From positions 62,001 to 126,000 of the IMG/VR virus record IMGVR_UViG_3300017987_000001: a stretch of 64,000 nucleotides of DNA; one strand, given 5' to 3'. The notes beneath the pieces were generated by a model that made no database searches, was not told where the DNA came from, and saw only the letters and a list, made by a program, of their open reading frames with translations. Within the stretch, counting starts at the first letter, position 1. Every line of letters begins with the position of its first letter. A program made the translations under genes and the position numbers. Shown here in pieces: positions 1-64,000 of the stretch.

Positions 1-265
1 GCCCGAGCAACGACGCTTGCGTACCCGTCCAGTACGAGATCTCCATCACCACGCCAGTACCGAAAACCGACAATTGCGACAGGTAGAAGTTCGCGGGGCT
101 GTAGTTGAGGCCGCCGTTCACCGAGATCACCATGTCGGCGAGGAAATTGTTCGGTAGCGTGTATGTTGACGTCGTGTCCTGCCGCGTGGCAGCCTCGCTG
201 AGCGGATACGCGCGCAGCTCGTTCTGATTCAGCCAGCCGACGTTAACAACGCCCTGCGCAGGCAT
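1..265 (-). CDS. Partial gene running off the left edge; probable baseplate/tail structural protein (MPAQGVVNVGWLNQNELRAYPLSEAATR...)
   Basis: Translated by hand: GAGGAG RBS, ATG at 265, open to position 1; follows the 629-aa gene in the same operon. Not in the ORF track. Confidence 0.7.
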   Translation of the reverse strand, partial: MPAQGVVNVGWLNQNELRAYPLSEAATRQDTTSTYTLPNNFLADMVISVNGGLNYSPANFYLSQLSVFGTGVVMEISYWTGTQASLLG

Positions 266-277
266 AGGAACTCCTCG

Positions 278-2167
278 TTACGTTTTGACGACGCGTGCTC
301 CGAAGCGCATGATGCCGAAGCCGTCGGACGGGCCGCCAGTGCCATCCCATCCAATTGTGAAGTCCACTGTATCGCCCATCGCCACGCTGAAGAAGTCCGT
401 TTCTGCCGGACCATACTCACCTGCGGCAAGGGTCAACCCCGGCGTCCAGTCGCCACCGCCGCCTTCGATATCCGTGTCCGCAACCGGAAGGGCGGTAGCT
501 GCTGTCGGCTGCGCGTAGCGACGGTACGTCGCTTCCAGCGCGGGGATGGCCCCGGCAGAGCGGCCTACGAACCAGAACCACAGCTGCAGCTCTAGTGGGC
601 TGGACAGACCGAGGCGGGGGATCTCGACCCGCCCACGCATGCTCGAAGGACGCCCTGCCGGGAAATGGAGGTAATAGAACAGATTCGCACTGTCGTATGC
701 CTCAAGGATGTCATTCAGCGCGACGATCGTGATCTGGTATTCTTTCGGATCCCCGGTTGTGTCTTCGAGCTGGACCTGCAGATCTCCATGGTAGAAGCCT
801 TCGTCGTCTACCGACCAATCGGTATCTTCCGTGCCGACGCCGACCACTTCCGCGCCCGTACCGGCCTTCAGCCCGATCACGGCCGGACCGCGCTGGACCT
901 TGTCGGTGCTGAAGCTCTTGACTACGGCGATGCCCGCAACAGGCTCTTCGACCTCCAAGAGGCTGAGGTCGAGGTAGCTGAAGATCCTGCCTGCGCTGGC
1001 CTCATTGCCGTCACAGTCCACGTACCGAATCGGCGTGGTGTCGCTGAGCGGAGACAGCTCGTTGACCACGTTCGGATCGGTCTTGTAGACCATCTTCGAG
1101 TACCACAGAATGAGCCGCTTCTCGTCGAGCCACGTGTCGTCGAGGCCGAGGTACTCAAGCGGCGTGTGACAATGGTACTCCGGCTCCCCGGAAGAGGTCG
1201 AGGGGTCCGGGCCGAACGACTGCGAGGATGAGGACGACTCACACTCGGGGTAGCTCGGCGCCCACGGAGCCGCACCGTAACAGTTCTCCATCCACCACAG
1301 CCCACTGCAGTCGATGATCGCCGTCGGGCGCTCTGTGGCATTGATCGGCAGTCCGTAGCCGTTCTGCTCCAGATAGACGCTGCCACTCGGGTTCGGCGGC
1401 CACACCTTCTGCAGTTCCGGATGCTGCGCGAGGTTGTAGCCGAACTTGGCACCGTCCGGAGCTGCGCCTTGGAACAGCGGGTGATCGGCCGGTAGCCAGC
1501 CCTGCTGGGTCGGGTCCGGGTCGACCACCTGATGAACTTGGCCGTCCCCCCGCACGACGCAGTTCGCCTCGCCTGCGGGCTTGGCGTACAGCTCAAACTT
1601 GTAGTGCACGTGATCTTCGAGCAGGTCACGCGGCGTCGGCATGAAGTGGAACGTGTCGTCGCCACGATTGTAGAGCACGTAGACGCTGATGGCGGGCTTC
1701 TGCAGCGTCAGCTTACCCGGCGTCTGCATCGATAGGAAGTACGGACCTACCTCGTCCGGACCGCCGTTGACGATCGCGTTCGTCAGGTCGAAGTCGCGCA
1801 GCGTACCAGCCGTCAGGATGTGGCCCGCTTCCGTACCAGTCTTCGCGTACACCATACCGACAACGAAGGCGGACGGTGCGAGCATGTACCAGCCCGCCGT
1901 CTGGTTGAACTCGACGGCAGCCAGCGCGCGCTTGTACCCGTTGTAGGTCTCGTCGAAGTAGACGAGATCGCCCGGAGCCGCGTCGGCTTCGATCTTCTGG
2001 TAGTGCAGGAAGAGTGCTTCCCCTGCGGTGATCGAATTCAGCCGCTCATAGAGGTACTGCGTCCGCGCGGTCAACTGGCGCGGCGCGCGGTTCGCGACGG
2101 AGGCTTTGACGTCCTCTCCGTTCACGATGTAGTGGATCAGCTGTTCCCACGGAGTCATTACCGCCAT
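278..2167 (-). CDS. Virion structural protein of the baseplate/fibre-attachment region (629 aa), with poly-Ser tract
   Basis: Long acidic beta-rich ORF with RBS, directly downstream of the baseplate wedge genes; contains CESSSSSQS. Confidence 0.6.
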   Translation of the reverse strand: MAVMTPWEQLIHYIVNGEDVKASVANRAPRQLTARTQYLYERLNSITAGEALFLHYQKIEADAAPGDLVYFDETYNGYKRALAAVEFNQTAGWYMLAPSAFVVGMVYAKTGTEAGHILTAGTLRDFDLTNAIVNGGPDEVGPYFLSMQTPGKLTLQKPAISVYVLYNRGDDTFHFMPTPRDLLEDHVHYKFELYAKPAGEANCVVRGDGQVHQVVDPDPTQQGWLPADHPLFQGAAPDGAKFGYNLAQHPELQKVWPPNPSGSVYLEQNGYGLPINATERPTAIIDCSGLWWMENCYGAAPWAPSYPECESSSSSQSFGPDPSTSSGEPEYHCHTPLEYLGLDDTWLDEKRLILWYSKMVYKTDPNVVNELSPLSDTTPIRYVDCDGNEASAGRIFSYLDLSLLEVEEPVAGIAVVKSFSTDKVQRGPAVIGLKAGTGAEVVGVGTEDTDWSVDDEGFYHGDLQVQLEDTTGDPKEYQITIVALNDILEAYDSANLFYYLHFPAGRPSSMRGRVEIPRLGLSSPLELQLWFWFVGRSAGAIPALEATYRRYAQPTAATALPVADTDIEGGGGDWTPGLTLAAGEYGPAETDFFSVAMGDTVDFTIGWDGTGGPSDGFGIMRFGARVVKT

Positions 2168-2177
2168 GCTGCTCCCC

Positions 2178-2804
2178 TTACCGGAATCGGATCAGATACT
2201 GAGCGCCGATCTGGTATCCGTCTTCCTTCGGCACCGGGTCGAATCCATCATACGACCGGCTGAACAGCAGGTCGCTCGTGTATTGTGCAGGAGTCGGGGT
2301 GGCCGCCAGCGCAACGCCGTAGACCTTGCTGTTCGCGGCGTTGCTGAATGCCTTCCCATGCGTACCCTGCGTGCCAGACGTGATCGCGAAGAAGGTTGCC
2401 TGATTCCCGTCGTACTTGTCCGAGTCCGACGAGGAGAAGCCCGCCGGGATGACAAGCGGAACGCGCACGTAGTCCTTCGTCGCGCTCAGGTTCAGCGTGT
2501 CGAGGTAGTAGCTGATGTCCTCGTCTCGCTGCGGCGACGGGATCGTCGGTGCTCCCGCCGTATTCTCGTACTCGAAGTACATCGCTCCCGCTGCGTAGGT
2601 AACGTCCCCCGCGAGTGCGCGAGCGAGCACGTCTGCCCCCTGATACGGGATGAGGTTCTTCTGCTCGACGAGGTGCTTGATCTCCCCGGTCTGCTCGTGG
2701 AAGCTGAAGATTCTCCACCACGTCTCGACATCCTTGTCGAGGTGGATCAGTTCGATGCGCGCATCGAGCTGGGCCTTGATCACAGGGATCAGCTTGGGGT
2801 TCAT
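2178..2804 (-). CDS. Baseplate wedge/tail-collar-type protein (208 aa)
   Basis: KNLIPYQG..LA N-terminal pattern and LFSR...Y.I.F C-terminus resemble phage collar/wedge proteins; ATGA overlap with the upstream gene. Confidence 0.55.
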   Translation of the reverse strand: MNPKLIPVIKAQLDARIELIHLDKDVETWWRIFSFHEQTGEIKHLVEQKNLIPYQGADVLARALAGDVTYAAGAMYFEYENTAGAPTIPSPQRDEDISYYLDTLNLSATKDYVRVPLVIPAGFSSSDSDKYDGNQATFFAITSGTQGTHGKAFSNAANSKVYGVALAATPTPAQYTSDLLFSRSYDGFDPVPKEDGYQIGAQYLIRFR

Positions 2805-4393
2805 CGGCAGACCTCCGCTACTTTGAAGACACCGAGGACAACGTCCTCATAGGACGGGTCGCCCGCTGAAGCCTCGCTGTACTCGTCGAGGTTCTCGGCG
2901 TCCGGTATGATGCCATTGAAACGCTCGGTATCCTCAGATACACCCGGCGTCTCGTCGGAACCAGCCGTGGACAAATCAATCGTATCAGCAGACGGTGCTA
3001 TTTCAACGAAGATCAGCAGTGACGTGTGCGGCGGTACGACCGGCCGGATGTGGCGCAGGAACGCCAGTCCCGGAGCGTCAGAGTCGACCGCCGACGTGCG
3101 TATCTTCATGAACCACAGGTTGTTGCGCATGATCCGATCCATCGCGAACTCCAACGGATTGATCGTGCTGGGGAGATTCACCGGCAGCGGCTGCGTGGCC
3201 GGGTTGTCGCGCAGGTCGAGCAGCTCCGCGAGCGTTTCTTCGCCTGTCGCCAGTGCTACCTCCATCGCCTTCGCGAAGAAGAGATCGACGTCCGCCGGGT
3301 AGCCCTGAATACGGAACGTGACTACCGCCTTCCCCTCGGCATTGACGCCGCCGTACTCCACATCTACTTCACCGTTCTCGAAGACCAGCTCGGAGAAGTA
3401 GCCTCCCGACAGGTAGTTCTCACTAATCGAGATACCGGGCAGCTCGGAGTAATCGGGCGCGTTCCCGGCGCAGTCCACCACGGTGACGGCGTCGGTCAGC
3501 TCCTGTCCAGCGAAGAGCGTATCGCCGATGCTCACGATCACTTCGGCTTCGAGCGAGAACTCATAGACATGCTTGTCCGTAATCACGAGCTTTCGATCGA
3601 CCTCGGTGACGATATCCTCCACTGTCTCGGTCGGCTCAATGACGAACGGTACGCCGAGCATGGCCGATACCATCATCTGGATCGACTTCATGTTCGAACC
3701 GAACGCGTAGGCGTCCCAGAGTGCGTTGGTCAGTTCCTTGAAGAACTCCGTGGACTCGGCAACGAGATCGACAGCGAACGACCAGTGCTGGTAGATGTAC
3801 TCCTGATCCCACTTGCCCTTGAAGACCCACAGGCCGATCTCTTCGTCGACCAGCTCGCCTTCGTCGTTGTACACGTCACGCTTCGCCACGTAGCCACTCT
3901 CGAACGGATCCTCACGGAAGCGGAGCAGCTTGCGTTCCTTGTCGATGTCGTAGTCGACCCCGAACGTCCACGTCTTGCTCGGGTAGAGCACGCGGTTGTA
4001 GATGGCATACGGCATCTCGGTCAGCTCACCGAAGAAGTCATCCTCTGGCAGCGGGAACAGGAACTCCTCCGTCTGCGGGTCGCCATAGCGTGCTCCGCTT
4101 CCGTAGGTCAGGTTGTCCTGCCCATAGACACGGAAGACGTTGTCCTTGTCGCTGGCCTTGAGCACGAGGAGATACCAGTTCTCGGTGTGAAAGACCGGGG
4201 TAAGGTACCGGCTGATGAGCGCGACGGTCTCAAGATAGTCGTCGTGTGCCTGCTCCTGACGGTGTCCGACCGACCGCAGATGCGTGTACAGCTTGTCCCG
4301 GTCTTGGAAGTACCAGTACCAGAAGCTACCCAGTGCGGTGAGCAGCTGCTTGCCGTACTGATCTCCGGTCGGGTATGTGGTCGGTGCCGTCAT
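2801..4393 (-). CDS. Baseplate wedge subunit (P2 gpI/T4 gp7-like position, 530 aa)
   Basis: Follows the baseplate J-like gene; C-terminal IRPVVPPHT matches the 'xxPAHT' ending of gpI-like wedge proteins. Confidence 0.6.
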   Translation of the reverse strand: MTAPTTYPTGDQYGKQLLTALGSFWYWYFQDRDKLYTHLRSVGHRQEQAHDDYLETVALISRYLTPVFHTENWYLLVLKASDKDNVFRVYGQDNLTYGSGARYGDPQTEEFLFPLPEDDFFGELTEMPYAIYNRVLYPSKTWTFGVDYDIDKERKLLRFREDPFESGYVAKRDVYNDEGELVDEEIGLWVFKGKWDQEYIYQHWSFAVDLVAESTEFFKELTNALWDAYAFGSNMKSIQMMVSAMLGVPFVIEPTETVEDIVTEVDRKLVITDKHVYEFSLEAEVIVSIGDTLFAGQELTDAVTVVDCAGNAPDYSELPGISISENYLSGGYFSELVFENGEVDVEYGGVNAEGKAVVTFRIQGYPADVDLFFAKAMEVALATGEETLAELLDLRDNPATQPLPVNLPSTINPLEFAMDRIMRNNLWFMKIRTSAVDSDAPGLAFLRHIRPVVPPHTSLLIFVEIAPSADTIDLSTAGSDETPGVSEDTERFNGIIPDAENLDEYSEASAGDPSYEDVVLGVFKVAEVCR

Positions 4394-4400
4394 CTCTCAC

Positions 4401-6056
4401 TCAGATCTGCTTGGTGGCCATCGGCACTTCGGCAATGCTCACGTCATCCTCGTCCAGATAGAAGCACGTCGTCCTCTGCGAGACGCCCCGCTCCGGCAGG
4501 TCCGGGATCTCCAGCAGGTTAGGATCCCGCAGCTCGATCCGCCCGGTCGGTACGGTATCGGGCGGGTAGATGTAGGCATGCATCTCGATCGGAGTCACGA
4601 CTGCCGACCCGTATGGCTCGACCAACCCCATCGCCGCGTCCACGAGCAGCGCCATGAAGAGCTTGCCGGTGTTGAATCCGATACTGTTTGCCCGGCTTGC
4701 CACGGCCTGCTTCATCGCGGAGATATCGAAGGACGCCGTCGTGGTGCGCCGCTGCACCTGCATGCTGACGGCGGTGAGCGCCGGGACGGGTGCCTTCACG
4801 AGGTAGTCGCCCGTAGGCGGGCGCTTGGAGCGATCGACCGTCAGGTTGTGCACCGCCTGAATATTGATCATCCGCAGTACGTAGATGTCGTACTCGGCTG
4901 TCGCGCCGATCAGCGTCGTAGGGTCGGTGGATGGATCCTCAAACGTGATGACGGCTGTCTGGTAGCGCGTGTACGCCGCCTCTTGGATGTTCTCGATGGT
5001 CTGAACGAACTCGTCCTGATCGGGGGTCAAGTCGTAGCCCCGTACCTCCGTCTGAATCTCCAGACTTCCATCGAACGCCGTCTCGCCCTTCTGCACCACG
5101 GCACTGATGAGGTAGAAGCCCGGAGCGTCGTTGCGGCCGATCGTGGCTGTCCACAGGTTACTCCCAAGATATGAACAGCTCTTCGTCACCTTGAGTTCGT
5201 CGGGGACGGGGGCCGTTCGGACGTAGAGATCCGCCTTACCACCGGTGCTCAGCTCGAAGATGTTATGCCGATCGCGCAGCATCTCGGAGTCACCGAACCC
5301 GACCTGCGAGACCGCCTGAATGTCATCCACCTCATCACGAATCAACGCTTCAATCTGCGCACGCCCGGAGAAGACCTTCGGAGCGATCCCCGACTGCGCG
5401 CGCTGTACCAGCTCCGCATTCGTCTCGGCGCTGGTGCCTCCCTCGAAGTCCTGCGCGGCAGTGATGTCGATCACACCCGCAATCGTCGGTGATACCGTGA
5501 AGCGCGAGTTGCGCTTCATCTGATACGTGCTGCCAGTCTCCTCGGCGGTAACGGGCACCGTGAAGACATAGGAGCCATCGGTACGCTCTTCAATCAGCCG
5601 CTCGCCCGTACCAAGCACGGCGTCCGCCGTCGTGACTCCCACATACGCCTGAGAGACGACGAAGTTCAATCCGTTCGCCGTGAAGACCGAGTTCGCCGGG
5701 ACGGCCGTCGTGGCCAGCTCGGAGATAATGATCGCGACCAGCCCGGTAGCCTTGCTGCCTTCGAAGCGTGTAATCCCGTAGTTCGCGAAGACGGCGTCCG
5801 TCATGTCCTCGTCGGCGAGGTCGGGATTCTCAGCAATCACCAGCGGGGAGAAGGACTGCTTCAGCGTATCAATGTCCGCCCGGTTGATAGCGTGAACGAT
5901 CGCGGCAGGCCGAATCACGTTCTCGTAGATCACACGGTTCTCCGTGAGATCCATGGACGGGAACTCTTCCTTCAGCAATTGACGAAGATACTCTTCGGCT
6001 TGGGTGATCGCCGACTCGGGAATATCATCGAAGGATAGGGTGCTCTCGCTGACCAT
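4401..6056 (-). CDS. Baseplate J-like wedge protein (T4 gp6/P2 gpJ family, 551 aa)
   Basis: ITRFEGSKATG, VPVTAEETGSTY and FEGGTSAETNAELVQRA are characteristic Baseplate_J motifs. Confidence 0.85.
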   Translation of the reverse strand: MVSESTLSFDDIPESAITQAEEYLRQLLKEEFPSMDLTENRVIYENVIRPAAIVHAINRADIDTLKQSFSPLVIAENPDLADEDMTDAVFANYGITRFEGSKATGLVAIIISELATTAVPANSVFTANGLNFVVSQAYVGVTTADAVLGTGERLIEERTDGSYVFTVPVTAEETGSTYQMKRNSRFTVSPTIAGVIDITAAQDFEGGTSAETNAELVQRAQSGIAPKVFSGRAQIEALIRDEVDDIQAVSQVGFGDSEMLRDRHNIFELSTGGKADLYVRTAPVPDELKVTKSCSYLGSNLWTATIGRNDAPGFYLISAVVQKGETAFDGSLEIQTEVRGYDLTPDQDEFVQTIENIQEAAYTRYQTAVITFEDPSTDPTTLIGATAEYDIYVLRMINIQAVHNLTVDRSKRPPTGDYLVKAPVPALTAVSMQVQRRTTTASFDISAMKQAVASRANSIGFNTGKLFMALLVDAAMGLVEPYGSAVVTPIEMHAYIYPPDTVPTGRIELRDPNLLEIPDLPERGVSQRTTCFYLDEDDVSIAEVPMATKQI

Positions 6057-7006
6057 TAGTCTCTCCCGAGCATGTATCCAAGGCCGCCGAGCAGCAGCGG
6101 AATGATAGCGAACAAGCTCTTACGTCCGAGCTTGCTTGGAATGTACTTACTGAAGCGACCGGTGCGTCCGAACGTCGCAGCGGTTCCCGGTATATTCCTG
6201 TATGCAGCCATCCGGCCCTTCGGTCTCGTCTTCTTGAGCTGCTCCAGCGACTCGCGCGCTGCCGTCTCCAGCAAGCCTATGTGCTTCTTGCCCTTGAGCG
6301 GAGTGGCCTTCTGTAGGTGCGTGATCAGATCGTCGTAGTCCGGCATGGCCGCACCGCCGCCAAGCCACTTGGCTGCACCCGTAGGCGCGGCAGGACTGAA
6401 CGACTGTAGCTGTGTCTTAATGGCATTCGATACCGCTGTCGGGATCCCCGGTACGGCTCCCTTACCGGGTGTTGAGCGAGCGGCAAGATCCTTGAGCAGT
6501 TGCTTAATATCCGCCGACCCCGGCTTGTGGCCGCCATATTTGCCACTGCGTAGCTGATCGACGAGCCAGTCGACAGCACGCCCGCCTTCCTTGCTGCTCA
6601 GTCCACTGTGCGGAATCGATCGAAGATACTGAGGCAGCCGCTTGCCGCTCATTGAAGCTACGTTGATACCGGACAACTGCTTTTCGAGCGCGCCACGCAG
6701 TCCGGGCTGCTGCATGAACCCCGGAACGCGTGGGGTGCCGACCGGTCCGGTATCCTTGAGTGTCTTCATGATAGCGCCAACATCGGGAAGTCCGGTGACA
6801 CCCGGGCCAAGCCTGCCCGACAGCTCCTTGAGTACTTCGCTGCCAGCATACGCTCCGGCACCGGCCCCAGCGCCAAGCCCGAGCAGGCTGCCGAGCGACG
6901 GCCACCACGACCCACCACCTTCAACCGAACTCGGCTGGATCTTGAAGGTCTCCTCCGCTTTCTTTGCGAATGGAGCTGGGATCCCCGGAAGTGCACTCAG
7001 CTTCAT
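6056..7006 (-). CDS. Basic Gly-rich membrane-type protein with N-terminal KxA motif (316 aa), cargo-like
   Basis: Start moved to ATG 7006 (AGGGG RBS, no overlap with the upstream gene); PFAKKA, LGSLLGLGAGAGAGAYAG zipper and a C-terminal hydrophobic helix. Confidence 0.65.
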   Translation of the reverse strand: MKLSALPGIPAPFAKKAEETFKIQPSSVEGGGSWWPSLGSLLGLGAGAGAGAYAGSEVLKELSGRLGPGVTGLPDVGAIMKTLKDTGPVGTPRVPGFMQQPGLRGALEKQLSGINVASMSGKRLPQYLRSIPHSGLSSKEGGRAVDWLVDQLRSGKYGGHKPGSADIKQLLKDLAARSTPGKGAVPGIPTAVSNAIKTQLQSFSPAAPTGAAKWLGGGAAMPDYDDLITHLQKATPLKGKKHIGLLETAARESLEQLKKTRPKGRMAAYRNIPGTAATFGRTGRFSKYIPSKLGRKSLFAIIPLLLGGLGYMLGRD

Positions 7007-7014
7007 GACAACCC

Positions 7015-7485
7015 CTATTTCACCGAGACCGAGATCGGGAGGAACACGGTCCGAGACTCTTCGGCAACCGTCCATATTCGCACGCGCAGGTACAGCCGCG
7101 ACGCCAGTCGATCGATACGATATTCGAGCAGCTCCGCGCGCAACAGCGTCTCGTCGTCTTCGAGATTCTGCCCGACGGCGTCAGCCGCCATCGTACGCGC
7201 TACCTGCGCAGCCGCCAACGCGAACTCGGCCGGGATATCCTCGTCCAACTGGATACGCCCCGCGCGCACCGCGAGCACGAATGTGCTTCCACGCGTCGGC
7301 TCATTCAGCACGGTGCCCTGATCTGTCAGGAACAGGATCGTCCACGTTTGCGCGACCTTCTGGACACCCGTGCATAGCTGGCCAGCCTCACCCCATGCAA
7401 GCTCGGTAAGTTGATCGCCGAACTCCTCGACACCTTGGAAGATCAGCAGATCTACCGTGCGCCCGGTGTAATCAGTGCTAGCCAT
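7015..7485 (-). CDS. Baseplate wedge/sheath initiator, gp25/GPW-like (156 aa)
   Basis: GVQKVAQ..ILFLTDQGTVLNEPTRGSTF matches the gp25-like 'LLT.GE.P..G' pattern; size and synteny agree. Confidence 0.75.
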   Translation of the reverse strand: MASTDYTGRTVDLLIFQGVEEFGDQLTELAWGEAGQLCTGVQKVAQTWTILFLTDQGTVLNEPTRGSTFVLAVRAGRIQLDEDIPAEFALAAAQVARTMAADAVGQNLEDDETLLRAELLEYRIDRLASRLYLRVRIWTVAEESRTVFLPISVSVK

Positions 7486-7918
7486 CGCGTTGGTAGTCCT
7501 CGGCTTTCAGGAAGATCCGCGAGAAGTAGTCGATCGTACGACGGCGAATACTACCCTTCTCGTTTCCGTTCCCGGCGCGACGCGACATCGCGTGCGCTAC
7601 CATCCTGATGCGACTACGCCACTGCATACGCTTATCGCGTTCGAACGCCGCCATGAAGTCGCCCTGCAGTTTCGGCAGCGCCAGCTCGTTCGACTTCGAC
7701 TCCTTGTCATTCGATGCCTTGATGTACTTCTCTTCGACATCGTCACGACTGAACGTATCGTGGAGCTTCTCCTCGTCCTTCTCCTCGATCGGTGTCTTCA
7801 TCGTCTGATCGGCAAAGGTCATCCACGCACGTGGCTTTGACTGATCGAACGCTGCATCAGCGACGGACTTCTCGTGCGCAACAAGAGTCTCGATGAGCTT
7901 CTCGAATCCTTTGTCCAT
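7478..7918 (-). CDS. Hypothetical protein (146 aa)
   Basis: ATG at 7918, immediately after the sigma-factor stop; fills the operon gap. Confidence 0.6.
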   Translation of the reverse strand: MDKGFEKLIETLVAHEKSVADAAFDQSKPRAWMTFADQTMKTPIEEKDEEKLHDTFSRDDVEEKYIKASNDKESKSNELALPKLQGDFMAAFERDKRMQWRSRIRMVAHAMSRRAGNGNEKGSIRRRTIDYFSRIFLKAEDYQRDG

Positions 7919-7919
7919 C

Positions 7920-8702
7920 TCAGCTGCCAAGGTCGCGTCCTTCCTCAAGCTTCATAGCGATCTTCGCCGCGCGCTGCGATACCGCGCTCGGCGTGATCCC
8001 CAGCCGTCGTGCGATCTCGTTGGTGGAGATTACCTGCTTGCCATACAGGCCGGTCTTCCACTCAAGGATCTTCTTGTCGATCGGATCGAGGTCGTGATGC
8101 ACGTACTCCAGCCAGATATCGTCGGCAGTTATCTCCTCCGTCCCCGGCAGCACCACGCCTGACTCAGGCGTATGAGTCTGCCCGGTAGCGACAATGCCTT
8201 TGGAGAACATGCGAAGGCGTGAGATTCGCTTGCCCGACAGTCCCGTCAGCTCCGACAGCTCTGAGTCCGACGGATCTCGGTTGTTTGTCTCGCGAAATTC
8301 ACGTTCGGCCAGATCGAGATGATACTTATCAGCCTGAATTCGCTCGGGGATCTTGACCGGAGTGGTACGCTTCATGAACTCGCGGCGAAGCGGCTGCAAC
8401 TGAATCAGTAGGTGTGTCTGTAGCTTTGCTCCCCGCTCGGGGTCGTACTTCTTGAATGCATCAATCGCTAATCGCTTCGCCCGGCCAGTCAGCGCTTTCT
8501 CGCCACCGGCGTAGCTCGTCAACGCCTTGGAGATTACCGGGTTAGCTGCCCTAAGTAGCTTGTTCAGCGTCGTCGGTGTGGGACTGCGGCGCCACTGATC
8601 ATAAGAAGCATCTAGGTTGCTCGGCTCTTGCCGAACAACCTTGTCGAATCCGAAGTTCTCGACCGCGAACTTCTTTGGTGGCTGCTTCTTAGGCTTTGGC
8701 AT
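7920..8702 (-). CDS. Phage RNA polymerase sigma factor, sigma-70 family (FliA/SigF-like, 260 aa)
   Basis: Region 2 AFKKYDPERGAKLQTHL, VKIPER, region 3 RDPSDSELSELTGLS, region 4 HTH STNEIARRLGITPSAVSQR. Confidence 0.9.
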   Translation of the reverse strand: MPKPKKQPPKKFAVENFGFDKVVRQEPSNLDASYDQWRRSPTPTTLNKLLRAANPVISKALTSYAGGEKALTGRAKRLAIDAFKKYDPERGAKLQTHLLIQLQPLRREFMKRTTPVKIPERIQADKYHLDLAEREFRETNNRDPSDSELSELTGLSGKRISRLRMFSKGIVATGQTHTPESGVVLPGTEEITADDIWLEYVHHDLDPIDKKILEWKTGLYGKQVISTNEIARRLGITPSAVSQRAAKIAMKLEEGRDLGS

Positions 8703-8727
8703 TACTGCTCCAGTTCACTGCTCGCGC

Positions 8728-8736
8728 ATTATAGCA
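8728..8736 (-). promoter_or_regulatory. Extended -10 promoter (TGCTATAAT) upstream of the sigma factor gene
   Basis: Perfect TGnTATAAT in a 60-bp intergenic gap of a GC-rich genome, ahead of a GGAG RBS. Confidence 0.65.
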
Positions 8737-8761
8737 TCGTCTGATACGGATAGCTAGAGAC

Positions 8762-10396
8762 TCATTCTCCCGTCAGCTTCGCGCCATCGTAGCGCGCGTC
8801 GTAGATCGGGTGCTTCTCTTCTACCATGAGACCAAGATAGCCGTCATGCTCCTGCGCAGACAGCACGTTGCTCAACTGGAATGACGTGCTGGCATTGCCG
8901 ATACCGCCCGAACCGCCGCTCATCGCGAGGCGTACGCGGCGAACGAAGCCATAGATATATCGTGGCTCCTGTGAGTCGCTGAACTTGCCGCCGCCAACCA
9001 CGCCTACCGCGATCGTGGATCCGGGAGCTACGTCGAGGCGGAAGCGTCCCGTGATACCGCCAATGCGACTGCTGCACATCTCGTTCAGCAGTACGAGCTT
9101 TGCGTAGGAATCGCCCATCTTTCCCTTGAGAAACTGGTTGTAGATCTTCGCATAGTCTTCCTCGTCGGTGGGCGTGTACTGAAACGCATCAGGATTCGCC
9201 GCATCCGGAATCCCGAACTTGTCCTTGCCAAGCGCTACCTTTGCGAGCAGACCTATCGACGGCTCGGTTGCCAGCCAGTCCGGCGCATTCACGCAAATTG
9301 CAATACCTTCATACGGCAAATCACTGATGTCGTCAGCCGATGCTTGTCCGATGACTGCGCTATATCGTGGCGCTGATGCATAAGGTGATACATGCCCGAG
9401 ATTGTTTGCGAGTACGACAACCTTCGTAACGAGGTTCGGCGTGTAGAACGAGATGTTGACATCGTGGTACTCGTCCGGCTCGACGATAATGTACGCGTCA
9501 CCACCAAGCGCACTGAAGGCGGGCGCACATGTTGCTGTATCGATGAGCGGAACGATGTGGAACGCGTATGACCGTGCAGCCGAAACAAGGGCGTGCCACA
9601 ACGTCGATGCGCGCCAATTGTAAAACAGTCGCTTAGCCAACGTCGTTGTCAGCCATTCACCGACAATCTTCCTCGGAAGATCTTCGATGATGTTCTTCAT
9701 AGAAAGCGTCAGCTCAGCTTTACCGAACTGCTCGGAATCATCCATACGCCCAAGCGCGTCAAGCGCTGACTCGTTCTCGACAGCCCCCCACACTTCCTTC
9801 GTGCTTGCAATCGCCGTGAAGAGGGGTTTGATGTAGCGAAGCCAGAGGTCGTCTACCGAGTTCTCCGGGTTGCCCGACACCGCAGCACTGAGATTGAAGA
9901 GCGCCGTCGGATTCGGATTCTCTTCATCCATGCCGACAGTGGCCGCTTCGAAGAAGCCGCCCGGCCCCTTAACCGCCGTGCGCGTTGTTCGCGTACTGGT
10001 ACCAACCAGACCAACAAGCCAGCCTGCCGCCGTAGCCCCGATTGCGACACTCCCACCGCCAAGTTGCCGCTGGGAGGTGTATGTGACACCCTGATAGTAC
10101 CCATCGAAGATAAGCGTATCTTCATCGTACGGGAAACCGGGTTCGTCCTGTGGGCTATCCTCTTCAGTCTCACCCTTTACGTAGATCTTGATTGGCGTGT
10201 AGGGCGCAGCATTAAGCAACGCATCCACCGATTCCGCCTCTTTGCCCGTACGCCCATCGCGGCCCACAACCGGGTTAAACCGCGCCGTCGGTATCTCATC
10301 AAGTGCGTACTCGATCTCGAAGTTCGAGATCTCGATGCGCGTACCGTCAAGATCCGCGTAGGCACTCCACTTGACGTGGTAGTAGTTCTCAGGCAT
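8762..10396 (-). CDS. Baseplate hub/tail protein (gpD/gp27-like, 544 aa)
   Basis: N-terminal ISNFEIEYALDEIPTA..LIFDGY and C-terminal RLDVAPGSTI..GFVRRV match hub architecture; synteny agrees. Confidence 0.6.
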   Translation of the reverse strand: MPENYYHVKWSAYADLDGTRIEISNFEIEYALDEIPTARFNPVVGRDGRTGKEAESVDALLNAAPYTPIKIYVKGETEEDSPQDEPGFPYDEDTLIFDGYYQGVTYTSQRQLGGGSVAIGATAAGWLVGLVGTSTRTTRTAVKGPGGFFEAATVGMDEENPNPTALFNLSAAVSGNPENSVDDLWLRYIKPLFTAIASTKEVWGAVENESALDALGRMDDSEQFGKAELTLSMKNIIEDLPRKIVGEWLTTTLAKRLFYNWRASTLWHALVSAARSYAFHIVPLIDTATCAPAFSALGGDAYIIVEPDEYHDVNISFYTPNLVTKVVVLANNLGHVSPYASAPRYSAVIGQASADDISDLPYEGIAICVNAPDWLATEPSIGLLAKVALGKDKFGIPDAANPDAFQYTPTDEEDYAKIYNQFLKGKMGDSYAKLVLLNEMCSSRIGGITGRFRLDVAPGSTIAVGVVGGGKFSDSQEPRYIYGFVRRVRLAMSGGSGGIGNASTSFQLSNVLSAQEHDGYLGLMVEEKHPIYDARYDGAKLTGE

Positions 10397-12251
10397 TCGT
10401 TCCCAGCCGATGCTCGTTGGTCAGGTGGATCAGCGCAAGCAGCACGCCGCTCAGCTTGTACGGCAGGTGTGGATGCTGCTCCCACAGTTCACGGAACAAG
10501 TCATACGGTGCGCGACGCGGGAAGAGTGTCTCGTACGCCTGCGCACCGATCTTCGAAATCGCAGCCGCCCGCGCGACCATGCTCATGTCTGTGGTCGGCG
10601 GGGCGATGTACTCGATCGTCCACGCGGTCTCGCCGAGCGACGTATCCACTCGTGCCTTGTAGTTGTTGTACGGAACGAGCGGAACGTAGCTCGTGATGCC
10701 GTCGACCACGTCAACGTTGAATGACTCCTGATGCGGTGTCGTCAGGCACTTCACGGTGATCGTTGCGCCAGCGAGTTCGACATCCCACGTCGCGCGGAGC
10801 CGCCCGTCAGCGCCGCCAAGCCCCGGGTCACCCGTGAACTCAAGTCCAGCCGCAGGCTGCACGAGTGGACCGTAGCCGTACCCGACAAGCGAGCGATCGC
10901 CGAGATACGTGATGCGACTATCGAGATCGGTGATGTACTCACCGTACTCCGTGGAGTGCAGCAGCCGCATGTACTGCCACACGCTGTAGTTCATCCCCGC
11001 CGTGTCTGGGGTGGTTCCGAACAGGGCACGGCGTACCGTAAGCAGCCCGCTCGGCAGATCTACCGGCCGGTAGTACGGAGGTACGTACTCTTCGCCGTAG
11101 AAGTCAGCGCCCGGACGATCAGCACCAGAAGCGTTCAGCAGGAGCGTGCGCCCGAGGTTCGGCGTCTTCCCCGAGACGGTCGGCTGAACCGTGACGCTCG
11201 GGGTGATTGGCGTATCGGACGAGGACGATGACGGCGTCGGTCCCGGGCCGGGACCGGGGCCAGTCGTTCCGTACTCGTCGGCACCGACGCTGTACAGCGC
11301 ATCGCTGCCCGGTCGATCATTGCCACGAATGCCCTTCGTGTTGGACGGAATCTGAACGGCGGAGCCGCTGCCTTCGAGTACGCCGCCCGATGCAACCATG
11401 AGGAAGTCAGGATCGCTGGAGACAAGCGACTTGAACTCGGCCGGAAGGATCGTCGTGAAGTTACTGCTTCCGCCACCGCCCCATATGCCGTTCCCGGCGC
11501 TGGCATCAGACGACGCGTTGTTGTACCCCGCGTACGGGTCCAGATTGAAGCCGGAGAAGTCACTGGTGAGACTCCCCACAGATACACAATTGCGCACGAT
11601 ACCCGCGCCGCCGAAGGCAAACCCATCTGCGACATTCCAAATACCGTAGTTGGCGCAGTAGTATGCCGTAAGGTTCTCGAAGCGTCCCGATCCCGAGCCG
11701 AAGTAGCCCGGAGCGATTCCGATCCCCACGTCGTTCCAGTGGTACGCCTTGAGGTTCCACGCATCGATGTCGCCGCCGAGCGACTGCAGGCTGATACCGA
11801 TAACACCAAACAACTCGACGTCGAGGAGACTACCAATTGCGATGAGATCGTGCGCTACAATATCCACAGATCCCGAATAGTTGATGAGCTGAAACGCCGT
11901 CTCAGCATCCGTCAAGCCCGTCTCGTCGACCTGTAGATTCTTCACTTCGAACGTACCGGTACCGTTCACTTCCATGCGAACGATAGGCGTACCGGGGTTG
12001 GCAAGCACCTGAATGAGATTGCCCACACCGGCAACCCCGTAGTGTGGCGTATCGGAATCGAATGTGAGCGCGTAGCCGTTGAGATCGATGCCCGCAGCAC
12101 CACCCGCGTAGGGCGTGCCCGGCTCACTCGTATTTCCCGTCTGCATGACATAGAGGTTGCCGGTAAGATCGTCGAGGTCAGCAATCAACGCCGACCACGT
12201 CGTGAACGTCTTGCCGGGTCCAACCTCTACGTAACCTGACGTAGTAGCCAT
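10389..12251 (-). CDS. Baseplate-associated protein with N-terminal beta-helix domain, Pro/Ser linker and C-terminal anchor domain (620 aa)
   Basis: Pectin-lyase-like repeats ending in YSVGADEY, then a GPGPGPTPSSSSS linker and a distinct C-terminal domain. Confidence 0.55.
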   Translation of the reverse strand: MATTSGYVEVGPGKTFTTWSALIADLDDLTGNLYVMQTGNTSEPGTPYAGGAAGIDLNGYALTFDSDTPHYGVAGVGNLIQVLANPGTPIVRMEVNGTGTFEVKNLQVDETGLTDAETAFQLINYSGSVDIVAHDLIAIGSLLDVELFGVIGISLQSLGGDIDAWNLKAYHWNDVGIGIAPGYFGSGSGRFENLTAYYCANYGIWNVADGFAFGGAGIVRNCVSVGSLTSDFSGFNLDPYAGYNNASSDASAGNGIWGGGGSSNFTTILPAEFKSLVSSDPDFLMVASGGVLEGSGSAVQIPSNTKGIRGNDRPGSDALYSVGADEYGTTGPGPGPGPTPSSSSSDTPITPSVTVQPTVSGKTPNLGRTLLLNASGADRPGADFYGEEYVPPYYRPVDLPSGLLTVRRALFGTTPDTAGMNYSVWQYMRLLHSTEYGEYITDLDSRITYLGDRSLVGYGYGPLVQPAAGLEFTGDPGLGGADGRLRATWDVELAGATITVKCLTTPHQESFNVDVVDGITSYVPLVPYNNYKARVDTSLGETAWTIEYIAPPTTDMSMVARAAAISKIGAQAYETLFPRRAPYDLFRELWEQHPHLPYKLSGVLLALIHLTNEHRLGTNA

Positions 12252-12252
12252 A

Positions 12253-12897
12253 CTACTTCACCCACGCATCCTTTTTGGGCTTGCCCCAGCCAGCTGCCGG
12301 GCGCTTCTTCTTGGGAGTGCCCTTCAAGTGCTCGCGCCAATCCCCCGAGTGATAGTGCGTTGCGATTGCTCCGCTCTCGCGCTTCGCCGACTCCAAGAAT
12401 GCGTAGTGGAACCGGCACACGTTCGGGAACTTGCGCGTGACACGCTCCAGCGCGCAGCGAATCGAAGCTGGACGCGAGAGGAGAAGCTCTTTGCTGCGAC
12501 TGATCTCGTGAACCATTTCAGCAAGCCACGGGTGTCCGGGAGGGGCGCCGAAGCTCGAACTGGCGAGCATGTCGCGCGTGCGCTTCGATATGAACGCATC
12601 ATCCTCGCCCATGAACATCAGCAGGTTATCGATCGGCTGAAGGCATTCGATATCGCAGTCAAGGTAGATGCCGCCAAGCTGGTAGATGATCTCGAAGCGC
12701 GCAACGTCGGAAATCAGCACGGGATCATTGGTATCCATCACCCACGAGTTCAGAAGGTTCGGGAGATCTTCAGCCGACCAGAGCTTCACCCGCCACTCCG
12801 GGTTCTTCGTCACCCACGACTGAACGCAACGATGCTGTATGGCAGGCAGCTCGTTGTAGCCTTGCATCCAGATGAAGTGAACGATCTTCGGGATCAT
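12253..12897 (-). CDS. Glycosyltransferase family 32 (DXD sugar-binding, OCH1-like; 214 aa)
   Basis: MIPKIVHFIW start, SDVARFEIIYQLGGIYLDCD, FGAPPGHP, and a C-terminal HYHSGDW. Confidence 0.92.
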   Translation of the reverse strand: MIPKIVHFIWMQGYNELPAIQHRCVQSWVTKNPEWRVKLWSAEDLPNLLNSWVMDTNDPVLISDVARFEIIYQLGGIYLDCDIECLQPIDNLLMFMGEDDAFISKRTRDMLASSSFGAPPGHPWLAEMVHEISRSKELLLSRPASIRCALERVTRKFPNVCRFHYAFLESAKRESGAIATHYHSGDWREHLKGTPKKKRPAAGWGKPKKDAWVK

Positions 12898-12899
12898 CG

Positions 12900-13355
12900 C
12901 TATTCCTTCGGCAACGTACGAATGTCCATTGAGAAGTTCGCAAGCATAAGTCGCGCGTCCACCGGCTGAACGATAAGCCGCGTCAGGAAGCCCTCGGAAC
13001 TCTCGGAGCCGTACGTTGCGGTAACGACCTCTTTCCGTTGCGACGCTCTGTTCGCGTTGTAGTACGCGAACACTTCTTCGATGCCGTTCTGCCCCGGGTT
13101 GTTACATAGCCCGGCAAACAGTTGCCCGCGCACCGATACGTTCCCCATGAGATCGCCGAAGACGTACACGTAGACCGGGCCGCCCAGTGACGGCTGGAAC
13201 TGTACGTTCACCTGCTGACCCCACGAGACACTGTTGATCAGTCCCGCCATGAGATCGAAGGTCGGGCTGAATCGGATCTTCGCCGGAACGCCTCCGCCTC
13301 GGCAGATCTGCAGAGACGTGACGAGTCCTCTACGACATGTGAGAATCTCAGCCAT
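12900..13355 (-). CDS. Tail tube initiator-like protein (151 aa)
   Basis: Tube-fold sized beta protein (QFQPSLGGPVYVYVFGD..VSVRG) directly after the tape-measure position. Confidence 0.55.
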   Translation of the reverse strand: MAEILTCRRGLVTSLQICRGGGVPAKIRFSPTFDLMAGLINSVSWGQQVNVQFQPSLGGPVYVYVFGDLMGNVSVRGQLFAGLCNNPGQNGIEEVFAYYNANRASQRKEVVTATYGSESSEGFLTRLIVQPVDARLMLANFSMDIRTLPKE

Positions 13356-14577
13356 TCATCTCACCTTCGATGCGTACGACACGGGCGTTCAGCTGTGCAA
13401 GTGCTTCGCTGTTGTCCGCGCCGCCCTGCGACATGCCTTCCAGCCGCAGCGTCCCTTCGATCGTCATGTTGCCGCCACCGCCCTGCCCGCCAGCAGTTCC
13501 ACCGCCGCCGGTCGCGGCTGCTGCCATCTGCGCCGGGCGCTGCGCGCTAGTGGGCGCGGCTGCCGCTGCCGGGTTATCTGAGGCGGGTGTGGAACGCCTT
13601 AGTTCAGCGGCAGCCGCATTCCTTTGGACAGCTCCCGCATTCGGCGGAAGCTCCGACCCCGATGACTCCTTCGATCCCGCCCGATGCACCACCGACACAT
13701 CGCTGGCAGTTACGTTCGTCTTGGTCTCATCGCCCTCAATGATCATGGGGCTGCCTGCGGGGGCCGCGCCCTGCGTCTCAAAGCGCGGGATCGCGCGGGA
13801 GAGCTTGCGCGCCTCCGGCTCCTTGAGTGTTCTCTTCGTCGGCTTGGGCGCATCCTTGGTCTCCGGCGTGCGCATCTTCTGTGCCACGAAGTCTGGAACG
13901 GACTGGCGAGAAGTGGAATTCTGTGGAATCTGAGGAGCGGTGCTCTTCGGCGGCTCGCGGCGCTCGATACTCGCCGAGCTTCGGTCTACCGTACGGCTGC
14001 GCGGCTCGCGCTGTACGGGAGTAGGCGACTTGCCTTCCTTCTTCTTGATCTCAGCGATCTTCTCCGCCGCCCGCTTACGCGTCTCCGGATTCACGAACGG
14101 CAGCCGTCCCGCCTCCTTGGCCTTTGCCGTCTTGATCAGCGAGGAGGTCTTGTCGGTAGGTGACGTAGGACGTGCGACAGCCTGTGTCTGGGGTGTGGAC
14201 GTCGGACGTTTCGTGTCCGGGGTCGCTGCGCGCTGCTGCCGCGACGGGGTCTTGGATTGTTGGACGCGTTCAACTATTCGCTCGGTCCGCTGAACCTCAC
14301 GGTCGACCCGATCGCCTGCGCGCTGCACACTCTGAGCAACAGGCTTGCTCGTTTCGCGCGTCCGCGACAGCTTGTCGATCGCGGCATTGAGTGAGGTAAG
14401 TCCGTTCTTGAAGTCGCGAGAGAAGCGGCGAAGGTTGGAGTCTTCACGCTGCTCTGGCCGACGCGCTTGGTGTTTCGGTGGCGCGGGCGGCTTGATGTCG
14501 TCGAGCGACGGTCGCTTCTTCTTAGCGCCGGACGCGTCGTCGTTTCGCCTTCTTCGTTCTCCGAGGAAGTCCGGCAT
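13348..14577 (-). CDS. Low-complexity basic protein in the tape-measure position (409 aa)
   Basis: Follows the frameshifted chaperone pair; short N-terminal helix, long Pro/Arg/Ser-rich disordered middle, C-terminal MTIEGTLRL strand. Confidence 0.5.
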   Translation of the reverse strand: MPDFLGERRRRNDDASGAKKKRPSLDDIKPPAPPKHQARRPEQREDSNLRRFSRDFKNGLTSLNAAIDKLSRTRETSKPVAQSVQRAGDRVDREVQRTERIVERVQQSKTPSRQQRAATPDTKRPTSTPQTQAVARPTSPTDKTSSLIKTAKAKEAGRLPFVNPETRKRAAEKIAEIKKKEGKSPTPVQREPRSRTVDRSSASIERREPPKSTAPQIPQNSTSRQSVPDFVAQKMRTPETKDAPKPTKRTLKEPEARKLSRAIPRFETQGAAPAGSPMIIEGDETKTNVTASDVSVVHRAGSKESSGSELPPNAGAVQRNAAAAELRRSTPASDNPAAAAAPTSAQRPAQMAAAATGGGGTAGGQGGGGNMTIEGTLRLEGMSQGGADNSEALAQLNARVVRIEGEMNG

Positions 14578-15070
14578 GACGACTCCTTCTCTTGCTCTTC
14601 TGCTTCATCGTGTGCGCATGCTCTGTGGCTTGCTTGCGCAGTTCCATCTCCATCTTCACTGCGTCTTCGATCCGCTTCGCTTCGGCATCCAGCTCCGCCT
14701 GCATCTTCTGGAGCATCGCCATGTGCTGCGGATCCTTACGGCGTTCCTGCGCCTCGCGATACGCCTGCGCAGCCGTCTTCATCGGCGCCCATTGTAGCCA
14801 CGGCATTGCCAGTCGGCCACAGGTATTGAACTTCGTTTGTGCGCCTTCCGTCTCTTCGCGGAACGAGTCGCCCGTCGCCGAGCCTGCCAGAACGATGTGC
14901 TCCATGTAGAGCATCTCGTGCATCTTGACGAGCAGTTCGTTCTCGATGGTACGAAAAACTACCGCCTCCTTCACGTGCCATATGGGCGAGTTACTCGCCT
15001 TGCTGAAATCGATCGCTCCACTCAGGTGGCTTCGGATTGCGAGCTGGCACCACCGACTTGCCAAAAATCC
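14522..15070 (-). CDS. -1 frame extension of the tail assembly chaperone (GT-like product)
   Basis: Protein-like ORF with no good start of its own; entered by a -1 shift at G GAT TTT in the upstream gene. Confidence 0.7.
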   Translation of the reverse strand, partial: GFLASRWCQLAIRSHLSGAIDFSKASNSPIWHVKEAVVFRTIENELLVKMHEMLYMEHIVLAGSATGDSFREETEGAQTKFNTCGRLAMPWLQWAPMKTAAQAYREAQERRKDPQHMAMLQKMQAELDAEAKRIEDAVKMEMELRKQATEHAHTMKQKSKRRSRHAGLPRRTKKAKRRRVRR

Positions 15071-15816
15071 GAGTCCATTGCCCGTTCCAGCATGACGTCC
15101 AGATGCAGTCGGAAGACGCGCGTCGCGCGAAGCAGCGCCCGGTACACGACTGAGTTCTTGATGCCTTCGTCGATGCGCTCCTTGACCAGCTCGCGCAGAT
15201 TCGATCCTGTGGCCGCCTCCATAATCTGGTTGCCGGACCACATCACCTTCGCGATGTTGGAGACCATGCGATAACGATCCAGCATGATGTCCCAGTCATC
15301 CTGCGTCTCGATCTCACCCATCTTCTGATCGAGCGAAAGCTGCATGAAGATGCGATCATCGATGAGCGCGGGCCGGTCTGTCATTTCGACAATGAGCATT
15401 CCGCCGAAGAGCTGGTATTCCTTGGTATATAGCGTATCACCAAAGAGGCATCGCATGAACCGCTGCTTGTCCTCGTCGGTGGGCTGGGCAGCCGCCTGCA
15501 TCGCCAGCTCCTCCGGGTCAGGCTCGTCATCAACCTCGTCAGGTTGGCTCAGGACGGCCCTCAGAGCCTCCAGCTCGGCCGTAACGTCCGGCTGAATCTT
15601 CTGGGTCTCCTCGCTCTCGTCAGGCTCTCTGAGAGGCTCTGGTGGCGTCTCAGCTGCCTTCTCGGCTTCCAGCACGCGCGGGTCGAGCGGCGCAGGCTCG
15701 GAGACGAGCTTCTCCATATCCCCCAGCTGCTCGCGCTTCTCCGGCGAGAGATCCTTGAAGTTCTTCACCGGTCCCAACTCTGGCCCTCTCGGGGGCTGAT
15801 CGAAATTCTGTCCCAT
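15022..15816 (-). CDS. Tail assembly chaperone (G-like, 264 aa)
   Basis: Acidic helical protein with GAGGAGG RBS; slippery site near the 3' end; lies between the spike and tape-measure positions. Confidence 0.65.
   Translation of the reverse strand: MGQNFDQPPRGPELGPVKNFKDLSPEKREQLGDMEKLVSEPAPLDPRVLEAEKAAETPPEPLREPDESEETQKIQPDVTAELEALRAVLSQPDEVDDEPDPEELAMQAAAQPTDEDKQRFMRCLFGDTLYTKEYQLFGGMLIVEMTDRPALIDDRIFMQLSLDQKMGEIETQDDWDIMLDRYRMVSNIAKVMWSGNQIMEAATGSNLRELVKERIDEGIKNSVVYRALLRATRVFRLHLDVMLERAMDSDFWQVGGASSQSEAT
15063..15070 (-). promoter_or_regulatory. Programmed -1 frameshift slippery site GGATTTTT
   Basis: Frame 0 TCG GAT TTT TGG; -1 frame GGA TTT TTG GCA stays open for about 180 codons. 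Confidence 0.7.
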
Positions 15817-15829
15817 GCTTCCTCCTCGA

Positions 15830-18505
15830 TTAGGAAGTCTGAATGTTGATAACGTACTCGTCCTTCAGCTTCTTGTCTTCCAGCGTCGGCGCTTCCTGCT
15901 CCTGCTTGTCGCGGTCCTTCGCCTGCCCCGTCGTGAAGTCGACGTTCTTGCTTGCCGAAGGATCTGCGTACTTGTAGAGGCTTTCCGTCTCCCAGCCCTC
16001 CTGCCCGGGGTGCGGGCGCGTCTTCGTGCTGCTCTCGGCTGCGTTGACCTCAGGCTCTTCCCACTTCTCCGTGTTCACGCTGAATGCTCGATACATCTGC
16101 TGCCATCGCGCTTCGATGACACGGAAGTCGTCGTCGATCTTGTACTGATCCTTGTTGCGGAAGCTGAAGCCAACCGCCTTATGCACGTCGGCATTGCCCT
16201 GACCGGAAGTGGAATCGTCGAGTGTGACATTGTCGAACTCGGCATAGAGCGTGCGCTTCGTCGTATTCGCCTCGGCATCGACGAAGCTGCCGCGCGGCGA
16301 GACGCCCGGACCTGAGCCACCGCCCGTACCGTTGTGGATGCTCGTGCTCGACATACCATTGGCGGACATGGCGCCTTGACAACTCATCGAGCCATCGGCC
16401 ATCACGTTGCCCTTGGTATGCACGCCGAACTGCGTCTCCAGCAAGCCACCGCCCTTGGAGCCATTCCAGACACCGACGGCTCCATTGATATCGAAGACGC
16501 TGACGACCATGATCGCCGATGAGGTATCCATCGCAAACTGGGATGGGGTTGCCGTACTGCTTCGATCGTTGCCGACAAGCACGCCGTAGCGTTCGGTCGC
16601 CTCGTTGCCGATCTGCTTACCGGCAATCGTGGTGCGCCCGAGTCCGGAACTGATCTCGACGATGCCGTCGGCTTCCTTCGATGCGCCCGCGAAGACACGC
16701 CAATCGCTCCAGATATCGATCGCGGCATCCTTGCACTTCAGGATGATGCCCTTCGACTCGATATCCGTACCCTGCTTGCCGTCCCACTCGGATGCTGCCG
16801 GGTCCGCCTTCGAGCGGCACTCCAGCAGGATGTTGCCCTTGTCACCATCGCCCGCATAGACGTGAACGTTGTTCTCGCCCTTGATACGTACGTCCTTCTT
16901 CGACGCGGTGATCTCGTTGCACCAGCCAGCGCGACTGATAATATCGCGCGGCGCCCACGTGATCGCGCTGCGGCCCGGGCGCGTGAACACGTCACCCTGA
17001 CAGGTGATTTCGATATTGCCACCACTCATGACAATCTGCGAGCCGTAGCCGTCTTCGAGAACGATCGAGCCGTCGTCGAGCATGTGGAAACTGGAGCGCG
17101 TCTTGTAGTAGCGAACGGCGTGACCTTCACGCTTATCGATCGTGACGTCGGCGTACTTCGGGAGCTTCTTGAAGGGCTTGAAGTCCATCTTCGGCTTGTA
17201 CAGCGCTTCGTCGATGACATTGTCTTCATCCGACGCGCTGAACTTGATAGCAGACGCTTCAGCGGTCTGCCAGTCCTCCTTGTGTGCATCGGCCGCCTGC
17301 AACCCGAACTTGCCGAAGAGGTACTCTTCCTGATCCCACAGCTCGTTGTTCCGAGTCATGGGATTCTCGGTATCGGACCACTCGTACGGCTTCTTCTCCT
17401 GTGGATCACCGCCCGACCCATAGAAGTTCGCAGCCTTGTAGTTCGGCTCGGGGTCAGCGGCGTGATCGCCCTTCGGGTCGTCCGGGTCGCGCTTCTGCCA
17501 CGGGACCGGAAGCATGAGCGACTTCTCTAGAATGATCTGCTTGGCAGAGCGAACGGCGTACGTACCGTCGAGCATCTTATGGATTTCGAGCAACCCACGG
17601 AAGTCCTGCGGATCATCCTGCTTCGCTACTCCTTCAGCCTCTGGCGGCGTGATTACGATCTGCTCACGCGACACGTCTCCGAGATACCCGCGCAGGTGCT
17701 GACTCCGGAAGACCATGACCTGCTTCTTCTCTTTCGGCTCGTAGTACGCCTTCTCCGAGCCGCGCGTGAGTCCGCCGTCATCTCCTTCGTTCTTCTCGAA
17801 GATTTCTTCGCCCGTGGCATATGAGCCCATCGACTCCCACATGAAGGGGGTGCCGCGTAGGATCTCGCTGTACTCGCCTTCATCATCGAAGGCAAAGCGC
17901 TCGGTCGCAGCGGTCCACTGCTGGGTATTCCATCCAAAGATGCGCAGCAGATCATCACCCCAGAACGCCTCGATCTTCGCCAGATCTGACGCGCGCATCG
18001 TTGTCATCAGCTTACCGAGGAAGAGCGCGACGCCGAGTTCGTTGATCTGCCCCCAGTCGCCGGGGAGTGTATCTGCTGGACGAGAGATACTCGCGTTGAC
18101 GAGCCGGTTATCCTCGTTCTCGTACGGCGTTTGGTGCGTCTTGTCCTCTGGAGCACCGGCACGCGAACGAAGCACCCACGAGTCAGGCACCTGATTACGT
18201 GGATCGTTTGCAAGCGGGGGAAGCGCCTTGATTATGAATCCGTAGGAGAAGCCTTCGGGAAAGAAGCCAAGCACTTCGTCGCCGGGAAGGATCTGCGTAG
18301 CTTCGGTCGCCCCGATCGGCGTACAACTACTGCTTGTCAGTAAAAGCGCCTGCCGCGTATCACCAAATGGCGTACGCACCTTGTACGCACCGGTATACGC
18401 GAAAGCATCGTGGACTGTGCAGATTACGAATGGGTCGACAGGGACAGAGCCACTCTCGGTAGCTGCGGATTTCTCTTCCGCAGTTTGCTTCTTCTTGTCT
18501 GTCAT
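15830..18505 (-). CDS. Central spike/hub protein, gp5/VgrG-like (891 aa)
   Basis: Start at ATG 18505 (GAGG RBS); N-terminal OB-fold-like ILPGDEVLG..GFII, later beta-helix repeats (DDGSIVLEDGYGSQIVMSGGNIEIT). Confidence 0.65.
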   Translation of the reverse strand: MTDKKKQTAEEKSAATESGSVPVDPFVICTVHDAFAYTGAYKVRTPFGDTRQALLLTSSSCTPIGATEATQILPGDEVLGFFPEGFSYGFIIKALPPLANDPRNQVPDSWVLRSRAGAPEDKTHQTPYENEDNRLVNASISRPADTLPGDWGQINELGVALFLGKLMTTMRASDLAKIEAFWGDDLLRIFGWNTQQWTAATERFAFDDEGEYSEILRGTPFMWESMGSYATGEEIFEKNEGDDGGLTRGSEKAYYEPKEKKQVMVFRSQHLRGYLGDVSREQIVITPPEAEGVAKQDDPQDFRGLLEIHKMLDGTYAVRSAKQIILEKSLMLPVPWQKRDPDDPKGDHAADPEPNYKAANFYGSGGDPQEKKPYEWSDTENPMTRNNELWDQEEYLFGKFGLQAADAHKEDWQTAEASAIKFSASDEDNVIDEALYKPKMDFKPFKKLPKYADVTIDKREGHAVRYYKTRSSFHMLDDGSIVLEDGYGSQIVMSGGNIEITCQGDVFTRPGRSAITWAPRDIISRAGWCNEITASKKDVRIKGENNVHVYAGDGDKGNILLECRSKADPAASEWDGKQGTDIESKGIILKCKDAAIDIWSDWRVFAGASKEADGIVEISSGLGRTTIAGKQIGNEATERYGVLVGNDRSSTATPSQFAMDTSSAIMVVSVFDINGAVGVWNGSKGGGLLETQFGVHTKGNVMADGSMSCQGAMSANGMSSTSIHNGTGGGSGPGVSPRGSFVDAEANTTKRTLYAEFDNVTLDDSTSGQGNADVHKAVGFSFRNKDQYKIDDDFRVIEARWQQMYRAFSVNTEKWEEPEVNAAESSTKTRPHPGQEGWETESLYKYADPSASKNVDFTTGQAKDRDKQEQEAPTLEDKKLKDEYVINIQTS

Positions 18506-18521
18506 CACAACCTCTACTATT

Positions 18522-18564
18522 GCTATTAACAAGCCCGCCCGGGTCGGTGACCGAGGCGGGCTTG
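18522..18564 (-). terminator. Probable intrinsic terminator after the tail tube gene
   Basis: CAAGCCCGCC...GGCGGGCTTG stem followed by TTAAT. Confidence 0.6.
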
Positions 18565-18609
18565 CCACGCACGAGTGCCATTCGTACGAATGCTCGTGTC
18601 AGATACGCC

Positions 18610-19065
18610 TTACGCTTGACCCTGCTCGACGCGCGCCACCAGCAAGTTCACGCTCTCGTTGATGACCATGTCCTGCGCGTTGATGGAGTACGCGACACGC
18701 GTGACGACGCAGCCCGTCGCTTTGATCTGGCCCGCCTCGGTACCGCAGGAGCCCTTCACCCAGAGCGTGATATGGTTGGACTGAATGTTGCACACGTCAC
18801 CGTACTGGGTCAGGAACTCCCCGACGAGCGGCTTCGGGCCAACAACGCGAGCCATCGTCATGCCGCCCTCTTGGTGGCCGGAGACGAAGTACTGCTTGTC
18901 GGTGCCGATCTCCCACAGGCGCGTGATGTTCTGCTGGTAGGTGATACCTAGCTGTTGCACCACGAGCGACTGGGACGAGGCGCCGACGAACAGTAGCTCA
19001 GTGTCATCTGCACTGAACGGTTCGCCGACAGTCGCAGTTCGGCCGAGAATGTCAGGCTGGGGCAT
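18610..19065 (-). CDS. Tail tube protein (151 aa)
   Basis: YQQNITRLWEIGT..YFVSG motif, tube size, strong AAGGAG RBS, own promoter and terminator, downstream of the sheath gene. Confidence 0.8.
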   Translation of the reverse strand: MPQPDILGRTATVGEPFSADDTELLFVGASSQSLVVQQLGITYQQNITRLWEIGTDKQYFVSGHQEGGMTMARVVGPKPLVGEFLTQYGDVCNIQSNHITLWVKGSCGTEAGQIKATGCVVTRVAYSINAQDMVINESVNLLVARVEQGQA

Positions 19066-19120
19066 GTCCTACTCCTTCTTCTGGTAACGAGTCTGGTCCT
19101 ACATGGTCCTGCACATGATG

Positions 19121-19150
19121 ATTGTAGCGGATGGTTGCCCACTCCGTCAA
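19121..19150 (-). promoter_or_regulatory. Sigma70-like promoter TTGACG-N18-TACAAT for the tube gene
   Basis: Near-consensus hexamers in intergenic DNA. Confidence 0.6.
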
Positions 19151-19169
19151 CTGCAATGTAGCTGATAGC

Positions 19170-19214
19170 AAAAAGATGGGAGAACCGGCCGGGCGCCCGC
19201 GAGGGCGCCCGACC
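19170..19214 (-). terminator. Probable terminator closing the moron
   Basis: GGTCGGGCGCCC-TCGC-GGGCGCCCGGCC hairpin with TCTTTTT downstream. Confidence 0.55.
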
Positions 19215-19233
19215 AGCTCCGGTGGGATGGGGA

Positions 19234-19680
19234 CTACTTCTTGGTGTTGACCACGTTAAGCTCGGAGCTGCTGTCCCACAGCCACCCCTTCTCGACGCGG
19301 TACAGCTTGCCATTGGCGAGGCTATACGTGATGTCCTTGTCGGCGACGCGGTAGTAGAAGCTCGGCTGTTCACCGGCCGATTCCACGACACTGACGAGGT
19401 ACTCGACGCCCGGCTCCAAGCGAGCCTGCGTCTTCACGCCGTTCGCGTGCATGATCACGACGTTCGGCGCGGACGCCGACGCGGGGCCGCTGACGTACGA
19501 CGCGATGACGATGGTGACCACGAGCATCAGCAGCGCGACAACGACAGTCGCGGCCAGCTTCGCGCCACCCGCGAAGGTCTCGACGAGGAAGCCGGTGATG
19601 CGGCTCCACAGCGTCTTCTTCTCGACCTCGGTCTTCACGGCATCGTCTACGGCCTTCGTCTCTTCTTTCTTCTCGGCCAT
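19234..19680 (-). CDS. Single-pass membrane protein (148 aa)
   Basis: ATG 19680 with AGGAG RBS; LAATVVVALLMLVVTIVIASYV transmembrane helix followed by a small beta domain. Confidence 0.75.
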   Translation of the reverse strand: MAEKKEETKAVDDAVKTEVEKKTLWSRITGFLVETFAGGAKLAATVVVALLMLVVTIVIASYVSGPASASAPNVVIMHANGVKTQARLEPGVEYLVSVVESAGEQPSFYYRVADKDITYSLANGKLYRVEKGWLWDSSSELNVVNTKK

Positions 19681-19694
19681 GGTAACGTCTCCTA

Positions 19695-19973
19695 TGCGAG
19701 CGCGTGGATGTGTATAGGGCAGCGCCGATGCTCGCGAGTCGGTCTGCCCCGTATGAACGCCGCACGACATCCATGTCGAGCGGACGGAGTTTGTGCGTGG
19801 ATGTATCTTTGGGAGGAGAGTCCGCTAGCCTCGCCATCCACGCAACGAAGCTAGCAGTGTTCGACCGAGTCGAACTACTCTCCTCCCAAGCTCTGAATTT
19901 CCGGGAAGTACAGAGGGTGAGGTACTGCATAGTTGTAATGCAAGGTTCGGTGCCGATAGCACCTCCACCCTCC
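19695..19973 (-). ncRNA. Candidate multi-domain structured RNA (leader/riboswitch-like or standalone)
   Basis: Several long complementary stems (13-bp TTGGGAGGAGAGT/ACTCTCCTCCCAA and others); several mismatches read as G-U pairs on the minus strand; loop-tail complementarity. Confidence 0.55.
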
Positions 19974-20003
19974 ATTTAATGCTACCGCAAAGTGGTGATT
20001 TAT

Positions 20004-20063
20004 TAAGCAGGCGAGGCGGCTGCGCGGAAGGCCCAGTTGGACCCACCGCGCAGACGCCTCGCC
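20004..20063 (-). terminator. Long GC stem-loop after the 105-aa gene
   Basis: GGCGAGGCGTCTGCGCGG...CCGCGCAGCCGCCTCGCC followed by TGCTTAAT. Confidence 0.5.
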
Positions 20064-20083
20064 GAGACGCCTGCGGATACCGG

Positions 20084-20401
20084 CTACTTCTTGCCGTTAC
20101 CGTTCCCGTTGCCGAGCTTGCCTTCGACCCGGCCGAGCGAGATCTTGATCGACTTGATCTCGTCATCGATCCTTTGGATCTCCCGCTCGCGCAGCCCGCG
20201 ATCGCGCGCGGTCTCCTGCACCATCCGCTCGCGCTGTTCGATCGCGTCGGCGTGGCGCTGCTTCTCCGCCTCGTACACCGCCAGCTGTCCGCGCAGTCCC
20301 GCCGCCTTGTGCTGCAGCTCGCGTCGGACCGTCGGCCCCATGCGCTTCGCCTTCTTCGGCTTCTCCGGCGATGGCGGCGCTTTCGTCTTCGTCTTCGGCA
20401 T
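20084..20401 (-). CDS. Small basic coiled-coil protein (105 aa)
   Basis: GAGGGGG RBS; Lys/Pro-rich N-terminus and a heptad-like charged helix. Confidence 0.7.
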   Translation of the reverse strand: MPKTKTKAPPSPEKPKKAKRMGPTVRRELQHKAAGLRGQLAVYEAEKQRHADAIEQRERMVQETARDRGLREREIQRIDDEIKSIKISLGRVEGKLGNGNGNGKK

Positions 20402-20458
20402 TGTGCCCCCCTCTCAAAGGTGGATGTTGGGCTGTGGATTTTTGGACGCGTCCAACAA

Positions 20459-21214
20459 TCAGTCAAGTCGTTGAAGCGTCCACTTGAACTGTCCCCGTTC
20501 GATCCCGATCAGCGCATCGGAACCGGTCTCCTTCATATCCATTTCGACCTGCTGGGTCTTGAACCGCACCCGATCAGGCCACATCACCGACCACGTACTC
20601 TTCCACAGCACGGAGCCGCTGGCATCCGAAACGTGGAGAGACTTGTCGGCATTGAAGGAGAAGATGGACCCGGTGTCGGCCTTCTTCCACTTGCCGACAT
20701 ACTTGAGAAACGCGAGCTTCCGCGCCGAGCTGAGTCCGGACGTTGGAGTCTCTTCCAGTTCGATCACGGCGTCCTTCTCGACCGTGATCGTCTTTCGGAT
20801 ATCCTTGAACCCGTCCTTCGCCAGTATCAGCTGGTGCCTGCCCTTCGGGAGCTTGAGCGTTCCGGGAACCTCGCCGATCCGTCCAATGGGCCTGACGGAA
20901 ACTACAGCCCATCCGGTCGCGTCCTCCGAGATCTCCTTGAACAGGAGATCGATGGAGTGCCGTACCGGGGCGAGCTTCAGCTTCAGCACCACGAGACGAG
21001 GTCCGACTTCGAACTCGTGCTTCAGCGGTTCCTGTCCGTCCTTCTTGAGCACCAGCGTGTGACTGCCCTCGGCGAGGGTTAATCTGACCGGCGTCTTCCC
21101 AACGGACTTCTCCTCATGCACGACCTCCGCACCGGACGGTGTCGAGGAGACGATCACCGTCGCGGCGTGTACCGGCGCTGCGAGAAGCAGCAAAGCGATC
21201 GCTATGGCTTTCAT
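20459..21214 (-). CDS. Secreted PEGA-domain protein (251 aa)
   Basis: Signal peptide MKAIAIALLLLAAPVHA; VSSTPSGAEV..VGKTP..LAEGSHTLVLKKDG is a PEGA repeat, with a second degenerate repeat; AAGGAG RBS. Confidence 0.85.
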   Translation of the reverse strand: MKAIAIALLLLAAPVHAATVIVSSTPSGAEVVHEEKSVGKTPVRLTLAEGSHTLVLKKDGQEPLKHEFEVGPRLVVLKLKLAPVRHSIDLLFKEISEDATGWAVVSVRPIGRIGEVPGTLKLPKGRHQLILAKDGFKDIRKTITVEKDAVIELEETPTSGLSSARKLAFLKYVGKWKKADTGSIFSFNADKSLHVSDASGSVLWKSTWSVMWPDRVRFKTQQVEMDMKETGSDALIGIERGQFKWTLQRLD

Positions 21215-21284
21215 GGTGATCTCCTTTCCATAGCAATAATCCTCCATCAAATGGTGCCCCGTTTATGGCTCTAATTAAGTATAC

Positions 21285-21318
21285 AAGAAACCCCCCGGCA
21301 ACCGAAGTCACCGGGGGG
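21285..21318 (-). terminator. Rho-independent terminator after the sheath gene
   Basis: CCCCCCGGTGAC-TTCG-GTTGCCGGGGGG followed by TTTCTT. Confidence 0.9.
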
Positions 21319-21362
21319 CATCGAGGAGGAAGCGACCACTGGCGTAGTCGCTCCGCACGGCG

Positions 21363-24179
21363 CTAGATGACGAGGTGAAGCTCGATGTTGTTCAGCGGGT
21401 ACGGCACTTCGAGATTCACCGTCGCGAGCACGCGGTCCTTAAGCACCGGGTGCTGTTCGAGCTGCACGATCTCGTAGGAGAGAACCTGCGGCCCGATGAT
21501 GTCCGTGACGACATTGTTGTTGAAGAAGTCGAGCACGGACAGGATCTCACCGCGAATGATGTTGATCATGATCGGGGTCACGTTACCGCGTCCGATGTAG
21601 ACCGCGAGTCGGCGGAGGAACGTATAGCTGATGCTGTCCACGTTCGTCGTGACCGACTGCTCACGGCGGTTGAGGTCCAGATTGTCCGTCGACAACTGAT
21701 GCCGCGTGTACACGTCGCCGTCGTTCGGATCCTGCGTCACGATCCAGATCCCGGCTTCGGCCAGCGTGTTCAGCTGCGGCTCGTTGAAGAACTCCGTGGT
21801 CCGGCTGACGTCGTCGAACCCGAGGATCTCCACGTTCGTCAGCGGGCGATGAGGCAGCGACGCGGAGCGCAGCCCTGCGAGTGCGGCGCACAGGTAGTAG
21901 CCCGCGAACGTCTCACCGGCATTGCTGATCTCGTCCGGCCATACGAGGTAGACGCGGCGGCTGTTGAACGTACCAGCGTTCGTCGCGTACTCGGTCGCAA
22001 TACCGGTGCGCGACAGGTTGCGCCAGATCTCGATCTTGGACGGCACGGTGATCGGGGCCGACGGGCCGCTGACGAGGCGAAGCTCCTCCTCGTTCAGCAC
22101 GGCGTCGATCACGTACTCGCTGTACGTGATGTTGCCGAAGCCGTCGTCCTGATACTGCGCGCGAACGATGTCACCCGCAGCCACCTCCTGATCGAGGCTC
22201 GTCAGGAAGTGCTGACCCTCTGCGCGGACCAGCGTGTACTGCGTGCCGGAGGTGTCCGGGTCGTCCGTGATGGTCGCGAGGACCGGATCACAGTCGCCCG
22301 CACTCAGCTCTTCGGAGCAGGTGTAGACGCCCTTCTCCGTCGCGGCTTCGAGGTTGAACCAGCCGATGCGCCAGCGGCCCTTCTCGGCACTGGACATCGC
22401 CTCAATATGAGCCTGCACCAGCTGAAGCACTTCCTGCTCCTGCGTCATCGGCGTGAGCGAATAGACGTCGTCGCGACCTTCGAGAACTTCGAGAGCCGCC
22501 GCCCAGTCCTCCAACTCGATCGGGCTGGAAGCACACACCGCGATGTACTTCACCGGTGTACCGGCTGAGTTCTGCAGCGCCTTGTAGACGCCGAAGACCA
22601 GCGGGTTGTCCGGGTCGATCACGGCACCCTGACCGAAGTTGTCGGAGTTGAGTTCCGACACGTCGGAGACGGAGTTGACCTCACCGCAGAACGTCGGCAG
22701 GAGGTCGCGGTGCTCGACATAGACCTTACCGTCCTTCACCGGCAGCGCAGTGAGAACACCGCTGCAGGTGTAGCTGGCATCGTACGCGACGATGCCGGAC
22801 TTCATCGTGATCTCCGTCTCGCTCTGCTCCCAGTTCACGAGCGGCGCGAAGCCGGTGCGCTCCTCGGAGACCTGAATGTCCTTCTTGATGTAGAAGGTCA
22901 CGTTGAGGCTCGGCGGCACCTCGGAGCTGCTGGAGCTGGTGCCGTCGTTGCAGATCCCGCGCAGTTCGAGCGGGAGCGGCGTCGCAAGCACGACGGTCTT
23001 GACGGCGCCATCCGACTCCGCCTCTACCTCGATGAGGTAGCGGTCGCCCTTGCACAGGCCGTTGGCAGCCGACGTGAATTTGATCGTCAGCCCCTGCGAG
23101 CCGATCGACACCGGCGTATTGAGCGCGGACACGACCGTCGGCGCGCTCTGGTCGACGCCCGTCGTGGTCGTCGCCTGAATGCGCGCATCGCCGAAGTCGC
23201 CTCCCTCGACGACCTCGACAACGTACGTCGTGTCGGCCGTACCGAGGTAGACCCCACCGCTGGCCGAGACCGGTGCATCGAAGTCCTGACGAACGGTGAC
23301 AACCCACGTCTGCCCGGCAACGAAGTCATCCGGATCGACGCCCGGACCAGCGCTCGACGAGCCGCCGTTATCGAACGTGACAGTCAGGCCGCGCGCCCCG
23401 ATGGCTGTCGGGGAGCCGAACGCCTGCGGCGTGATTGCCGCGTCGTCATCTGTACCACTCGACGAGGTGACCTTGAGCACGGCAGTCTCGGCGTCGCCGC
23501 CGGAGCCACTGCCGATGCATTCGATCGTGTACGTGTCTTCGATGACGCCATCCTCACGACCGTCGAAGCTGGCGCCGTTGGTCCCCGTGATCTCGACAGA
23601 GTTGGTGTCACCAGCGGTCTGGCTGTCAGTGACGTTCGCCGTCTGCGAGTTCTTGTTGACGGTGTCCGACTCGGCTGGCTGAATGACCGCCGGGATCGGG
23701 TCGGGGATGAAGCCGAGAATCTGCGACTGCAGCGACTGCGGCTCGCCGCAGGAGCTTGCGAGGATGTCGAGCACGTCGCCGACGGCTACGTCGCGATCGC
23801 AGAAGACGCCGCTGCGATTGTAGCCATTCTTCGTCTGTAGGACGAGCGTATCGAAGCGTACTCGGTTGCGGTAGCCGCTGACTACCTGCCCATCGCCGGT
23901 CGTCTCTTCGTAATACTCAAGAAGAGCATCGTCGATGTACACTTTCGTGTAGTCCTCATCGACAACGCCACCGGCGGGACGGTTCGGCCATAGGTATGCC
24001 GTATCCGTGTCCGGGATGTAGTGATCGGTCACCTTGATGAGGGGCTTCTCGTCCTCATCGGAGTACCGGTTCAGCGCATAGTGAGGACCGATGATGCACG
24101 CGCGCAGCGGGTCCGTGAGCGCTGTCGGCAGGATCGAGAACTCCTGATACACCAATGCCTGCGGGACAACATATGCCAT
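21363..24179 (-). CDS. Contractile tail sheath protein (938 aa)
   Basis: MAYVVPQALVYQEF start (ATG 24179, AAGGAG RBS); C-terminal QLNTLAEAGIWIV..YTRHQLST..VPYPLNNIELHL sheath signature. Confidence 0.9.
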   Translation of the reverse strand: MAYVVPQALVYQEFSILPTALTDPLRACIIGPHYALNRYSDEDEKPLIKVTDHYIPDTDTAYLWPNRPAGGVVDEDYTKVYIDDALLEYYEETTGDGQVVSGYRNRVRFDTLVLQTKNGYNRSGVFCDRDVAVGDVLDILASSCGEPQSLQSQILGFIPDPIPAVIQPAESDTVNKNSQTANVTDSQTAGDTNSVEITGTNGASFDGREDGVIEDTYTIECIGSGSGGDAETAVLKVTSSSGTDDDAAITPQAFGSPTAIGARGLTVTFDNGGSSSAGPGVDPDDFVAGQTWVVTVRQDFDAPVSASGGVYLGTADTTYVVEVVEGGDFGDARIQATTTTGVDQSAPTVVSALNTPVSIGSQGLTIKFTSAANGLCKGDRYLIEVEAESDGAVKTVVLATPLPLELRGICNDGTSSSSSEVPPSLNVTFYIKKDIQVSEERTGFAPLVNWEQSETEITMKSGIVAYDASYTCSGVLTALPVKDGKVYVEHRDLLPTFCGEVNSVSDVSELNSDNFGQGAVIDPDNPLVFGVYKALQNSAGTPVKYIAVCASSPIELEDWAAALEVLEGRDDVYSLTPMTQEQEVLQLVQAHIEAMSSAEKGRWRIGWFNLEAATEKGVYTCSEELSAGDCDPVLATITDDPDTSGTQYTLVRAEGQHFLTSLDQEVAAGDIVRAQYQDDGFGNITYSEYVIDAVLNEEELRLVSGPSAPITVPSKIEIWRNLSRTGIATEYATNAGTFNSRRVYLVWPDEISNAGETFAGYYLCAALAGLRSASLPHRPLTNVEILGFDDVSRTTEFFNEPQLNTLAEAGIWIVTQDPNDGDVYTRHQLSTDNLDLNRREQSVTTNVDSISYTFLRRLAVYIGRGNVTPIMINIIRGEILSVLDFFNNNVVTDIIGPQVLSYEIVQLEQHPVLKDRVLATVNLEVPYPLNNIELHLVI

Positions 24180-24181
24180 GA

Positions 24182-24925
24182 CTAGTCTCCTTCGGTTCCA
24201 GTCGCTCGAAGATCGATGGCGAGCGTCTTGAGCCACGGCGCGTCCGGCACGATGCGCCACGTCTCCAGATAGGCCCAACCAAGGACTACCGCTGCTACGA
24301 AGTGCTGATCGTATTCCTCAATGCGGTTCACATCGGACATCTCGGTCGTCTCAAGACGATGGAGCTTGAGATCCTTACGGATCGCCGGGCCGAACTGGAC
24401 CAGCTCCCGAAAGACCTCGTAACCGAGAACTTCGGTCTCCGCACCGGTACGCCCGATGCAGAAGATCGTGTGACTGCCCAAGACGCCGATCGTGTGATAC
24501 TCGCCACGAAGCGTCGTGAGCGACCCGTCTTCCTCTTTACCGAGGCCGGACGTCATACCGTGGTTGATCCCGAGCTTCTGCGTGCGCAGCGGATTGCGCT
24601 TGATGTAGATCGCGATCCGCTTGCCCAGTATCGCGGGATCCCACTTGTAGACGGGCGCGATGAGGATTCCTGTTTCTAGTAGTCCTTCAGATGTGTCTTC
24701 AGGCTGGAGCTTGACGATGTTGTCTTTGAGTGCTTCGTCTTCGATATAGTTAGGTGTCGAAAAATGGTTCTGAAGGATCCTAAGTATGGCTCCTGTGAGG
24801 ATGTTCGGCGTGTGGCCAGTCGAGCATAGGCTGCTGAACTCTTGTAGGTCGACAAGAGTCGGCCCAGCTAGGGGGCTGGGAGCAGGCGCGGGAGTAGTGC
24901 AGTCGCTTATGTTGGCTTCGGCCAC
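24182..24925 (-). CDS. Tail terminator/completion protein (247 aa)
   Basis: Lies between the neck genes and the sheath; alpha/beta pattern with C-terminal WAYLETW. Confidence 0.55.
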   Translation of the reverse strand: MAEANISDCTTPAPAPSPLAGPTLVDLQEFSSLCSTGHTPNILTGAILRILQNHFSTPNYIEDEALKDNIVKLQPEDTSEGLLETGILIAPVYKWDPAILGKRIAIYIKRNPLRTQKLGINHGMTSGLGKEEDGSLTTLRGEYHTIGVLGSHTIFCIGRTGAETEVLGYEVFRELVQFGPAIRKDLKLHRLETTEMSDVNRIEEYDQHFVAAVVLGWAYLETWRIVPDAPWLKTLAIDLRATGTEGD

Positions 24926-25062
24926 GACTCGCCTTCCTTGTCCTGCCGCTTACGTAGCTGCCCGAACTTCGGCGCAAGGCGCTCTTCGAGCTTGTCGAGA
25001 TCAGGGGTCCACGTCTCGATGTCGATGCGCCCCATCATCCCAGCCTTACGCTTCTTGGCCAT
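24907..25062 (-). CDS. Small hypothetical protein (51 aa, MAKKRKAGMMGRIDIETW...)
   Basis: Hand-translated; ATG 2 nt after the upstream stop; exactly fills the gap; below the ORF-track cutoff. Confidence 0.55.
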   Translation of the reverse strand: MAKKRKAGMMGRIDIETWTPDLDKLEERLAPKFGQLRKRQDKEGESWPKPT

Positions 25063-25064
25063 CG

Positions 25065-25388
25065 TTACTTCTGCTGCTCGCTCGCCTGAATGAGCACGTC
25101 GACGAGCGCCGGGGCCAGCATCTCCTCGCGCACGCCAGCCGCCTTCGCGAGCGTGCCGTAGTCGAACTGACCATTCGTCTCATTGCAGCGACGGTCGATA
25201 CCGACCGCGAACGCCATCAGGCGCTCCTGCCCTTCCTGCTCAGCCGCCTTCTTCTCTTCCGACATCTCCTCCTCCTTCTCGCCGATTGGGATTCCGATTG
25301 GGCCTTCGCCCTTGCCGTGACCTTTGCCACGGCCCTTACCCTTGGACTTGATCTTGCTGCCCGGACACGGCTTGTCTTTGTCTGGCAT
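25065..25388 (-). CDS. Small protein with GK-repeat basic arm and KxA motif (107 aa)
   Basis: SKGKGRGKGHGKGEGP arm followed by EEKKAA and a helical domain. Confidence 0.7.
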   Translation of the reverse strand: MPDKDKPCPGSKIKSKGKGRGKGHGKGEGPIGIPIGEKEEEMSEEKKAAEQEGQERLMAFAVGIDRRCNETNGQFDYGTLAKAAGVREEMLAPALVDVLIQASEQQK

Positions 25389-25391
25389 GAT

Positions 25392-26282
25392 TTACCAATC
25401 CTCGTATGAGCTGTCGAGTCCGCTGTTCACGTCACACGTCTGCCCTCCGGACGAGATCGAGGACAGAGAGGAAGACGGATTCGGTACCAGTGGTATAGAG
25501 TAAACGATGTCCGTCATAGGGGCAAGTTTAATTGTCGCCTGCGCCACCAACGGCAAGCTCTTGATCTGCGCTATAACCGTATAGTTGTCAACGATATAGC
25601 GCTCTCCGTTGTCACCCCGAACCCACACATCGCGCGTGTCGATCGCTGGATAGAGGATCACGCGCCCGCGCTTCACGATGTCCGAGGCGGTACCGCGTGG
25701 AGGATCGCCATCGACGATTCTTCGATTCCATCCACCATCAACCGTTATCGTGTAGGGCACTGCGGGGTAGTACCCACCGACAAGCCCTGTGCCGTAGCAG
25801 GTCGGGCAATCGGAGTCGGTGACTTCCTTGGTATCCCAGTCGAGGCAGCGCGGGCAGGCTTGGCCGAACTTCTTGCGCACGAGGAGATGGCCACGTGTGC
25901 CTTCGTACTTCTGCTGCACGTACTCTTTGCGAATGATCTCGCGCGCGACCAGCCAGTCGCGCCGATCGAGCACGCCGTTCGCGCGCACGGGCTGCGACTT
26001 GAACGTGGGGCAGCCGGGGACGCCGGGAAGCACGAGGCGCACACGGTAGTACGCTTCGATGAGCGTGGCCCAGTTGCGCTTACACACATCGTAGTAGCAG
26101 CAGTCATCGACGACGGGCTGCTCATTGAGTGTGATCCAGTTGTCGGTTGCGGGCCACCCGAAGTCCACGAAGAAGTGGTACTCCCCCGCGAAGTACACAG
26201 CGTCCCCCGCGAGCCGCCAACAAATGTAGGCGCCGTTGTTGCCAAGGTACTGAACGTCGACTTGTGCGAATTCGCAGTCCAC
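25392..26282 (-). CDS. Neck/head-closure protein with zinc finger (296 aa)
   Basis: CPRC..CPTCYGTGLVGGY inserted in a beta-barrel stopper-like domain; C-terminal Ser-rich tail. Confidence 0.65.
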   Translation of the reverse strand: MDCEFAQVDVQYLGNNGAYICWRLAGDAVYFAGEYHFFVDFGWPATDNWITLNEQPVVDDCCYYDVCKRNWATLIEAYYRVRLVLPGVPGCPTFKSQPVRANGVLDRRDWLVAREIIRKEYVQQKYEGTRGHLLVRKKFGQACPRCLDWDTKEVTDSDCPTCYGTGLVGGYYPAVPYTITVDGGWNRRIVDGDPPRGTASDIVKRGRVILYPAIDTRDVWVRGDNGERYIVDNYTVIAQIKSLPLVAQATIKLAPMTDIVYSIPLVPNPSSSLSSISSGGQTCDVNSGLDSSYEDW

Positions 26283-27142
26283 TAGCGGTAGTAGCTCTCA
26301 CGCCGATAGCCGCCAAGTACGGAGAAAGTACCCATCACATTGATGCGGTACTTCGTGTCCTTCACCCACAGCTTCCACTCGTCCCACATCTGCTGCCCGA
26401 GCGCCTGATAGGACTTCCAGCGAAGCGTGTCTTCGACCGTGACGCCGCCCGCGCTGTAGTTCAGATCGTTGCGCATCATGCGGTTCGCGCCGATTATGAG
26501 AAGCTGTGCGACGACGGCGCGCGAGTAGTGGTACCGGTACGGGAAGTTGGTCGTCTTGTAGTATGCGTTGACCGGAGGCAACGCTTCGTTCCAGTAATCA
26601 ATGCAGCGACGCATGCACAGATCGATCTCGTTCGTCTTGAACTCAATCTCGTCGAGCAGGAAGTTCGCTTCCGGGCTGATGTCGCGCATCGTCATGCGGA
26701 TCTCAGCAACCGTCAGCGTCGCCCCCGTGCCGACGCGTCGCAGGTCTGGGTTGACTTGGAAGAAGAACGGGAGCGCGCGGCGCATATGGCCATCGCTCCA
26801 CAGCTCGATCTCTGCGGTGTAGATACCGCCGCGCGCCGTGGTCCGCTCTGTGTAGGCGATCGATACGACACCGCCGACAGCGTCCACGACGGTGACCTCA
26901 GGCTCCGCCCAGTTCACTGAGTCTTCAGGCATTTCGCGAATGACGCATTTTAGCCCAGTGAAATTGTCCTCGCCCGAGGAGCTGGAGGCTGGGTCGTAGT
27001 CAGACAGGTTGACCGGTACGCCGGTGCTTGGGTCGTAGAGGGTTAGCTGAACCTCACCGAGGGTGCATTGGTCCACCTCGACGCTCGGGATGTCCCGCAC
27101 GCTGTTGTAGCCGCTTGATAGGCAGTCATTGGCAAATGGCAT
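26282..27142 (-). CDS. Head-tail adaptor/neck protein (286 aa)
   Basis: N-terminal Ig/BppU-like domain, then helical adaptor IDLCMRRCIDYWNEALP..LNYSAGGVTV. Confidence 0.65.
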   Translation of the reverse strand: MPFANDCLSSGYNSVRDIPSVEVDQCTLGEVQLTLYDPSTGVPVNLSDYDPASSSSGEDNFTGLKCVIREMPEDSVNWAEPEVTVVDAVGGVVSIAYTERTTARGGIYTAEIELWSDGHMRRALPFFFQVNPDLRRVGTGATLTVAEIRMTMRDISPEANFLLDEIEFKTNEIDLCMRRCIDYWNEALPPVNAYYKTTNFPYRYHYSRAVVAQLLIIGANRMMRNDLNYSAGGVTVEDTLRWKSYQALGQQMWDEWKLWVKDTKYRINVMGTFSVLGGYRRESYYR

Positions 27143-27174
27143 AGTCTCCTCCGGCGGGCACCCTCATCTCACGT

Positions 27175-27203
27175 ATCGTAACCGCTGGAGGCGCACATCG
27201 CAA
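27175..27203 (-). promoter_or_regulatory. Promoter candidate TTGCGA-N17-TACGAT for the neck operon
   Basis: 17-nt spacing; -35 and spacer lie inside the 42-bp repeat. Confidence 0.45.
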
Positions 27204-27223
27204 GAGCGGGCTAGTAGTCGTAA
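27182..27223. repeat. 42-bp direct repeat, copy A
   Basis: Identical to 29699-29740. Confidence 0.95.
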
Positions 27224-27245
27224 ACGTAGCGCTCCGTCATCGCCA

Positions 27246-27803
27246 TCATCTCGGGGCGGACCACTTCGCAGTGATCAGCTCCTTGCCTACGGACAGGATT
27301 TGGAAGCCGAGATCGTCCTGCAGCATCTTCGGAGTCCACTTCGATACGTGGGTCTCGTGCATGTTCCCGAGATACGATCCCTGCCTTGCCGGGCTGACCG
27401 GCGTAGACAGCAGAATTTCGCCTGCGCGCGTCTGCAGTCCTTGAATCATCCAGCGCGCGCCCGCGACCTTGAGATGCTCTATTATATCACCAAGGAACAT
27501 GAGATCATAGTGCGGCCACAACTCATCCGGCCAGCCAACAACCGCGTCGAGGATGTTCGTGATAACGATCGTGTTGTAGACGTACTTGTGCACTGGCGTA
27601 ATGTAGTCGGACCACACATCAATCGCGTCGATGCAAACCTGCCACGTATTCCGATGGTAGCGCCCCCGCATGCGATCGAGCACATCCCGGAAAAGCAGCC
27701 CATAGCTCCCAGAGCCACAGCCGATGTCAAGCACATGCTGAGGCCGAAGGCGCTGCACGCGAGAGACGATCAGGTGGGTATTCTCGGAGCTATGAATTGG
27801 CAT
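27246..27803 (-). CDS. Class I SAM-dependent methyltransferase (185 aa)
   Basis: VLDIGCGSGSYG motif I; YDLMFLGDIIEHL. Confidence 0.9.
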   Translation of the reverse strand: MPIHSSENTHLIVSRVQRLRPQHVLDIGCGSGSYGLLFRDVLDRMRGRYHRNTWQVCIDAIDVWSDYITPVHKYVYNTIVITNILDAVVGWPDELWPHYDLMFLGDIIEHLKVAGARWMIQGLQTRAGEILLSTPVSPARQGSYLGNMHETHVSKWTPKMLQDDLGFQILSVGKELITAKWSAPR

Positions 27804-28542
27804 CTTCAGCTTGCTCCACTGGATGGGTTACATGAACAGAGTCGTGCTCCGGTACGCGCGCGATCTCCTGCTCCCACACTACCTCGAACGGCTTGTACGG
27901 TACCAGTTTGTTCAATCGCGACCTCGGCGTGCACGAAATCAGCTCGAAGTTCGCTTCTGGGGCATACCGTAGTATCTTCGACATCTGCCGAAGAGCAAGG
28001 TTGTAGGTGTTCTTATTCCAGTCGAGCTTCGCGGCATCCATATCAGACGGAAAGCCGTACGGATCGTCCGGGTTGATGTCGAAGCCGCAACCCACCGTGT
28101 AGACGGTGCGGAAGCCAAGCCGATAAAGTACCTGCACCGCAGCCGTGAAGACGTTCTTCCACCAGCCAATGTACTTCCCGCGCACGAAGAAGTTCTTATA
28201 AAGCATGTCCTTCTGATGCGGGAAGAAATACGTGTTCGGCAGCGCGCGCCACTTGGTCCCGGCAATCTCGCAGCCCATGCGGTTGTGCTGTGCAAACTTC
28301 ATGATCGATGGGTTCCGAAGGATCGACTCCGAGTAGTTCGTCGCGCGATCGCAGCCAATCCAGAGCGTCGGCTTGAAGGTCACCCCTACATTATTCATGG
28401 CCATCGTCACGATATTCGGGTGGACGAGCGACGGAGCGATCTCACGATGCTGCGGCCCGCCGCCAACAAGAAAGCACGCTCCGCTAAAGAGATTGTCGAG
28501 GTCGGTCGCCGACCGTCGCAGTCCGATGTATCGATAGAACAC
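27790..28542 (-). CDS. DUF115/MAF-like (GT42 sialyltransferase-fold) sugar transferase (250 aa)
   Basis: CFLVGGGP, TMAMNN, AVQVLYRLGFRTVYTVGCGF pattern. Confidence 0.65.
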   Translation of the reverse strand: MFYRYIGLRRSATDLDNLFSGACFLVGGGPQHREIAPSLVHPNIVTMAMNNVGVTFKPTLWIGCDRATNYSESILRNPSIMKFAQHNRMGCEIAGTKWRALPNTYFFPHQKDMLYKNFFVRGKYIGWWKNVFTAAVQVLYRLGFRTVYTVGCGFDINPDDPYGFPSDMDAAKLDWNKNTYNLALRQMSKILRYAPEANFELISCTPRSRLNKLVPYKPFEVVWEQEIARVPEHDSVHVTHPVEQAEDANS

Positions 28543-29573
28543 TAGAGCACTCCCATCAGGCCCTTGACAATGAACGGATCCAGCTCGCGGCGAAGGCGCT
28601 CATAGCCAAACAGCTTAATCGCCTTTTCGCGTGCGCGCATGCCCATCTCGTGACGCTTGCGTGGGAAGCGCACCAGCTTGGACAGCTTCGCGACAAAGTC
28701 CTCCGTTGAGTCACAGACATACCCATCTTCGTCGTCTTCGATCTGCTCAGCAGGTCCGCCACGGTTCTCGACAACACACGGGATTCCCGACGCCATAGCC
28801 TCGCTGACGGTGCGGCACCATGTTTCGGGCATGGAGGGATCATTGATGTAGAGCATGACGTCCATGCCCGCGAGCATATCGGGTACCGGCATCGACATCT
28901 CTTTGATGAAGGAGAGACGCGGGACGCGCAGCTCGCGCAAGGAGTTGTGGCGCCCGCCACCGACGACCTGAAACGAGGTGCTCCCGTACTCCTTGCCAAT
29001 CTCGCGCATGACGTCATAGAGTTGCTTCGGGTACTTCTTCGAATTCCACGCCGAGCAGACCTTGCCAATCACGCAGTCCGTGTGCATCTCACGTGGAATC
29101 GCCGAGTAGGGTGCCGTGTTGATGACGGGCGGGCACAGCACGACATTTCGCATAACCCCGAGAAATCTCGCGAACTTGTCCTTCACGAACTTCGACACGA
29201 AGACATCAGCACCGGATGGGAAGATGGGGTTGGTTACCGCATGGTGAAAGAAGATGACCGGCCACTCCTCCAGCCAGTTGTACGGTGGCCCAAGCACCTT
29301 CTTGCCCTCGATCGAGTTCAAACAAACGATCGCCGGGTTGATCTCCTTGAGTAGCCCGGGCGTGAGCATCTCGACCTTGGCGATCTCACAACCGTGTGTG
29401 AGACGCCACTCGTCCATCATCTGAAAGTTCTCGCCACCGAAGTGCGCCTGATCGTACAGGTAGACGACGACGTGATGGAACTCGGGGTATGCCGAGATCA
29501 TGTCGTACATGAACATCGGCACACCGCCCTGCCAAAAGAAGTTGTTGGCATGCAGCATGACGTTGCTACGCAA
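28542..29573 (-). CDS. Glycosyltransferase family 4 (343 aa)
   Basis: TTG start after GAGGAGG; ETWCRTVSEAMASGIPCVV..GGPAEQI ExxxxxxxE motif. Confidence 0.9.
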   Translation of the reverse strand: MRSNVMLHANNFFWQGGVPMFMYDMISAYPEFHHVVVYLYDQAHFGGENFQMMDEWRLTHGCEIAKVEMLTPGLLKEINPAIVCLNSIEGKKVLGPPYNWLEEWPVIFFHHAVTNPIFPSGADVFVSKFVKDKFARFLGVMRNVVLCPPVINTAPYSAIPREMHTDCVIGKVCSAWNSKKYPKQLYDVMREIGKEYGSTSFQVVGGGRHNSLRELRVPRLSFIKEMSMPVPDMLAGMDVMLYINDPSMPETWCRTVSEAMASGIPCVVENRGGPAEQIEDDEDGYVCDSTEDFVAKLSKLVRFPRKRHEMGMRAREKAIKLFGYERLRRELDPFIVKGLMGVL

Positions 29574-29632
29574 TCGTGTCCTCCTCGCGGCACAGACTGC
29601 AAGCATTGAATGCGACCTAAATTGGTATAGGG

Positions 29633-29661
29633 AGTATGACGCAGCTACTGAAGAATTGCAA
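29633..29661 (-). promoter_or_regulatory. Promoter candidate TTGCAA-N17-CATACT for the glyco-cassette
   Basis: 17-nt spacing in AT-richer intergenic DNA. Confidence 0.45.
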
Positions 29662-29698
29662 CGTCGAAGTTACGCCCCGTAATAGTCGAACTGGAACT

Positions 29699-29740
29699 CC
29701 GCTGGAGGCGCACATCGCAAGAGCGGGCTAGTAGTCGTAA
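29699..29740. repeat. 42-bp direct repeat, copy B (includes the end of the sulfotransferase-like gene)
   Basis: Identical to 27182-27223. Confidence 0.95.
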
Positions 29741-30309
29741 CCATAGCGCTCCGCCATCTGCATGATCTCAGTACAGAGTGCCTCGTCCTGCGCCTGCAGG
29801 TCGAGCCACGTCACCTTTCGGTACCCGGCGTGATGCCGACGCGTGTTCGTATCATTTGGTACCTTGCTGAGTGCGCCGTAGTTGGGGAGTAGCCCGAGGA
29901 GTTCGCAGAGCTTTTCGAGATCCATCGAAAGATCCTCGATACGGAAGCGCACGCTGGCCTTCGCCTCAGCCATCTTGTTCCACTCGACCCAGTACTGCAT
30001 GCCCTGCAACAGGCGCGGAGAATCAGGACTGATGCTCGGCGCGTGCTTGTAGATGTACTCCCACGACGGATTGCCAAGTGTCCATAGGGAGGCAATCACG
30101 CGCACCGGGTGGCGCACCTGATGAATGACGAAATACTTCGTCGGGTCGACAATCGGCGCGAGATACCAGCTGACGTTCCCGGCCGGTTTCGGATCGTTGG
30201 TACGTGCGGTCTCATGCCCGATATTCAGGCCAAGCTGCCGAAGCACGCGCGTGATGTAGAGCGTTCCGCTACGGCCGCATCCAGTGATTGCTATCTGTCG
30301 ATCGTACAT
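29728..30309 (-). CDS. Sulfotransferase-like P-loop protein (193 aa)
   Basis: ITGCGRSGTLY 5'-PSB loop, IHQVRHP..VIAS 3'-PB motif, RFRIEDL, C-terminal ERYGY. Confidence 0.8.
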   Translation of the reverse strand: MYDRQIAITGCGRSGTLYITRVLRQLGLNIGHETARTNDPKPAGNVSWYLAPIVDPTKYFVIHQVRHPVRVIASLWTLGNPSWEYIYKHAPSISPDSPRLLQGMQYWVEWNKMAEAKASVRFRIEDLSMDLEKLCELLGLLPNYGALSKVPNDTNTRRHHAGYRKVTWLDLQAQDEALCTEIMQMAERYGYDY

Positions 30310-30350
30310 TCAAACCTCCTGCGTCGTAATCATAACCCGATCCGTTGACG

Positions 30351-31367
30351 TTACGCCCCGAAGTAGTCGATGTGAACTGTCGTCTTCCACGGAAGACCAA
30401 GCAGCGGGAAGCCGGGGATACCAGCAAGCTCCATCTGCATGTGAAATTCGCTATCGCCCGACACGTCAGCATACCCTCTCGTCGAGTTCTGCGCCCAGTC
30501 GATGATACCTGTGACTTCGTCGTTGATCTGATAGCCGCCCACCTTGGCTATCGGTGTTTTGAAGACCCACCGCGTCCAACCAGATGACGGTGTGTTCGGC
30601 TGAATTGAATCGATAATGTGGTACTCTCTGTTGTTAGCGGCGTCGGCTAGCCAAGCACCGTAGCTGTTCGGATAGGCGAAGCCCACGTTGATATCGACGT
30701 AGTTCTGGCCCTGTGGCGCAGCCGCACCCAACTGGTAGACGCGACAATTCCCGCTCATTGAAAGTCGTATCCACCCGTTGACCGCATCGTAGTCCGCATC
30801 GAGATTGCCCTGCACAAAGTCGTCCCTCTGATACAGGTGCAAGTTAATCTGCTGGTCTATGCGAACACCAAATAACCCGCCGCTGTACGGCTCAAACGCC
30901 CAGAACGCCCGAGTGACCATCCGGCACTGTGATTGCGGACCGACTGACAGATTCGTGGTGGCTGCCGCGCCGGTGGGATCACTAATAAGGTAATTCCCGT
31001 AGTGAAGTCCAAGTCCGCCACCCCCGCCGCCGCCATCGGCTGGCGCCCACGAGCTTCCGTTCCACGTTAGCACCTGCCCGTTGGATGGAGCAGTCGCAAG
31101 CACAGGCCGCGCCTGCAGCTGATCAGCGTTATGTGTCGGCGTTCCTTCGATGTGCTCGGCTTCGACAACCCACGCCGATCCGTTGTACCGCTTGACCTTC
31201 AGATTCCCGACATCGGTCGTGTCGAGCCACGTGTAGCCAGCCTCGGGGGCTGGAGGCTCCGTCGTTCCCGCATGATCTGTAGCCAGCGCATTGAAGTTGT
31301 CGCGAACTTCCTTCGCGTCGGCTTCGGTATCTTCGACTGGCTTGGTCTTGTCGAAGGTCATTTCCAC
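30351..31367 (-). CDS. Short tail/head fibre protein (338 aa)
   Basis: N-terminal VRDNFNALAT..PEAGYTWLDTT..YNGSAW and NGQVLTWNGSSWAP fibre motifs, poly-Gly linker, C-terminal head domain. Confidence 0.7.
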   Translation of the reverse strand: MEMTFDKTKPVEDTEADAKEVRDNFNALATDHAGTTEPPAPEAGYTWLDTTDVGNLKVKRYNGSAWVVEAEHIEGTPTHNADQLQARPVLATAPSNGQVLTWNGSSWAPADGGGGGGGLGLHYGNYLISDPTGAAATTNLSVGPQSQCRMVTRAFWAFEPYSGGLFGVRIDQQINLHLYQRDDFVQGNLDADYDAVNGWIRLSMSGNCRVYQLGAAAPQGQNYVDINVGFAYPNSYGAWLADAANNREYHIIDSIQPNTPSSGWTRWVFKTPIAKVGGYQINDEVTGIIDWAQNSTRGYADVSGDSEFHMQMELAGIPGFPLLGLPWKTTVHIDYFGA

Positions 31368-31624
31368 TTCGCTCCGCTATTCCACTTGGCCCCGGAGTTC
31401 CACACGAGCGTCTCAGGCGTCAGGCTGGATTCAGAGGACGAACTCGACGAAGATGATGACGGAGGCTCTGGTATCCACACGTTCGGGTAGATCTCCACCA
31501 GCTCGGGAAGCGTACGGTGCGGGCGGGCGTTGTACGCTAGATCGGAAGGGACGATCGACGCATCCTGCCCAGCGTCGAGCACGCGCTTCTTTCGCTGCAG
31601 GTAAAGGTCGGACGACTCACTCAT
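31358..31624 (-). CDS. Small poly-Ser protein (88 aa)
   Basis: Overlap-coupled to both neighbours; PPSSSSSSSSSESS and WNSGAKWNSGAKWK. Confidence 0.65.
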   Translation of the reverse strand: MSESSDLYLQRKKRVLDAGQDASIVPSDLAYNARPHRTLPELVEIYPNVWIPEPPSSSSSSSSSESSLTPETLVWNSGAKWNSGAKWK

Positions 31625-31974
31625 CGCACTTCCTTCTCCCGCAGAACGGCGAGCGCCGCCTCGACAACCCCCTTCAGTTCACACGTGGTCTTCGCATTCT
31701 CGGTCAGCTGCTCGGTCAAGTAGTCGAGGCGCTTCCACTGATCCTTCACGTTATGATCGACCGTTTGTGCCACCTTGTCGAGCTTCTCGTCCATGCGCGC
31801 AACTATACCGCCGATCCGCCCTACGCTCTGGTTGGTCTCGTCGACGCGCTTGTCGAATGTGGCTTGTCGCGACAGGATATACCCAAGTACGACCGCAAGA
31901 ATTGTGCCCATGATTGCAAGCATGGCAAGCATGACCTGCATGCCTTCAGACATCTCGGCAAGCACATAGATCAT
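31621..31974 (-). CDS. Membrane-anchored coiled-coil protein, holin/XhlA-like (117 aa)
   Basis: One N-terminal transmembrane helix followed by a coiled coil. Confidence 0.5.
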   Translation of the reverse strand: MIYVLAEMSEGMQVMLAMLAIMGTILAVVLGYILSRQATFDKRVDETNQSVGRIGGIVARMDEKLDKVAQTVDHNVKDQWKRLDYLTEQLTENAKTTCELKGVVEAALAVLREKEVR

Positions 31975-32429
31975 TTCTGCTCCGGCGCCGGGGGTGCGCT
32001 CTCGGGGTTGCGCTTCGAAATCCTCGGATCGTTGCGCAGATCAAGTTGGATGCCGTGTTCCTTTGCATGCAGTTCGAGCGCATCAACATCCATTCGGATC
32101 GGTGCGGTGTTGAAGAAGTTCCTCTTGGTCTTGTCGATGGTCCGGAAGTGCCACCAGCGCATCAGCAGATACGTGGTCAGCATACCAAGTCCGAAGATGA
32201 CGGTCTTGTACACGAGGATGTTCTCCCAGATCCACACACCCATGCGCGAGATGACCCCACTGCACTCTTGGTTGATCTCGACCAAAAGCACGCCGACGAG
32301 CGCCGCAATCAGCGCAATGCGAATTGACGCCTCACCTGCGGGCTGTACCGCCTTGTAGAGCTTGCTCGCACCTCGGTACATTTTTCGGGTCAAGGTTTCT
32401 CCAACTTGGCTCTGAATCTCTGTGCTCAC
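31971..32429 (-). CDS. Two-helix membrane protein (152 aa)
   Basis: GTG start with GAGGAG RBS; two hydrophobic segments. Confidence 0.6.
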   Translation of the reverse strand: MSTEIQSQVGETLTRKMYRGASKLYKAVQPAGEASIRIALIAALVGVLLVEINQECSGVISRMGVWIWENILVYKTVIFGLGMLTTYLLMRWWHFRTIDKTKRNFFNTAPIRMDVDALELHAKEHGIQLDLRNDPRISKRNPESAPPAPEQK

Positions 32430-32492
32430 GGGCCTTCTCCTCGATAATACCCTGCGCAGTCCAAATCCACCAGCCCGCAACCAATCTTCTCA

Positions 32493-32789
32493 TCACGGCA
32501 TCTGTGGTTTGCGCAGCTGCTCCTGCACGCGCTCCTGCATGTGCTTCAGCTCATCACGCTTGACCTTGAGGTCGGCAATCTGCCTGTCCAAGCTCGCCAC
32601 GAGCTTGTCACGCTGCTGCTCCAGCGCAGTAATCTGCTGGTCAATCATCTTCGCCGGGGTGGATAGGTCAACTTGTGGCATCTGGAAGTTGCCAGCCATC
32701 AACCCGCCCGCCGCCAGCCCCGCAACGCCGGGCATGGACGCAGCACGTGCTTCTGCCCGCGACTTCTCCCTACCGGTTCTCCTCGACAT
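32493..32789 (-). CDS. Small coiled-coil protein (98 aa), possible fibre chaperone
   Basis: GGAGGAG RBS before ATG 32789; strong heptad pattern. Confidence 0.6.
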   Translation of the reverse strand: MSRRTGREKSRAEARAASMPGVAGLAAGGLMAGNFQMPQVDLSTPAKMIDQQITALEQQRDKLVASLDRQIADLKVKRDELKHMQERVQEQLRKPQMP

Positions 32790-32803
32790 GTGCTCCTCCA
32801 TTA

Positions 32804-33016
32804 CTACTTCACATCCCGCCAGCGGACGCGCACCTCGACGCGGACCTCCGCGACCTTCCCGGCCGGAACAGCCTCCGGGAGCTGGAACGCGATCACCCGC
32901 TGCCCCTCGACCAGCTCGAAGCGCTCCTCCGACTGCGGCACTGCGAAGACCTTCCGATCTTCCAGATTGATCTTCTTGTCTGCACTGACGTCAATCTTCT
33001 GCGGTTCGAGCGCCAT
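32804..33016 (-). CDS. Hypothetical protein (70 aa)
   Basis: AAGGA RBS; co-oriented with the operon. Confidence 0.6.
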   Translation of the reverse strand: MALEPQKIDVSADKKINLEDRKVFAVPQSEERFELVEGQRVIAFQLPEAVPAGKVAEVRVEVRVRWRDVK

Positions 33017-33086
33017 GGTACTAATCCTTTCTCAGCAGCTATCTACTTATTGACCCCAAATCCTCAACGTACTTCGTGCCGCGCTC

Positions 33087-34718
33087 CTACGCAGACGGTG
33101 CGCCGTACCTGTACGGGTGCGTCGATGGAAGACTAGATTCAAGTCCCCACTTCCACGCAAGATATCCTTCAAGCAACTGTCGCGTTGCCGTCGTGACGGT
33201 CCCGTTGATGATTATGACTTCGCCCAAGTCGAACCCTTGGAAGTCGACCTCTCCTGTACCGATCAGTATGTTGGCAACCGGAGCAACTGAGTGTCCCGTC
33301 GCATCCCCTGCCAAAAGTGCTCCATCAATGTAGATCTGCTGCACGTCGTCTGTCGTGCTACAGTAGAATGACGCTATGTGGATCTCATTGTCCGACCATC
33401 CCGATGCCGCTTGGACACGATTATCTCCCCCATTTTCCGCAACGTCGAAATAGATTATTCCATCAGACCAAGGCAAGTGCGCCTGCCAGCGGCTCGTGTC
33501 GGTGTCTTCCTCGCCCGTCAGAGAGAACGCAGTGCCTTGAGTCGATACGTCCCTGCTCCGCTGCACCATGATCACGAATGCGTCAGTGATCGACGCACCG
33601 AACGGATTGCGTCCGGTCTGCATGAAATCGTTGGAACCGTCGAAATACAGAGCGTTGAGACCCCCGATGGTGACTGAACCAGTGACAGGCTGGTCTGCTG
33701 CTGTGGTCTGTTCAAGATTGAGCACATTGCCCGACTTGTCGTCCCACTGGCTGACCGATCCTGCCGCATCTGTGATCGTGTCTTCATCAGAGGCATCGCA
33801 CCACAACTGCGTCGTGATGTCTGCTGGACTCCAAAGCGTTGTGGTGGGTGCGCCCCACTTGTACGGATGGTCAGCCGGGAGGTTGTCCTCAAGTCCCCAC
33901 TTCCACGCGAGGTAGCCTTCGATCAGTTGTCGTGTTGCTGTGTCTATATCGTGGACGATAATCACCTCGCCGAGTATACCATCAAACGCTCGACTGCTAC
34001 CAGTATCCGCAACGCGCCCAATGATGAACGTATCACACGTTCTGTTGTCTGTGGTGACTACGAGGACGGCAGTGTCCTGCTGCGTGCCGTCTGCCCATAC
34101 CTCCACATATTCTTGTGCGTCACTGGTACGATCCAGAAGCCCCATCTGCACATATGGCGTACCCGTGGCTAATGTGCCACCCTCTGCTTTGACGGAAGCC
34201 GAACCGTCGTCTACCATTGCGAAGAATTGGCCCCCTTCAAACGTGGACCCGATGTGGCACTCCAAGACATTATCGCCACCATAGCCGTTGTATTGGGAGT
34301 TAGCTACTCGCCCACCGCTATCACTGAAGTACGTGACGATCTGCGAGACACTTGAATCGTACTCAGCCACCACGAATACAAACGTCTCTTGGTTGTCGGG
34401 CAGCAATACCGCACCGCCGCTCGTGTTTATCAAGTGGTCAGCACTGAAGTCCAATACATTTAACCCGCCAATCGTCCGTGAACCCGTTTCAGGTTGCTCG
34501 CTGCCGGTCCCTTGAGTCAAATGGTAGTCATTCCCTGACTTGTCGTCCCACTGACTGACTGCGCCACCAGACTCTGCGATCGTGTCCTCGTCGGCAGCAT
34601 CATACCACGCCTCCGTACTGATCTCTGCCGGTGTCCACAACTGCGCCTTCCTTATTGCGGACACGTTGGACATCCACGGCCAGTGATTCTTGAACCTGTG
34701 CGCGGCTGGAAGACTCAC
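33087..34718 (-). CDS. Tandem two-domain LamG/ConA-like lectin protein (543 aa)
   Basis: GTG start overlapping the upstream TGA; two copies of W.DA.DEDTI...VSQWDDKSGN...EGYLAWKWG. Confidence 0.75.
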   Translation of the reverse strand: MSLPAAHRFKNHWPWMSNVSAIRKAQLWTPAEISTEAWYDAADEDTIAESGGAVSQWDDKSGNDYHLTQGTGSEQPETGSRTIGGLNVLDFSADHLINTSGGAVLLPDNQETFVFVVAEYDSSVSQIVTYFSDSGGRVANSQYNGYGGDNVLECHIGSTFEGGQFFAMVDDGSASVKAEGGTLATGTPYVQMGLLDRTSDAQEYVEVWADGTQQDTAVLVVTTDNRTCDTFIIGRVADTGSSRAFDGILGEVIIVHDIDTATRQLIEGYLAWKWGLEDNLPADHPYKWGAPTTTLWSPADITTQLWCDASDEDTITDAAGSVSQWDDKSGNVLNLEQTTAADQPVTGSVTIGGLNALYFDGSNDFMQTGRNPFGASITDAFVIMVQRSRDVSTQGTAFSLTGEEDTDTSRWQAHLPWSDGIIYFDVAENGGDNRVQAASGWSDNEIHIASFYCSTTDDVQQIYIDGALLAGDATGHSVAPVANILIGTGEVDFQGFDLGEVIIINGTVTTATRQLLEGYLAWKWGLESSLPSTHPYRYGAPSA

Positions 34719-35518
34719 ACCAGACCCCACTTCCACGCAAGATATCCTTCGACCAGCAGACGCTGCTCAGTGGTGATGTCGTGAACGATTACGACCTCGC
34801 CGATCTTACCCTCCATCAGACGATCCAGTGCGCTGTCCGATGAGCCATGACCTCCGACGCAGAAGTATTTAGCGGCAGTGTTGAGCGCGTTGCCCGGTGC
34901 TGTTCTGAGCCACGGGTTGTACGCACCGTCCTTGCCAGCGTAGAGTTCAAGTTTCGTTGTCCGGTTGATTTCGCCACCGTACAGGAACGGCACACCGTTG
35001 GTCTGCGTTGCGGAATATGCATCCTGAAGACCTGTAGTCGTATAGGAACGGTCTTCCGCGATGGCGCGAGTTTGTGCAGCAGCAAAGTCATAATGGCATT
35101 CAAGGTTGTTGCCACCAGCACCGTTGTACGGTGTACCGGATACAAGCCCGCCCGATTGCTGGCTGAAATACGCGATGAAGTTCAGATTCGCAGCAACGTC
35201 AGGCTCCACAACGGCAATCACGAATGTTCTCGTTGCAGTCGGGAACAGGTTGGCAACGTCGGCGTTGTCTCGGAACAGCCTATCCCGATCGAACGTGATG
35301 ACGTTGTATCCGTTGATGGTGTCCGAACCCGTGACCGGCTGCTCAGACGCATCGCTGCGCGAAACGTCAAACCCGTTGCCAGACTTGTCGTCCCACTGAC
35401 TGACCGCGCCGCCCGATTCGGTGATCGTATCCTCGTCGGCAGCATCGAACCACGCCGCCAGAGAAGACCCTAGCTGCTCAGGAGTCCATCCATGCTGGAA
35501 GAGGCTGAGTAGACTCAC
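34715..35518 (-). CDS. Single-domain LamG/ConA-like lectin protein (267 aa)
   Basis: Third copy of the same domain. Confidence 0.75.
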   Translation of the reverse strand: MSLLSLFQHGWTPEQLGSSLAAWFDAADEDTITESGGAVSQWDDKSGNGFDVSRSDASEQPVTGSDTINGYNVITFDRDRLFRDNADVANLFPTATRTFVIAVVEPDVAANLNFIAYFSQQSGGLVSGTPYNGAGGNNLECHYDFAAAQTRAIAEDRSYTTTGLQDAYSATQTNGVPFLYGGEINRTTKLELYAGKDGAYNPWLRTAPGNALNTAAKYFCVGGHGSSDSALDRLMEGKIGEVVIVHDITTEQRLLVEGYLAWKWGLV

Positions 35519-35527
35519 AGCGATTCC

Positions 35528-35770
35528 CTATGGTTCTACCTCGGCCTGAGCGTAGTTCGATGAGTCGTAGTCCTCTACGGTCATCCCAGTGTAATCCTGA
35601 TCTGGGCATACCGTGTACGCCCACTTCCCGTCGAGTCGTTGCCGTGGCGTTGCCCACCGCGTCGTCTGAGCCTGATACTCCGCGCCGGGATGCGTTGCGA
35701 AGTGCGCTTGCAGGTCGAGTGCCTGCTGTGCTTCGGCTTCGGCTTCGGTGTCAAAGACTACTTCCTGCAT
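35528..35770 (-). CDS. Small fibre-associated protein (80 aa)
   Basis: AGGAG RBS; TTRWATP..DGKW motif; follows the tail fibre gene. Confidence 0.6.
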   Translation of the reverse strand: MQEVVFDTEAEAEAQQALDLQAHFATHPGAEYQAQTTRWATPRQRLDGKWAYTVCPDQDYTGMTVEDYDSSNYAQAEVEP

Positions 35771-35778
35771 GATGTCTC

Positions 35779-38481
35779 CTACCCGTAGTTCTGCGTGAAG
35801 TTCGCGAGGTAGTTCGTGCCGTCGTAGTACAGCACCAGCATGTCAATCGCGTCATTCACCTCAGTGATGTTGAGCGTCGAAGGAGCAGACCCTCCCGGCA
35901 CGAGAACCGTAGAAGGCAACACCACGTCGCGGAACGTACCGCCCGAGTCCTGAATGAACTTGATCATGTACGTTTCGCCTGCAACAGGATTATTGAGCGT
36001 CAGGGTAACGTCACCCGTTGCGCTTTCAAGGTCTACTTCGACAGACAACCCGTCATCCCAGTCTATCGTCTGGGTCGTTCCGGTCGGCGTTAACGTCGAT
36101 TGCTTCAGGGCGCGCATCTGAAGAGCGCCACCGCCTGCGCCTGTGAGGACCGTCCCTTCAGCACCGTCGGTTGCCAGATCCTCGACGGTGATCTCGTCGC
36201 TGCCGCCGTCGCTGTGATCGGAAGCGTGCGCGAAATCACTGATCGTGCTCTTGGTCTGCGTTCCGGTGTGGTTCGCTCGCGCCCTGTCGGTCGCGTGGTA
36301 GTGGAGTGTCGAATCGCCACCGTCTGTTAGATCAGTGTGCCGTGCTGCAGTGAGATGGTAGTACTCATCTGTCGTGCCGCCCTGCAGGCCGCCCAGATCG
36401 TTGTGAACGGAGACAGGTGTGTACCCGACATCCGTGTCGTACAGGATATCGACGGCGACGAAGTTGGTCGTACCCTCCTGCACTATGATTCGCGCCGCTA
36501 GCACGCTCATGTAGCTGAACAGGTCGGGCAGGTCGGTCGGGAAAGTCTCAGAGCGAGCCTCAGCCTCAGAGTTGTATTCGTTGCGCCCATACACGACATG
36601 GAGTGTGTCGGCAGAATCCGGGGTGATGAACACCCAGCGGATCGCGAACTTGTTGTTGCCGAGAGACGCAGGCGTCCCGGAGCCGTCGTCGTAGAGCGTG
36701 TTGTCGACCTGACGAGGAGCCGCTGCTGTCGAGCGCGTGAAGCCTCCAACGCCGTCTCTGTACCACAGGTCGAATGTATCTCCGACGCTCGTGTCGAACG
36801 CAGAGGAGATCCACTGCTCCAGCGCGTTCCATCCGATGCCCGCAGTCACGTCGAGGTAGCGCGTACCGGTCTCGCTCACGATCGCGCCGGACGTGCGTAC
36901 AACGCCGTCAACGGACCCGAGCCGCTGGATCAGCGTGGCGACCATGTTGGCGATATCCTGACCAACGTCGTTGACCCAGATCTTCGTGCCCTTGCGGTAG
37001 GCAGTCGTGAGGAGGATCTGCGTCGTGCCGTCGATAGGCGCAGGCGGGACCGACGAACCGATGATCGGAGTGCCACTGTTGTAGTCGACGTAGATGAAGT
37101 TGAGCGCGTTGTCGGAGAGCGGACCAACGCTCGCGTCAGCCGTCCAGTCGAAGAACAGGTTCTCGCCCGTGGGCGAGTTCGTTGACTTGACGATACCAGT
37201 TCCGGCTGTAACGGCCACCGTGCCGTCACCGTTATCGGTGACCGCGCCACCAGTGATGCGCCCTGCGGACTGTGTTATGTCGTACCAGTCCTTCAGGGTG
37301 TCGTAGGTCGGGGTGCCGAGGATCGCTGCTGTCACCGCGCCCATGGGCAGTGTGCCCGGCCCTGCAAAGCCCCCACGACCGATGAACTCACCGCGCAGGT
37401 CCACATAGTCGTCGCCGCTGTCAGTGCTCCTGATGCGACTCTTCACCGTGTTGCCGTAGCCGTTTGAGGTCTGGTAGATGATCGTCCCGACAAATCGCCA
37501 CTCGGGCGACGGCAGTCCGTTGGTGATCAGGCTGTTGATTTCGGTGACCGCACCGTCACGGGCGTTAATCAGAGTGCTATAGTCGCTCTGACCTTGGAAC
37601 ACAACGAACGGTCTGTCGGTATCGTTGGTGACGGCGACGTGCGCGAGAACGAATTGGTTATTGGTCACCTCTGTCTGCTGCCAGTTGCCACCGGTCAGTT
37701 CGTTCCATGCAGCGCGGCCTGTTCCCGTGGTCAGCACGCCGAAACTCGCAGTCTCGTCTACGCGCCAGATGTCGGATGCGTCCGCTCCCGAGCGATAGTA
37801 CACCGGAATGGTCGCCGTGCTGCCTCTCGCACTGTGTGAGAACTCAGCGTCCTCGTCATACGCTACCGTGGCGTCGTTTCCGAACTGCGCGTGCGCGTCG
37901 AGGTCGCCAGTATCGTCAACAACGATGCTCGACAAACCGCCACCGGACTCCAGTGCGAACCCGATGGTGTCATGCAGGTATCCATGCGTCCCACCTGACA
38001 TGAGCACCGAGTGGAAGTGCTCGCGGTTGAACATGATCTGCTTGGAGTTGGTGTTGTCCCAGTAGACTACCGCGAGAATGCAGTACTTGGTTATCAGGTC
38101 GGTAGTGAACGTGGTTGTCTCTTGGATCGTGCCGTTCTCATCGTAGTAGATGAAGTGGGTGCCTTCGGTGGCGGCAATCTGCTTGGTATCGCCCGTCGAG
38201 GTGTAGCGTTTCCCGTCCGAGTAGAACGTGAAGCTCGCGCCGGTCGGCTGTATCGAAAACGTCCGGTCAGGCGTCGAGTCGGTCCAGCTTGCCGTTGTAG
38301 CGGTCGAGGGATCAACGATACCGTTGAGTTGTGTGGCCGACGCGCCAGACGGCTGCATCACGAGGCCGTTCGCGCCGTCGCTGGTCGGCACCTCGCCAAT
38401 GGCACCGTCAGTGTCGAGGTCTTCTACGTAGAGACCCTCTTGTACCCAGCGACCGCCACCTTGGTCATCGAACTTCGGCAT
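35779..38481 (-). CDS. Tail fibre protein (900 aa)
   Basis: Thr/Gly-rich beta domains, His-containing knuckle motifs (HNDLGGLQGG..YYHL, RANHTGTQ), C-terminal TIDWDDG..LYYDGTNY head domain. Confidence 0.75.
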   Translation of the reverse strand: MPKFDDQGGGRWVQEGLYVEDLDTDGAIGEVPTSDGANGLVMQPSGASATQLNGIVDPSTATTASWTDSTPDRTFSIQPTGASFTFYSDGKRYTSTGDTKQIAATEGTHFIYYDENGTIQETTTFTTDLITKYCILAVVYWDNTNSKQIMFNREHFHSVLMSGGTHGYLHDTIGFALESGGGLSSIVVDDTGDLDAHAQFGNDATVAYDEDAEFSHSARGSTATIPVYYRSGADASDIWRVDETASFGVLTTGTGRAAWNELTGGNWQQTEVTNNQFVLAHVAVTNDTDRPFVVFQGQSDYSTLINARDGAVTEINSLITNGLPSPEWRFVGTIIYQTSNGYGNTVKSRIRSTDSGDDYVDLRGEFIGRGGFAGPGTLPMGAVTAAILGTPTYDTLKDWYDITQSAGRITGGAVTDNGDGTVAVTAGTGIVKSTNSPTGENLFFDWTADASVGPLSDNALNFIYVDYNSGTPIIGSSVPPAPIDGTTQILLTTAYRKGTKIWVNDVGQDIANMVATLIQRLGSVDGVVRTSGAIVSETGTRYLDVTAGIGWNALEQWISSAFDTSVGDTFDLWYRDGVGGFTRSTAAAPRQVDNTLYDDGSGTPASLGNNKFAIRWVFITPDSADTLHVVYGRNEYNSEAEARSETFPTDLPDLFSYMSVLAARIIVQEGTTNFVAVDILYDTDVGYTPVSVHNDLGGLQGGTTDEYYHLTAARHTDLTDGGDSTLHYHATDRARANHTGTQTKSTISDFAHASDHSDGGSDEITVEDLATDGAEGTVLTGAGGGALQMRALKQSTLTPTGTTQTIDWDDGLSVEVDLESATGDVTLTLNNPVAGETYMIKFIQDSGGTFRDVVLPSTVLVPGGSAPSTLNITEVNDAIDMLVLYYDGTNYLANFTQNYG

Positions 38482-38489
38482 CTCTACCC

Positions 38490-41400
38490 CTAAACCTTGT
38501 TCCCGCTCGTCGTAACGTTGGTGCCGTTCTGGTTGAAGTTCGCCGCCGTGTTGCCCCTGAGATGGTTCACGCCAAACAGGTTGTTGTCACAGTCGGCGTC
38601 TTCCTGAATGCCGTTGCCCGTGTTGCCGTAGCACCGGTTTCCACAGACCATTGTTTCATCAGTCTCGTCCAAGTGGATGCCGTCATCCGAGCAATCGCGA
38701 ACGTGGTTGTTATTGCACTGCGAGTAGTCAACACCATTAAGGAATATACCGTCCCCGTTCACGGTGACGATCTTGTTGTCGTTGATCGTCATGTACGAAC
38801 CCGTGCTCACGCTGATGCCGTAGTTGCCGCTCGTACCGATGCTATAAAGGAAGTTGCCATTGACGACCGTATCGGTTCCGGCCACCACAATGCCGTTCAA
38901 ACTTGTCGTATCAATGTGATTGTTCACGATCTGGCAACGAGCACCGGCAGACGCGAAGTCGATGCCAATACCGGCATCGTTGATCTGGTTCAATGCCACG
39001 AGCAGATCCGTAGCCGCAGCCGTGCACTTGATCCCGTCGTTGCCGGGATCATTGACTATGTTACCCACGATGACCGACCCAGAGCATGCCACGTTGGTCA
39101 GATCAATGCCATGCGTCGCCGGGGCATCCACGACGTTGCCGATGATCATGCACCGAACCTGCGACCTGATTGCCGGTTCAGCGTTCACACTCGTCACGTA
39201 GTTGCACGCGACCAGACCGGTTGCGCTGCGAATCTCGATGCCGAGACCGGACGAGTTGACGCTGTTGCCGACAACAACCCAGTTGCTCCCGCCGTCGCGG
39301 TCGATGATGCCGCGATTAGGAACGCTGCCCGACTGCGTTATAACGTTCCCAATGACGGTCACGTCGTTCCCGTTGTCGATGTCGATCACCTGATCACTCA
39401 CCTCGTAGAACAGATTCCCTACGATTGCGAGTCCCGTGACACCGGTGAAGTCCGAATACACGCCGTCGGCCTGACCCTGATAGCATACGTTCCCGGCAAC
39501 CACAGACCGGGACGCACCACTCAAGTCAAAGTGAGGACCAACGGGACTGATCGACATGTTGCCGACAATGACAACACCGTCGCCCTTGGCATCGATGCTG
39601 AAGCCACCGACCAAGTAGATGTAGTTCCCCACAAGCAGGATGTCGGTATCGGTGGAGTCACAATCGAATCCCGAGTTCACCACGTCATCGATGAAGTTGC
39701 CGATGGCTGCTGATTTTGGGCCATGAATCTCAAATGCGACTTGAGAATTGGTCACGTAGTTGCCGATGAAGACCGTGAAGTCACCATCGCTCGTCCAGCC
39801 ATTCGATGCCGACGTATTGCACATGTTGCCGATGACCAGAGTATGTTCCGCAGCCGAGCTGATGTACCCGAACCTCGTCCCCGAGTTGAGGAGGATGTTT
39901 CCGAGAACGAGCACATTGTCGGCGGTCACCTCGACACAGTTCGACCCCGGAGCGACAGCCGTGGTGTTCCGAACATGGTTGCCGATGATCGTCGTGTTGT
40001 TCGATGCGGTACGAATACCATGACCATCGATTGTGTTCAGGTAGTTCCCGAGGACCGCACAGTCTGTGGCCGCCGCTATATCGATGCCGTTGGCACCACC
40101 GTTGTTGATGTAGTTCCCGATGATGAGACACGCGGCTGCATTGATATCGATTGAGATACCGGTCGCCCCGGTGATCGTGTTGCCAAGGATGGTATGCTCA
40201 CCCGAGCCGCTGACCAAAACACCCACGTCAGGGTTCTGGATGCTGTTGCCCACAACGACGCAGTACTGCGAATCCACGATCTCAATTCCATCGCCGGTCG
40301 GATTCATGATCGTGTTGCAGGAGATAACGGTGCGGTCGCCGTTGTTCTGGTAGATGCCGTCGCCGTTGTTTGAGTAGATGAGGTTGCCGACGATGACGCC
40401 GTTGTCCACCGCAGAGTCGATGCCGATGCCGCCGTCATCGTTCGACATGTTCCCGATGGCGATACTGCGGTCGCCGTTGATGTCGTACCCGTATCCAGAA
40501 CCCCTGACCGAGTAGTTGCCGATCAGGGAAGACTCCGAACCATCGACCTTGAAGCCTCCGGTATCGCAAGAGAATGCGAAGTTGCCGACCAAGAGATGCT
40601 CGACGCCCCTGTCGAGGTTGATACCAATGTCGGCATCGTACACGTTATTGCCGATGTAGACGTGACGGTCTGCGGCGTTCGCGTTCTTGATGCCGTCGAA
40701 ACCCGCTGCCGGATCATACACGTAGTTGCCGATGAGCATGATCTCGCGAGAGATGCTGATCAACAGGCCGATGTCGGCGGGAGTATTGATGTAGTTGCCG
40801 ACGACCAGTGACTCCTGTACGTCGAGCAGATGCATCCCGTAGCTACCGGGATTATCAACGACGTTCATGCCGATGATACAACCGTGGTTGTCGGTGGTGC
40901 CGTCGTCGCCGCCTTCGATGCCGATGCCAGTAATACCGCTGATACGGTTACAGAGGAACATGTTCTGCGGACCGTTGAAGTCAATACCTTTGGCGGTTGC
41001 ACTGTTGCCATTGATCACGTTCGCAACGACCAGACAGTCCTGCGCGCCCGTCGCCATCTCAATGCCGTCGCCGGTGGTCGTTCCGACGTTATAGATAAAG
41101 TTTGCAACAACTATGTTCTCGTCGGCGTTTGCGCTAAGGTCGATACCGTTGCCCGTCGTGTCGCGCACATAGTTTCCAACGAACACGTTCCTGACGTTGT
41201 TGCTATCGAGGCCCGTCGAGCCGCCCTCGACCCAGTTGCCGACGACGAGGTTGTCATCATTGATGCACTGAATCGCCGCGCTCGTTGAATCGATCAAGAC
41301 GTTGCCGACCGCTATAGCGTCGGTCTGAAGGTAGATGCCGTTGCCGCCAGCAGAGTACACGAGGTTTCCGACCGCCGTGCACCGAAGATTCTGAAGGATG

Positions 41401-42524
41401 ATGCCCTGCGAACCGGGGTTGTAGATGATGTTTCCAACGAACAGACCGTCGCCGCCAATCCCGGCGATACCATCAGTCGTGGCGTCAGCAATCATATTGC
41501 CAACGCACATGTTGTCGCTAGATGCGCCAGCGATATTGATACCGTCGTCTCCGGCGTTGTAAATTACATTACCGACCATGATGTTTCGACCGTTACCGGG
41601 GAGTGAGATGCCGTGACTTGATGTACTCGCGATATGGTTGCCGGTGATGTTGCAGCGAGTCGCGCCATTCGCAAACAGCACACCGACGGTACAATTATCG
41701 ATATGGTTGCCAACGACCACAACGTCGTCTGAGTCATCGAGCGTGACTCCCGCCGCAGTCTGATCGCGGATCGTGTTCCCGACGATAACGGTCTGGGAAC
41801 ATGCCTCGACAGTGATCGCGCCGCTCGCGCCCTGCGACGACATCTCGTTCGCGCAGATGATTCCCTCGTCCGCGCGCTTGACATAGATACCGCCAGCCGA
41901 ATCCTCCAGCTGGTTGCCCATGACAGTACACTGCCAGATGCTCTGCGACTCGACCGCGAGGTGGATGAGATACCCCGCCGCATCGGAGTCCTTCCTGATC
42001 TTGTTGTTGAGGACGCGAATGCGATTCGCATAGCCGCCTGCACCCGTCACGTCCATCTTCACGAAGTTCGCGCCGTCGAAACTGCGGTCGCATTCGCAGT
42101 TGCTCACAGTGAGGTCGAGGCGACCGCCGGTCGAGGGGAAGTCGAGGAACGGCTCCGCTTCGGTAGCGAGTGCGCGGTCGATATAGATCGCGTCGATCCA
42201 TACACCGTTCGACGGCGTCGCCGCCGTGTCCTGCACGAAGGGCTGGTCGACCGTACTTGTCACCTTCACGTCACGGATCACGAAACGATGCGATGCGTTC
42301 AAGATGATCGCCGGACCGCCAGAGTACGTGACGTTGATTTCACAGGTGCGCCCGGCGCCCATGATCGTGATGTCGGTCTTGCTGGAGAGATCGATCTGCG
42401 CGTCAGCGACGTGCTGGCCTTCTTCGAGCAGCACGAACGTACCGCTGTCGATATTGTTCAGAATGTCCGGCAGGTCATCGGCCCGCAGGACAAAGAGGAA
42501 CTTGTTCTCGTAGCCACTCGGCAC
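38490..42524 (-). CDS. Very long right-handed parallel beta-helix (pectin-lyase-like) spike protein (1344 aa)
   Basis: GTG start 42524 after GGGG RBS; dozens of ~22-aa (V/I)xGNxI.....GI repeats. Confidence 0.85.
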   Translation of the reverse strand: MPSGYENKFLFVLRADDLPDILNNIDSGTFVLLEEGQHVADAQIDLSSKTDITIMGAGRTCEINVTYSGGPAIILNASHRFVIRDVKVTSTVDQPFVQDTAATPSNGVWIDAIYIDRALATEAEPFLDFPSTGGRLDLTVSNCECDRSFDGANFVKMDVTGAGGYANRIRVLNNKIRKDSDAAGYLIHLAVESQSIWQCTVMGNQLEDSAGGIYVKRADEGIICANEMSSQGASGAITVEACSQTVIVGNTIRDQTAAGVTLDDSDDVVVVGNHIDNCTVGVLFANGATRCNITGNHIASTSSHGISLPGNGRNIMVGNVIYNAGDDGINIAGASSDNMCVGNMIADATTDGIAGIGGDGLFVGNIIYNPGSQGIILQNLRCTAVGNLVYSAGGNGIYLQTDAIAVGNVLIDSTSAAIQCINDDNLVVGNWVEGGSTGLDSNNVRNVFVGNYVRDTTGNGIDLSANADENIVVANFIYNVGTTTGDGIEMATGAQDCLVVANVINGNSATAKGIDFNGPQNMFLCNRISGITGIGIEGGDDGTTDNHGCIIGMNVVDNPGSYGMHLLDVQESLVVGNYINTPADIGLLISISREIMLIGNYVYDPAAGFDGIKNANAADRHVYIGNNVYDADIGINLDRGVEHLLVGNFAFSCDTGGFKVDGSESSLIGNYSVRGSGYGYDINGDRSIAIGNMSNDDGGIGIDSAVDNGVIVGNLIYSNNGDGIYQNNGDRTVISCNTIMNPTGDGIEIVDSQYCVVVGNSIQNPDVGVLVSGSGEHTILGNTITGATGISIDINAAACLIIGNYINNGGANGIDIAAATDCAVLGNYLNTIDGHGIRTASNNTTIIGNHVRNTTAVAPGSNCVEVTADNVLVLGNILLNSGTRFGYISSAAEHTLVIGNMCNTSASNGWTSDGDFTVFIGNYVTNSQVAFEIHGPKSAAIGNFIDDVVNSGFDCDSTDTDILLVGNYIYLVGGFSIDAKGDGVVIVGNMSISPVGPHFDLSGASRSVVAGNVCYQGQADGVYSDFTGVTGLAIVGNLFYEVSDQVIDIDNGNDVTVIGNVITQSGSVPNRGIIDRDGGSNWVVVGNSVNSSGLGIEIRSATGLVACNYVTSVNAEPAIRSQVRCMIIGNVVDAPATHGIDLTNVACSGSVIVGNIVNDPGNDGIKCTAAATDLLVALNQINDAGIGIDFASAGARCQIVNNHIDTTSLNGIVVAGTDTVVNGNFLYSIGTSGNYGISVSTGSYMTINDNKIVTVNGDGIFLNGVDYSQCNNNHVRDCSDDGIHLDETDETMVCGNRCYGNTGNGIQEDADCDNNLFGVNHLRGNTAANFNQNGTNVTTSGNKV

Positions 42525-42537
42525 GGTTATCCCCCTA

Positions 42538-45534
<2,997 letters not shown>

Positions 45535-45557
45535 ACCTGACTTCCGATCCGCAGCTC

Positions 45558-45571
45558 ATTGTAGCAGATGG
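45558..45571 (-). promoter_or_regulatory. Extended -10 promoter CCATCTGCTACAAT for the fibre operon
   Basis: TGnTACAAT; 13/14 identical to the tube promoter region CCATCCGCTACAAT. Confidence 0.6.
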
Positions 45572-45590
45572 ATTGTACGCCGACCACAGT

Positions 45591-45620
45591 GAAACAGCCC
45601 CCAAGAGTTAAGGGGGCTGT
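45591..45620 (-). terminator. Terminator ending the head operon
   Basis: ACAGCCCCC-N9-GGGGGCTGT followed by TTC. Confidence 0.7.
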
Positions 45621-45654
45621 CACACTGTAAGATGATGCTCTATACCGAACACCA

Positions 45655-45900
45655 TCAAGCGCTACTGGACGAGCAGCACGACTCATCGACCGGTACGTAG
45701 CAGATCTCACCGGCGTCGCACGCCGCATCGAGAGCGGCAAGCTCCCGACGACGGTTGTAACGATTCCGGCCGCCTGCCAGCGCGGTGCGAAGATCCCCGT
45801 CATAGGTAACTTCCTCGTTGCTCGCGAGGCTCTTACCATGGTCGGGGAGGAAGCCGAAGAACTTCGTGACTCCCGATGTGTTGATGATCGTCGTCTTCAC
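45655..45900 (-). CDS. Small virion protein ending in CCSSSSA (81 aa)
   Basis: AAGGAGG RBS with GTG start. Confidence 0.7.
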   Translation of the reverse strand: MKTTIINTSGVTKFFGFLPDHGKSLASNEEVTYDGDLRTALAGGRNRYNRRRELAALDAACDAGEICYVPVDESCCSSSSA

Positions 45901-45911
45901 GATCCCCTCCT

Positions 45912-46334
45912 TTACGCCGAATGCGATTCCTTGATGATGACGTCGCCATTTCCGGTCTTAGCGCTCACCACCACCTTGTATTTGCCCGCAGGCAGCGGCT
46001 GGATAACCCACAGCAAGCCCTTCACGTCAACTGCGTGCTCGCCATAGTATACCCAGTTCCCGCCAGCGCCGGAAGAAGAACTTCCTTCCGTAGTTTCGTC
46101 AGTTGCCTCTGCGAACAGCTGAAGGGTCGCCGCCGTCGGGCCATCCAGCCCGGCGTAGATGAAGAGGGACGCATTCGCACCCGTCGTCACCGGGTTCGGA
46201 GTGGGATCGAGTGTGATATCGATCTCTTCCGAAACGGAATCTACGCCGCCCGCGTCGACCGCATCAACGGTACGATAAGGCGTGCGAGGGGTGCGATAGG
46301 TTCCCTCGACTGATTTACGACCAACTCCAGCCAT
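45912..46334 (-). CDS. Small beta-sandwich virion (decoration-like) protein (140 aa)
   Basis: GGAGG RBS; downstream of the capsid gene; internal GSSSSG. Confidence 0.6.
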   Translation of the reverse strand: MAGVGRKSVEGTYRTPRTPYRTVDAVDAGGVDSVSEEIDITLDPTPNPVTTGANASLFIYAGLDGPTAATLQLFAEATDETTEGSSSSGAGGNWVYYGEHAVDVKGLLWVIQPLPAGKYKVVVSAKTGNGDVIIKESHSA

Positions 46335-46350
46335 GGCGCCCTCCGATCAG

Positions 46351-46695
46351 CTACTTCGCCGACGCGATGAGCGCATCGATGGCCTTGCGGACTCGATCAT
46401 TCCCGACCCGTGCAGCAGCTTCCTTCTCCTGCTGCTCAGTCTTCTGCTGCTGCGCAGCAACCTGCTCGGGCTGGGGGACGCCCAGCGCGGAGCGAAGGTC
46501 GGCTGCAGCCGACTTGGCGAGACCGGCCTTCTGGTTCGCCTCGGCAGCCTTCAGCATGGCCACGCTCTCAAGCGCAGCCTGAAGACTTTCCTGATCGGAG
46601 AACGTGAGACCGTGAGAAGCGCACTTCTGCATGAACGCAGGCAGATAGACCTCTTCAAAGAGGGCAACCTGCTCGTTCCCCGCTTCCTTGTTCAT
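46351..46695 (-). CDS. Ala-rich helical KxA-motif protein (114 aa)
   Basis: AAGGAG RBS; NKEA, QKCA, AKSA, EKEA. Confidence 0.75.
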   Translation of the reverse strand: MNKEAGNEQVALFEEVYLPAFMQKCASHGLTFSDQESLQAALESVAMLKAAEANQKAGLAKSAAADLRSALGVPQPEQVAAQQQKTEQQEKEAAARVGNDRVRKAIDALIASAK

Positions 46696-46712
46696 GGGTT
46701 CTCCTTATGCGG

Positions 46713-46742
46713 GGGAGGGCGGATCGTGTGGGCCGCCCTCCC
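46713..46742 (-). terminator. Stem-loop after the capsid gene (stabiliser or partial terminator)
   Basis: GGGAGGGCGG...CCGCCCTCCC with no U tract. Confidence 0.5.
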
Positions 46743-46755
46743 TAGCGATTGGGCC

Positions 46756-47670
46756 TTAGATGAAGTCCGCCCGAGCTACCGCCGCGACGTTGGCGACGCA
46801 GGCGCCGATGCTCTCGTACGCGAAGAACTCAAGCATGAACGCCTTGCGGTCGATGTACATCGTGGTGTCTTCGAGAACGTAGAACTTCCCGAGGAACTTC
46901 GGCTCTGCGAACATGAAGATCGTGTTGTCAGGCACGAGGTCGCGCTTGATCGTCACGATCCAGCGGACGCCGAACAGCTCGCGCTCGGCGAAGCCATTCT
47001 GCATCAGCTCCTGCGAGAGGTCGCCACCGACCTCATCGCGGCCCCACTTCACCACGTCCCAGATGGTGACGTTGTTCACGAGCACCGTGGCCGTGTTGAG
47101 GTGGTTCGGGGTGGACGGCATGATCTTCATCGCTTCCGCGATGGTGTCACGCGTCACGCCACCGTTGATCGACTTCCACTGGACGGAGCCGGTCTCGGGG
47201 ACCGCTACGTCCTGCCCAACGAGCAGCGTGTTGAGCGTGGTGATGAACTTGCCGTCCTCTTCGGCCAGCATGTCCTTGATGCTGTTGTCCGACAGGATCT
47301 GACGGATATCCATGTCGTACGTGCGCAGCTCGTCGATGTCCTTCGTGAACCGGGGCGTCATGATCCGGTCGAACATCACGCGGAAGCGCGGCCCACGGAT
47401 GTACCGGTTCATGGGGAGCGTGGCGAACGGCACCGAAATCGCCGCTGGCGACTGCGGTTCCTTGTCCACGATCTTGACCGGCTTGTCGGTGTCGACCTGA
47501 CGATCCAGCTCGTCATTGGTGATCTGCACCGGCGGGATGATCCGACGAAGGAACCCGTCTTCGCGCATCCGCACGCGGATGTACTCGTTGACGGCGTCCT
47601 GCGCGGTCTTCTCCATGCCGCTCTCAACCATGTTGAGGAACGACGCGTTGACTTCCTGAGCAGTAGGCAT
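46756..47670 (-). CDS. Major capsid protein (HK97-type fold, 304 aa)
   Basis: ATG 47670 with AAGGAG; very biased codon use; IRVRMREDGFLRRII, DMLAEEDGKF, FFAYESIG..NV capsid-like pattern; order protease-scaffold-decoration-capsid. Confidence 0.8.
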   Translation of the reverse strand: MPTAQEVNASFLNMVESGMEKTAQDAVNEYIRVRMREDGFLRRIIPPVQITNDELDRQVDTDKPVKIVDKEPQSPAAISVPFATLPMNRYIRGPRFRVMFDRIMTPRFTKDIDELRTYDMDIRQILSDNSIKDMLAEEDGKFITTLNTLLVGQDVAVPETGSVQWKSINGGVTRDTIAEAMKIMPSTPNHLNTATVLVNNVTIWDVVKWGRDEVGGDLSQELMQNGFAERELFGVRWIVTIKRDLVPDNTIFMFAEPKFLGKFYVLEDTTMYIDRKAFMLEFFAYESIGACVANVAAVARADFI

Positions 47671-47692
47671 TGAATCTCTCCTTTGTTGCCTA

Positions 47693-47739
47693 GCTGGGTT
47701 CAAGCAGGTGCTCTACTGGACCTCTACCCGAACCCAGCG
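47693..47739 (-). promoter_or_regulatory. 5' leader stem-loop of the capsid gene
   Basis: GCTGGGTTCGGGT...GCTTGAACCCAGC pairs using G-U on the coding strand. Confidence 0.5.
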
Positions 47740-47758
47740 CCCTTTCACCCAGCGACGA

Positions 47759-48274
47759 TTATACCGGCTGATAGACCGGCCAGAACGCGAGGAACTTGAT
47801 GTTCGCGTTGTGCTCGCTGTCCGACTGTCCCGAGGACACGACGCCGACGATCGCATCGACGCCGAGCGTCCCCTTCTTCAACTTACCGACGTCGGCGGGC
47901 GTCACGCCACCGTCGTCGACGGTAAGCAGGTCGTTCGGCGCGTAGGTATCCGCGACGAACTCGGTCGACTGCAGCTCGTACGCACCGATCGCGACGAGGC
48001 CCGACCCCTTCTCTCCCGAGATGTTGCCTACGTCCGACCGAACGTCGAAGTCGGTGTAGTTCTGGAAGAGGAAGATCGCCATCGCGCTCGACGCGTTCAG
48101 GCCCATTACGAACTTACCGTTCGCATCGAGGCTCAGAACACGACCGGCGTACGCGTACGTCGTCTCGCCGCTCGCGTACTCCGCCGTGTAGTCCACGGCG
48201 TAGGGCGACGGCCAACCCTTGCGGGGGTTGAGTTCATGATCAAACATCTGTCCCGGTGTGAATGTACCCGGCAT
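47759..48274 (-). CDS. Head decoration/cement protein (171 aa)
   Basis: Beta-tulip-like pattern (AGRVLSLD..YAPNDLLT..GKL..IVGVV) immediately before the capsid gene. Confidence 0.65.
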   Translation of the reverse strand: MPGTFTPGQMFDHELNPRKGWPSPYAVDYTAEYASGETTYAYAGRVLSLDANGKFVMGLNASSAMAIFLFQNYTDFDVRSDVGNISGEKGSGLVAIGAYELQSTEFVADTYAPNDLLTVDDGGVTPADVGKLKKGTLGVDAIVGVVSSGQSDSEHNANIKFLAFWPVYQPV

Positions 48275-48301
48275 GTGTCAATCCTTTCGATCCTGCGCCC
48301 G

Positions 48302-48670
48302 TTACCAGCCGAGCGCTGCGAGGAACTTCTTGTCTGCCTCTTCGCGATCGGCGGAGGCGGCCTTCGTGTGCGTCTCGGCCGTCTTGCCCATCGCCGGAGG
48401 CGTGGCTTCGGCAGAAGCTGCCTTCACGTGCGTCGCGGTGCGACGCAGCGTATCGAGCGCCTTGACATGATCGTCCGTAAGGAGATCAGTCGCGGCCTGC
48501 TTCCGCTCTTCTCCGAGCAGCCCCTTCTGAATCAGGGCGTCGACAGCTTCCGCTGCGACCTTCGCCATCTGCTCGCGGTCGCTAGCCTTCTTCTGAAGCT
48601 GCTCGCCTGCCGCAGCCACGAAGTTGACCATGCGCTGGAGCAGGGCAGGATCCATTGCTACCTTTTCCAT
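48302..48670 (-). CDS. Small scaffold-like KxA protein (122 aa)
   Basis: Seven K-x-A sites; C-terminal amphipathic ADKKFLAALGW. Confidence 0.7.
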   Translation of the reverse strand: MEKVAMDPALLQRMVNFVAAAGEQLQKKASDREQMAKVAAEAVDALIQKGLLGEERKQAATDLLTDDHVKALDTLRRTATHVKAASAEATPPAMGKTAETHTKAASADREEADKKFLAALGW

Positions 48671-48697
48671 TGTTCAGCCCTTTCTTCCCTGCTGGCC

Positions 48698-50059
48698 TTA
48701 ACCGCGAACCAGCTTGCGAACGGCATCCTTCAATGCCGCCGTGCTGCCCGCTGCTGCCTTCTTCACATGAGCCGCAGGCTTGGCAGCTGCTGGCTTCTCC
48801 TCCGCCATTTCCTCTCCGGCTAGTTCCTCAGCCTCACCAGCGCCCTCTTCGGCACCACCCAGTGCAGCCTCGGCCTCGCCTTCGGATTCCATGGCTTCAG
48901 GACCAGCGCCCTGCGCCTCTGCCACGACCTCGGCCAGCTCTTCGGGCGTGATGCCTGCCTCGTCGAGTGCCTCGGCCAACGCCTCAATGACGGCTTCGTC
49001 ATCGAGCCCCTCGCCGCCCATTTCGCCGCCTTCCCCGCCCGGCATGGCCCCTTCGGGACCACCACCGGCGAGGGCGGCCAGCGCGGCAGGATCCGGAGCG
49101 CCGCCTCCACCCATCATGGCTGCGGGATCTTCTCCCCCACCCATCATGGCTTCGGGACCAGCGCCACCAGCGCCGCCTCCTCCGAGTGCACCAAGGAGTG
49201 CAGCGGGATCTTGTGCTTCCTTCGTACCAGCCTTCTTCTTCAGCTGGCCATGCATGGCCTTCTGATAGCCCTGCATGAAGCCGACGTATGCGTCAGCGTC
49301 CGCCTCGGCCGTCTTCGTGATCTCACCGACCACGGTGGCGTAGACGTCGTCGCTCGCCTGCTTCTGCTGTCCACCGGCGAGGTAGTCGATCAGCATCGAC
49401 GCTGCGACGTAACCGGCCTCCTCGTCCTCGGGGAACTTCTCGGCAGCCTTCTTGTACAGCTCAGCAGAGTCGGCTGCCGCCTGCTTGTCATCCTGCTGAG
49501 CCGCCGGAGGGTCCGACTGCTCGCCCTCCTCCGCCTTCGGTTCTTCAGCCGGAGCTTCAGCGGGCTGCTCGGCCGGAGCCTCCTCGCCTGCTGCCTTCTC
49601 CGTCGGGATGTTGAGGATCTTCGCCATCTCGCCGAGGATCGAGTTCGCTTCACCGATCAGCTGATCGGCGCCGTACTTCGTCTTCGGGTTCGGGCCGACG
49701 GCGGCGTTGCTCGCCATCGAGGGCGTGCTCTTCGGCGTGTCGACATTGCCCGCGCGCGACTCATCCGACGACATGGACTGCGTGCCCATGGTGTCGGTAG
49801 GCTTCTTCGAGTCGCCCGGGGTGTTCTTGCTACCGGACTCTTCGACATTGTTCGGCACGTCCTTGGCGACGTCGGCCGAGTTCTCCGCAGAGCGCTCGCC
49901 TTCCTTCGCAGGCTTCGTGCCGTCATCGACGTTGGCGGACGGATGCGACGACTTTCCGTCGGATGCCAAATCGAGGTTGGCTGCAGACTTCTCAAGCTGC
50001 GCACGCTCGACCATCGCGTCCATCAGCTTGAGGATGTTGCCATTGGTCTTTCCCGGCAT
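48698..50059 (-). CDS. Scaffold/prohead core protein (453 aa)
   Basis: Acidic, disordered, Ala/Gly/Glu-rich with many KxA sites; follows the protease; ATG 50059 with GGAG RBS. Confidence 0.7.
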   Translation of the reverse strand: MPGKTNGNILKLMDAMVERAQLEKSAANLDLASDGKSSHPSANVDDGTKPAKEGERSAENSADVAKDVPNNVEESGSKNTPGDSKKPTDTMGTQSMSSDESRAGNVDTPKSTPSMASNAAVGPNPKTKYGADQLIGEANSILGEMAKILNIPTEKAAGEEAPAEQPAEAPAEEPKAEEGEQSDPPAAQQDDKQAAADSAELYKKAAEKFPEDEEAGYVAASMLIDYLAGGQQKQASDDVYATVVGEITKTAEADADAYVGFMQGYQKAMHGQLKKKAGTKEAQDPAALLGALGGGGAGGAGPEAMMGGGEDPAAMMGGGGAPDPAALAALAGGGPEGAMPGGEGGEMGGEGLDDEAVIEALAEALDEAGITPEELAEVVAEAQGAGPEAMESEGEAEAALGGAEEGAGEAEELAGEEMAEEKPAAAKPAAHVKKAAAGSTAALKDAVRKLVRG

Positions 50060-50117
50060 GGCACATTCTCCCATTCGTTAGAAGGTCTGGGGCGGTCGCA
50101 GAGATTGTTGAACGCGT

Positions 50118-51587
50118 TCAACAATTGTAGTTCCTCCGGAGCATGAGCCGGTCTGCGATTCCGCCGTCTGATTCACCTTCTAGCGAGCGAGAGAACGCCA
50201 GTTGGTACGCGACATACTGTTTGGCCAGATAGGCCGCCGCTTTGTTGACGCCCGCGCGCTTCACGTGCGAGACCTTCACGGTCTTCGCAGGACCGCCACC
50301 ACGAATGATGGAGATCTGCACGCGACGACCGACCGGCTCATCCCCGAGAGACATATCGGGAACCATGCCGCCAATCATGTCGCGCACCCGCTTGGGCAGC
50401 AACCCCGCCGCCGGGTCGTATGTCTTCATCCCGGTGACGTCCTCTACCCCATCGCCGCTCGACAGCATGCGGTTGAAGATACCCGGCAACATATCCTCAG
50501 CTTCGGATACGTCACCAGCCACGGAGTCGTACTTGTTGCCAAGTATGAGCCGGAAGAAGTCTTTGATCGGCAAGCTGATCTTCGACTGCGAGAGCGCACC
50601 CATCAACTCGTTCAGATCGCAGCCGCGCATCGTGTCCAGCTGATCGTCCTTCATAGCTGGGCACTCAGCGGCAGCGTCGATCTCCGGGCTGATAGCGCGT
50701 CCCGTAGCCTCGATCTGCTTCTCCATCGCCGCCAAACGCTCCATGGCGGCAAGTTTCTCTTGGACCGGAAGGGGTGACGTGTCCAAGAGCACGTTTGTCG
50801 GGGCAGAGATGCCCCACATCTCGGCGAGCTGTGTGGAGGGAATGAACTCGTCCGGCATGACGCCGTACGCCGCGACCTTCCTCAGGCCGTAGGCGATACG
50901 ATCCGCTGGGCGGAAGACGCCGGAGTAGTCGAAGTACGTCGTCCGGTCGTTGATCGCGAAGACCTGATGACCGGCTGATTTCACGTGCGTCATCTCGTTC
51001 TTGAGATGATCACAGTACTCTTTGCGGCTGGGAGCTTGGTGCCCGCAGATGGAGCACGTGTCGTAAGGAACGCGGCAGCTCATGGAGAATGCTAGGTCTT
51101 CCCCGTTGGCTGCCTTCTCTAGCTCCGGCTCCCATTTGTCGTTCTGAACTTTGATGAGGAGTTCGCCACGACGCATTTCGGGATTGTACGCTTCGGCAAC
51201 GATCTCACCTGATGCTAGGTCCGGATCCTTATTGACGTGATCCTTATAGACCTTCGCGTACTTCGTGAATGTGTTGTGGTATTGCTGTAGGCCGCCATCG
51301 AGGATGCGCGACTTCGGTCCACCCTTCTCTGGCTCGGGGAACTCGAAGCGCGCGCTCTTCTCGTTGAAGCCATCGCCATTTCGGTTTGCGCCATACGACT
51401 CCATGCAACCCATGGAGATCGCATGAATGAAGGAGTGGCCCTTCTCTGGGCGAACCGACGATAGCTCCTTGGTTAGGACGGCGGCGCGCTTGGTCATCCA
51501 ATCACGATCGATCCCACGACTGTGTACGTCGACAAGTCGTGCGATCTGCACATTGGGACCAGCGAATGGAAATACCGTCTTGATCAT
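50118..51587 (-). CDS. Probable prohead maturation protease with Zn ribbon (489 aa)
   Basis: NRNGDGF, YKDH (candidate catalytic His), FSMSC (candidate Ser), CSIC...CDH, F.D.SGVFRPAD: the HK97/assemblin-like motif order; synteny agrees. Confidence 0.7.
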   Translation of the reverse strand: MIKTVFPFAGPNVQIARLVDVHSRGIDRDWMTKRAAVLTKELSSVRPEKGHSFIHAISMGCMESYGANRNGDGFNEKSARFEFPEPEKGGPKSRILDGGLQQYHNTFTKYAKVYKDHVNKDPDLASGEIVAEAYNPEMRRGELLIKVQNDKWEPELEKAANGEDLAFSMSCRVPYDTCSICGHQAPSRKEYCDHLKNEMTHVKSAGHQVFAINDRTTYFDYSGVFRPADRIAYGLRKVAAYGVMPDEFIPSTQLAEMWGISAPTNVLLDTSPLPVQEKLAAMERLAAMEKQIEATGRAISPEIDAAAECPAMKDDQLDTMRGCDLNELMGALSQSKISLPIKDFFRLILGNKYDSVAGDVSEAEDMLPGIFNRMLSSGDGVEDVTGMKTYDPAAGLLPKRVRDMIGGMVPDMSLGDEPVGRRVQISIIRGGGPAKTVKVSHVKRAGVNKAAAYLAKQYVAYQLAFSRSLEGESDGGIADRLMLRRNYNC

Positions 51588-51609
51588 TACACAAACCCTT
51601 GTGTGCAGC

Positions 51610-51638
51610 ATAGTAATCGGCACACCGGGTTGCGTCAA
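51610..51638 (-). promoter_or_regulatory. Promoter TTGACG-N17-TACTAT for the head operon
   Basis: Near-consensus hexamers, 17-nt spacer, A-tract (UP-like) upstream. Confidence 0.7.
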
Positions 51639-51683
51639 TTAGTTTTTTCGTGATGACTAGGCTGCCTGCTCTTCGCAGCGGAA

Positions 51684-52625
51684 CTAGACTGTCGGCCGCG
51701 CCCACGTCGGAAGTTCAAGCGGCTTGCCCTCTTCCGCGTACGCGCGGAATGGATCGAACGAGGGGCGACGAGGAAGCCGCTGCGCCTGCATCGCGCGGGC
51801 CTTCTCGGCGCGCATGAGCCGCGCCATCCACAGGTCAGCCTCGAACTGCCGCAAGCGCTGCTGCAGCTGCGTCTGTGCATCGGCGACAGACGAGCCGCCC
51901 GGACCATACCGAATCCGATTGCCTACGTAGCGTAGGATATCAGGCAGGAACATCGCAGCGATACCGGCAAGCCCACCGCGCTTGAGCGACGATGCGAGCG
52001 GCTTCGAGCTGGCCACGGTCTTCGCGGCTGCACGCATACGCTCGGGAGAAACCTTCTTGAGCGCGGACTGCAACTGAGGTGTCATGGACTTCGTAGCCTG
52101 CGCGAGTCGGCGCTTACGCAGCCACGGCCCAACGACGGGGATACTGTAGAGTCGACTACCGCTTCCCAGTACGTTCGACAGCTCTTTCTTCGAGAGGCCG
52201 GTCTTCGGGTTCGTGAGTGCCTCAGCGAGCGACAGAGTCTTCTTCTTGCCCGCAGCAAGCGTCGGGAGATCGGCACCGCGCAGCGCACCGCTGACAGTCT
52301 CGGCGAGCTGCGACTGCGTCATGGGGGAGAGTGTGCTGTGCAGCCCCCACGGCGTCGTGCGATAACCGTACGCCGCGCCCATACCAGCACCGGCTGCGGC
52401 AAGTCCGGGCATCAGATACTCGCGCGGCGGGTTCTTCTGCGTCTCGCGAATGTACTGAATGCCTTGCGGGATCTCTTCCAAACCACGTCGCAGTCGCCGA
52501 TTCAGCTCGCGCTGCGCATCCTGCGACTGCGTGAGGCTCAGATCTTGCCCAGTCCACATACCGGTCTGGGCTTCCTTCTCCATGCCAAATCGCGCGGCGG
52601 TGAACTTGTCGCCAAGCTCGCTCAT
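51684..52625 (-). CDS. Basic Gly-zipper membrane-type protein with N-terminal FGMEKEA (313 aa)
   Basis: ATG 52625 with GAGGAG; GLAAAGAGMGAAYG and GGLAGIAAMFLP segments. Confidence 0.7.
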   Translation of the reverse strand: MSELGDKFTAARFGMEKEAQTGMWTGQDLSLTQSQDAQRELNRRLRRGLEEIPQGIQYIRETQKNPPREYLMPGLAAAGAGMGAAYGYRTTPWGLHSTLSPMTQSQLAETVSGALRGADLPTLAAGKKKTLSLAEALTNPKTGLSKKELSNVLGSGSRLYSIPVVGPWLRKRRLAQATKSMTPQLQSALKKVSPERMRAAAKTVASSKPLASSLKRGGLAGIAAMFLPDILRYVGNRIRYGPGGSSVADAQTQLQQRLRQFEADLWMARLMRAEKARAMQAQRLPRRPSFDPFRAYAEEGKPLELPTWARPTV

Positions 52626-52626
52626 C

Positions 52627-53604
52627 CTATACTCCTCGTCCACGCGAAATGGCGAGATCCATCATCCGTGCGATGTCTGGATCGTTCGCATACAGATCCA
52701 TAAGCGGATTGCCCTTGCCCTTCACGGGCCGCGCAATAACCTCTTGCAGGAACTTGCGCATACGCGCGATCTCCTCGCGATTGCCGCCGAAGCGTCCGGT
52801 GAGAAGACCAACCCGCTGCGAGAAGTCGAGCGCGGACATCTTGCCACGCGCGAAGTCGCGCTTCAGCTTCGCGAGTCCTTCGAGCTGCGGAGCCGCCTGT
52901 CGGTAGATGTTCAGTCGGTTGGAGATGCGACGACCGAGCGCGGCAAGCGCCATGCGCTGCTCTGGTGTGCGCAGCTGCCCCGCTTCAATGCGCTGAATCG
53001 CATGCTCAACTGCTGCCTTCATATCCACATCGGGCATGACAGCGCGCATCGTACGAAGCCCGCGCAACGCGGCAGAAGGACTGCGGCTCATCAGCTTCTT
53101 CGCCGTGCGCTCGCCCAAGCGTATGCGCCGCTTCCAGCCCTTGCCGCTCGGCAGGACCGACTGCGTGAACTGCTGCACGAGTGACTGTTGCTCTTCCGGC
53201 GTGAAGCGACCGCGCCCAGCGAGAAGTGCTCCGAGTGCGCCTTCCGTCGCGCCCTCGAACACATCACCTTCACCGCTCACAAGTCGTCCGAGTGCGCCTT
53301 GGACCCCCGACTCATACGCCTTGCCGAGCTGCAGTCCGCGCTGAATCGGATTGGCGAGCGCATAGGCTGCCGTCGCGCCGGTGCCAAGACCACCCTTGAG
53401 CGCACCCGCAAGTGTGCCCGAAAGGATATCGCCGCCAGTAAGAAGCGCCTTACCGGCTCCGAGACCAGCGCCAGCCAACCCGCCAACGCCGCCGAGCCCG
53501 AGTGACTTCAAAAGCAGGTTCGGATCGACCTGCGGATCGAACTCGATGTCTTTCGCGTGTGTTGGCTCCGGAGGAAGCGTACCCGGAACAGGCTTCTCGG
53601 GCAT
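52627..53604 (-). CDS. Gly-zipper protein (325 aa)
   Basis: LGLGGVGGLAGAGLGAG..GTLAGALKGGLGTG hairpin followed by a basic helical domain. Confidence 0.7.
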   Translation of the reverse strand: MPEKPVPGTLPPEPTHAKDIEFDPQVDPNLLLKSLGLGGVGGLAGAGLGAGKALLTGGDILSGTLAGALKGGLGTGATAAYALANPIQRGLQLGKAYESGVQGALGRLVSGEGDVFEGATEGALGALLAGRGRFTPEEQQSLVQQFTQSVLPSGKGWKRRIRLGERTAKKLMSRSPSAALRGLRTMRAVMPDVDMKAAVEHAIQRIEAGQLRTPEQRMALAALGRRISNRLNIYRQAAPQLEGLAKLKRDFARGKMSALDFSQRVGLLTGRFGGNREEIARMRKFLQEVIARPVKGKGNPLMDLYANDPDIARMMDLAISRGRGV

Positions 53605-53606
53605 GA

Positions 53607-54077
53607 CTATTCCTTCTGATCAGGCATTGACACCAACGGAAGCTCTTCCGGTTCGGAGACTGACTTCAGGCCCTTCTCAACCTCGACGAGCTGATTGGCC
53701 TCGAACGGCTCCATCGCATCCTGCTGCTGCAGCAGCTTACGCAACTGCCCGCGCATCACAGCAGGCTGCACCGACGAGCGCGGTACGAGCTGTGAAACCT
53801 GATTGAACGCGTCGAGCACCTCGTCCGGATCGTACGTGCTGATCACCGGATCGTTCGCGAGGAAGTCGTTGAGCATCGCCTGCATCTTGATCCTGCGCAT
53901 CTCTGCGTCGTGCGTAGGGTCGAACAGCTCGCCGATCATCTTCTCTTCCGTCTCTTTTGGAGACGGAGGCTTCCCCGCCGTCAGCCGCTTCTTCAGCTCA
54001 CCGGCAACGCTGCCGATACCGACGAGGTCCATAATGCCTGCGTCCTTCTCGAAGAGATCATCTAGTTCGTTCGACAT
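53607..54077 (-). CDS. Helical head-associated protein (156 aa)
   Basis: Coupled start; LFEKDA near the N-terminus. Confidence 0.7.
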   Translation of the reverse strand: MSNELDDLFEKDAGIMDLVGIGSVAGELKKRLTAGKPPSPKETEEKMIGELFDPTHDAEMRRIKMQAMLNDFLANDPVISTYDPDEVLDAFNQVSQLVPRSSVQPAVMRGQLRKLLQQQDAMEPFEANQLVEVEKGLKSVSEPEELPLVSMPDQKE

Positions 54078-54079
54078 GG

Positions 54080-55249
54080 TTATTCCTTGACGAACAGGTC
54101 ATCCAGATCGTGCGACTTCTTCTCGGAAGCGCCGCACATGCTGTGCGCTGCCGCGACTGCCTGATCCTGTGGCATGCCGTGGTCGCGATTCAGACTGATC
54201 TTCCGGCTGATGCAGTCATCAGTCGACTCGCCCTTACGCTTGTACTTCTTCTTCGCCGCCTTCGCCATGAGCGCGTTGTAGATCTGTCGCACATGCTCCT
54301 CGCGATTGTCCTCAACCAGCGCCGCTTCCTTCGCGTAGCCGTCGAGGCCGTAGCTGATCGCAGCGAGCACCGGTTGCGGCGGCAGACAGCTCAGGTTCAG
54401 CATGGCGTGCTGGTGCTTCACGTGATTGATCGCTGCCGCTTCCTTCAGCAATCGATCGATCTGCTGTGATAGGAAGACCGCCTCCGCGACCTTGTCGTAC
54501 GGCTCGGCCGTGTCATCGTAGAACATCTGCTGCGCGCCGAGATCTTCGTCCGCCGCGCGCTTGACGTGCAGCTTATCCTGTCCGAGGTTGCCGTGCTCGT
54601 AGACCATGTCCATCGCAATCTTACCGAGCGGGCCGAACGTTGCAACCGCGCGCTTCTCGACGAGCGCGAACGGCTCCTTGTTGCTCGTCGAGCGCCAGTA
54701 GGCAGCAGCCTTGTCGAGCGTATCGAAGAAGCGCATGTACACGTGGTGATACGCCTCAAGCGCCTGCTTGTGTAGCTTCTCGATCTTCTCGTGCTCCTGA
54801 ATCGCCGACTTGGCTGTCGCTTCAGGATCACGATCATACGCTGCTGCCTTCTTGTCGGTAAGCGGCGGGAGTTCCTCGACCTTCGCTTCCTTCGACATCT
54901 CCATGAAGTTGACGCGCTGGCCACCCTCGTAGAGAGGATTCAGCGCAGACGCGGCCTTCGTCGCGGGCGTCTCCGGCTCGGCCGGGTAGAGCGCGCCGAG
55001 GATGTTCTCGATGCTCGCGATCGGGAATGTGTCGGCCCGAGTGTCCTCATTCGCGTGCTTCAGGTGCGAGAGCGTCTTCGACACGTTGAACGCCTCGACC
55101 ATGCGCTTGATGATCTCGGGCTGGAACTCGTAGTCATTCGCGACCTTGGTGAGCGCGTCGTCAGGGGTCGAGCCGTCGTTGGCCATCTTCACGGCCTTTT
55201 CGAGAGCTTCAACGATCTTCTGCTCGGTTGCCTTGGGCATATCCTTCAT
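54080..55249 (-). CDS. Helical KxA-rich internal head protein (389 aa)
   Basis: At least nine KxA sites; C-terminal DCISRKI...QDQAVAAAHSMC minidomain. Confidence 0.7.
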   Translation of the reverse strand: MKDMPKATEQKIVEALEKAVKMANDGSTPDDALTKVANDYEFQPEIIKRMVEAFNVSKTLSHLKHANEDTRADTFPIASIENILGALYPAEPETPATKAASALNPLYEGGQRVNFMEMSKEAKVEELPPLTDKKAAAYDRDPEATAKSAIQEHEKIEKLHKQALEAYHHVYMRFFDTLDKAAAYWRSTSNKEPFALVEKRAVATFGPLGKIAMDMVYEHGNLGQDKLHVKRAADEDLGAQQMFYDDTAEPYDKVAEAVFLSQQIDRLLKEAAAINHVKHQHAMLNLSCLPPQPVLAAISYGLDGYAKEAALVEDNREEHVRQIYNALMAKAAKKKYKRKGESTDDCISRKISLNRDHGMPQDQAVAAAHSMCGASEKKSHDLDDLFVKE

Positions 55250-56100
55250 TGCTTGCTCTCCTTGCTGACCTCGACGGCTTCAGGCTTCACTTCTTCCTTC
55301 GGGCTGATAGCAAAAATGTTGGACGCATCCGGGAGCATCCTGCGATGCTCCACTGGTTCGATCCTGTCCGTCGTCTTGCGCACGGTGAGTGATACGGCTT
55401 CGAGCAGCGCCGAGATCGAGGCTTCAGCCTGATCCGCGCCGCGCAGGTTGTCGGACTCGGACTCCAGCCGCAGCAGGTCGAGACCCTTACCCATCAGGTC
55501 GACGCTGTTGAAGTTGTTCGGCTGAACCGCGAATGCCGCACTGCGCGCAACCTTGATCACCTGCTCGCGGAACGTGCGCACGATGAAGTCCATCGCCACG
55601 GGCGACACATCGCCGATCTCCCAAACGCTGCGGACTATGTCCCAGCCGCCCTCGTACGCAATCAACTTCCACATGAAGTCCGGATCGCTTGCACGCGCGC
55701 CAGCCGTGAATGCCGGGAGCAGCACGTTCGCCGTGATGCATCCCTTGTGTTCGAGCGCGTCGCGCACGTCGAAGAAGAGCTTCTCGTAGGTATTGAGCAC
55801 CTTGACCTCGGCGTTGAGGTACTCGGCCATGTCTTCGACCGACTGGTTCGCCATGACACCGGCCTCGAAGATCCAGCGCGAGCCAGCCACGTCTTCGAAC
55901 AAGCACTTCGCCTGATGCAGGTCCGGGTACTCGCCCGCCAACATCTCCTCGACACGCGGATCATCACGCCGATAGCGACGAAGGTAGCGCCACGCCCGCG
56001 TGACGAACGTGTCGTCACGCGACCGACGGGGTGGGAGCTTCTTCTCGATCAGCTCCTTCGCCCGCAGCCATCGCCATCGTGGTGATTGGTTGAGTTTCAT
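55246..56100 (-). CDS. Hypothetical protein (284 aa)
   Basis: ATGA-coupled on both sides; globular helical sequence. Confidence 0.75.
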   Translation of the reverse strand: MKLNQSPRWRWLRAKELIEKKLPPRRSRDDTFVTRAWRYLRRYRRDDPRVEEMLAGEYPDLHQAKCLFEDVAGSRWIFEAGVMANQSVEDMAEYLNAEVKVLNTYEKLFFDVRDALEHKGCITANVLLPAFTAGARASDPDFMWKLIAYEGGWDIVRSVWEIGDVSPVAMDFIVRTFREQVIKVARSAAFAVQPNNFNSVDLMGKGLDLLRLESESDNLRGADQAEASISALLEAVSLTVRKTTDRIEPVEHRRMLPDASNIFAISPKEEVKPEAVEVSKESKQ

Positions 56101-56297
56101 ACCTTCATAGCCGGACGCGTGATGAGGTCCGTCCTTTCGAAGTTCCGGCGACGGTGATTGCTGCGCATGCCGTCACGGCGCGGGATGAGCGCCGACGGCT
56201 CCTTGCTGAGCGGCTCCGCCGCACAGCCCAGTGCCGCTCGCTTGAGCAGCCCGAGCTGATATCCTATATCATAAGCTACGTTAGTCTCCACCGCCAC
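56097..56297 (-). CDS. Small protein consisting mostly of the targeting-like motif AYDIGYQLGLLKRA (66 aa)
   Basis: Fills the gap, coupled to neighbours, shares a motif with the 57880 and 59841 genes. Confidence 0.65.
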   Translation of the reverse strand: MAVETNVAYDIGYQLGLLKRAALGCAAEPLSKEPSALIPRRDGMRSNHRRRNFERTDLITRPAMKV

Positions 56298-57609
56298 CCC
56301 CCAGCAGCCGCTGAATCAGTGCGATCGCCAGAAGCGTGCCGAGCGTGAGACCGCCGCCTCCCACGAGCTTGCTGATCGTCGGATCGTCCGACCACTTACC
56401 GAGGGTCGACCGTGCACCTTCCCAGCCCATGCCACCGAGCAGGTCGCCCAGCCCGGACATGCCGGTGCTGCCGACATCGCCAAGGAAGCCGCCAAACTGC
56501 CCAAGATCGCCGAAGCCGGACCCACCTGCAGCGCGGGCGTTCATGATCTGCGCGACCTCGGGGCTGGCCATGGTCGTAGGCGCTGCGCCGCCCTCAAGCA
56601 GCTTGGAGAGTCCGTAGCCGCCTCCAAGAACGCCAGCGGCAGCGCCGCCGCCGTACTTCGCCTTCTGCCACGGCGTAAGCCCGCCCCACCACTGGGCAGC
56701 CCCTCCGGGCGCAGCTGCGGCCTGAAGCACGGCCTCAGGGACCGGCGCTCCAGCGATGGTTTGCAGCGTAGGGTCTGCTGTCCCCACGCGGGTAGCGGGA
56801 CCGCTAGGTCGCGCCTGCCGTCTGGTCACTTTGGGCGATTGAAACTTCCGCCTCGGCTTTGGCGTTGGCTTCGGCTTCGCTTTCCCGCCAAAGATGCGCG
56901 ACCAGCCCTCGCGAAACTTCTTGGTGCTACCCACCATCGCGCGTCCAGCAGCTTCCTTGGCCGTCTCGTTCTCGCTCGTCTTCGGCTCGGGCTTCTTCTC
57001 CGGAGCCTTCTTCGGCTTCTCGTCCGACGCGGATTCGAGCTTCTCGACACCCGGCTTCGTCGGCTTCTGTGTTTCCTTCGACTTCGTGTCGCGCGTCACG
57101 TCGTGGATGCCACCGATCTTGTTCAGCACGTTGCGCACGCTCGCCGTCGTCACCTTCGGAGGCGTCGCGGGAGCTGCCTTCGCGGGCGTCATCTTCGGCA
57201 TCGCCGCGAGGCCGCCCGGCGGACCCTTCGGAGTGGCCGTCGGCTTGGGTGCAGGCGGCTTCGGTACTGCCGGAGTCTTCGGAGCTGCCGCAGGAGCGGG
57301 CTGTGCGGGTTGCGCCGGAGGCACAGCGCCTGCGCTCATCTTCTCAAGTGCCTCATTGATAGCCGAGGCCGAGACGTTCAGCCGTCGTGGGGCGTTCGTG
57401 CTCAGGTTCAGCTGAGGGACCATGCCCTTGGTCGGGCCGCGTGCAGGAGGAGCGTTCTCAATAACGCGAGGGCGCCCGGGGCCGCGTACCGTACCGGCAA
57501 TCGCGGGCACCGACGTGTTCTTGGTCGCCGGAACGGTCGTCTTCGTAGCCTCATCCGCCTTCTTGGTGAAGGCATTGACGAGTACGCGACGTGCCTTAAT
57601 CAGATCCAT
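56281..57609 (-). CDS. Pro/Lys-rich disordered protein with C-terminal Gly-zippers (442 aa)
   Basis: GAGGAGG RBS; AFTKKA, LEKMSA, KEAA; two hydrophobic Gly-rich helices. Confidence 0.7.
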   Translation of the reverse strand: MDLIKARRVLVNAFTKKADEATKTTVPATKNTSVPAIAGTVRGPGRPRVIENAPPARGPTKGMVPQLNLSTNAPRRLNVSASAINEALEKMSAGAVPPAQPAQPAPAAAPKTPAVPKPPAPKPTATPKGPPGGLAAMPKMTPAKAAPATPPKVTTASVRNVLNKIGGIHDVTRDTKSKETQKPTKPGVEKLESASDEKPKKAPEKKPEPKTSENETAKEAAGRAMVGSTKKFREGWSRIFGGKAKPKPTPKPRRKFQSPKVTRRQARPSGPATRVGTADPTLQTIAGAPVPEAVLQAAAAPGGAAQWWGGLTPWQKAKYGGGAAAGVLGGGYGLSKLLEGGAAPTTMASPEVAQIMNARAAGGSGFGDLGQFGGFLGDVGSTGMSGLGDLLGGMGWEGARSTLGKWSDDPTISKLVGGGGLTLGTLLAIALIQRLLGGGGGD

Positions 57610-57880
57610 CGTTTTCCTCCTCAGCGACAGCGGAGACCTTCGCGATCAGATCCATGAGAGGAACCTGATACTCCGGGTCATCCTCCAGCAGTTTACGCTC
57701 GTTCCGAACGTGATCGGCCAGCTCGGAGTAATCACGAAGCAGCTCATCTGCCGCTTCCGCCATGTGCCCCATGCACAGCCAGAAATGCTCCGGGTACCCC
57801 TGCTTCGACTCGTGCAGAAGGATCTCCGCCTGTGCGAGATGCTTCCGTGCGCAGTTCAGGCAACTCGGGCGCATAGTCAC
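57596..57880 (-). CDS. Small Cys/His helical protein (94 aa)
   Basis: CLNCARKH...H..C.GH..EA.DE, possibly a metal site. Confidence 0.7.
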   Translation of the reverse strand: MTMRPSCLNCARKHLAQAEILLHESKQGYPEHFWLCMGHMAEAADELLRDYSELADHVRNERKLLEDDPEYQVPLMDLIAKVSAVAEEENDGSD

Positions 57881-59358
57881 TAGAACCCTACCGTGGTCTC
57901 TGAACCCTTGTGCGCCTCAAGCAGCTCCTTCGTCAGATCTTCCGGCGATGCCTTCTCTACAGGCCCGCGCGTTGACTTCTCGCCCTTCTGCGCCGGGAAA
58001 TGCATCCCCTGCTGCTGCTCCAGTCGCTGATTGAGCTGCTTGATCAGCGCCTTCTGCTCCTCTGGCGTCATCGCGTTGATTTCGTCCATCGATGGCATTC
58101 CCGCCGATTCCGAGATGGACGTTTCTGCCTCCGCCTTTGGCGGCTTCTTCGGACCGGCAGGCTCATCGTGCTGCTTTGCCGCGCCCGGAGGTGCAACTGT
58201 CGCAGCCTCTGCAGCCTCGGCACGACCAGCGACCGACTCTTCTGCCGCTGGCGCTTCTTCCGGTGCCGCCTTCGGTGCTTCTTCCGCAGGAGCCTCACCA
58301 GCGCCCTCGCCCCTGCCCTTGAGGTAATCATAGAGACCATAGCCGCCCGCGCCAACACCAGCACCGGTCAGGATGCTGAGCAGGAAGTTGCGCTTCCGCT
58401 TTGCCGCCTGCTCGGGCGTCTCATCCTCACCGCCACCGAGCATGCCGGGAAGCCCGGCAAGAAGTCCAAGGCCGCCACCGAGTCCACCGCCGACCAGATA
58501 CGGTCGGATCTTCTGCAGCAGCCCGCTCCAGTCGAGCGCGCGCTTCACCATGCCGAGCTTCGCGCCGACATCGAACGCGGTCTTGGGGTCCATGTTGTGG
58601 CTCGCATTCTTCATGAGTTCACGAACGAGAATCGGGAGGCCGCCCATGGTGCCTGCGCCGAGCGCACCGCCACTCAACGCTGCGATAAGTGGCACGCCGT
58701 ACGACTGGAAGTTCGTCGGCGCGAGATCTTGGTAGAGCGCCTCTTGCCGCGCGGGGTCATCGGGATGCGAGAGCGCTGCCTGCCGTCGCGCGCGTGCCTT
58801 GTTCTCAGGAACACTGAGCGCGGTAAGGCCGCCCAGTCCACCCGCACCGAGAAGCGCACCAATGATCGTGCGGCTCGTATCATCCTCCAGCAGCTTACCG
58901 ATATCGAGAGCTTTCTTTTGCATAGGTACTCCAGCTGACTGAGACTTCCCAAACAACTCCGGCAGCTTCTCCATATGGAGGCGAAGATCCGTCTTGTCCC
59001 CGAAATCGGGAAGCTCTGGGACATTCGGAAGCGGGTACATCGGTCCCGTTCCCATCGACTCTCGGAAGCGCTTCACCCAGCTGAGATCCTTGAGCGGCTG
59101 CACTGCCTTGTCAAAGCCGCCACCGGCCAGATACCCACCGCCGATACCAAGCCCCGCCCCAGCAAGGATACCAGCAAGGTCACCGGCAGACATCTGATCA
59201 CCATGGAACTTCGCCATCTGCTCGGCGGCTTCCGGATTATCCCGGAGAATCTCCTTGATGCGTTCTCGATTCTGCTTGCGACGACGATGCACGAGATACG
59301 TCATCAGCCCAGCGCCGCCAACGCCGCCGAGAAGTGCTCCCAGATTCTCAGACTTCAT
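57880..59358 (-). CDS. Polyprotein-like protein with three Gly-zipper hairpin modules separated by KxA sites (492 aa)
   Basis: Three pairs of GxxxG helices; QKKA, MKNA and AFDVGAKLGMVKRA fall at module boundaries. Confidence 0.75.
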   Translation of the reverse strand: MKSENLGALLGGVGGAGLMTYLVHRRRKQNRERIKEILRDNPEAAEQMAKFHGDQMSAGDLAGILAGAGLGIGGGYLAGGGFDKAVQPLKDLSWVKRFRESMGTGPMYPLPNVPELPDFGDKTDLRLHMEKLPELFGKSQSAGVPMQKKALDIGKLLEDDTSRTIIGALLGAGGLGGLTALSVPENKARARRQAALSHPDDPARQEALYQDLAPTNFQSYGVPLIAALSGGALGAGTMGGLPILVRELMKNASHNMDPKTAFDVGAKLGMVKRALDWSGLLQKIRPYLVGGGLGGGLGLLAGLPGMLGGGEDETPEQAAKRKRNFLLSILTGAGVGAGGYGLYDYLKGRGEGAGEAPAEEAPKAAPEEAPAAEESVAGRAEAAEAATVAPPGAAKQHDEPAGPKKPPKAEAETSISESAGMPSMDEINAMTPEEQKALIKQLNQRLEQQQGMHFPAQKGEKSTRGPVEKASPEDLTKELLEAHKGSETTVGF

Positions 59359-59365
59359 GCGTATC

Positions 59366-59382
59366 TCCAGACAGGCAGGCAG
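59366..59382. repeat. 17-bp inverted repeat, left arm TCCAGACAGGCAGGCAG
   Basis: Exact reverse complement of 59824-59840. Confidence 0.9.
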
Positions 59383-59388
59383 TGCCTG

Positions 59389-59802
59389 TTATATCTTCTC
59401 GACCGTCTTACCGGCGTCGTTCATCACATACGCCGGAGACACAAAGGCTACAAGCTGCTCAGCGCCGTTCGCTTTGTGCAACACCGCAACATGAATCGGC
59501 TTGCGGAGCGCTCCGTGCGACTCGAAGATCTCACCCGCGTACAACGGGTCCACAAGCAGATCGTGCTTGTTATCCGGTCCTCCGATGTCCACCCCAAGCA
59601 GGATTGGTACACGCTTGGCTTTCGGCGGAGCGTTCGGATCATTCGACTGCGGTTCGTCCTGCTCCCATTCGTACAAGGCAAGCTGTGTGTTCGGGTCGCC
59701 GATCTCGCCAAAAACCCCGAGCCACATCTTGCCCAACTCGACCTTGTCCGACTCGTACATCACCCAACGGCTCGTGTTGTAGTCTACCGTCTTCAGAATC
59801 AT
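59389..59802 (-). CDS. Hypothetical beta-rich protein bracketed by inverted repeats (137 aa)
   Basis: ORF ending AYVMNDAGKTVEKI; no KxA targeting helix or Gly-zipper, unlike its neighbours. Confidence 0.7.
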   Translation of the reverse strand: MILKTVDYNTSRWVMYESDKVELGKMWLGVFGEIGDPNTQLALYEWEQDEPQSNDPNAPPKAKRVPILLGVDIGGPDNKHDLLVDPLYAGEIFESHGALRKPIHVAVLHKANGAEQLVAFVSPAYVMNDAGKTVEKI

Positions 59803-59823
59803 GACTGCCTGCCTTCTATCTGT

Positions 59824-59840
59824 CTGCCTGCCTGTCTGGA
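59824..59840. repeat. 17-bp inverted repeat, right arm CTGCCTGCCTGTCTGGA
   Basis: Exact reverse complement of 59366-59382. Confidence 0.9.
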
Positions 59841-60545
59841 CTACTTGAGCGCTATCGGGTCTAGCGCGGTACGAACGTTCGTTGCAATGTTCTCAATACC
59901 CTTTCCGACACCATAACCGAGCAGTCGGCCGCCACCGTAACCAAGCGCGCCGTAACCAAGCCCCTTCAGCGGCACACCGATGAGATCCTTCCAGACTGGT
60001 CGGCGCACCTTAGAGTACAGCGCTTTGGCTCGCGCCTTGTCGCCGCCGCTCGCAATAAAGGCCATACGCCGATCAGCTTTCCGTCGGCTAAGTGCGTGCA
60101 TCAGCGCGGCAAGAAGTCCGTAGGTTCCGGCCACTCCACCATACAACTTGCCGGTACTCTGCGACATGCGAGTACTAAGCCGCTCAGGAACAGGACGCAG
60201 TTCGGGTTCGGGCTTGGGCGCGGCTGGTGCGGCTGGTGCGGGCGTACCAGCCTCAGCGGACTGGGAGAACATCGCTTTTAGCGCATCCAAGTATCCGCCA
60301 TCCGGAGCGAGCTTGTCTTTGTAGATTGCAGGAGTGAGTGCAGTGCCGCCGAGACCGCCTACCGCACCGCCGATCATTGCGTTGCGTAGGATCTTCGAGA
60401 GCTTGTCCTTCTTCGAGAATAGGCCAGTCAGCGCGCCAAGCCCGGCACCCCCGAGCGTCGTCATCAACGGGATGCTCGATGGGTTGATCTCCGCGCGCTT
60501 CGTGAGTCCAACCATGTAGCCGAGCGCGATCGCTTGATTCGACAT
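59841..60545 (-). CDS. Two-module Gly-zipper protein with N-terminal AIALGYMVGLTKRA (234 aa)
   Basis: ATG 60545 with AAGGAG; four Gly-rich hydrophobic helices. Confidence 0.75.
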   Translation of the reverse strand: MSNQAIALGYMVGLTKRAEINPSSIPLMTTLGGAGLGALTGLFSKKDKLSKILRNAMIGGAVGGLGGTALTPAIYKDKLAPDGGYLDALKAMFSQSAEAGTPAPAAPAAPKPEPELRPVPERLSTRMSQSTGKLYGGVAGTYGLLAALMHALSRRKADRRMAFIASGGDKARAKALYSKVRRPVWKDLIGVPLKGLGYGALGYGGGRLLGYGVGKGIENIATNVRTALDPIALK

Positions 60546-60554
60546 TGCCACTCC

Positions 60555-62897
60555 TTAGAGGATCTGCTCCAGCTCTGCCTCAGCCGTCGCGTCGCTGACG
60601 TCCGGCTCGATGGTCTTCTGCTTCAGGAACAGCGTCAGGTCGCCGAGGTTCTCGAACACGTTGTTGAGGTTGTCCTCAAGCTCCGGCATGTCCTGCGAAC
60701 CGTAGCGATCCTTGAACTTATCGAAGTGCCAGTAGTACATGAACTTGATCCGACCAATGCGATCGAGGCCGAGCATCAGATCGCTGAGGTACTGATCGAC
60801 GACAGTGTTCGGATCCATCGACTTCACAAGCCCGGAGATCACGCTCGTGTCGAGCACTTCCTTCTGCCCCTGCGCAGCGGCCTGCTGCGCTTGGAACGTC
60901 GCGTCCATGTCCATCGTCGTCGCGCCGTAGCGATCGAGTGGGGTCTCGTTCGCCGAGACAAGCTCGTCCTGCGGATACATGACGCGCGGGTTCGTGAAGA
61001 GCGTCGGGTCGGTCGACGTCATCGGCTCCTGCAGCGCAGGTGCGAAAGGCTGCGCGTGCTTGACGAAGAACTTCGGTGAGCCGCTGCGGCGAGCCTGCTT
61101 CAGGATGCCATCGGCGTCGGCTTCGCGCATGCGATAGTCGATAACGAGCTTCTTGAGCGCGGCAATCTTGCTCATCGGACGTCCGATGTTGCCATTATCG
61201 CGCACCCACCACTCGATGCCGTCGGTGACGGCCTGAATCTCGCGGACGTTCGCACTCTTGAAGATGCTCAGCTCGATCTCGGCGATCGACTGTGGTGTGG
61301 CCATATCGTCCAGTTCGGCCTTGCGCCGCTTCTCTTCTCTGCGCGCCCAGTCGCTATCGGGGCGATCGAGCTTCCACGGCTCGATCATATCCTTCGACAG
61401 CTTGATGACCTTGAAGCCGTTCGGCACGAAGTAGTCGCTGCCGATCTGCGTGATGTTGTTGCCGGGCTTGTTCGTGATGACCATGCACTTATCGTAGCGT
61501 CCGCCGCCCTCAACGATGTTGTCGTAGCGACTGTACTTCGCATCCGACACATTGAAGGTCTGCCCACGATACGGCGGATAGAGCAGCTTCTTCATCTTCT
61601 CGTCGGCGTTGCGTGCGCGCGGCCAGTTGTCGAACTCGCCGTAGAGCGTGGTCCGGCCGTCTGCAACAACGCGGCGCTCGACGAAGAACGGTACGGAGCC
61701 ATCACCCTTCTCGTTGACGAAGATGACCTTCTGCCGCTCGGACACAGAGCTGGGAGCGGGAAGACCGTCGAAGACCTTCTTCCATTCGTCGAACTTGTGA
61801 CCCTCATTATCGACGAAGACGTTCTCCTTGTTCGTCGTCATCATGCGCCCGGACTTCGGGTCGACCACGGTCACGTTCCCGCGATCGTAGTCATACATGC
61901 ACTCGGCACCCTTGGGGTCGAGCATGACGAGCCGCTGCTGATACGAGCCATCAGCCATGAGCACGCGACAGTACGAACTGCAGTGAGGGTTCTGCAGCGT
62001 CTGCGAGATGCGCGTCGAGTAGACCGTCGAGGTCTCGTCATCTCCACGATTGTCGCGCACGACATAGCGATCACGCTGGAGGCGCTCCTTCTCGTCCTCG
62101 CTCAGCATCGTGTCATCGAGATCGAGCACGTTCGCACGATCGGCGATCATGATCTGGACGTCGGGAGCCGTGTCCTCGATCATCTTGTCGCCGTCAGCCG
62201 CCTTCTTCTCCATGGGTTCGGCGACAAAGGCTTCCTTCGCTGCTTCGAGGATAGCATCCATGTCGTAGATGCTGAGCAGACTGTCGGTGAATGCCGCGTT
62301 CTTGCGCATCGTAGCGAGCAGCACACGTGCAGCGCTCCAGCCAGCATCCTTGATGAAGCTTGGGAGATCCCACTTGTCGCGCAGCGCCGCGCGCTTCTCG
62401 CCGCCCGGGGGGCTCATGATGACGTGCAGGAAGGGCTTGAAGTCGTCGGCTATCGTGGAGGACAGGTAGTCCGTCAAGCCACGCAGCGACTGATCGCTCG
62501 CATACTTCGACCCGGTGTACGGGGGCCGAGCCATCGCGTTGAAGTCGGGCTGCTGGATACCCATCTCGCCCGGCGTCATCTCCTCGGTCTCGCCGAGAAT
62601 ATGCGGACGACGGTTGAGGAGGTAGTTGATCCAGTTCTCCTGCAGCGGAACGAAGGCGTCCTGACTCTTCAGGTAGAGCAGGTCGTCGCCCTTCAGCTGA
62701 CCGTTGAGGAAGAAGACGGGGGCGTACATCCACTCGTCCCCGACGCTGAAGCCCCACACACCGACGGCGTGCGTGTTGTCTTCGCTCTTATCGAGGAGCT
62801 GGAAACCTACCAGATGGTCCAGCAGGCCGGGCGCGCGGTCACGAAGGCGAGCGTGCGCGAGGTCAGCGAATGTTCGTTCGAATTCTGCATCTGGCAT
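60555..62897 (-). CDS. Large multidomain head-associated protein (780 aa)
   Basis: Long ORF with RBS; KxA sites (SKYA, EKRA, EKKA, FKSA, VKHA) at apparent domain boundaries. Confidence 0.7.
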   Translation of the reverse strand: MPDAEFERTFADLAHARLRDRAPGLLDHLVGFQLLDKSEDNTHAVGVWGFSVGDEWMYAPVFFLNGQLKGDDLLYLKSQDAFVPLQENWINYLLNRRPHILGETEEMTPGEMGIQQPDFNAMARPPYTGSKYASDQSLRGLTDYLSSTIADDFKPFLHVIMSPPGGEKRAALRDKWDLPSFIKDAGWSAARVLLATMRKNAAFTDSLLSIYDMDAILEAAKEAFVAEPMEKKAADGDKMIEDTAPDVQIMIADRANVLDLDDTMLSEDEKERLQRDRYVVRDNRGDDETSTVYSTRISQTLQNPHCSSYCRVLMADGSYQQRLVMLDPKGAECMYDYDRGNVTVVDPKSGRMMTTNKENVFVDNEGHKFDEWKKVFDGLPAPSSVSERQKVIFVNEKGDGSVPFFVERRVVADGRTTLYGEFDNWPRARNADEKMKKLLYPPYRGQTFNVSDAKYSRYDNIVEGGGRYDKCMVITNKPGNNITQIGSDYFVPNGFKVIKLSKDMIEPWKLDRPDSDWARREEKRRKAELDDMATPQSIAEIELSIFKSANVREIQAVTDGIEWWVRDNGNIGRPMSKIAALKKLVIDYRMREADADGILKQARRSGSPKFFVKHAQPFAPALQEPMTSTDPTLFTNPRVMYPQDELVSANETPLDRYGATTMDMDATFQAQQAAAQGQKEVLDTSVISGLVKSMDPNTVVDQYLSDLMLGLDRIGRIKFMYYWHFDKFKDRYGSQDMPELEDNLNNVFENLGDLTLFLKQKTIEPDVSDATAEAELEQIL

Positions 62898-62949
62898 TTC
62901 AGATCCCCTTCGGCCAGCTAGTAGAGCGCGTAGCTACCCGCCAGCGTCC

Positions 62950-63447
62950 TTACGTGTACATCATCGTGTCTGTCGGCGACTTCCGACCCGGAAGCTGCGG
63001 CATCGGCATCTTCGTCTTCCCGCGTGTGGCTTCAGCGATGACCGACTCAGGCGCTTCATCGTAGCCCTCGTCGGGGAACATCTCCTTGCCCTGAGTGACG
63101 TTGGTCATCATCTTGTCGCGCGCCTTGAGGCCGCGCATCAGCTTCGCCATCGTCGGCATGAACGACATCTCTTCGAGCGGCATCCCCATACGACGACCCT
63201 GCTCCAGCTCGTGCTGCGAGAAGGTCGGCCGCTGCTGCTGACGATAGAGCCACGGGCGCACAGTCTCCGGAGCCTTGGAGAACCACTGCTTCACGGCTTC
63301 TTCTTCAGTCATCTCCGGCTCGGCGGGCTGCTGCGGCTGAGCGGTCTGCTGCGCAGCCTGATCCTTCTTACCGCCCCCGAACAGGCTCGAAATCAGTCCG
63401 AGCAACCATGTGCCGAGGTCGAAGCTTTCCTTTACGAGCGGCTCCAT
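62950..63447 (-). CDS. Met/Pro/Gln-rich protein with N-terminal hydrophobic helix (165 aa)
   Basis: AAGGAG RBS; LVKES followed by FDLGTWLLGLISSLFGGG. Confidence 0.65.
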   Translation of the reverse strand: MEPLVKESFDLGTWLLGLISSLFGGGKKDQAAQQTAQPQQPAEPEMTEEEAVKQWFSKAPETVRPWLYRQQQRPTFSQHELEQGRRMGMPLEEMSFMPTMAKLMRGLKARDKMMTNVTQGKEMFPDEGYDEAPESVIAEATRGKTKMPMPQLPGRKSPTDTMMYT

Positions 63448-63456
63448 GATCTCTCC

Positions 63457-64000
63457 TTACGAGCTGAACGCCCGACGGGCGTAATCCTCAAACTGGTTGC
63501 GCATCAGTCGTCGCTTATCCGCAACCATCATCGGCTCAAACTTCGACTGAATCTGCTCGGGCGACATGCCGGTCCATTTGCGCCAAAGTGGCGCTTCATA
63601 TGGCGGCGTCTGATCGTACTGCTGCGGCGGCATCATGAACGGCGGCGGTGGTGGCATCGGCCCGGCAGCCATCATCGGACCCGGGTAGCTTGCGAACTGT
63701 ATTCCCGGGCGCGGGCCGCGCGGCATCGACGGGGCCGGTCGACCCTTCGAGAACTCGGCGTAGCTGACCGGCGTGCGCTTCTTGACTTCTGCCTCACGCT
63801 CTTCGTCACGCTTCTTGCGCTCTTGCTCCTGCTGCATTCGCTGACGGAACATCAGCGTCTGCCACGGTGTACCCATCGACGCGAGATAGCGCTCAACCGT
63901 CGGTGTCACCCACGATGGTTTGGCGATCGGCTGGAAGTACGCTGGGTTAATACCGACATCTTTGAAGGTACTGACCAGCTCGGGTGGCAGCGACTTCATT
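63457..64000 (-). CDS. 3' part of a Pro/Met-rich protein, probably starting beyond the window
   Basis: Frame open to the window edge; composition like its neighbour. Confidence 0.55.
   Translation of the reverse strand, partial: MKSLPPELVSTFKDVGINPAYFQPIAKPSWVTPTVERYLASMGTPWQTLMFRQRMQQEQERKKRDEEREAEVKKRTPVSYAEFSKGRPAPSMPRGPRPGIQFASYPGPMMAAGPMPPPPPFMMPPQQYDQTPPYEAPLWRKWTGMSPEQIQSKFEPMMVADKRRLMRNQFEDYARRAFSS

What the first reader, a model, noticed from the sequence alone, without database searches (positions are those of the whole stretch)
51684..60545. Family of Gly-zipper membrane hairpin modules, each preceded by a shared A[FY]xxGxxxG[LM]xKxA leader
Seen: a longer leader is shared by AYDIGYQLGLLKRA (~56235-56276), AFDVGAKLGMVKRA (~58538-58579), AIALGYMVGLTKRA (~60492-60533) and, more loosely, FTAARFGMEKEA. 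It usually precedes GxxxG hairpins (GALLGGVGGAG, GGGLGGGLGLLAG). The 492-aa gene reads as a three-module polyprotein. Inference: the leader is a capsid-targeting helix (analogous to the T4 internal-protein targeting sequence) removed at KxA, releasing many small membrane-inserting proteins. These could build an ejection conduit, a membrane compartment around incoming DNA, or superinfection-exclusion/anti-defence effectors. I cannot match this expansion to a described system.
Basis: partly seen in the sequence, partly recalled or inferred. Interest (0 to 1): 0.85.

Follow-up and report, generated by a model that had tools for sequence, protein, structure and literature searches.

The report
Shared leader on phage head proteins
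In the head-gene block of an uncultured giant bacteriophage, several otherwise unrelated glycine-rich proteins begin with the same ~20-residue leader, which is probably a protease-removed tag for loading proteins into the capsid, as in phage T4 but with a different, undescribed recognition motif.

Summary
The leader is real. The strict pattern occurs 3 times, in frame, at the stated coordinates (0.0008 expected). Two more strong copies and one weaker copy lie just beyond the window.

The proteins resemble each other only in the leader. In each leave-one-out test, the omitted copy is the best new hit.

The leader's last five residues (hydrophobic-x-K-x-A/G) form a wider motif:
- It is enriched about 3-fold in this phage's head genes, but not in its tail genes.
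- In about 80 related giant-phage contigs and in cultured Salmonella phage Arash, it is enriched in the protease, scaffold and two core-like proteins.
- It sits at one conserved site near the capsid protein's N-terminus and one in a disordered linker of the protease.
- It is 5-8 times denser in the first 25-50 residues of variable head-block proteins than further along them.

This is the signature of a prohead-protease recognition motif with capsid-targeting propeptides, as in T4 and phiKZ/SPN3US. No cleavage was observed.

The glycine-zipper segments are real, but only marginally hydrophobic and not always paired with a leader. The 492-aa protein has two motif sites exactly between its three hairpins. 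Membrane function is untested.

The adjacent 780-aa gene is not a detectable portal.

Verdict: a new variant of a known kind.

The parts
59841..60545 (-). B236 (234 aa from the ATG): N-terminal leader followed by two glycine-zipper pairs
   Evidence: ORF. The gene call of 234 aa is, and the ribosome-binding site before the ATG is. It has two strict zipper segments. It has no homologue in the 5.8-billion-protein collection.
60492..60533 (-). Leader copy AIALGYMVGLTKRA in B236
   Evidence: Strict regex match. Leave-one-out score 11.0 bits, the top non-training hit.
57880..59358 (-). D492: three glycine-zipper hairpins and a C-terminal tail; candidate polyprotein or gene fusion
   Evidence: ORF. 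It has six strict zipper segments in three pairs, with motif sites at residues 146 and 270 between the pairs. It is an orphan in the protein collection. The Atlas structure model is poor, pLDDT 0.49.
58537..58578 (-). Internal leader copy AFDVGAKLGMVKRA in D492. A Met codon at 58591-58593 sits at the same -7 offset as the start Met of the other leaders.
   Evidence: There is no ribosome-binding site before this ATG, so it is more likely a fused former start than an internal start.
58909..58923 (-). MQKKA site between hairpins 1 and 2 of D492. The following residues, ALDIGKLL, resemble ALDWSGLL after the full leader.
58054..58071 (-). Second shared short motif, MTPEEQ, in the D492 tail
   Evidence: [MFLW][TS][PE]E[EQ][QIAK] is found in five proteins of this phage, all in coding frames, against 4 matches in 890,000 residues of relatives.
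56097..56297 (-). G66: leader followed by a 45-residue basic tail, with no zipper
   Evidence: called as a gene. Leave-one-out score 20.8 bits.
56235..56276 (-). Leader copy AYDIGYQLGLLKRA in G66
56281..57609 (-). F442: short N-terminal helix ending in FTKKA (residues 14-18), a long Pro/Ala/Lys-rich region, and a C-terminal glycine-zipper segment (residues 415-433)
52627..53604 (-). K325: glycine-rich protein with an FTPEEQ motif and no leader
51684..52625 (-). L319 (313 aa as called): loose leader MSELGDKFTAARFGMEKEA. It occupies the slot directly upstream of the protease, which in relatives holds a protein with a leader and one glycine zipper.
   Evidence: Orthology rests on position and architecture only. 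The profile of the relatives' slot proteins does not match it significantly.
52569..52598 (-). Loose leader core AARFGMEKEA in L319
50118..51587 (-). M506: probable prohead maturation protease, with a conserved L-R-K-V-A site in a predicted disordered linker after the catalytic domain
   Evidence: tblastn matches genes annotated as prohead or capsid maturation protease, and Arash gp222. It matches PHROG 18299 weakly. T4 gp21 and herpesvirus proteases appear among weak fold matches. K237 is nearly invariant and A239 invariant, and pLDDT is below 50 for residues 224-259.
48698..50074 (-). N458: scaffold-like acidic Ala/Gly-rich protein with five motif sites. Its relatives carry the leader-like stretch AGYELAAQLGLNKEAAE mid-protein.
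47602..47616 (-). MEKTA site near the N-terminus of the major capsid protein (gene 46756-47670)
   Evidence: PHROG 2522 major head protein. The site lies at residues 20-30 in 40 of 50 homologues and at residue 25 in Arash gp226.
54080..55249 (-). I389: conserved head-block protein with seven motif sites (0.74 expected), homologous to Arash gp220
60555..62897 (-). A780: conserved large head-block protein, homologous to the abundant Arash virion protein gp218; not a detectable portal
   Evidence: In Arash the annotated portal is a different gene, gp204.
63457..63999 (-). C-terminal part of U297 (296 aa). Its N-terminus, with the leader MNRLQAYELGLCVGIEKSG and a glycine-zipper segment, lies just beyond the window end.
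   Evidence: A relative, L010, keeps the N-terminus MNKQAFEMGLCVG (13.2 bits).

Best explanation
The window is the head and tail gene block of an uncultured giant myovirus of about 208 kb. RNA polymerase genes are interleaved with its head genes.

The leader is a roughly 20-residue N-terminal propeptide with two parts:
- A helix, M-x5-A-[FY]-[ED]-h-G-x-x-h-G, which is inferred to dock the protein into the assembling prohead core, like the T4 capsid-targeting sequence.
- A terminal hydrophobic-x-K-x-A/G motif, which is inferred to be the recognition site of the prohead protease encoded 0.1-9 kb downstream (M506).

The same short motif marks the capsid protein's N-terminal arm, the scaffold, two core-like proteins and the protease's own linker. 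One protease would therefore trim or degrade all of them during head maturation.

In this phage the leader has been copied onto at least six fast-evolving, otherwise unrelated proteins. Several of these are rich in glycine-zipper segments. D492 would be cut at two further sites into three hairpin peptides.

The mature proteins are inferred to stay inside the head and leave with the DNA. What the glycine-zipper parts then do is not known. Insertion into the host membrane is the leading guess.

Shown here: the motifs, their positions, their enrichment and their conservation. Inferred: cleavage, the exact cut position, packaging and any membrane action.
For: - The leader is real and its copies recognise one another. 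Similarity between its carriers is confined to it. T4 internal proteins show the same pattern: a shared targeting sequence on divergent mature parts (PMC9026906).
- The leader sits at a fixed distance from the start, with the acidic position at residue 7-8.
- Counts of hydrophobic-x-K-x-A/G are 31 observed against 9.3 expected in the head region. In the other 46 kb they are 13 against 11.7.
- Across the relatives the motif is enriched 3-5.5 fold in homologues of A780, I389, the protease, the scaffold and the capsid protein. It is not enriched in RNA polymerase beta' or H284.
- In the A780, I389, protease and scaffold homologues the forward motif is 4-15 times commoner than its reverse, and 2.4-10 times commoner than its K-to-R or K-to-E variants.
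- One site is conserved at capsid-protein residues 20-30 in 40 of 50 homologues.
- One site has a nearly invariant K and an invariant A in a protease linker predicted to be disordered.
- In 768 variable proteins from about 80 loci the motif density is 9.1 per 1000 residues in residues 1-25 and 6.25 in residues 26-50, against 1-2 further on. 164 of 768 carry it near the start, against 20 of 1106 decoy ORFs.
- The same register, E-L-[GA]-x-x-h-[GVA]-x-x-K-x-A, starts variable head proteins in distant relatives (two in L084, L069, L008). It also occurs inside the scaffold of about 35 relatives. The count is 41, against 2.7 in shuffled and 5 in reversed sequences.
- The protein directly upstream of the protease carries a leader and a glycine zipper in 40 of 69 relatives.
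- Phage Arash has the same gene order and the same motif pattern: 8 sites in its 255-aa scaffold, and none in its portal, helicase or tail proteins.
- Arash glycine-zipper proteins gp213, gp221 and gp224 were reported in purified virions (PMC10585845).
- The two motif sites of D492 fall between its three hairpins.
- Short N-terminal propeptides of 20-24 residues are known from SPN3US (PMC10052503).
Against: - No cleavage or virion data exist for this phage.
- The Arash proteome lists 116 proteins, including ribonucleotide reductase and primase, so contamination is possible. No peptide-level data are available.
- Related proteases of the T4 and phiKZ type cut after Glu in L/I-x-E or A-x-E. The leaders also contain A-[FY]-[ED] at residues 6-8, so the cut could be there instead, or as well.
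- Some small proteins begin directly with M-x-K-x-A. This fits a binding motif better than a propeptide boundary.
- Assignment of the protease to a fold family is weak. The best PDB matches have E>0.4, and T4 gp21 reaches a TM-score of only 0.45.
- The resemblance between the leader and the scaffold stretch is not significant in independent profile tests (6.5 bits against a decoy maximum of 4.6; no significant hit).
- Enrichment counts across relatives include orthologous, non-independent sites.
- K325 has no leader at all.
Confidence: 0.5

Rival explanations
1. The motif is a docking peptide, not a cleavage site. The leader and the scattered hydrophobic-x-K-x-A copies bind a pocket on the inside of the capsid shell, the scaffold or the protease, as cargo-loading peptides do in encapsulins. 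They are not removed.
For: - Some proteins start directly with M-x-K-x-A.
- The motif occurs many times in proteins that stay abundant in Arash virions, such as gp218 with 1149 spectra.
- The leader weakly resembles a conserved scaffold stretch.
Against: - Conserved sites lie in the protease's disordered linker and in the capsid protein's N-terminal arm. Both are typical cleavage positions.
- Scaffolds carry many copies, as degraded scaffolds do in T4.
- Encapsulin peptides are usually C-terminal and have a different pattern (from general knowledge, not tested here).
Confidence: 0.2
2. The glycine-zipper proteins are membrane anchors for prohead assembly and are not packaged. The leader would plug into the prohead core, the zipper would sit in the inner membrane, and protease cleavage would release the prohead. 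T4 and SPN3US proheads are known to assemble on the membrane and to detach after proteolysis.
For: - T4 and SPN3US heads assemble on the inner membrane and are released only after proteolysis (PMC9026906; PMC10052503).
- A leader-plus-zipper protein directly upstream of the protease is position-conserved in 40 of 69 relatives.
Against: - The Arash analogues gp213, gp221 and gp224 were found in purified virions.
- The segments are too weakly hydrophobic for efficient insertion during translation.
- An anchor role does not explain an expansion to about ten such proteins, or a three-hairpin polyprotein.
Confidence: 0.12
3. The glycine/alanine-rich stretches are not membrane segments. They are disordered, space-filling parts of an internal head core or inner body, and the zipper pattern is a by-product of composition in a 60% G+C genome.
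For: - The scaffold-like protein N458 and U257 are also Gly/Ala/Pro/Met-rich without being hydrophobic.
- None of the segments has a negative Hessa-scale insertion energy.
- The D492 model is poor, pLDDT 0.49.
- The strict zipper test also fires in 161 of 4552 non-coding-strand ORFs.
Against: - The segments are charge-free 19-residue blocks that come in pairs separated by strongly basic loops. That looks like a helical hairpin rather than a random coil.
- Multi-segment proteins are concentrated in B236 and D492, not spread across the window.
- There is a weak Gly-zipper_YMGG match.
Confidence: 0.15
4. The proteins have nothing to do with virions. They are membrane proteins for lysis, superinfection exclusion or defence evasion that happen to lie in the head block, and the leader is a membrane-targeting helix.
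For: - The genes from B236 to G66 are an insertion absent from all sampled relatives. Accessory genes often behave this way.
Against: - The same leader and motif occur on non-zipper proteins, on the scaffold, on the capsid protein and on the protease.
- All the genes are co-oriented and tightly packed with head genes.
- There are no matches to lysis or defence families in Pfam or PHROGs. PADLOC was not searched.
Confidence: 0.03

Closest known systems
T4 capsid-targeting sequence (CTS) of internal proteins IPI-III, cleaved by the prohead protease gp21
   Same: - A short N-terminal sequence is shared by internal head proteins whose mature parts are unrelated.
- It ends in the protease's recognition motif, and that motif also marks the capsid protein, the scaffold and the protease itself.
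- The genes sit beside the protease, scaffold and capsid genes.
- Cargo genes turn over rapidly between relatives (PMC9026906).
   Different: - The leader is about 20 residues, not 10.
- The motif is hydrophobic-x-K-x-A/G, not L/I-x-E.
- There is no sequence similarity to T4 proteins.
- The cargo is glycine-zipper-rich rather than small basic soluble proteins.
- Cleavage and packaging are not shown here.
phiKZ / 201phi2-1 / SPN3US head maturation (protease gp175 / gp245, motif S/A/G-x-E or A-x-E; inner-body and ejection proteins)
   Same: - These are giant myoviruses with a virion RNA polymerase and many internal, ejected head proteins carrying N-terminal propeptides.
- Short propeptides of 20-24 residues exist.
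- The protease cuts itself (PMC10052503; bioRxiv 10.1101/2024.03.24.586471).
   Different: - There is no match to the phiKZ internal head protein domain PF12699.
- A different candidate motif is involved, although A-[FY]-[ED] at leader residues 6-8 would also fit A-x-E.
- This is a different phage lineage. No GenBank phage matches the DNA or the 780-aa protein.
Salmonella phage Arash (orphan 181-kb myovirus) head module gp218-gp226
   Same: - Gene order is the same, with detectable homology for A780, H284, I389, the protease and the capsid protein.
- The hydrophobic-x-K-x-A pattern is the same in the scaffold, core-like proteins, the protease and the capsid N-arm.
- A glycine-zipper protein with an N-terminal helix and LLKAA sits directly upstream of the protease (gp221) and was reported in virions.
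   Different: - The relationship is very distant, at about 30% protease identity.
- Arash lacks the extended A[FY]xxGxxxG leader and the expansion seen here.
- The motif was not noted in the Arash paper, in the parts of it read here.
Pfam glycine-zipper families (Gly-zipper_YMGG PF13441 and relatives)
   Same: GxxxGxxxG runs in short hydrophobic stretches, often paired.
   Different: Only B236 matches, and below the curated cut-off (22.6 against 28.9 bits). The known families are small bacterial envelope proteins, not phage head-block proteins.

Membership tests
T4-type capsid-targeting propeptide system | A short N-terminal sequence shared by proteins whose mature parts are unrelated | tested here: met
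   BLAST similarity between the carriers is confined to the leader. Leave-one-out profiles recover each copy. The distance from the start codon is fixed.
T4-type capsid-targeting propeptide system | The leader ends in a motif that also marks the capsid protein, the scaffold and the protease (a common protease recognition site) | tested here: met
   Enrichment is specific to head proteins. Conserved sites lie in the capsid N-arm and the protease linker. This shows a shared motif, not cleavage.
T4-type capsid-targeting propeptide system | The leader is removed by the prohead protease | not testable with these tools
   No proteomic data exist for this phage. The Arash paper gives no peptide-level data.
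T4-type capsid-targeting propeptide system | The leader is sufficient to load a protein into the head, and the cargo is found in virions | not testable with these tools
   The only evidence is indirect: Arash positional analogues gp213, gp221 and gp224 are listed in a virion proteome of 116 proteins.
T4-type capsid-targeting propeptide system | Sequence homology to T4 internal proteins or to the T4 cleavage motif L/I-x-E | tested here: not met
   No Pfam or PHROG hit for any carrier. The recurrent motif has Lys, not Glu.
phiKZ-like internal head proteins (PF12699) | Match to the Pfam domain | tested here: not met
   No match for any of the 20 proteins scanned.
Gly-zipper_YMGG (PF13441) | Score at or above the curated cut-off | tested here: not met
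   B236 scores 22.6 bits against a cut-off of 28.9. D492, F442, K325 and L319 have no hit.
Transmembrane helical hairpin | Segments hydrophobic enough for membrane insertion | tested here: inconclusive
   Kyte-Doolittle means are 1.0-1.8 over 19 residues. Summed Hessa-scale energies are all positive, with only two <=3 kcal/mol.
Prohead maturation protease of the T4 gp21 / herpesvirus assemblin kind (for M506) | Homology or fold match to known prohead proteases | tested here: inconclusive
   - tblastn matches genes annotated as prohead or capsid maturation protease in Rhodococcus and Gordonia phages at E about 3e-3 to 5e-3, Arash gp222 at 5e-28 and phage G gp19 at 2e-8.
- 5 of 27 homologues match PHROG 18299.
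- The fold search lists T4 gp21 (TM-score 0.45) and herpesvirus proteases only at E>1.
- There is no PDB sequence hit.
Phage portal protein (for A780) | Portal fold or family match | tested here: not met
   No Pfam or PHROG hit. The AlphaFold model (pLDDT 70) has no portal among 50 PDB matches. The Arash homologue gp218 is distinct from the annotated portal gp204.

The most novel reading that the evidence does not exclude
The expanded set of leader-tagged glycine-zipper proteins (B236, the three D492 peptides, F442, U297 and others upstream) is packaged in the head and ejected with the DNA and the virion RNA polymerase. The proteins then oligomerise in the host inner membrane. There they would build either the conduit through which the large protein cargo passes, or the phage-made part of an early membrane compartment around the incoming genome, like the early infection vesicle of phiKZ-like phages. 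This would be the first phage-encoded membrane component of such a structure.
Probability: 0.12. Interest if true: 0.85.

Novelty: new variant of a known kind. Interest (0 to 1): 0.55.

Why it matters
If the motif is the protease site and the leader is a loading tag, four things follow.
- A very large, so far uncultured group of giant phages gains a readable rule for which proteins enter the head and where they are cut. The 780-aa marker protein alone has 1868 clusters at 50% identity.
- The rule can be tested directly in the cultured relative Arash.
- A new tag could be used to load foreign proteins into giant-phage heads, as the T4 sequence already is.
- A set of candidate ejected, possibly membrane-active proteins is singled out for the open question of how giant phages protect and express their DNA in the first minutes of infection.

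If the motif is only a docking peptide, it is still an undescribed short linear motif organising head assembly.

Tried and rejected
- **Known relatives by DNA or marker protein.** Megablast of the region and tblastn of the 780-aa protein against 50,697 GenBank phage records found nothing.
- **Homologues of the carriers.** Word-indexed searches of B236 and D492 against 5.8 billion proteins found only the proteins themselves. phmmer against the ORFs of about 80 related loci found no homologues for C137, D492, E94, F442, G66, K325, L319, U422 or U297.
- **A780 as the portal.** I first treated the 780-aa protein as the portal because of its position. Structure prediction, a PDB fold search and comparison with Arash do not support that, so I dropped it.
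- **Leader derived from the scaffold.** A profile built only from the scaffold stretch of relatives does not find the leaders significantly. A leaders-only profile reaches only 6.5 bits on the scaffold, against a decoy maximum of 4.6. I kept this as a weak resemblance only.
- **Internal start in D492.** There is no ribosome-binding site before the internal ATG.
- **Homology of L319 or K325 to the relatives' slot protein.** Not significant.
- **Cleavage evidence from Arash.** The supplementary file holds only the gene table.
- **Protein Atlas.** The nearest clusters are unnamed viral proteins, with scores below 0.8.
- **Protease fold.** No significant PDB match.
- **tRNA scan.** None found.
- **Literature.** A search for a Lys-type prohead protease motif found nothing relevant.
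- **Portal elsewhere in the window.** PHROG and Pfam scans covered 22 of the larger minus-strand ORFs, including the ten largest remaining ones. No portal was found.

Full report
**Context**

The window is part of IMG/VR contig IMGVR_UViG_3300017987_000001, which is 207,857 bp long. All genes lie on the minus strand. It contains:
- a tail sheath, a tail spike and tail fibres and a baseplate wedge;
- a major capsid protein (PHROG 2522);
- a probable prohead protease, M506;
- a scaffold-like acidic protein, N458.

No GenBank phage matches the DNA or the 780-aa protein next to the finding. The same phage occurs on eight public contigs, and independent gene calls agree with my gene models.

**Genes in the finding**

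Going downstream on the minus strand, the order is:

| Gene | Coordinates |
|---|---|
| A780 | 60555-62897 |
| B236 | 59841-60545 |
| C137 | 59389-59802 |
| D492 | 57880-59358 |
| E94 | 57596-57880 |
| F442 | 56281-57609 |
| G66 | 56097-56297 |
| H284 | 55246-56100 |
| I389 | 54080-55249 |
| J156 | 53607-54077 |
| K325 | 52627-53604 |
| L319 | 51684-52643 |
| M506 (protease) | 50118-51587 |
| N458 (scaffold-like) | 48698-50074 |
| capsid protein | 46756-47670 |

**The observation**

Composition predicts 0.0008 matches.

Reading 10 kb beyond the window end (locus L001) shows two more strong copies. They lie at the N-termini of a 422-aa and a 296-aa protein. A copy one residue shorter starts a protein of about 495 aa.

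Aligned, the copies read M-x5-A-[FY]-[EDT]-h-G-x-x-h-G-h-x-K-[KRS]-[AG]. Five of six begin at the start codon with the same offset. The sixth, inside D492, is preceded by a Met at that same offset but has no ribosome-binding site, which suggests a gene fusion.

In each of five leave-one-out tests, the omitted leader is the best non-training hit among 116,000 residues. BLAST similarity between the carriers is confined to the leader.

Glycine-zipper segments are present: two in B236, six in three pairs in D492, and one in F442. However:
- they do not always follow a leader;
- some leaders have no zipper after them;
- on the Hessa scale none has a negative insertion energy;
- Pfam Gly-zipper_YMGG matches B236 only below its cut-off.

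**Relatives**

A full HMMER search with A780 found 1868 clusters at 50% identity. I fetched 79 IMG/VR loci and several metagenome loci with 10-kb flanks.

The conserved order in the group is:
1. RNA polymerase beta' fragment
2. variable protein(s)
3. A780
4. H284
5. I389 fused to J156
6. a variable glycine-rich protein
7. protease
8. scaffold
9. capsid protein

This order is shown. B236 to G66, K325 and L319 have no detectable homologues in these loci. The genes from B236 to G66 are therefore an insertion peculiar to this phage.

**A780 is not a demonstrable portal**

I first took A780 for the portal. Its AlphaFold model (mean pLDDT 70) has no portal among its PDB matches. It is homologous to gp218 of cultured Salmonella phage Arash (E 7.5e-18). 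gp218 is an abundant virion protein, and the annotated portal of Arash is a different gene.

Arash gp218-gp226 is syntenic and homologous with the block from A780 to the capsid protein. Arash is therefore the closest cultured relative, at about 30% protease identity.

**The leader is the long form of a shorter, widespread motif**

The last five leader residues fit hydrophobic-x-K-x-A/G.

*In this window.* The motif occurs 31 times in the head region against 9.3 expected from shuffling. In the remaining 46 kb it occurs 13 times against 11.7. The richest proteins are:
- I389, 7 sites against 0.74 expected;
- the scaffold, 5 against 1.0;
- the protease, 4 against 0.67;
- two small proteins beside the capsid gene.

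The capsid protein has one site, at residue 19.

*Across the relatives*:

| Protein group | Enrichment |
|---|---|
| A780 | 4.0x |
| I389 | 5.5x |
| protease | 4.9x |
| scaffold | 3.1x |
| capsid protein | 3.5x |
| RNA polymerase beta' | 0.8x |
| H284 | 0.5x |

In the A780, I389, protease and scaffold groups the forward motif is 4-15 times commoner than its reverse. It is 2.4-10 times commoner than its K-to-R or K-to-E variants.

*Conserved sites.*
- In 40 of 50 capsid homologues the single site lies at residues 20-30.
- In the protease, one site has a nearly invariant K237 and an invariant A239. It lies in residues 224-259, which the model predicts to be disordered, between the catalytic and C-terminal helical domains.

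*N-terminal concentration.* In 768 variable proteins from these loci the motif density is 9.1 per 1000 residues in residues 1-25 and 6.25 in residues 26-50. Further along it is 1-2 per 1000. 164 of 768 proteins carry the motif near the start, against 20 of 1106 decoy ORFs.

*In Arash.* The pattern is the same:
- 8 sites in the 255-aa scaffold;
- 8 in gp220;
- 5 in the protease;
- one at capsid residue 25;
- none in the portal, the helicase or the tail proteins.

**The extended register in relatives**

The register E-L-[GA]-x-x-h-[GVA]-x-x-K-x-A opens variable head proteins in distant relatives (two in L084, L069, L008). It also lies mid-protein in the scaffold of about 35 loci, as AGYELAAQLGLNKEAAE. 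The count is 41, against 2.7 in shuffled and 5 in reversed sequences. Most of these are orthologous scaffold sites and so are not independent.

Independent profile tests of leader against scaffold are not significant. I therefore treat that resemblance as a lead only. A relative, L010, keeps the N-terminus of the U297 orthologue at 13.2 bits.

**The slot upstream of the protease**

In 40 of 69 loci the protein directly before the protease has one to four strict glycine-zipper segments. In the nearest relatives it is one family with this architecture:
- an N-terminal helix ending in K-x-A;
- a coiled coil;
- one zipper segment, G..LSGIPF;
- a second coiled coil.

L319 holds this slot and has the same architecture, but no significant similarity. 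Arash gp221 holds the same slot, has LLKAA at residue 19 and one zipper segment, and was reported in virions with 355 spectra.

Leader plus glycine zipper is thus an old arrangement in this group. The present phage has multiplied it.

**D492**

Its only two motif sites are MQKKA at residue 146 and MVKRA at residue 270. They fall between the three hairpin pairs. The residues after them resemble each other: ALDIGKLL and ALDWSGLL.

**Mechanism**

The pattern is the known signature of proteolytic head maturation in T4 (L/I-x-E, with 10-residue capsid-targeting sequences on otherwise unrelated internal proteins; PMC9026906). It is also the signature in phiKZ and SPN3US (A-x-E, with some propeptides of 20-24 residues and protease self-cleavage; PMC10052503). 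The shared features are:
- one short motif on the capsid N-arm, the scaffold, the core proteins, the protease itself and the N-termini of many fast-evolving head-block proteins;
- a protease gene next to them.

I therefore read the leader as a targeting propeptide that ends in the protease site, with confidence of about 0.5.

Not shown: cleavage, the exact cut position, packaging, and what the zipper parts do.

Caveats:
- Relatives of this protease type usually cut after Glu. The leaders also carry A-[FY]-[ED] at residues 6-8.
- Some proteins start directly with M-x-K-x-A.
- The protease fold assignment is weak.
- The Arash proteome is very inclusive, and no peptide data are available.

Rival explanations are a non-cleaved docking peptide, membrane anchors for prohead assembly, a disordered core filler, and unrelated accessory membrane proteins. 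They are weighed in the Rival explanations section.

**Novelty**

The kind of system is known. The candidate motif, the extended leader, its spread over at least six genes in one phage and its link with glycine-zipper proteins appear undescribed. They are not mentioned in the parts of the Arash paper I read, and one targeted literature search found nothing.

Noticed in passing
window 60555-62897 (-): The 780-aa protein next to the finding is the marker of a very large uncultured phage group (1868 clusters at 50% identity). It is homologous to Arash gp218, an abundant virion protein of unknown function. It has no portal-like fold. Weak fold matches are to tandem Tudor-like beta-barrels only. 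It carries 4.5 motif sites per protein across the group.
   Followed up: partly
window 58054-58071, 53188-53205 and 62950-63447 (O165); also L001:7280-8548 and L001:8548-9441: A second short motif, [MF][TS]PE[EQ]Q followed by a helix (for example MTPEEQKALIKQL), is shared by five head-block proteins of this phage: D492, K325, O165, U422 and U297. It is almost absent from relatives, with 4 matches in 890,000 residues. Its function is unknown; it may be a second docking motif.
   Followed up: partly
L087:3386-8884 and L001:5408-7270 (upstream of the window end): Multisubunit RNA polymerase genes are interleaved with head genes: a fused beta/beta' N-part of 1832 aa and a beta' C-part of 620 aa. 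In Arash the homologous subunits are the most abundant proteins in the virion proteome, which suggests a packaged, injected polymerase.
   Followed up: partly
L004:15508-18144; L072, L081, L060 and L052 protease ORFs (849-1301 aa); L004:1-3025: Several relatives carry insertions in the prohead protease gene. L004 has a weak Hom_end_hint match, so the insertion is probably an intein. L004 also has an intein in its RNA polymerase gene.
   Followed up: no
window 53607-55249 (-): I389 and J156 are two genes here, separated by a stop, two bases and a new ATG in another frame. They correspond to one fused protein of 460-500 aa in all relatives. The split is present on independent contigs of this phage.
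   Followed up: partly
window 46354-46704 (-); L001:2749-4239; L087:480-1937: A related helix motif with Cys or Phe, A-F-x-x-G/K-[FY]-x-x-K-[CF]-A-x-x-G (YLPAFMQKCASHGLTF, AFTAGVLRFCKSAGYD, AFKYGFYEKFAEAGI), recurs in other head-block proteins. It also occurs in relatives (L004 and L005 small proteins after the capsid gene; L035). It may be an older variant of the leader.
   Followed up: no
L087:2127-3386, L087:8995-9927, L087:52-468: More glycine-zipper-rich proteins lie upstream of the polymerase genes. One is a 419-aa protein with about four hydrophobic Gly-rich segments. About ten such proteins therefore surround the head and polymerase block.
   Followed up: partly
L001:1494-2267 (U257) and homologues at about 7 kb in many loci: A Pro/Gly/Met/Ala-rich protein has tandem MDPAMAGGAPP-like repeats. 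In relatives it has a conserved N-terminal helix ending in FEKSA at residue 16 (MFTVNPELIALAKARFEKSA). This is another clear example of a leader with a low-complexity body.
   Followed up: no
window 38490-42626 (-), 42538-45534 (-) and 28542-29606 (-): There is a 1378-aa tail spike with seven right-handed beta-helix repeats. A 998-aa tail fibre has an extensin-like proline-rich region. A glycosyltransferase-like gene sits among the tail genes.
   Followed up: no

What the first reader, a model, noticed from the sequence alone, without database searches (positions are those of the whole stretch)
59366..59840. Single gene enclosed by perfect 17-bp inverted repeats linking the upstream stop codon to the downstream RBS
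Seen: one arm starts at the base after the stop of the 234-aa gene. The other arm ends inside the GGAG RBS of the 492-aa gene. A partial third copy (AGGCAGGCAG) lies just before the ATG of the enclosed 137-aa gene, which lacks the motifs of its neighbours. No transposase or recombinase is nearby. Inference: a long-range mRNA stem loops out the inserted gene and preserves translational coupling of its neighbours, with the third copy as a competing pairing. Alternatives are an invertible segment, a non-autonomous mobile cassette, or an RNase III processing stem.
Basis: partly seen in the sequence, partly recalled or inferred. Interest (0 to 1): 0.6.

Follow-up and report, generated by a model that had tools for sequence, protein, structure and literature searches.

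The report
Invariant complementary boxes bracket a phage gene
The 17-base inverted repeat is real: it forms the two ends of a roughly 470-base gene cassette that related giant phages carry with letter-for-letter identical ends although the enclosed protein has diverged to 21-62% identity, which suggests an undescribed, probably RNA-level, control or mobility module.

Summary
Arms 59824-59840 and 59366-59382 are 17/17 complementary. They are unique in the complete 207,857-bp phage genome and form its longest inverted repeat with arms less than 3 kb apart.

The main result is comparative. Ten further metagenomic loci carry a homologue of the 137-aa gene. Wherever the flanks are on the contig, the same 15-17-nt arms are present. 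Those proteins are only 21-62% identical to the window's.

The immediate neighbours differ between loci. Some close relatives have no cassette. So the conserved unit is the cassette, not the neighbourhood.

No compensatory change occurs in the arms, because the arm sequence itself is frozen.

As naked RNA, the long-range helix (-36 kcal/mol) has a predicted probability of 0.99-1.0 in 9 of 10 loci. The 3' box can also pair with the cassette gene's own ribosome-binding leader, or with a 7-nt box directly after the stop codon.

The complete genome has no Resolvase, Phage_integrase, rve, Y1 transposase or RNase III match. The protein is acidic, all-beta and matches no family or fold.

Best reading (about 0.45): a portable fold-back mRNA switch that also supplies the Shine-Dalgarno (SD, ribosome-binding) sequence of the next gene. 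Rivals are an ultra-small transposon bounded by terminal inverted repeats (TIRs), an RNase III site, recombination linkers and an invertible segment. The reads test was unavailable.

The parts
59841..60551 (-). Upstream neighbour: 234/236-aa Gly-zipper protein gene. Its TAG stop abuts arm 1. It is not part of the conserved unit.
   Evidence: ORF list; weak Pfam Gly-zipper_YMGG match below cut-off; no homologue at this position in L001, L025, L027 or others; a 48%-identical homologue in L033 is followed by no cassette.
59824..59840 (-). 5' box (arm 1), 17 nt. Its inner 16 nt (CCAGACAGGCAGGCAG) are the same in relatives.
   Evidence: Identical 16 nt in L001/2, L003/4, L020, L021/L028, L023, L025, L027 and L035; 15 nt in L032.
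59803..59823 (-). Purine-rich leader with a 4-nt (NNAG) period. It holds the second partial copy of the box (59804-59814) and the cassette gene's ribosome-binding region. Its length and sequence vary between loci.
   Evidence: The leader (-20..+3) pairs with the 3' box at a mean of -21.4 kcal/mol over 10 loci, against -9.7 +/- 3.5 for 51 other leaders in the window.
59389..59802 (-). Cassette gene: 137-aa acidic (pI 5.0) all-beta protein of unknown function. It evolves fast (21-62% identity among homologues).
   Evidence: No Pfam or PHROG match; homologues found; alignment A2; AF2 model pLDDT 85; no fold match; pI; single copy in the genome.
59411..59436 (-). Hairpin H1 inside the 3' end of the coding sequence: 7-bp stem (59436-59430 with 59417-59411) and 12-nt loop.
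   Evidence: Three compensatory double changes at paired third-codon positions (L003, L028, L023). The three most distant members do not keep the stem, and the shuffle tests are not significant. Suggestive only.
59371..59389 (-). Local hairpin H2: a 7-nt box that starts at the last base of the TAA stop (59389-59383) pairs with the 3' half of arm 2 (59377-59371); the loop is 59382-59378.
   Evidence: RNAalifold consensus; 10 of 10 sequences pair, with one G-U change in L025; -9.9 kcal/mol; also picked up as a hairpin.
59366..59382 (-). 3' box (arm 2), 17 nt. Together with the preceding 9 nt and the following G it forms a 27-nt block that is invariant in relatives.
   Evidence: Exact matches of 25-29 nt between the window and L001, L023, L027, L028, L032 and L035.
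59365..59368 (-). GGAG Shine-Dalgarno sequence of the next gene, half inside arm 2.
   Evidence: In 8 of 11 loci this GGAG lies at SD distance from the next start codon. In L034 the gene that follows the cassette in L001/L003 abuts another gene, and homology starts at its ATG, so the GGAG belongs to the cassette.
57880..59358 (-). Downstream neighbour: 492-aa Gly-rich protein gene. It is not part of the conserved unit.
   Evidence: No homologue follows the cassette in L001. Residues from 256 on align with the start of the L033 homologue.

Best explanation
The inverted repeat marks the two ends of a self-contained gene cassette of about 470 bp. The cassette sits in a variable region of the late/structural operon of a family of roughly 200-kb phages that encode their own multi-subunit RNA polymerase.

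In order, the cassette consists of:
- an invariant 16-17-nt 5' box;
- a variable purine-rich leader;
- a fast-evolving gene for a 123-152-aa protein;
- an invariant 27-nt 3' block, made of the stop codon, a 7-nt box, the 3' box and GGAG.

I propose that it acts on the polycistronic mRNA as a fold-back switch. The 3' box has three possible partners:
- the distant 5' box (16-17 bp, -36 kcal/mol), which closes the gene into a loop of about 440 nt;
- the gene's own ribosome-binding leader (-15 to -30 kcal/mol in 9 of 10 loci, -9.7 in L035), which would block its translation;
- the 7-nt box directly after the stop codon (-10 kcal/mol), which leaves the next gene's GGAG free.

Ribosomes ending the upstream gene usually stop 0-5 nt from the 5' box. 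Ribosomes ending the cassette gene stop on the 7-nt box. Both would shift the balance between these pairings.

Because the cassette carries its own leader and supplies the SD sequence for whatever gene follows, it can sit at any junction between cistrons without polar effects.

Shown here: the anatomy, the exact conservation, the varying neighbours, the predicted energies, and the complementarity between leader and 3' box. Inferred: that the element acts as RNA, the direction of regulation, and whether the helix is also cut by host RNase III.
For: 1. The arms are exact in relatives. Five lineages were found without using the arm sequence: L001/2, L003/4, L020 and L021 through the protein, and L035 through the 780-aa neighbour. 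In L021 the contig ends before arm 2. Six more loci came from a 20-mer scan.

2. Conservation stops at the arms. The flanks are the two longest exact matches between the genome and L001, and the 2nd and 3rd longest against L035. The other top matches listed lie inside conserved coding genes.

3. The enclosed protein is 21-62% identical to the window's. The last 136 aa of the neighbouring 780-aa protein are 70-96% identical across the same loci.

4. The long-range helix appears in the MFE and centroid folds of three loci. Its pairing probability is 0.99-1.0 in 9 of 10 loci.

5. The cassette leaders pair with the 3' box far better than 51 control leaders do, although the leader sequences differ.

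6. Hairpin H2 is kept in all loci; its only change (L025) leaves a G-U pair. In L028 the GGAG-to-GGTG change creates three more pairs with the bases before arm 1. Hairpin H1 has three compensatory third-position changes.

7. The GGAG belongs to the cassette and not to the downstream gene.

8. The complete genome has no recombinase or transposase of four major families. The protein is acidic and matches no nuclease or transposase fold.
Against: - No covariation was seen in the arms. Not even a G-U change occurs across 10 loci, whereas a helix-only constraint should tolerate some. This points to sequence-specific recognition by an unknown protein or RNA, or to the constraint of several alternative partners. 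It fits a DNA-level site equally well.
- Translation of the 137-aa gene would keep a 440-nt loop open, so the fold predictions for naked RNA overstate the helix.
- The arms do not abut the upstream stop or the downstream SD in every locus.
- The six loci found by the 20-mer scan are biased towards an exact 3' box.
- The support for H1 is not statistically significant.
Confidence: 0.45

Rival explanations
1. An ultra-small transposable element bounded by terminal inverted repeats (TIRs). The boxes would be the TIRs and the 137-aa protein a new, very small transposase. This would be analogous to the 439-bp MPME elements of mycobacteriophages.
For: The geometry matches: 437-528 bp, perfect 16-17-bp terminal repeats and one small ORF. 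The cassette is patchily distributed: it is absent from L034 and from the homologous junction in L033 although their backbones are close. The immediate neighbours differ in every lineage, and the DUF1643 gene lies on either side of the cassette. A sequence-specific binding protein would explain the invariant ends. MPMEs are described in PMC3029335.
Against: The cassette is single copy in the complete genome. It always lies in the same inter-gene region of the phage backbone and in the same orientation. There are no consistent target-site duplications. The ORF is highly diverged, whereas active elements have near-identical copies. The protein is acidic (pI 4.6-6.3), has only 6 invariant residues and matches no transposase family or fold. 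It has no tblastn match in 50,697 phage records, which should include the MPME-carrying mycobacteriophages. The conserved right-end block is not mirrored at the left end.
Confidence: 0.15
2. An RNase III processing stem. The 16-19-bp duplex is cut by the host enzyme, which releases the cassette mRNA and gives the downstream cistron a short leader with a free SD sequence, as in rRNA precursor stems and phage T7 intercistronic sites.
For: The duplex is perfect and GC-rich and sits exactly at cistron boundaries. The SD sequence lies at the 3' edge of the duplex. The phage has no RNase III of its own, so the enzyme would be the host's. The host appears to be a bacterium that uses SD sequences.
Against: At 16-17 bp the duplex is shorter than the roughly two helical turns usual for class 1 RNase III substrates (general knowledge). 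Outward extensions of the helix are not conserved. RNase III has little sequence specificity, so it does not explain the invariance. No RNA ends could be examined.
Confidence: 0.15
3. Recombination linkers. The boxes are kept as short homology patches at which co-infecting phages exchange alleles of a hypervariable gene, as proposed for the PeSL motifs of T4-like phages. The fact that they are inverted copies of each other would be incidental.
For: The cassette lies in a hyperplastic region with gene-level insertions and deletions. Cassette type does not follow the backbone: L027 and L035 are 92% identical in the neighbouring protein's C-terminus, yet their cassette proteins align over only 51 residues at 25%. 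The window and L025 show 79% against 39% over 36 residues. PeSL literature: PMC2839356 and PMC4122927.
Against: This does not explain why the two boxes are complementary, nor why the leader and the post-stop box are also complementary to the 3' box. Sixteen to 29 nt is short for homologous exchange. Identity ends sharply at the boxes in every pair, with no mosaic tracts of varying length. PeSLs are multi-copy direct repeats, whereas these boxes occur once each.
Confidence: 0.12
4. An invertible DNA segment (inverton). A recombinase flips the gene between the two repeats and so switches it on and off.
For: The repeat length and spacing are typical of invertons. Because the repeats are perfect, inversion would leave both junctions, including the stop and the SD sequence, unchanged.
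Against: The complete 207,857-bp genome has no Resolvase or Phage_integrase match. All 11 independent assemblies have the gene in the same orientation as its neighbours. The open antisense frame is not unusual, since 32% of random windows have one.
Confidence: 0.03
5. A pair of double-stranded DNA operator sites for an unknown, conserved phage or host protein, for example one that loops the DNA or blocks transcription around the gene.
For: Letter-for-letter invariance with no G-U-type changes is what a protein-binding site would show.
Against: No DNA-binding protein is linked to the cassette. The boxes occur nowhere else in the genome. This does not explain the extra complementary segments in the leader and after the stop codon.
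Confidence: 0.07

Closest known systems
hok/sok-type fold-back mRNA (tac/fbi long-distance 5'-3' pairing with alternative ucb/dcb boxes; PMC9841398)
   Same: A 5' element pairs with a 3' element across a whole small gene. Further short boxes give alternative pairings that hide or free an SD sequence. The design relies on several mutually exclusive helices.
   Different: The gene here encodes a 137-aa acidic soluble protein, not a roughly 50-aa membrane toxin. No antisense RNA is evident. The element sits inside a polycistronic phage operon. There is no sequence or Rfam similarity. hok pairings are supported by covariation, whereas here the sequence is frozen.
Fold-back inhibition in IS10/IS50-type insertion sequences (general knowledge: read-through transcripts pair the terminal repeat with the transposase start region)
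   Same: The transcript of an inverted-repeat end is complementary to the ribosome-binding region of the enclosed gene, which insulates it from outside transcription or translation.
   Different: No recognisable transposase, a single copy and no target duplications.
MPME1/MPME2 ultra-small mobile elements of mycobacteriophages (PMC3029335)
   Same: A phage-borne unit of about 440-470 bp with terminal inverted repeats and one small ORF of unknown fold, present or absent among close relatives.
   Different: MPME copies are identical or nearly so and sit at different sites. Here the ORF is 21-62% identical to the window's, only the ends are conserved, and the position in the backbone is constant. 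There is no sequence similarity.
PeSL promoter/terminator cassettes of T4-like phages (PMC2839356, PMC4122927)
   Same: Short conserved non-coding motifs bracket variable ORFs in a hyperplastic region and mark the break-points of gene-level insertions and deletions.
   Different: PeSLs are multi-copy direct repeats with promoter and terminator features. These boxes are a single inverted pair that always encloses the same gene family.
RNase III processing stems that enclose a whole RNA (rRNA precursors) or separate cistrons (phage T7)
   Same: Complementary sequences on both sides of a functional unit form a duplex at its base.
   Different: The duplex is shorter and perfectly conserved in sequence. 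Cleavage has not been tested.

Membership tests
MPME (mycobacteriophage mobile elements) | An element of about 440 bp with terminal inverted repeats and one small ORF | tested here: met
   473 bp between the outer ends of the 16-nt arms, a 17-bp repeat and a 137-aa ORF.
MPME (mycobacteriophage mobile elements) | Sequence homology to MPME1/2 | tested here: not met
   tblastn of the 137-aa protein and blastn of the region against 50,697 phage records gave no match.
MPME (mycobacteriophage mobile elements) | Near-identical copies at different sites in closely related genomes | tested here: not met
   Single copy; same backbone interval in all loci; the ORF is diverged.
IS / TIR transposon | Terminal inverted repeats | tested here: met
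   Perfect inverted repeats of 16-17 bp in 10 of 11 loci and 15 bp in L032.
IS / TIR transposon | A recognisable transposase | tested here: not met
   No Pfam or PHROG hit; no rve or Y1_Tnp match anywhere in the genome; no fold match, best Z 3.9; acidic pI.
IS / TIR transposon | Target-site duplications and multiple copies | tested here: not met
   No consistent direct repeats next to the arms in 10 loci; only L027 has a 6/7 match. One copy per genome.
Invertible segment (inverton) | An inverted repeat pair flanking a few hundred bp | tested here: met
   17 bp with a 441-nt spacer.
Invertible segment (inverton) | A cognate serine or tyrosine invertase | tested here: not met
   PF00239 and PF00589 are absent from the complete genome, while the positive controls matched. 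A host enzyme cannot be excluded.
Invertible segment (inverton) | Both orientations present in the population | tested here: inconclusive
   All 11 assemblies show one orientation. The read-level test was unavailable.
hok-type fold-back mRNA | A conserved long-distance 5'-3' pairing with alternative helices that hide an SD sequence | tested here: met
   In silico only: pairing probability 0.99-1.0; alternative helices of -22 and -10 kcal/mol; leader complementarity exceeds the controls.
hok-type fold-back mRNA | Pairings supported by covariation | tested here: inconclusive
   The arms are invariant, so no test is possible. There are only edge effects (U-A, A-U or A/A at pair 17) and one G-U change in H2.
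hok-type fold-back mRNA | A small hydrophobic toxin plus an antisense RNA | tested here: not met
   The protein is 137 aa, acidic and predicted all-beta. There is no Rfam hit and no promoter-like site on the + (antisense) strand of 57500-61000 in a sigma-70-type scan.
RNase III processing site | A double-stranded RNA of about two helical turns | tested here: inconclusive
   16-17 bp, or 19 bp in L028; the extensions are not conserved.
RNase III processing site | Cleavage in vivo | not testable with these tools
PeSL cassettes | A multi-copy direct-repeat promoter/terminator motif | tested here: not met
   Each box occurs once, in inverted orientation. There is no promoter-like site at the boxes in a sigma-70-type scan, which does not cover other promoter types.
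Any Rfam family | A match to a curated covariance model | tested here: not met
   cmscan of 58800-60400 on both strands at E<=1 gave 0 matches.

The most novel reading that the evidence does not exclude
A new class of portable, self-insulating expression cassette in giant phages. Ultraconserved complementary 5' and 3' boxes fold the mRNA of a hypervariable accessory gene into a panhandle with built-in alternative pairings. This lets the gene plug into any junction of a translationally coupled operon, sets its own translation according to ribosome traffic on the neighbours, and hands an SD sequence to the next gene. The frozen sequence would then reflect either the several mutually exclusive partners or an unknown sequence-specific factor that reads the boxes.
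Probability: 0.3. Interest if true: 0.75.

Novelty: new variant of a known kind. Interest (0 to 1): 0.62.

Why it matters
Non-coding sequence that stays identical while the enclosed protein falls to 21-62% identity, and while the flanking genes are replaced, is rare in phages. It marks a strongly selected element that no database describes.

If it is an RNA switch, it would show how giant phages add accessory genes to tightly coupled late operons without disturbing them. It would also provide a compact natural part for insulating genes in synthetic operons.

If it is instead a DNA-level element, it would be one of the smallest autonomous mobile units known, with a new kind of enzyme.

Either way, the hypervariable protein between frozen ends looks like a gene in an arms race and deserves a functional test.

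Tried and rejected
- **Chance.** Rejected, because the arms are exactly conserved in loci found independently of the arm sequence.
- **Repeated genomic motif or promoter.** Rejected: each box occurs once in 208 kb.
- **A general habit of this phage to bracket genes with complementary flanks.** Rejected: mean flank-flank duplex energy was -21.0 against -21.1 kcal/mol for mismatched pairs. My crude gene call missed the cassette gene itself in that test.
- **Known RNA family or intron.** No Rfam match.
- **Host repeat or CRISPR-repeat mimic.** A 20-mer scan of 185,579 prokaryote genomes gave only 4 lone hits, none with arm 1. Viral-contig scans gave 14 lone chance hits.
- **Relatives in IMG/VR or the phage records.** None found with the 137-, 492- or 780-aa proteins or with the DNA.
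- **Protein function.** Pfam, PHROGs, ESM Atlas, Foldseek (PDB and BFVD) and VIA-align all gave nothing significant. Weak small-beta-barrel (Sm/Hfq, KOW) resemblances at Z<=3.9 are not evidence.
- **Conserved antisense ORF.** The antisense strand is open across the cassette in 6 of 10 loci, but 32% of random windows are too.
- **Clean empty site.** L033 lacks the cassette after the 234-aa homologue. It also lacks the first 255 codons of the 492-aa gene, so this is not a precise excision.
- **More distant cassettes with covarying arms.** Relatives at 40-48% backbone identity (L041, L042) have no cassette and no variable region.
- **Set aside.** Loci L026/L031 were chance hits and look eukaryotic (a CA microsatellite). 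I cannot tell their origin and did not search them further. L024 and L037-L040 are also chance hits.

Full report
**Observation**

The window is bases 62001-126000 of a single 207,857-bp virus contig with direct terminal repeats. CheckV rates the contig as complete. All genes around the finding lie on the - strand and are tightly packed. A tail-sheath gene and large beta-helix proteins show that this is the structural/late part of a tailed phage.

On the coding strand the order of features is:
- the 780-aa gene (60555-62897);
- the 234/236-aa Gly-zipper gene (59841-60551);
- arm 1 (59840->59824);
- a 21-nt purine-rich leader;
- the 137-aa gene (59802->59389);
- arm 2 (59382->59366);
- 7 nt, then the 492-aa gene (59358->57880).

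The arms are 17/17 complementary. Arm 1 starts at the base after the TAG stop. Arm 2 ends in the GGA of a GGAG that lies 6 nt before the ATG. An 11-nt partial copy lies directly before the ATG of the enclosed gene.

Each arm occurs once in the genome even with 2 mismatches allowed. The pair is the longest perfect inverted repeat with a gap under 3 kb. Two of 30 Markov shuffles reached 17 nt, so by itself the repeat is only borderline significant.

**Relatives**

The 137-aa protein has no Pfam or PHROG family and no relative in the phage or IMG/VR collections. The word search and the exhaustive search found a small family at 36-63% identity.

Contigs for four of these homologues could be read: L001/L002, L003/L004, L020 and L021. 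In each, the gene is flanked by the same boxes, CCAGACAGGCAGGCAG upstream and its exact complement downstream. In L021 the contig ends just before the 3' box. The coding DNA between the boxes is only about 70% identical.

A scan of metagenome contigs for a 20-mer of the 3' box added L022, L023, L025, L027, L028 and L032. Every one with enough sequence carries arm 1 (15 nt in L032) and a family member, some only 21-27% identical to the window protein.

The 780-aa neighbour led to L035, from a 210,759-bp genome whose 780-aa homologue is 54% identical. L035 also has perfect arms, around a 152-aa family member.

An exact-match control shows how unusual this is. Between the genome and L001 the two flanks are the longest shared strings (27 and 25 nt). 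Against L035 they rank second and third (29 and 25 nt). The other top matches listed lie inside conserved coding genes.

**What is conserved and what is not**

The immediate neighbours differ in almost every lineage:

| Locus | Upstream neighbour | Downstream neighbour |
|---|---|---|
| window | 234 aa | 492 aa |
| L025 | 120 aa | 211 aa |
| L027 | 70 aa | 153 aa |
| L001 | 213 aa | 206 aa |
| L003 | DUF1643 gene | 206 aa |
| L028, L035 | 780-aa gene itself | DUF1643 gene |

The cassette nevertheless always lies in the same interval of the phage backbone, between the 780-aa gene and the homologue of the 278-284-aa gene.

More distant relatives lack that interval. In L042 the 759-aa homologue is followed directly by the 279-aa homologue of the window's 284-aa gene, and in L041 one gene lies between them. 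Window 56100-60551 is therefore an expansion region.

Within the clade the cassette is patchy. L034 (65% backbone identity) covers the whole interval and has neither the arms nor the gene. L033 (85%) has a homologue of the 234-aa gene followed directly by the next gene.

In L034 the 206-aa gene, which follows the cassette in L001 and L003, abuts the stop of the 771-aa gene. Its homology to L001 begins at the ATG. The GGAG after arm 2 therefore belongs to the cassette and serves whatever gene comes next. It is at SD distance from the next start in 8 of 11 loci.

- Arm 1 is 0-5 nt from the upstream stop in 7 of 10 loci. It is 25-33 nt away in L035 and L028/L021, and it lies inside the upstream frame in L032.
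- In L022, L027 and L028 the next gene has its own SD sequence further on.

**RNA-level evidence**

Folding about 520 nt of the sense strand places the long-range helix in both the MFE and the centroid structure in three loci. Its mean pair probability is 0.99-1.0 in 9 of 10 loci and 0.54 in L032. The duplex is worth -35.9 kcal/mol.

The 3' box has two further partners:
- The 7 nt that start at the last base of the stop codon pair with its 3' half (hairpin H2, -9.9 kcal/mol). H2 is kept in all 10 sequences, with a single change that leaves a G-U pair.
- The cassette gene's own leader (-20..+3) pairs with it at a mean of -21.4 kcal/mol across 10 loci, although the leader sequences differ. Fifty-one other leaders of the window give -9.7 +/- 3.5 kcal/mol.

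A hairpin inside the end of the coding sequence (H1, 59411-59436) shows three compensatory changes at paired third-codon positions. The most distant members do not keep it, and the shuffle controls are not significant.

At the outer edge of the long helix, pair 17 is U-A in the window and L020 and A-U in L028, where two more pairs follow. Elsewhere it is an A/A mismatch.

None of this is proof. The arms never vary, so covariation cannot be tested. The complete absence of even G-U changes suggests that the sequence itself is read by something, or that it is locked by having several partners.

**DNA-level alternatives**

The complete genome has no Resolvase, Phage_integrase, rve, Y1 transposase or RNase III domain, while the positive controls matched. 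The family is single copy.

The protein is acidic (pI 4.6-6.3, like the rest of the proteome). It gives a confident all-beta model (pLDDT 85) and has no significant structural neighbour.

All assemblies have the gene in the same orientation. There are no consistent target duplications. The boxes are absent from 185,579 prokaryote genomes apart from 4 chance hits and match no Rfam family. Reads could not be examined.

**Interpretation**

The best-supported reading is a portable cassette whose frozen, mutually complementary boxes act on the mRNA as a fold-back switch. The logic resembles the tac/fbi/ucb/dcb boxes of hok mRNAs (PMC9841398) and the fold-back inhibition of insertion sequences. The 3' end of the cassette also supplies the SD sequence of the next cistron.

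Cleavage of the helix by RNase III is a plausible extra step or alternative. An ultra-small TIR transposon comparable to MPMEs (PMC3029335) and PeSL-like recombination linkers (PMC4122927) remain possible. An invertible segment is unlikely.

The cassette protein diverges far faster than the backbone, or has been exchanged between lineages. L027 and L035 are 92% identical in the neighbouring protein's C-terminus, while their cassette proteins align over only 51 residues at 25%. This gives the pattern of a hypervariable gene between frozen ends.

**Verdict**

The element is real, conserved and undescribed. Its mechanism is inferred, not shown.

Noticed in passing
window 56100-60551 (- strand): This interval, between the 780-aa gene and the 284-aa gene, is an expansion (hyperplastic) region. 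Relatives at 40-48% backbone identity have zero or one gene here. Closer relatives have different sets of small genes: DUF1643, Gly-zipper proteins, and 206-, 213- and 120-aa genes.
   Followed up: partly
window 57880-59358 (-): From Met256 onward the 492-aa protein aligns with the very start of its L033 homologue. The first 255 residues are therefore an extra Gly-rich module or a fusion. Its first 30 residues weakly resemble residues 130-162 of the 234-aa neighbour.
   Followed up: partly
window 59411-59436 (-): A hairpin lies inside the conserved C-terminal coding motif of the cassette gene, with compensatory silent changes in three relatives. Part of the amino-acid conservation there may reflect RNA structure.
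   Followed up: partly
window 59334-59804 (+): The antisense strand is open across the entire cassette (156-aa ORF), and fully open in 6 of 10 homologous cassettes. The background rate is 32% of random windows, so this is probably codon-usage noise.
   Followed up: yes
L034:2713-5739, L035:4974-6812, L041:4947-7913, L042:1-7831: Just upstream of the 780-aa gene, relatives encode RNA polymerase beta/beta'-like proteins, some interrupted by LAGLIDADG or intein domains. The family therefore resembles phiKZ-like phages with their own multi-subunit polymerase.
   Followed up: no
window 38490-42626 and 42538-45534 (-): There is a 1378-aa protein with seven right-handed beta-helix/NosD repeats (tail-spike or depolymerase-like) and a 998-aa protein with an extensin-like proline-rich stretch. 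A sheath-like 971-aa protein lies at 21363-24278.
   Followed up: no
L001:626-1141, L003:3-437, L028:593-1111, L032:1688-2203, L035:10961-11482: A DUF1643 gene lies upstream of the cassette in some lineages and immediately downstream in others. One of the two units has therefore changed place.
   Followed up: partly
L026, L031 (metagenome contigs): These chance hits to the 20-mer look eukaryotic (a long CA microsatellite and AT-rich stretches). Their origin is unknown; they were set aside and not searched further.
   Followed up: no
window 59803-59823 and homologous leaders: The leader between arm 1 and the ATG is a tract with a 4-nt (NNAG) period. Its length varies from about 20 to 40 nt between loci, as a slipping microsatellite would, and L028 carries an expanded GGCA run.
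   Followed up: partly
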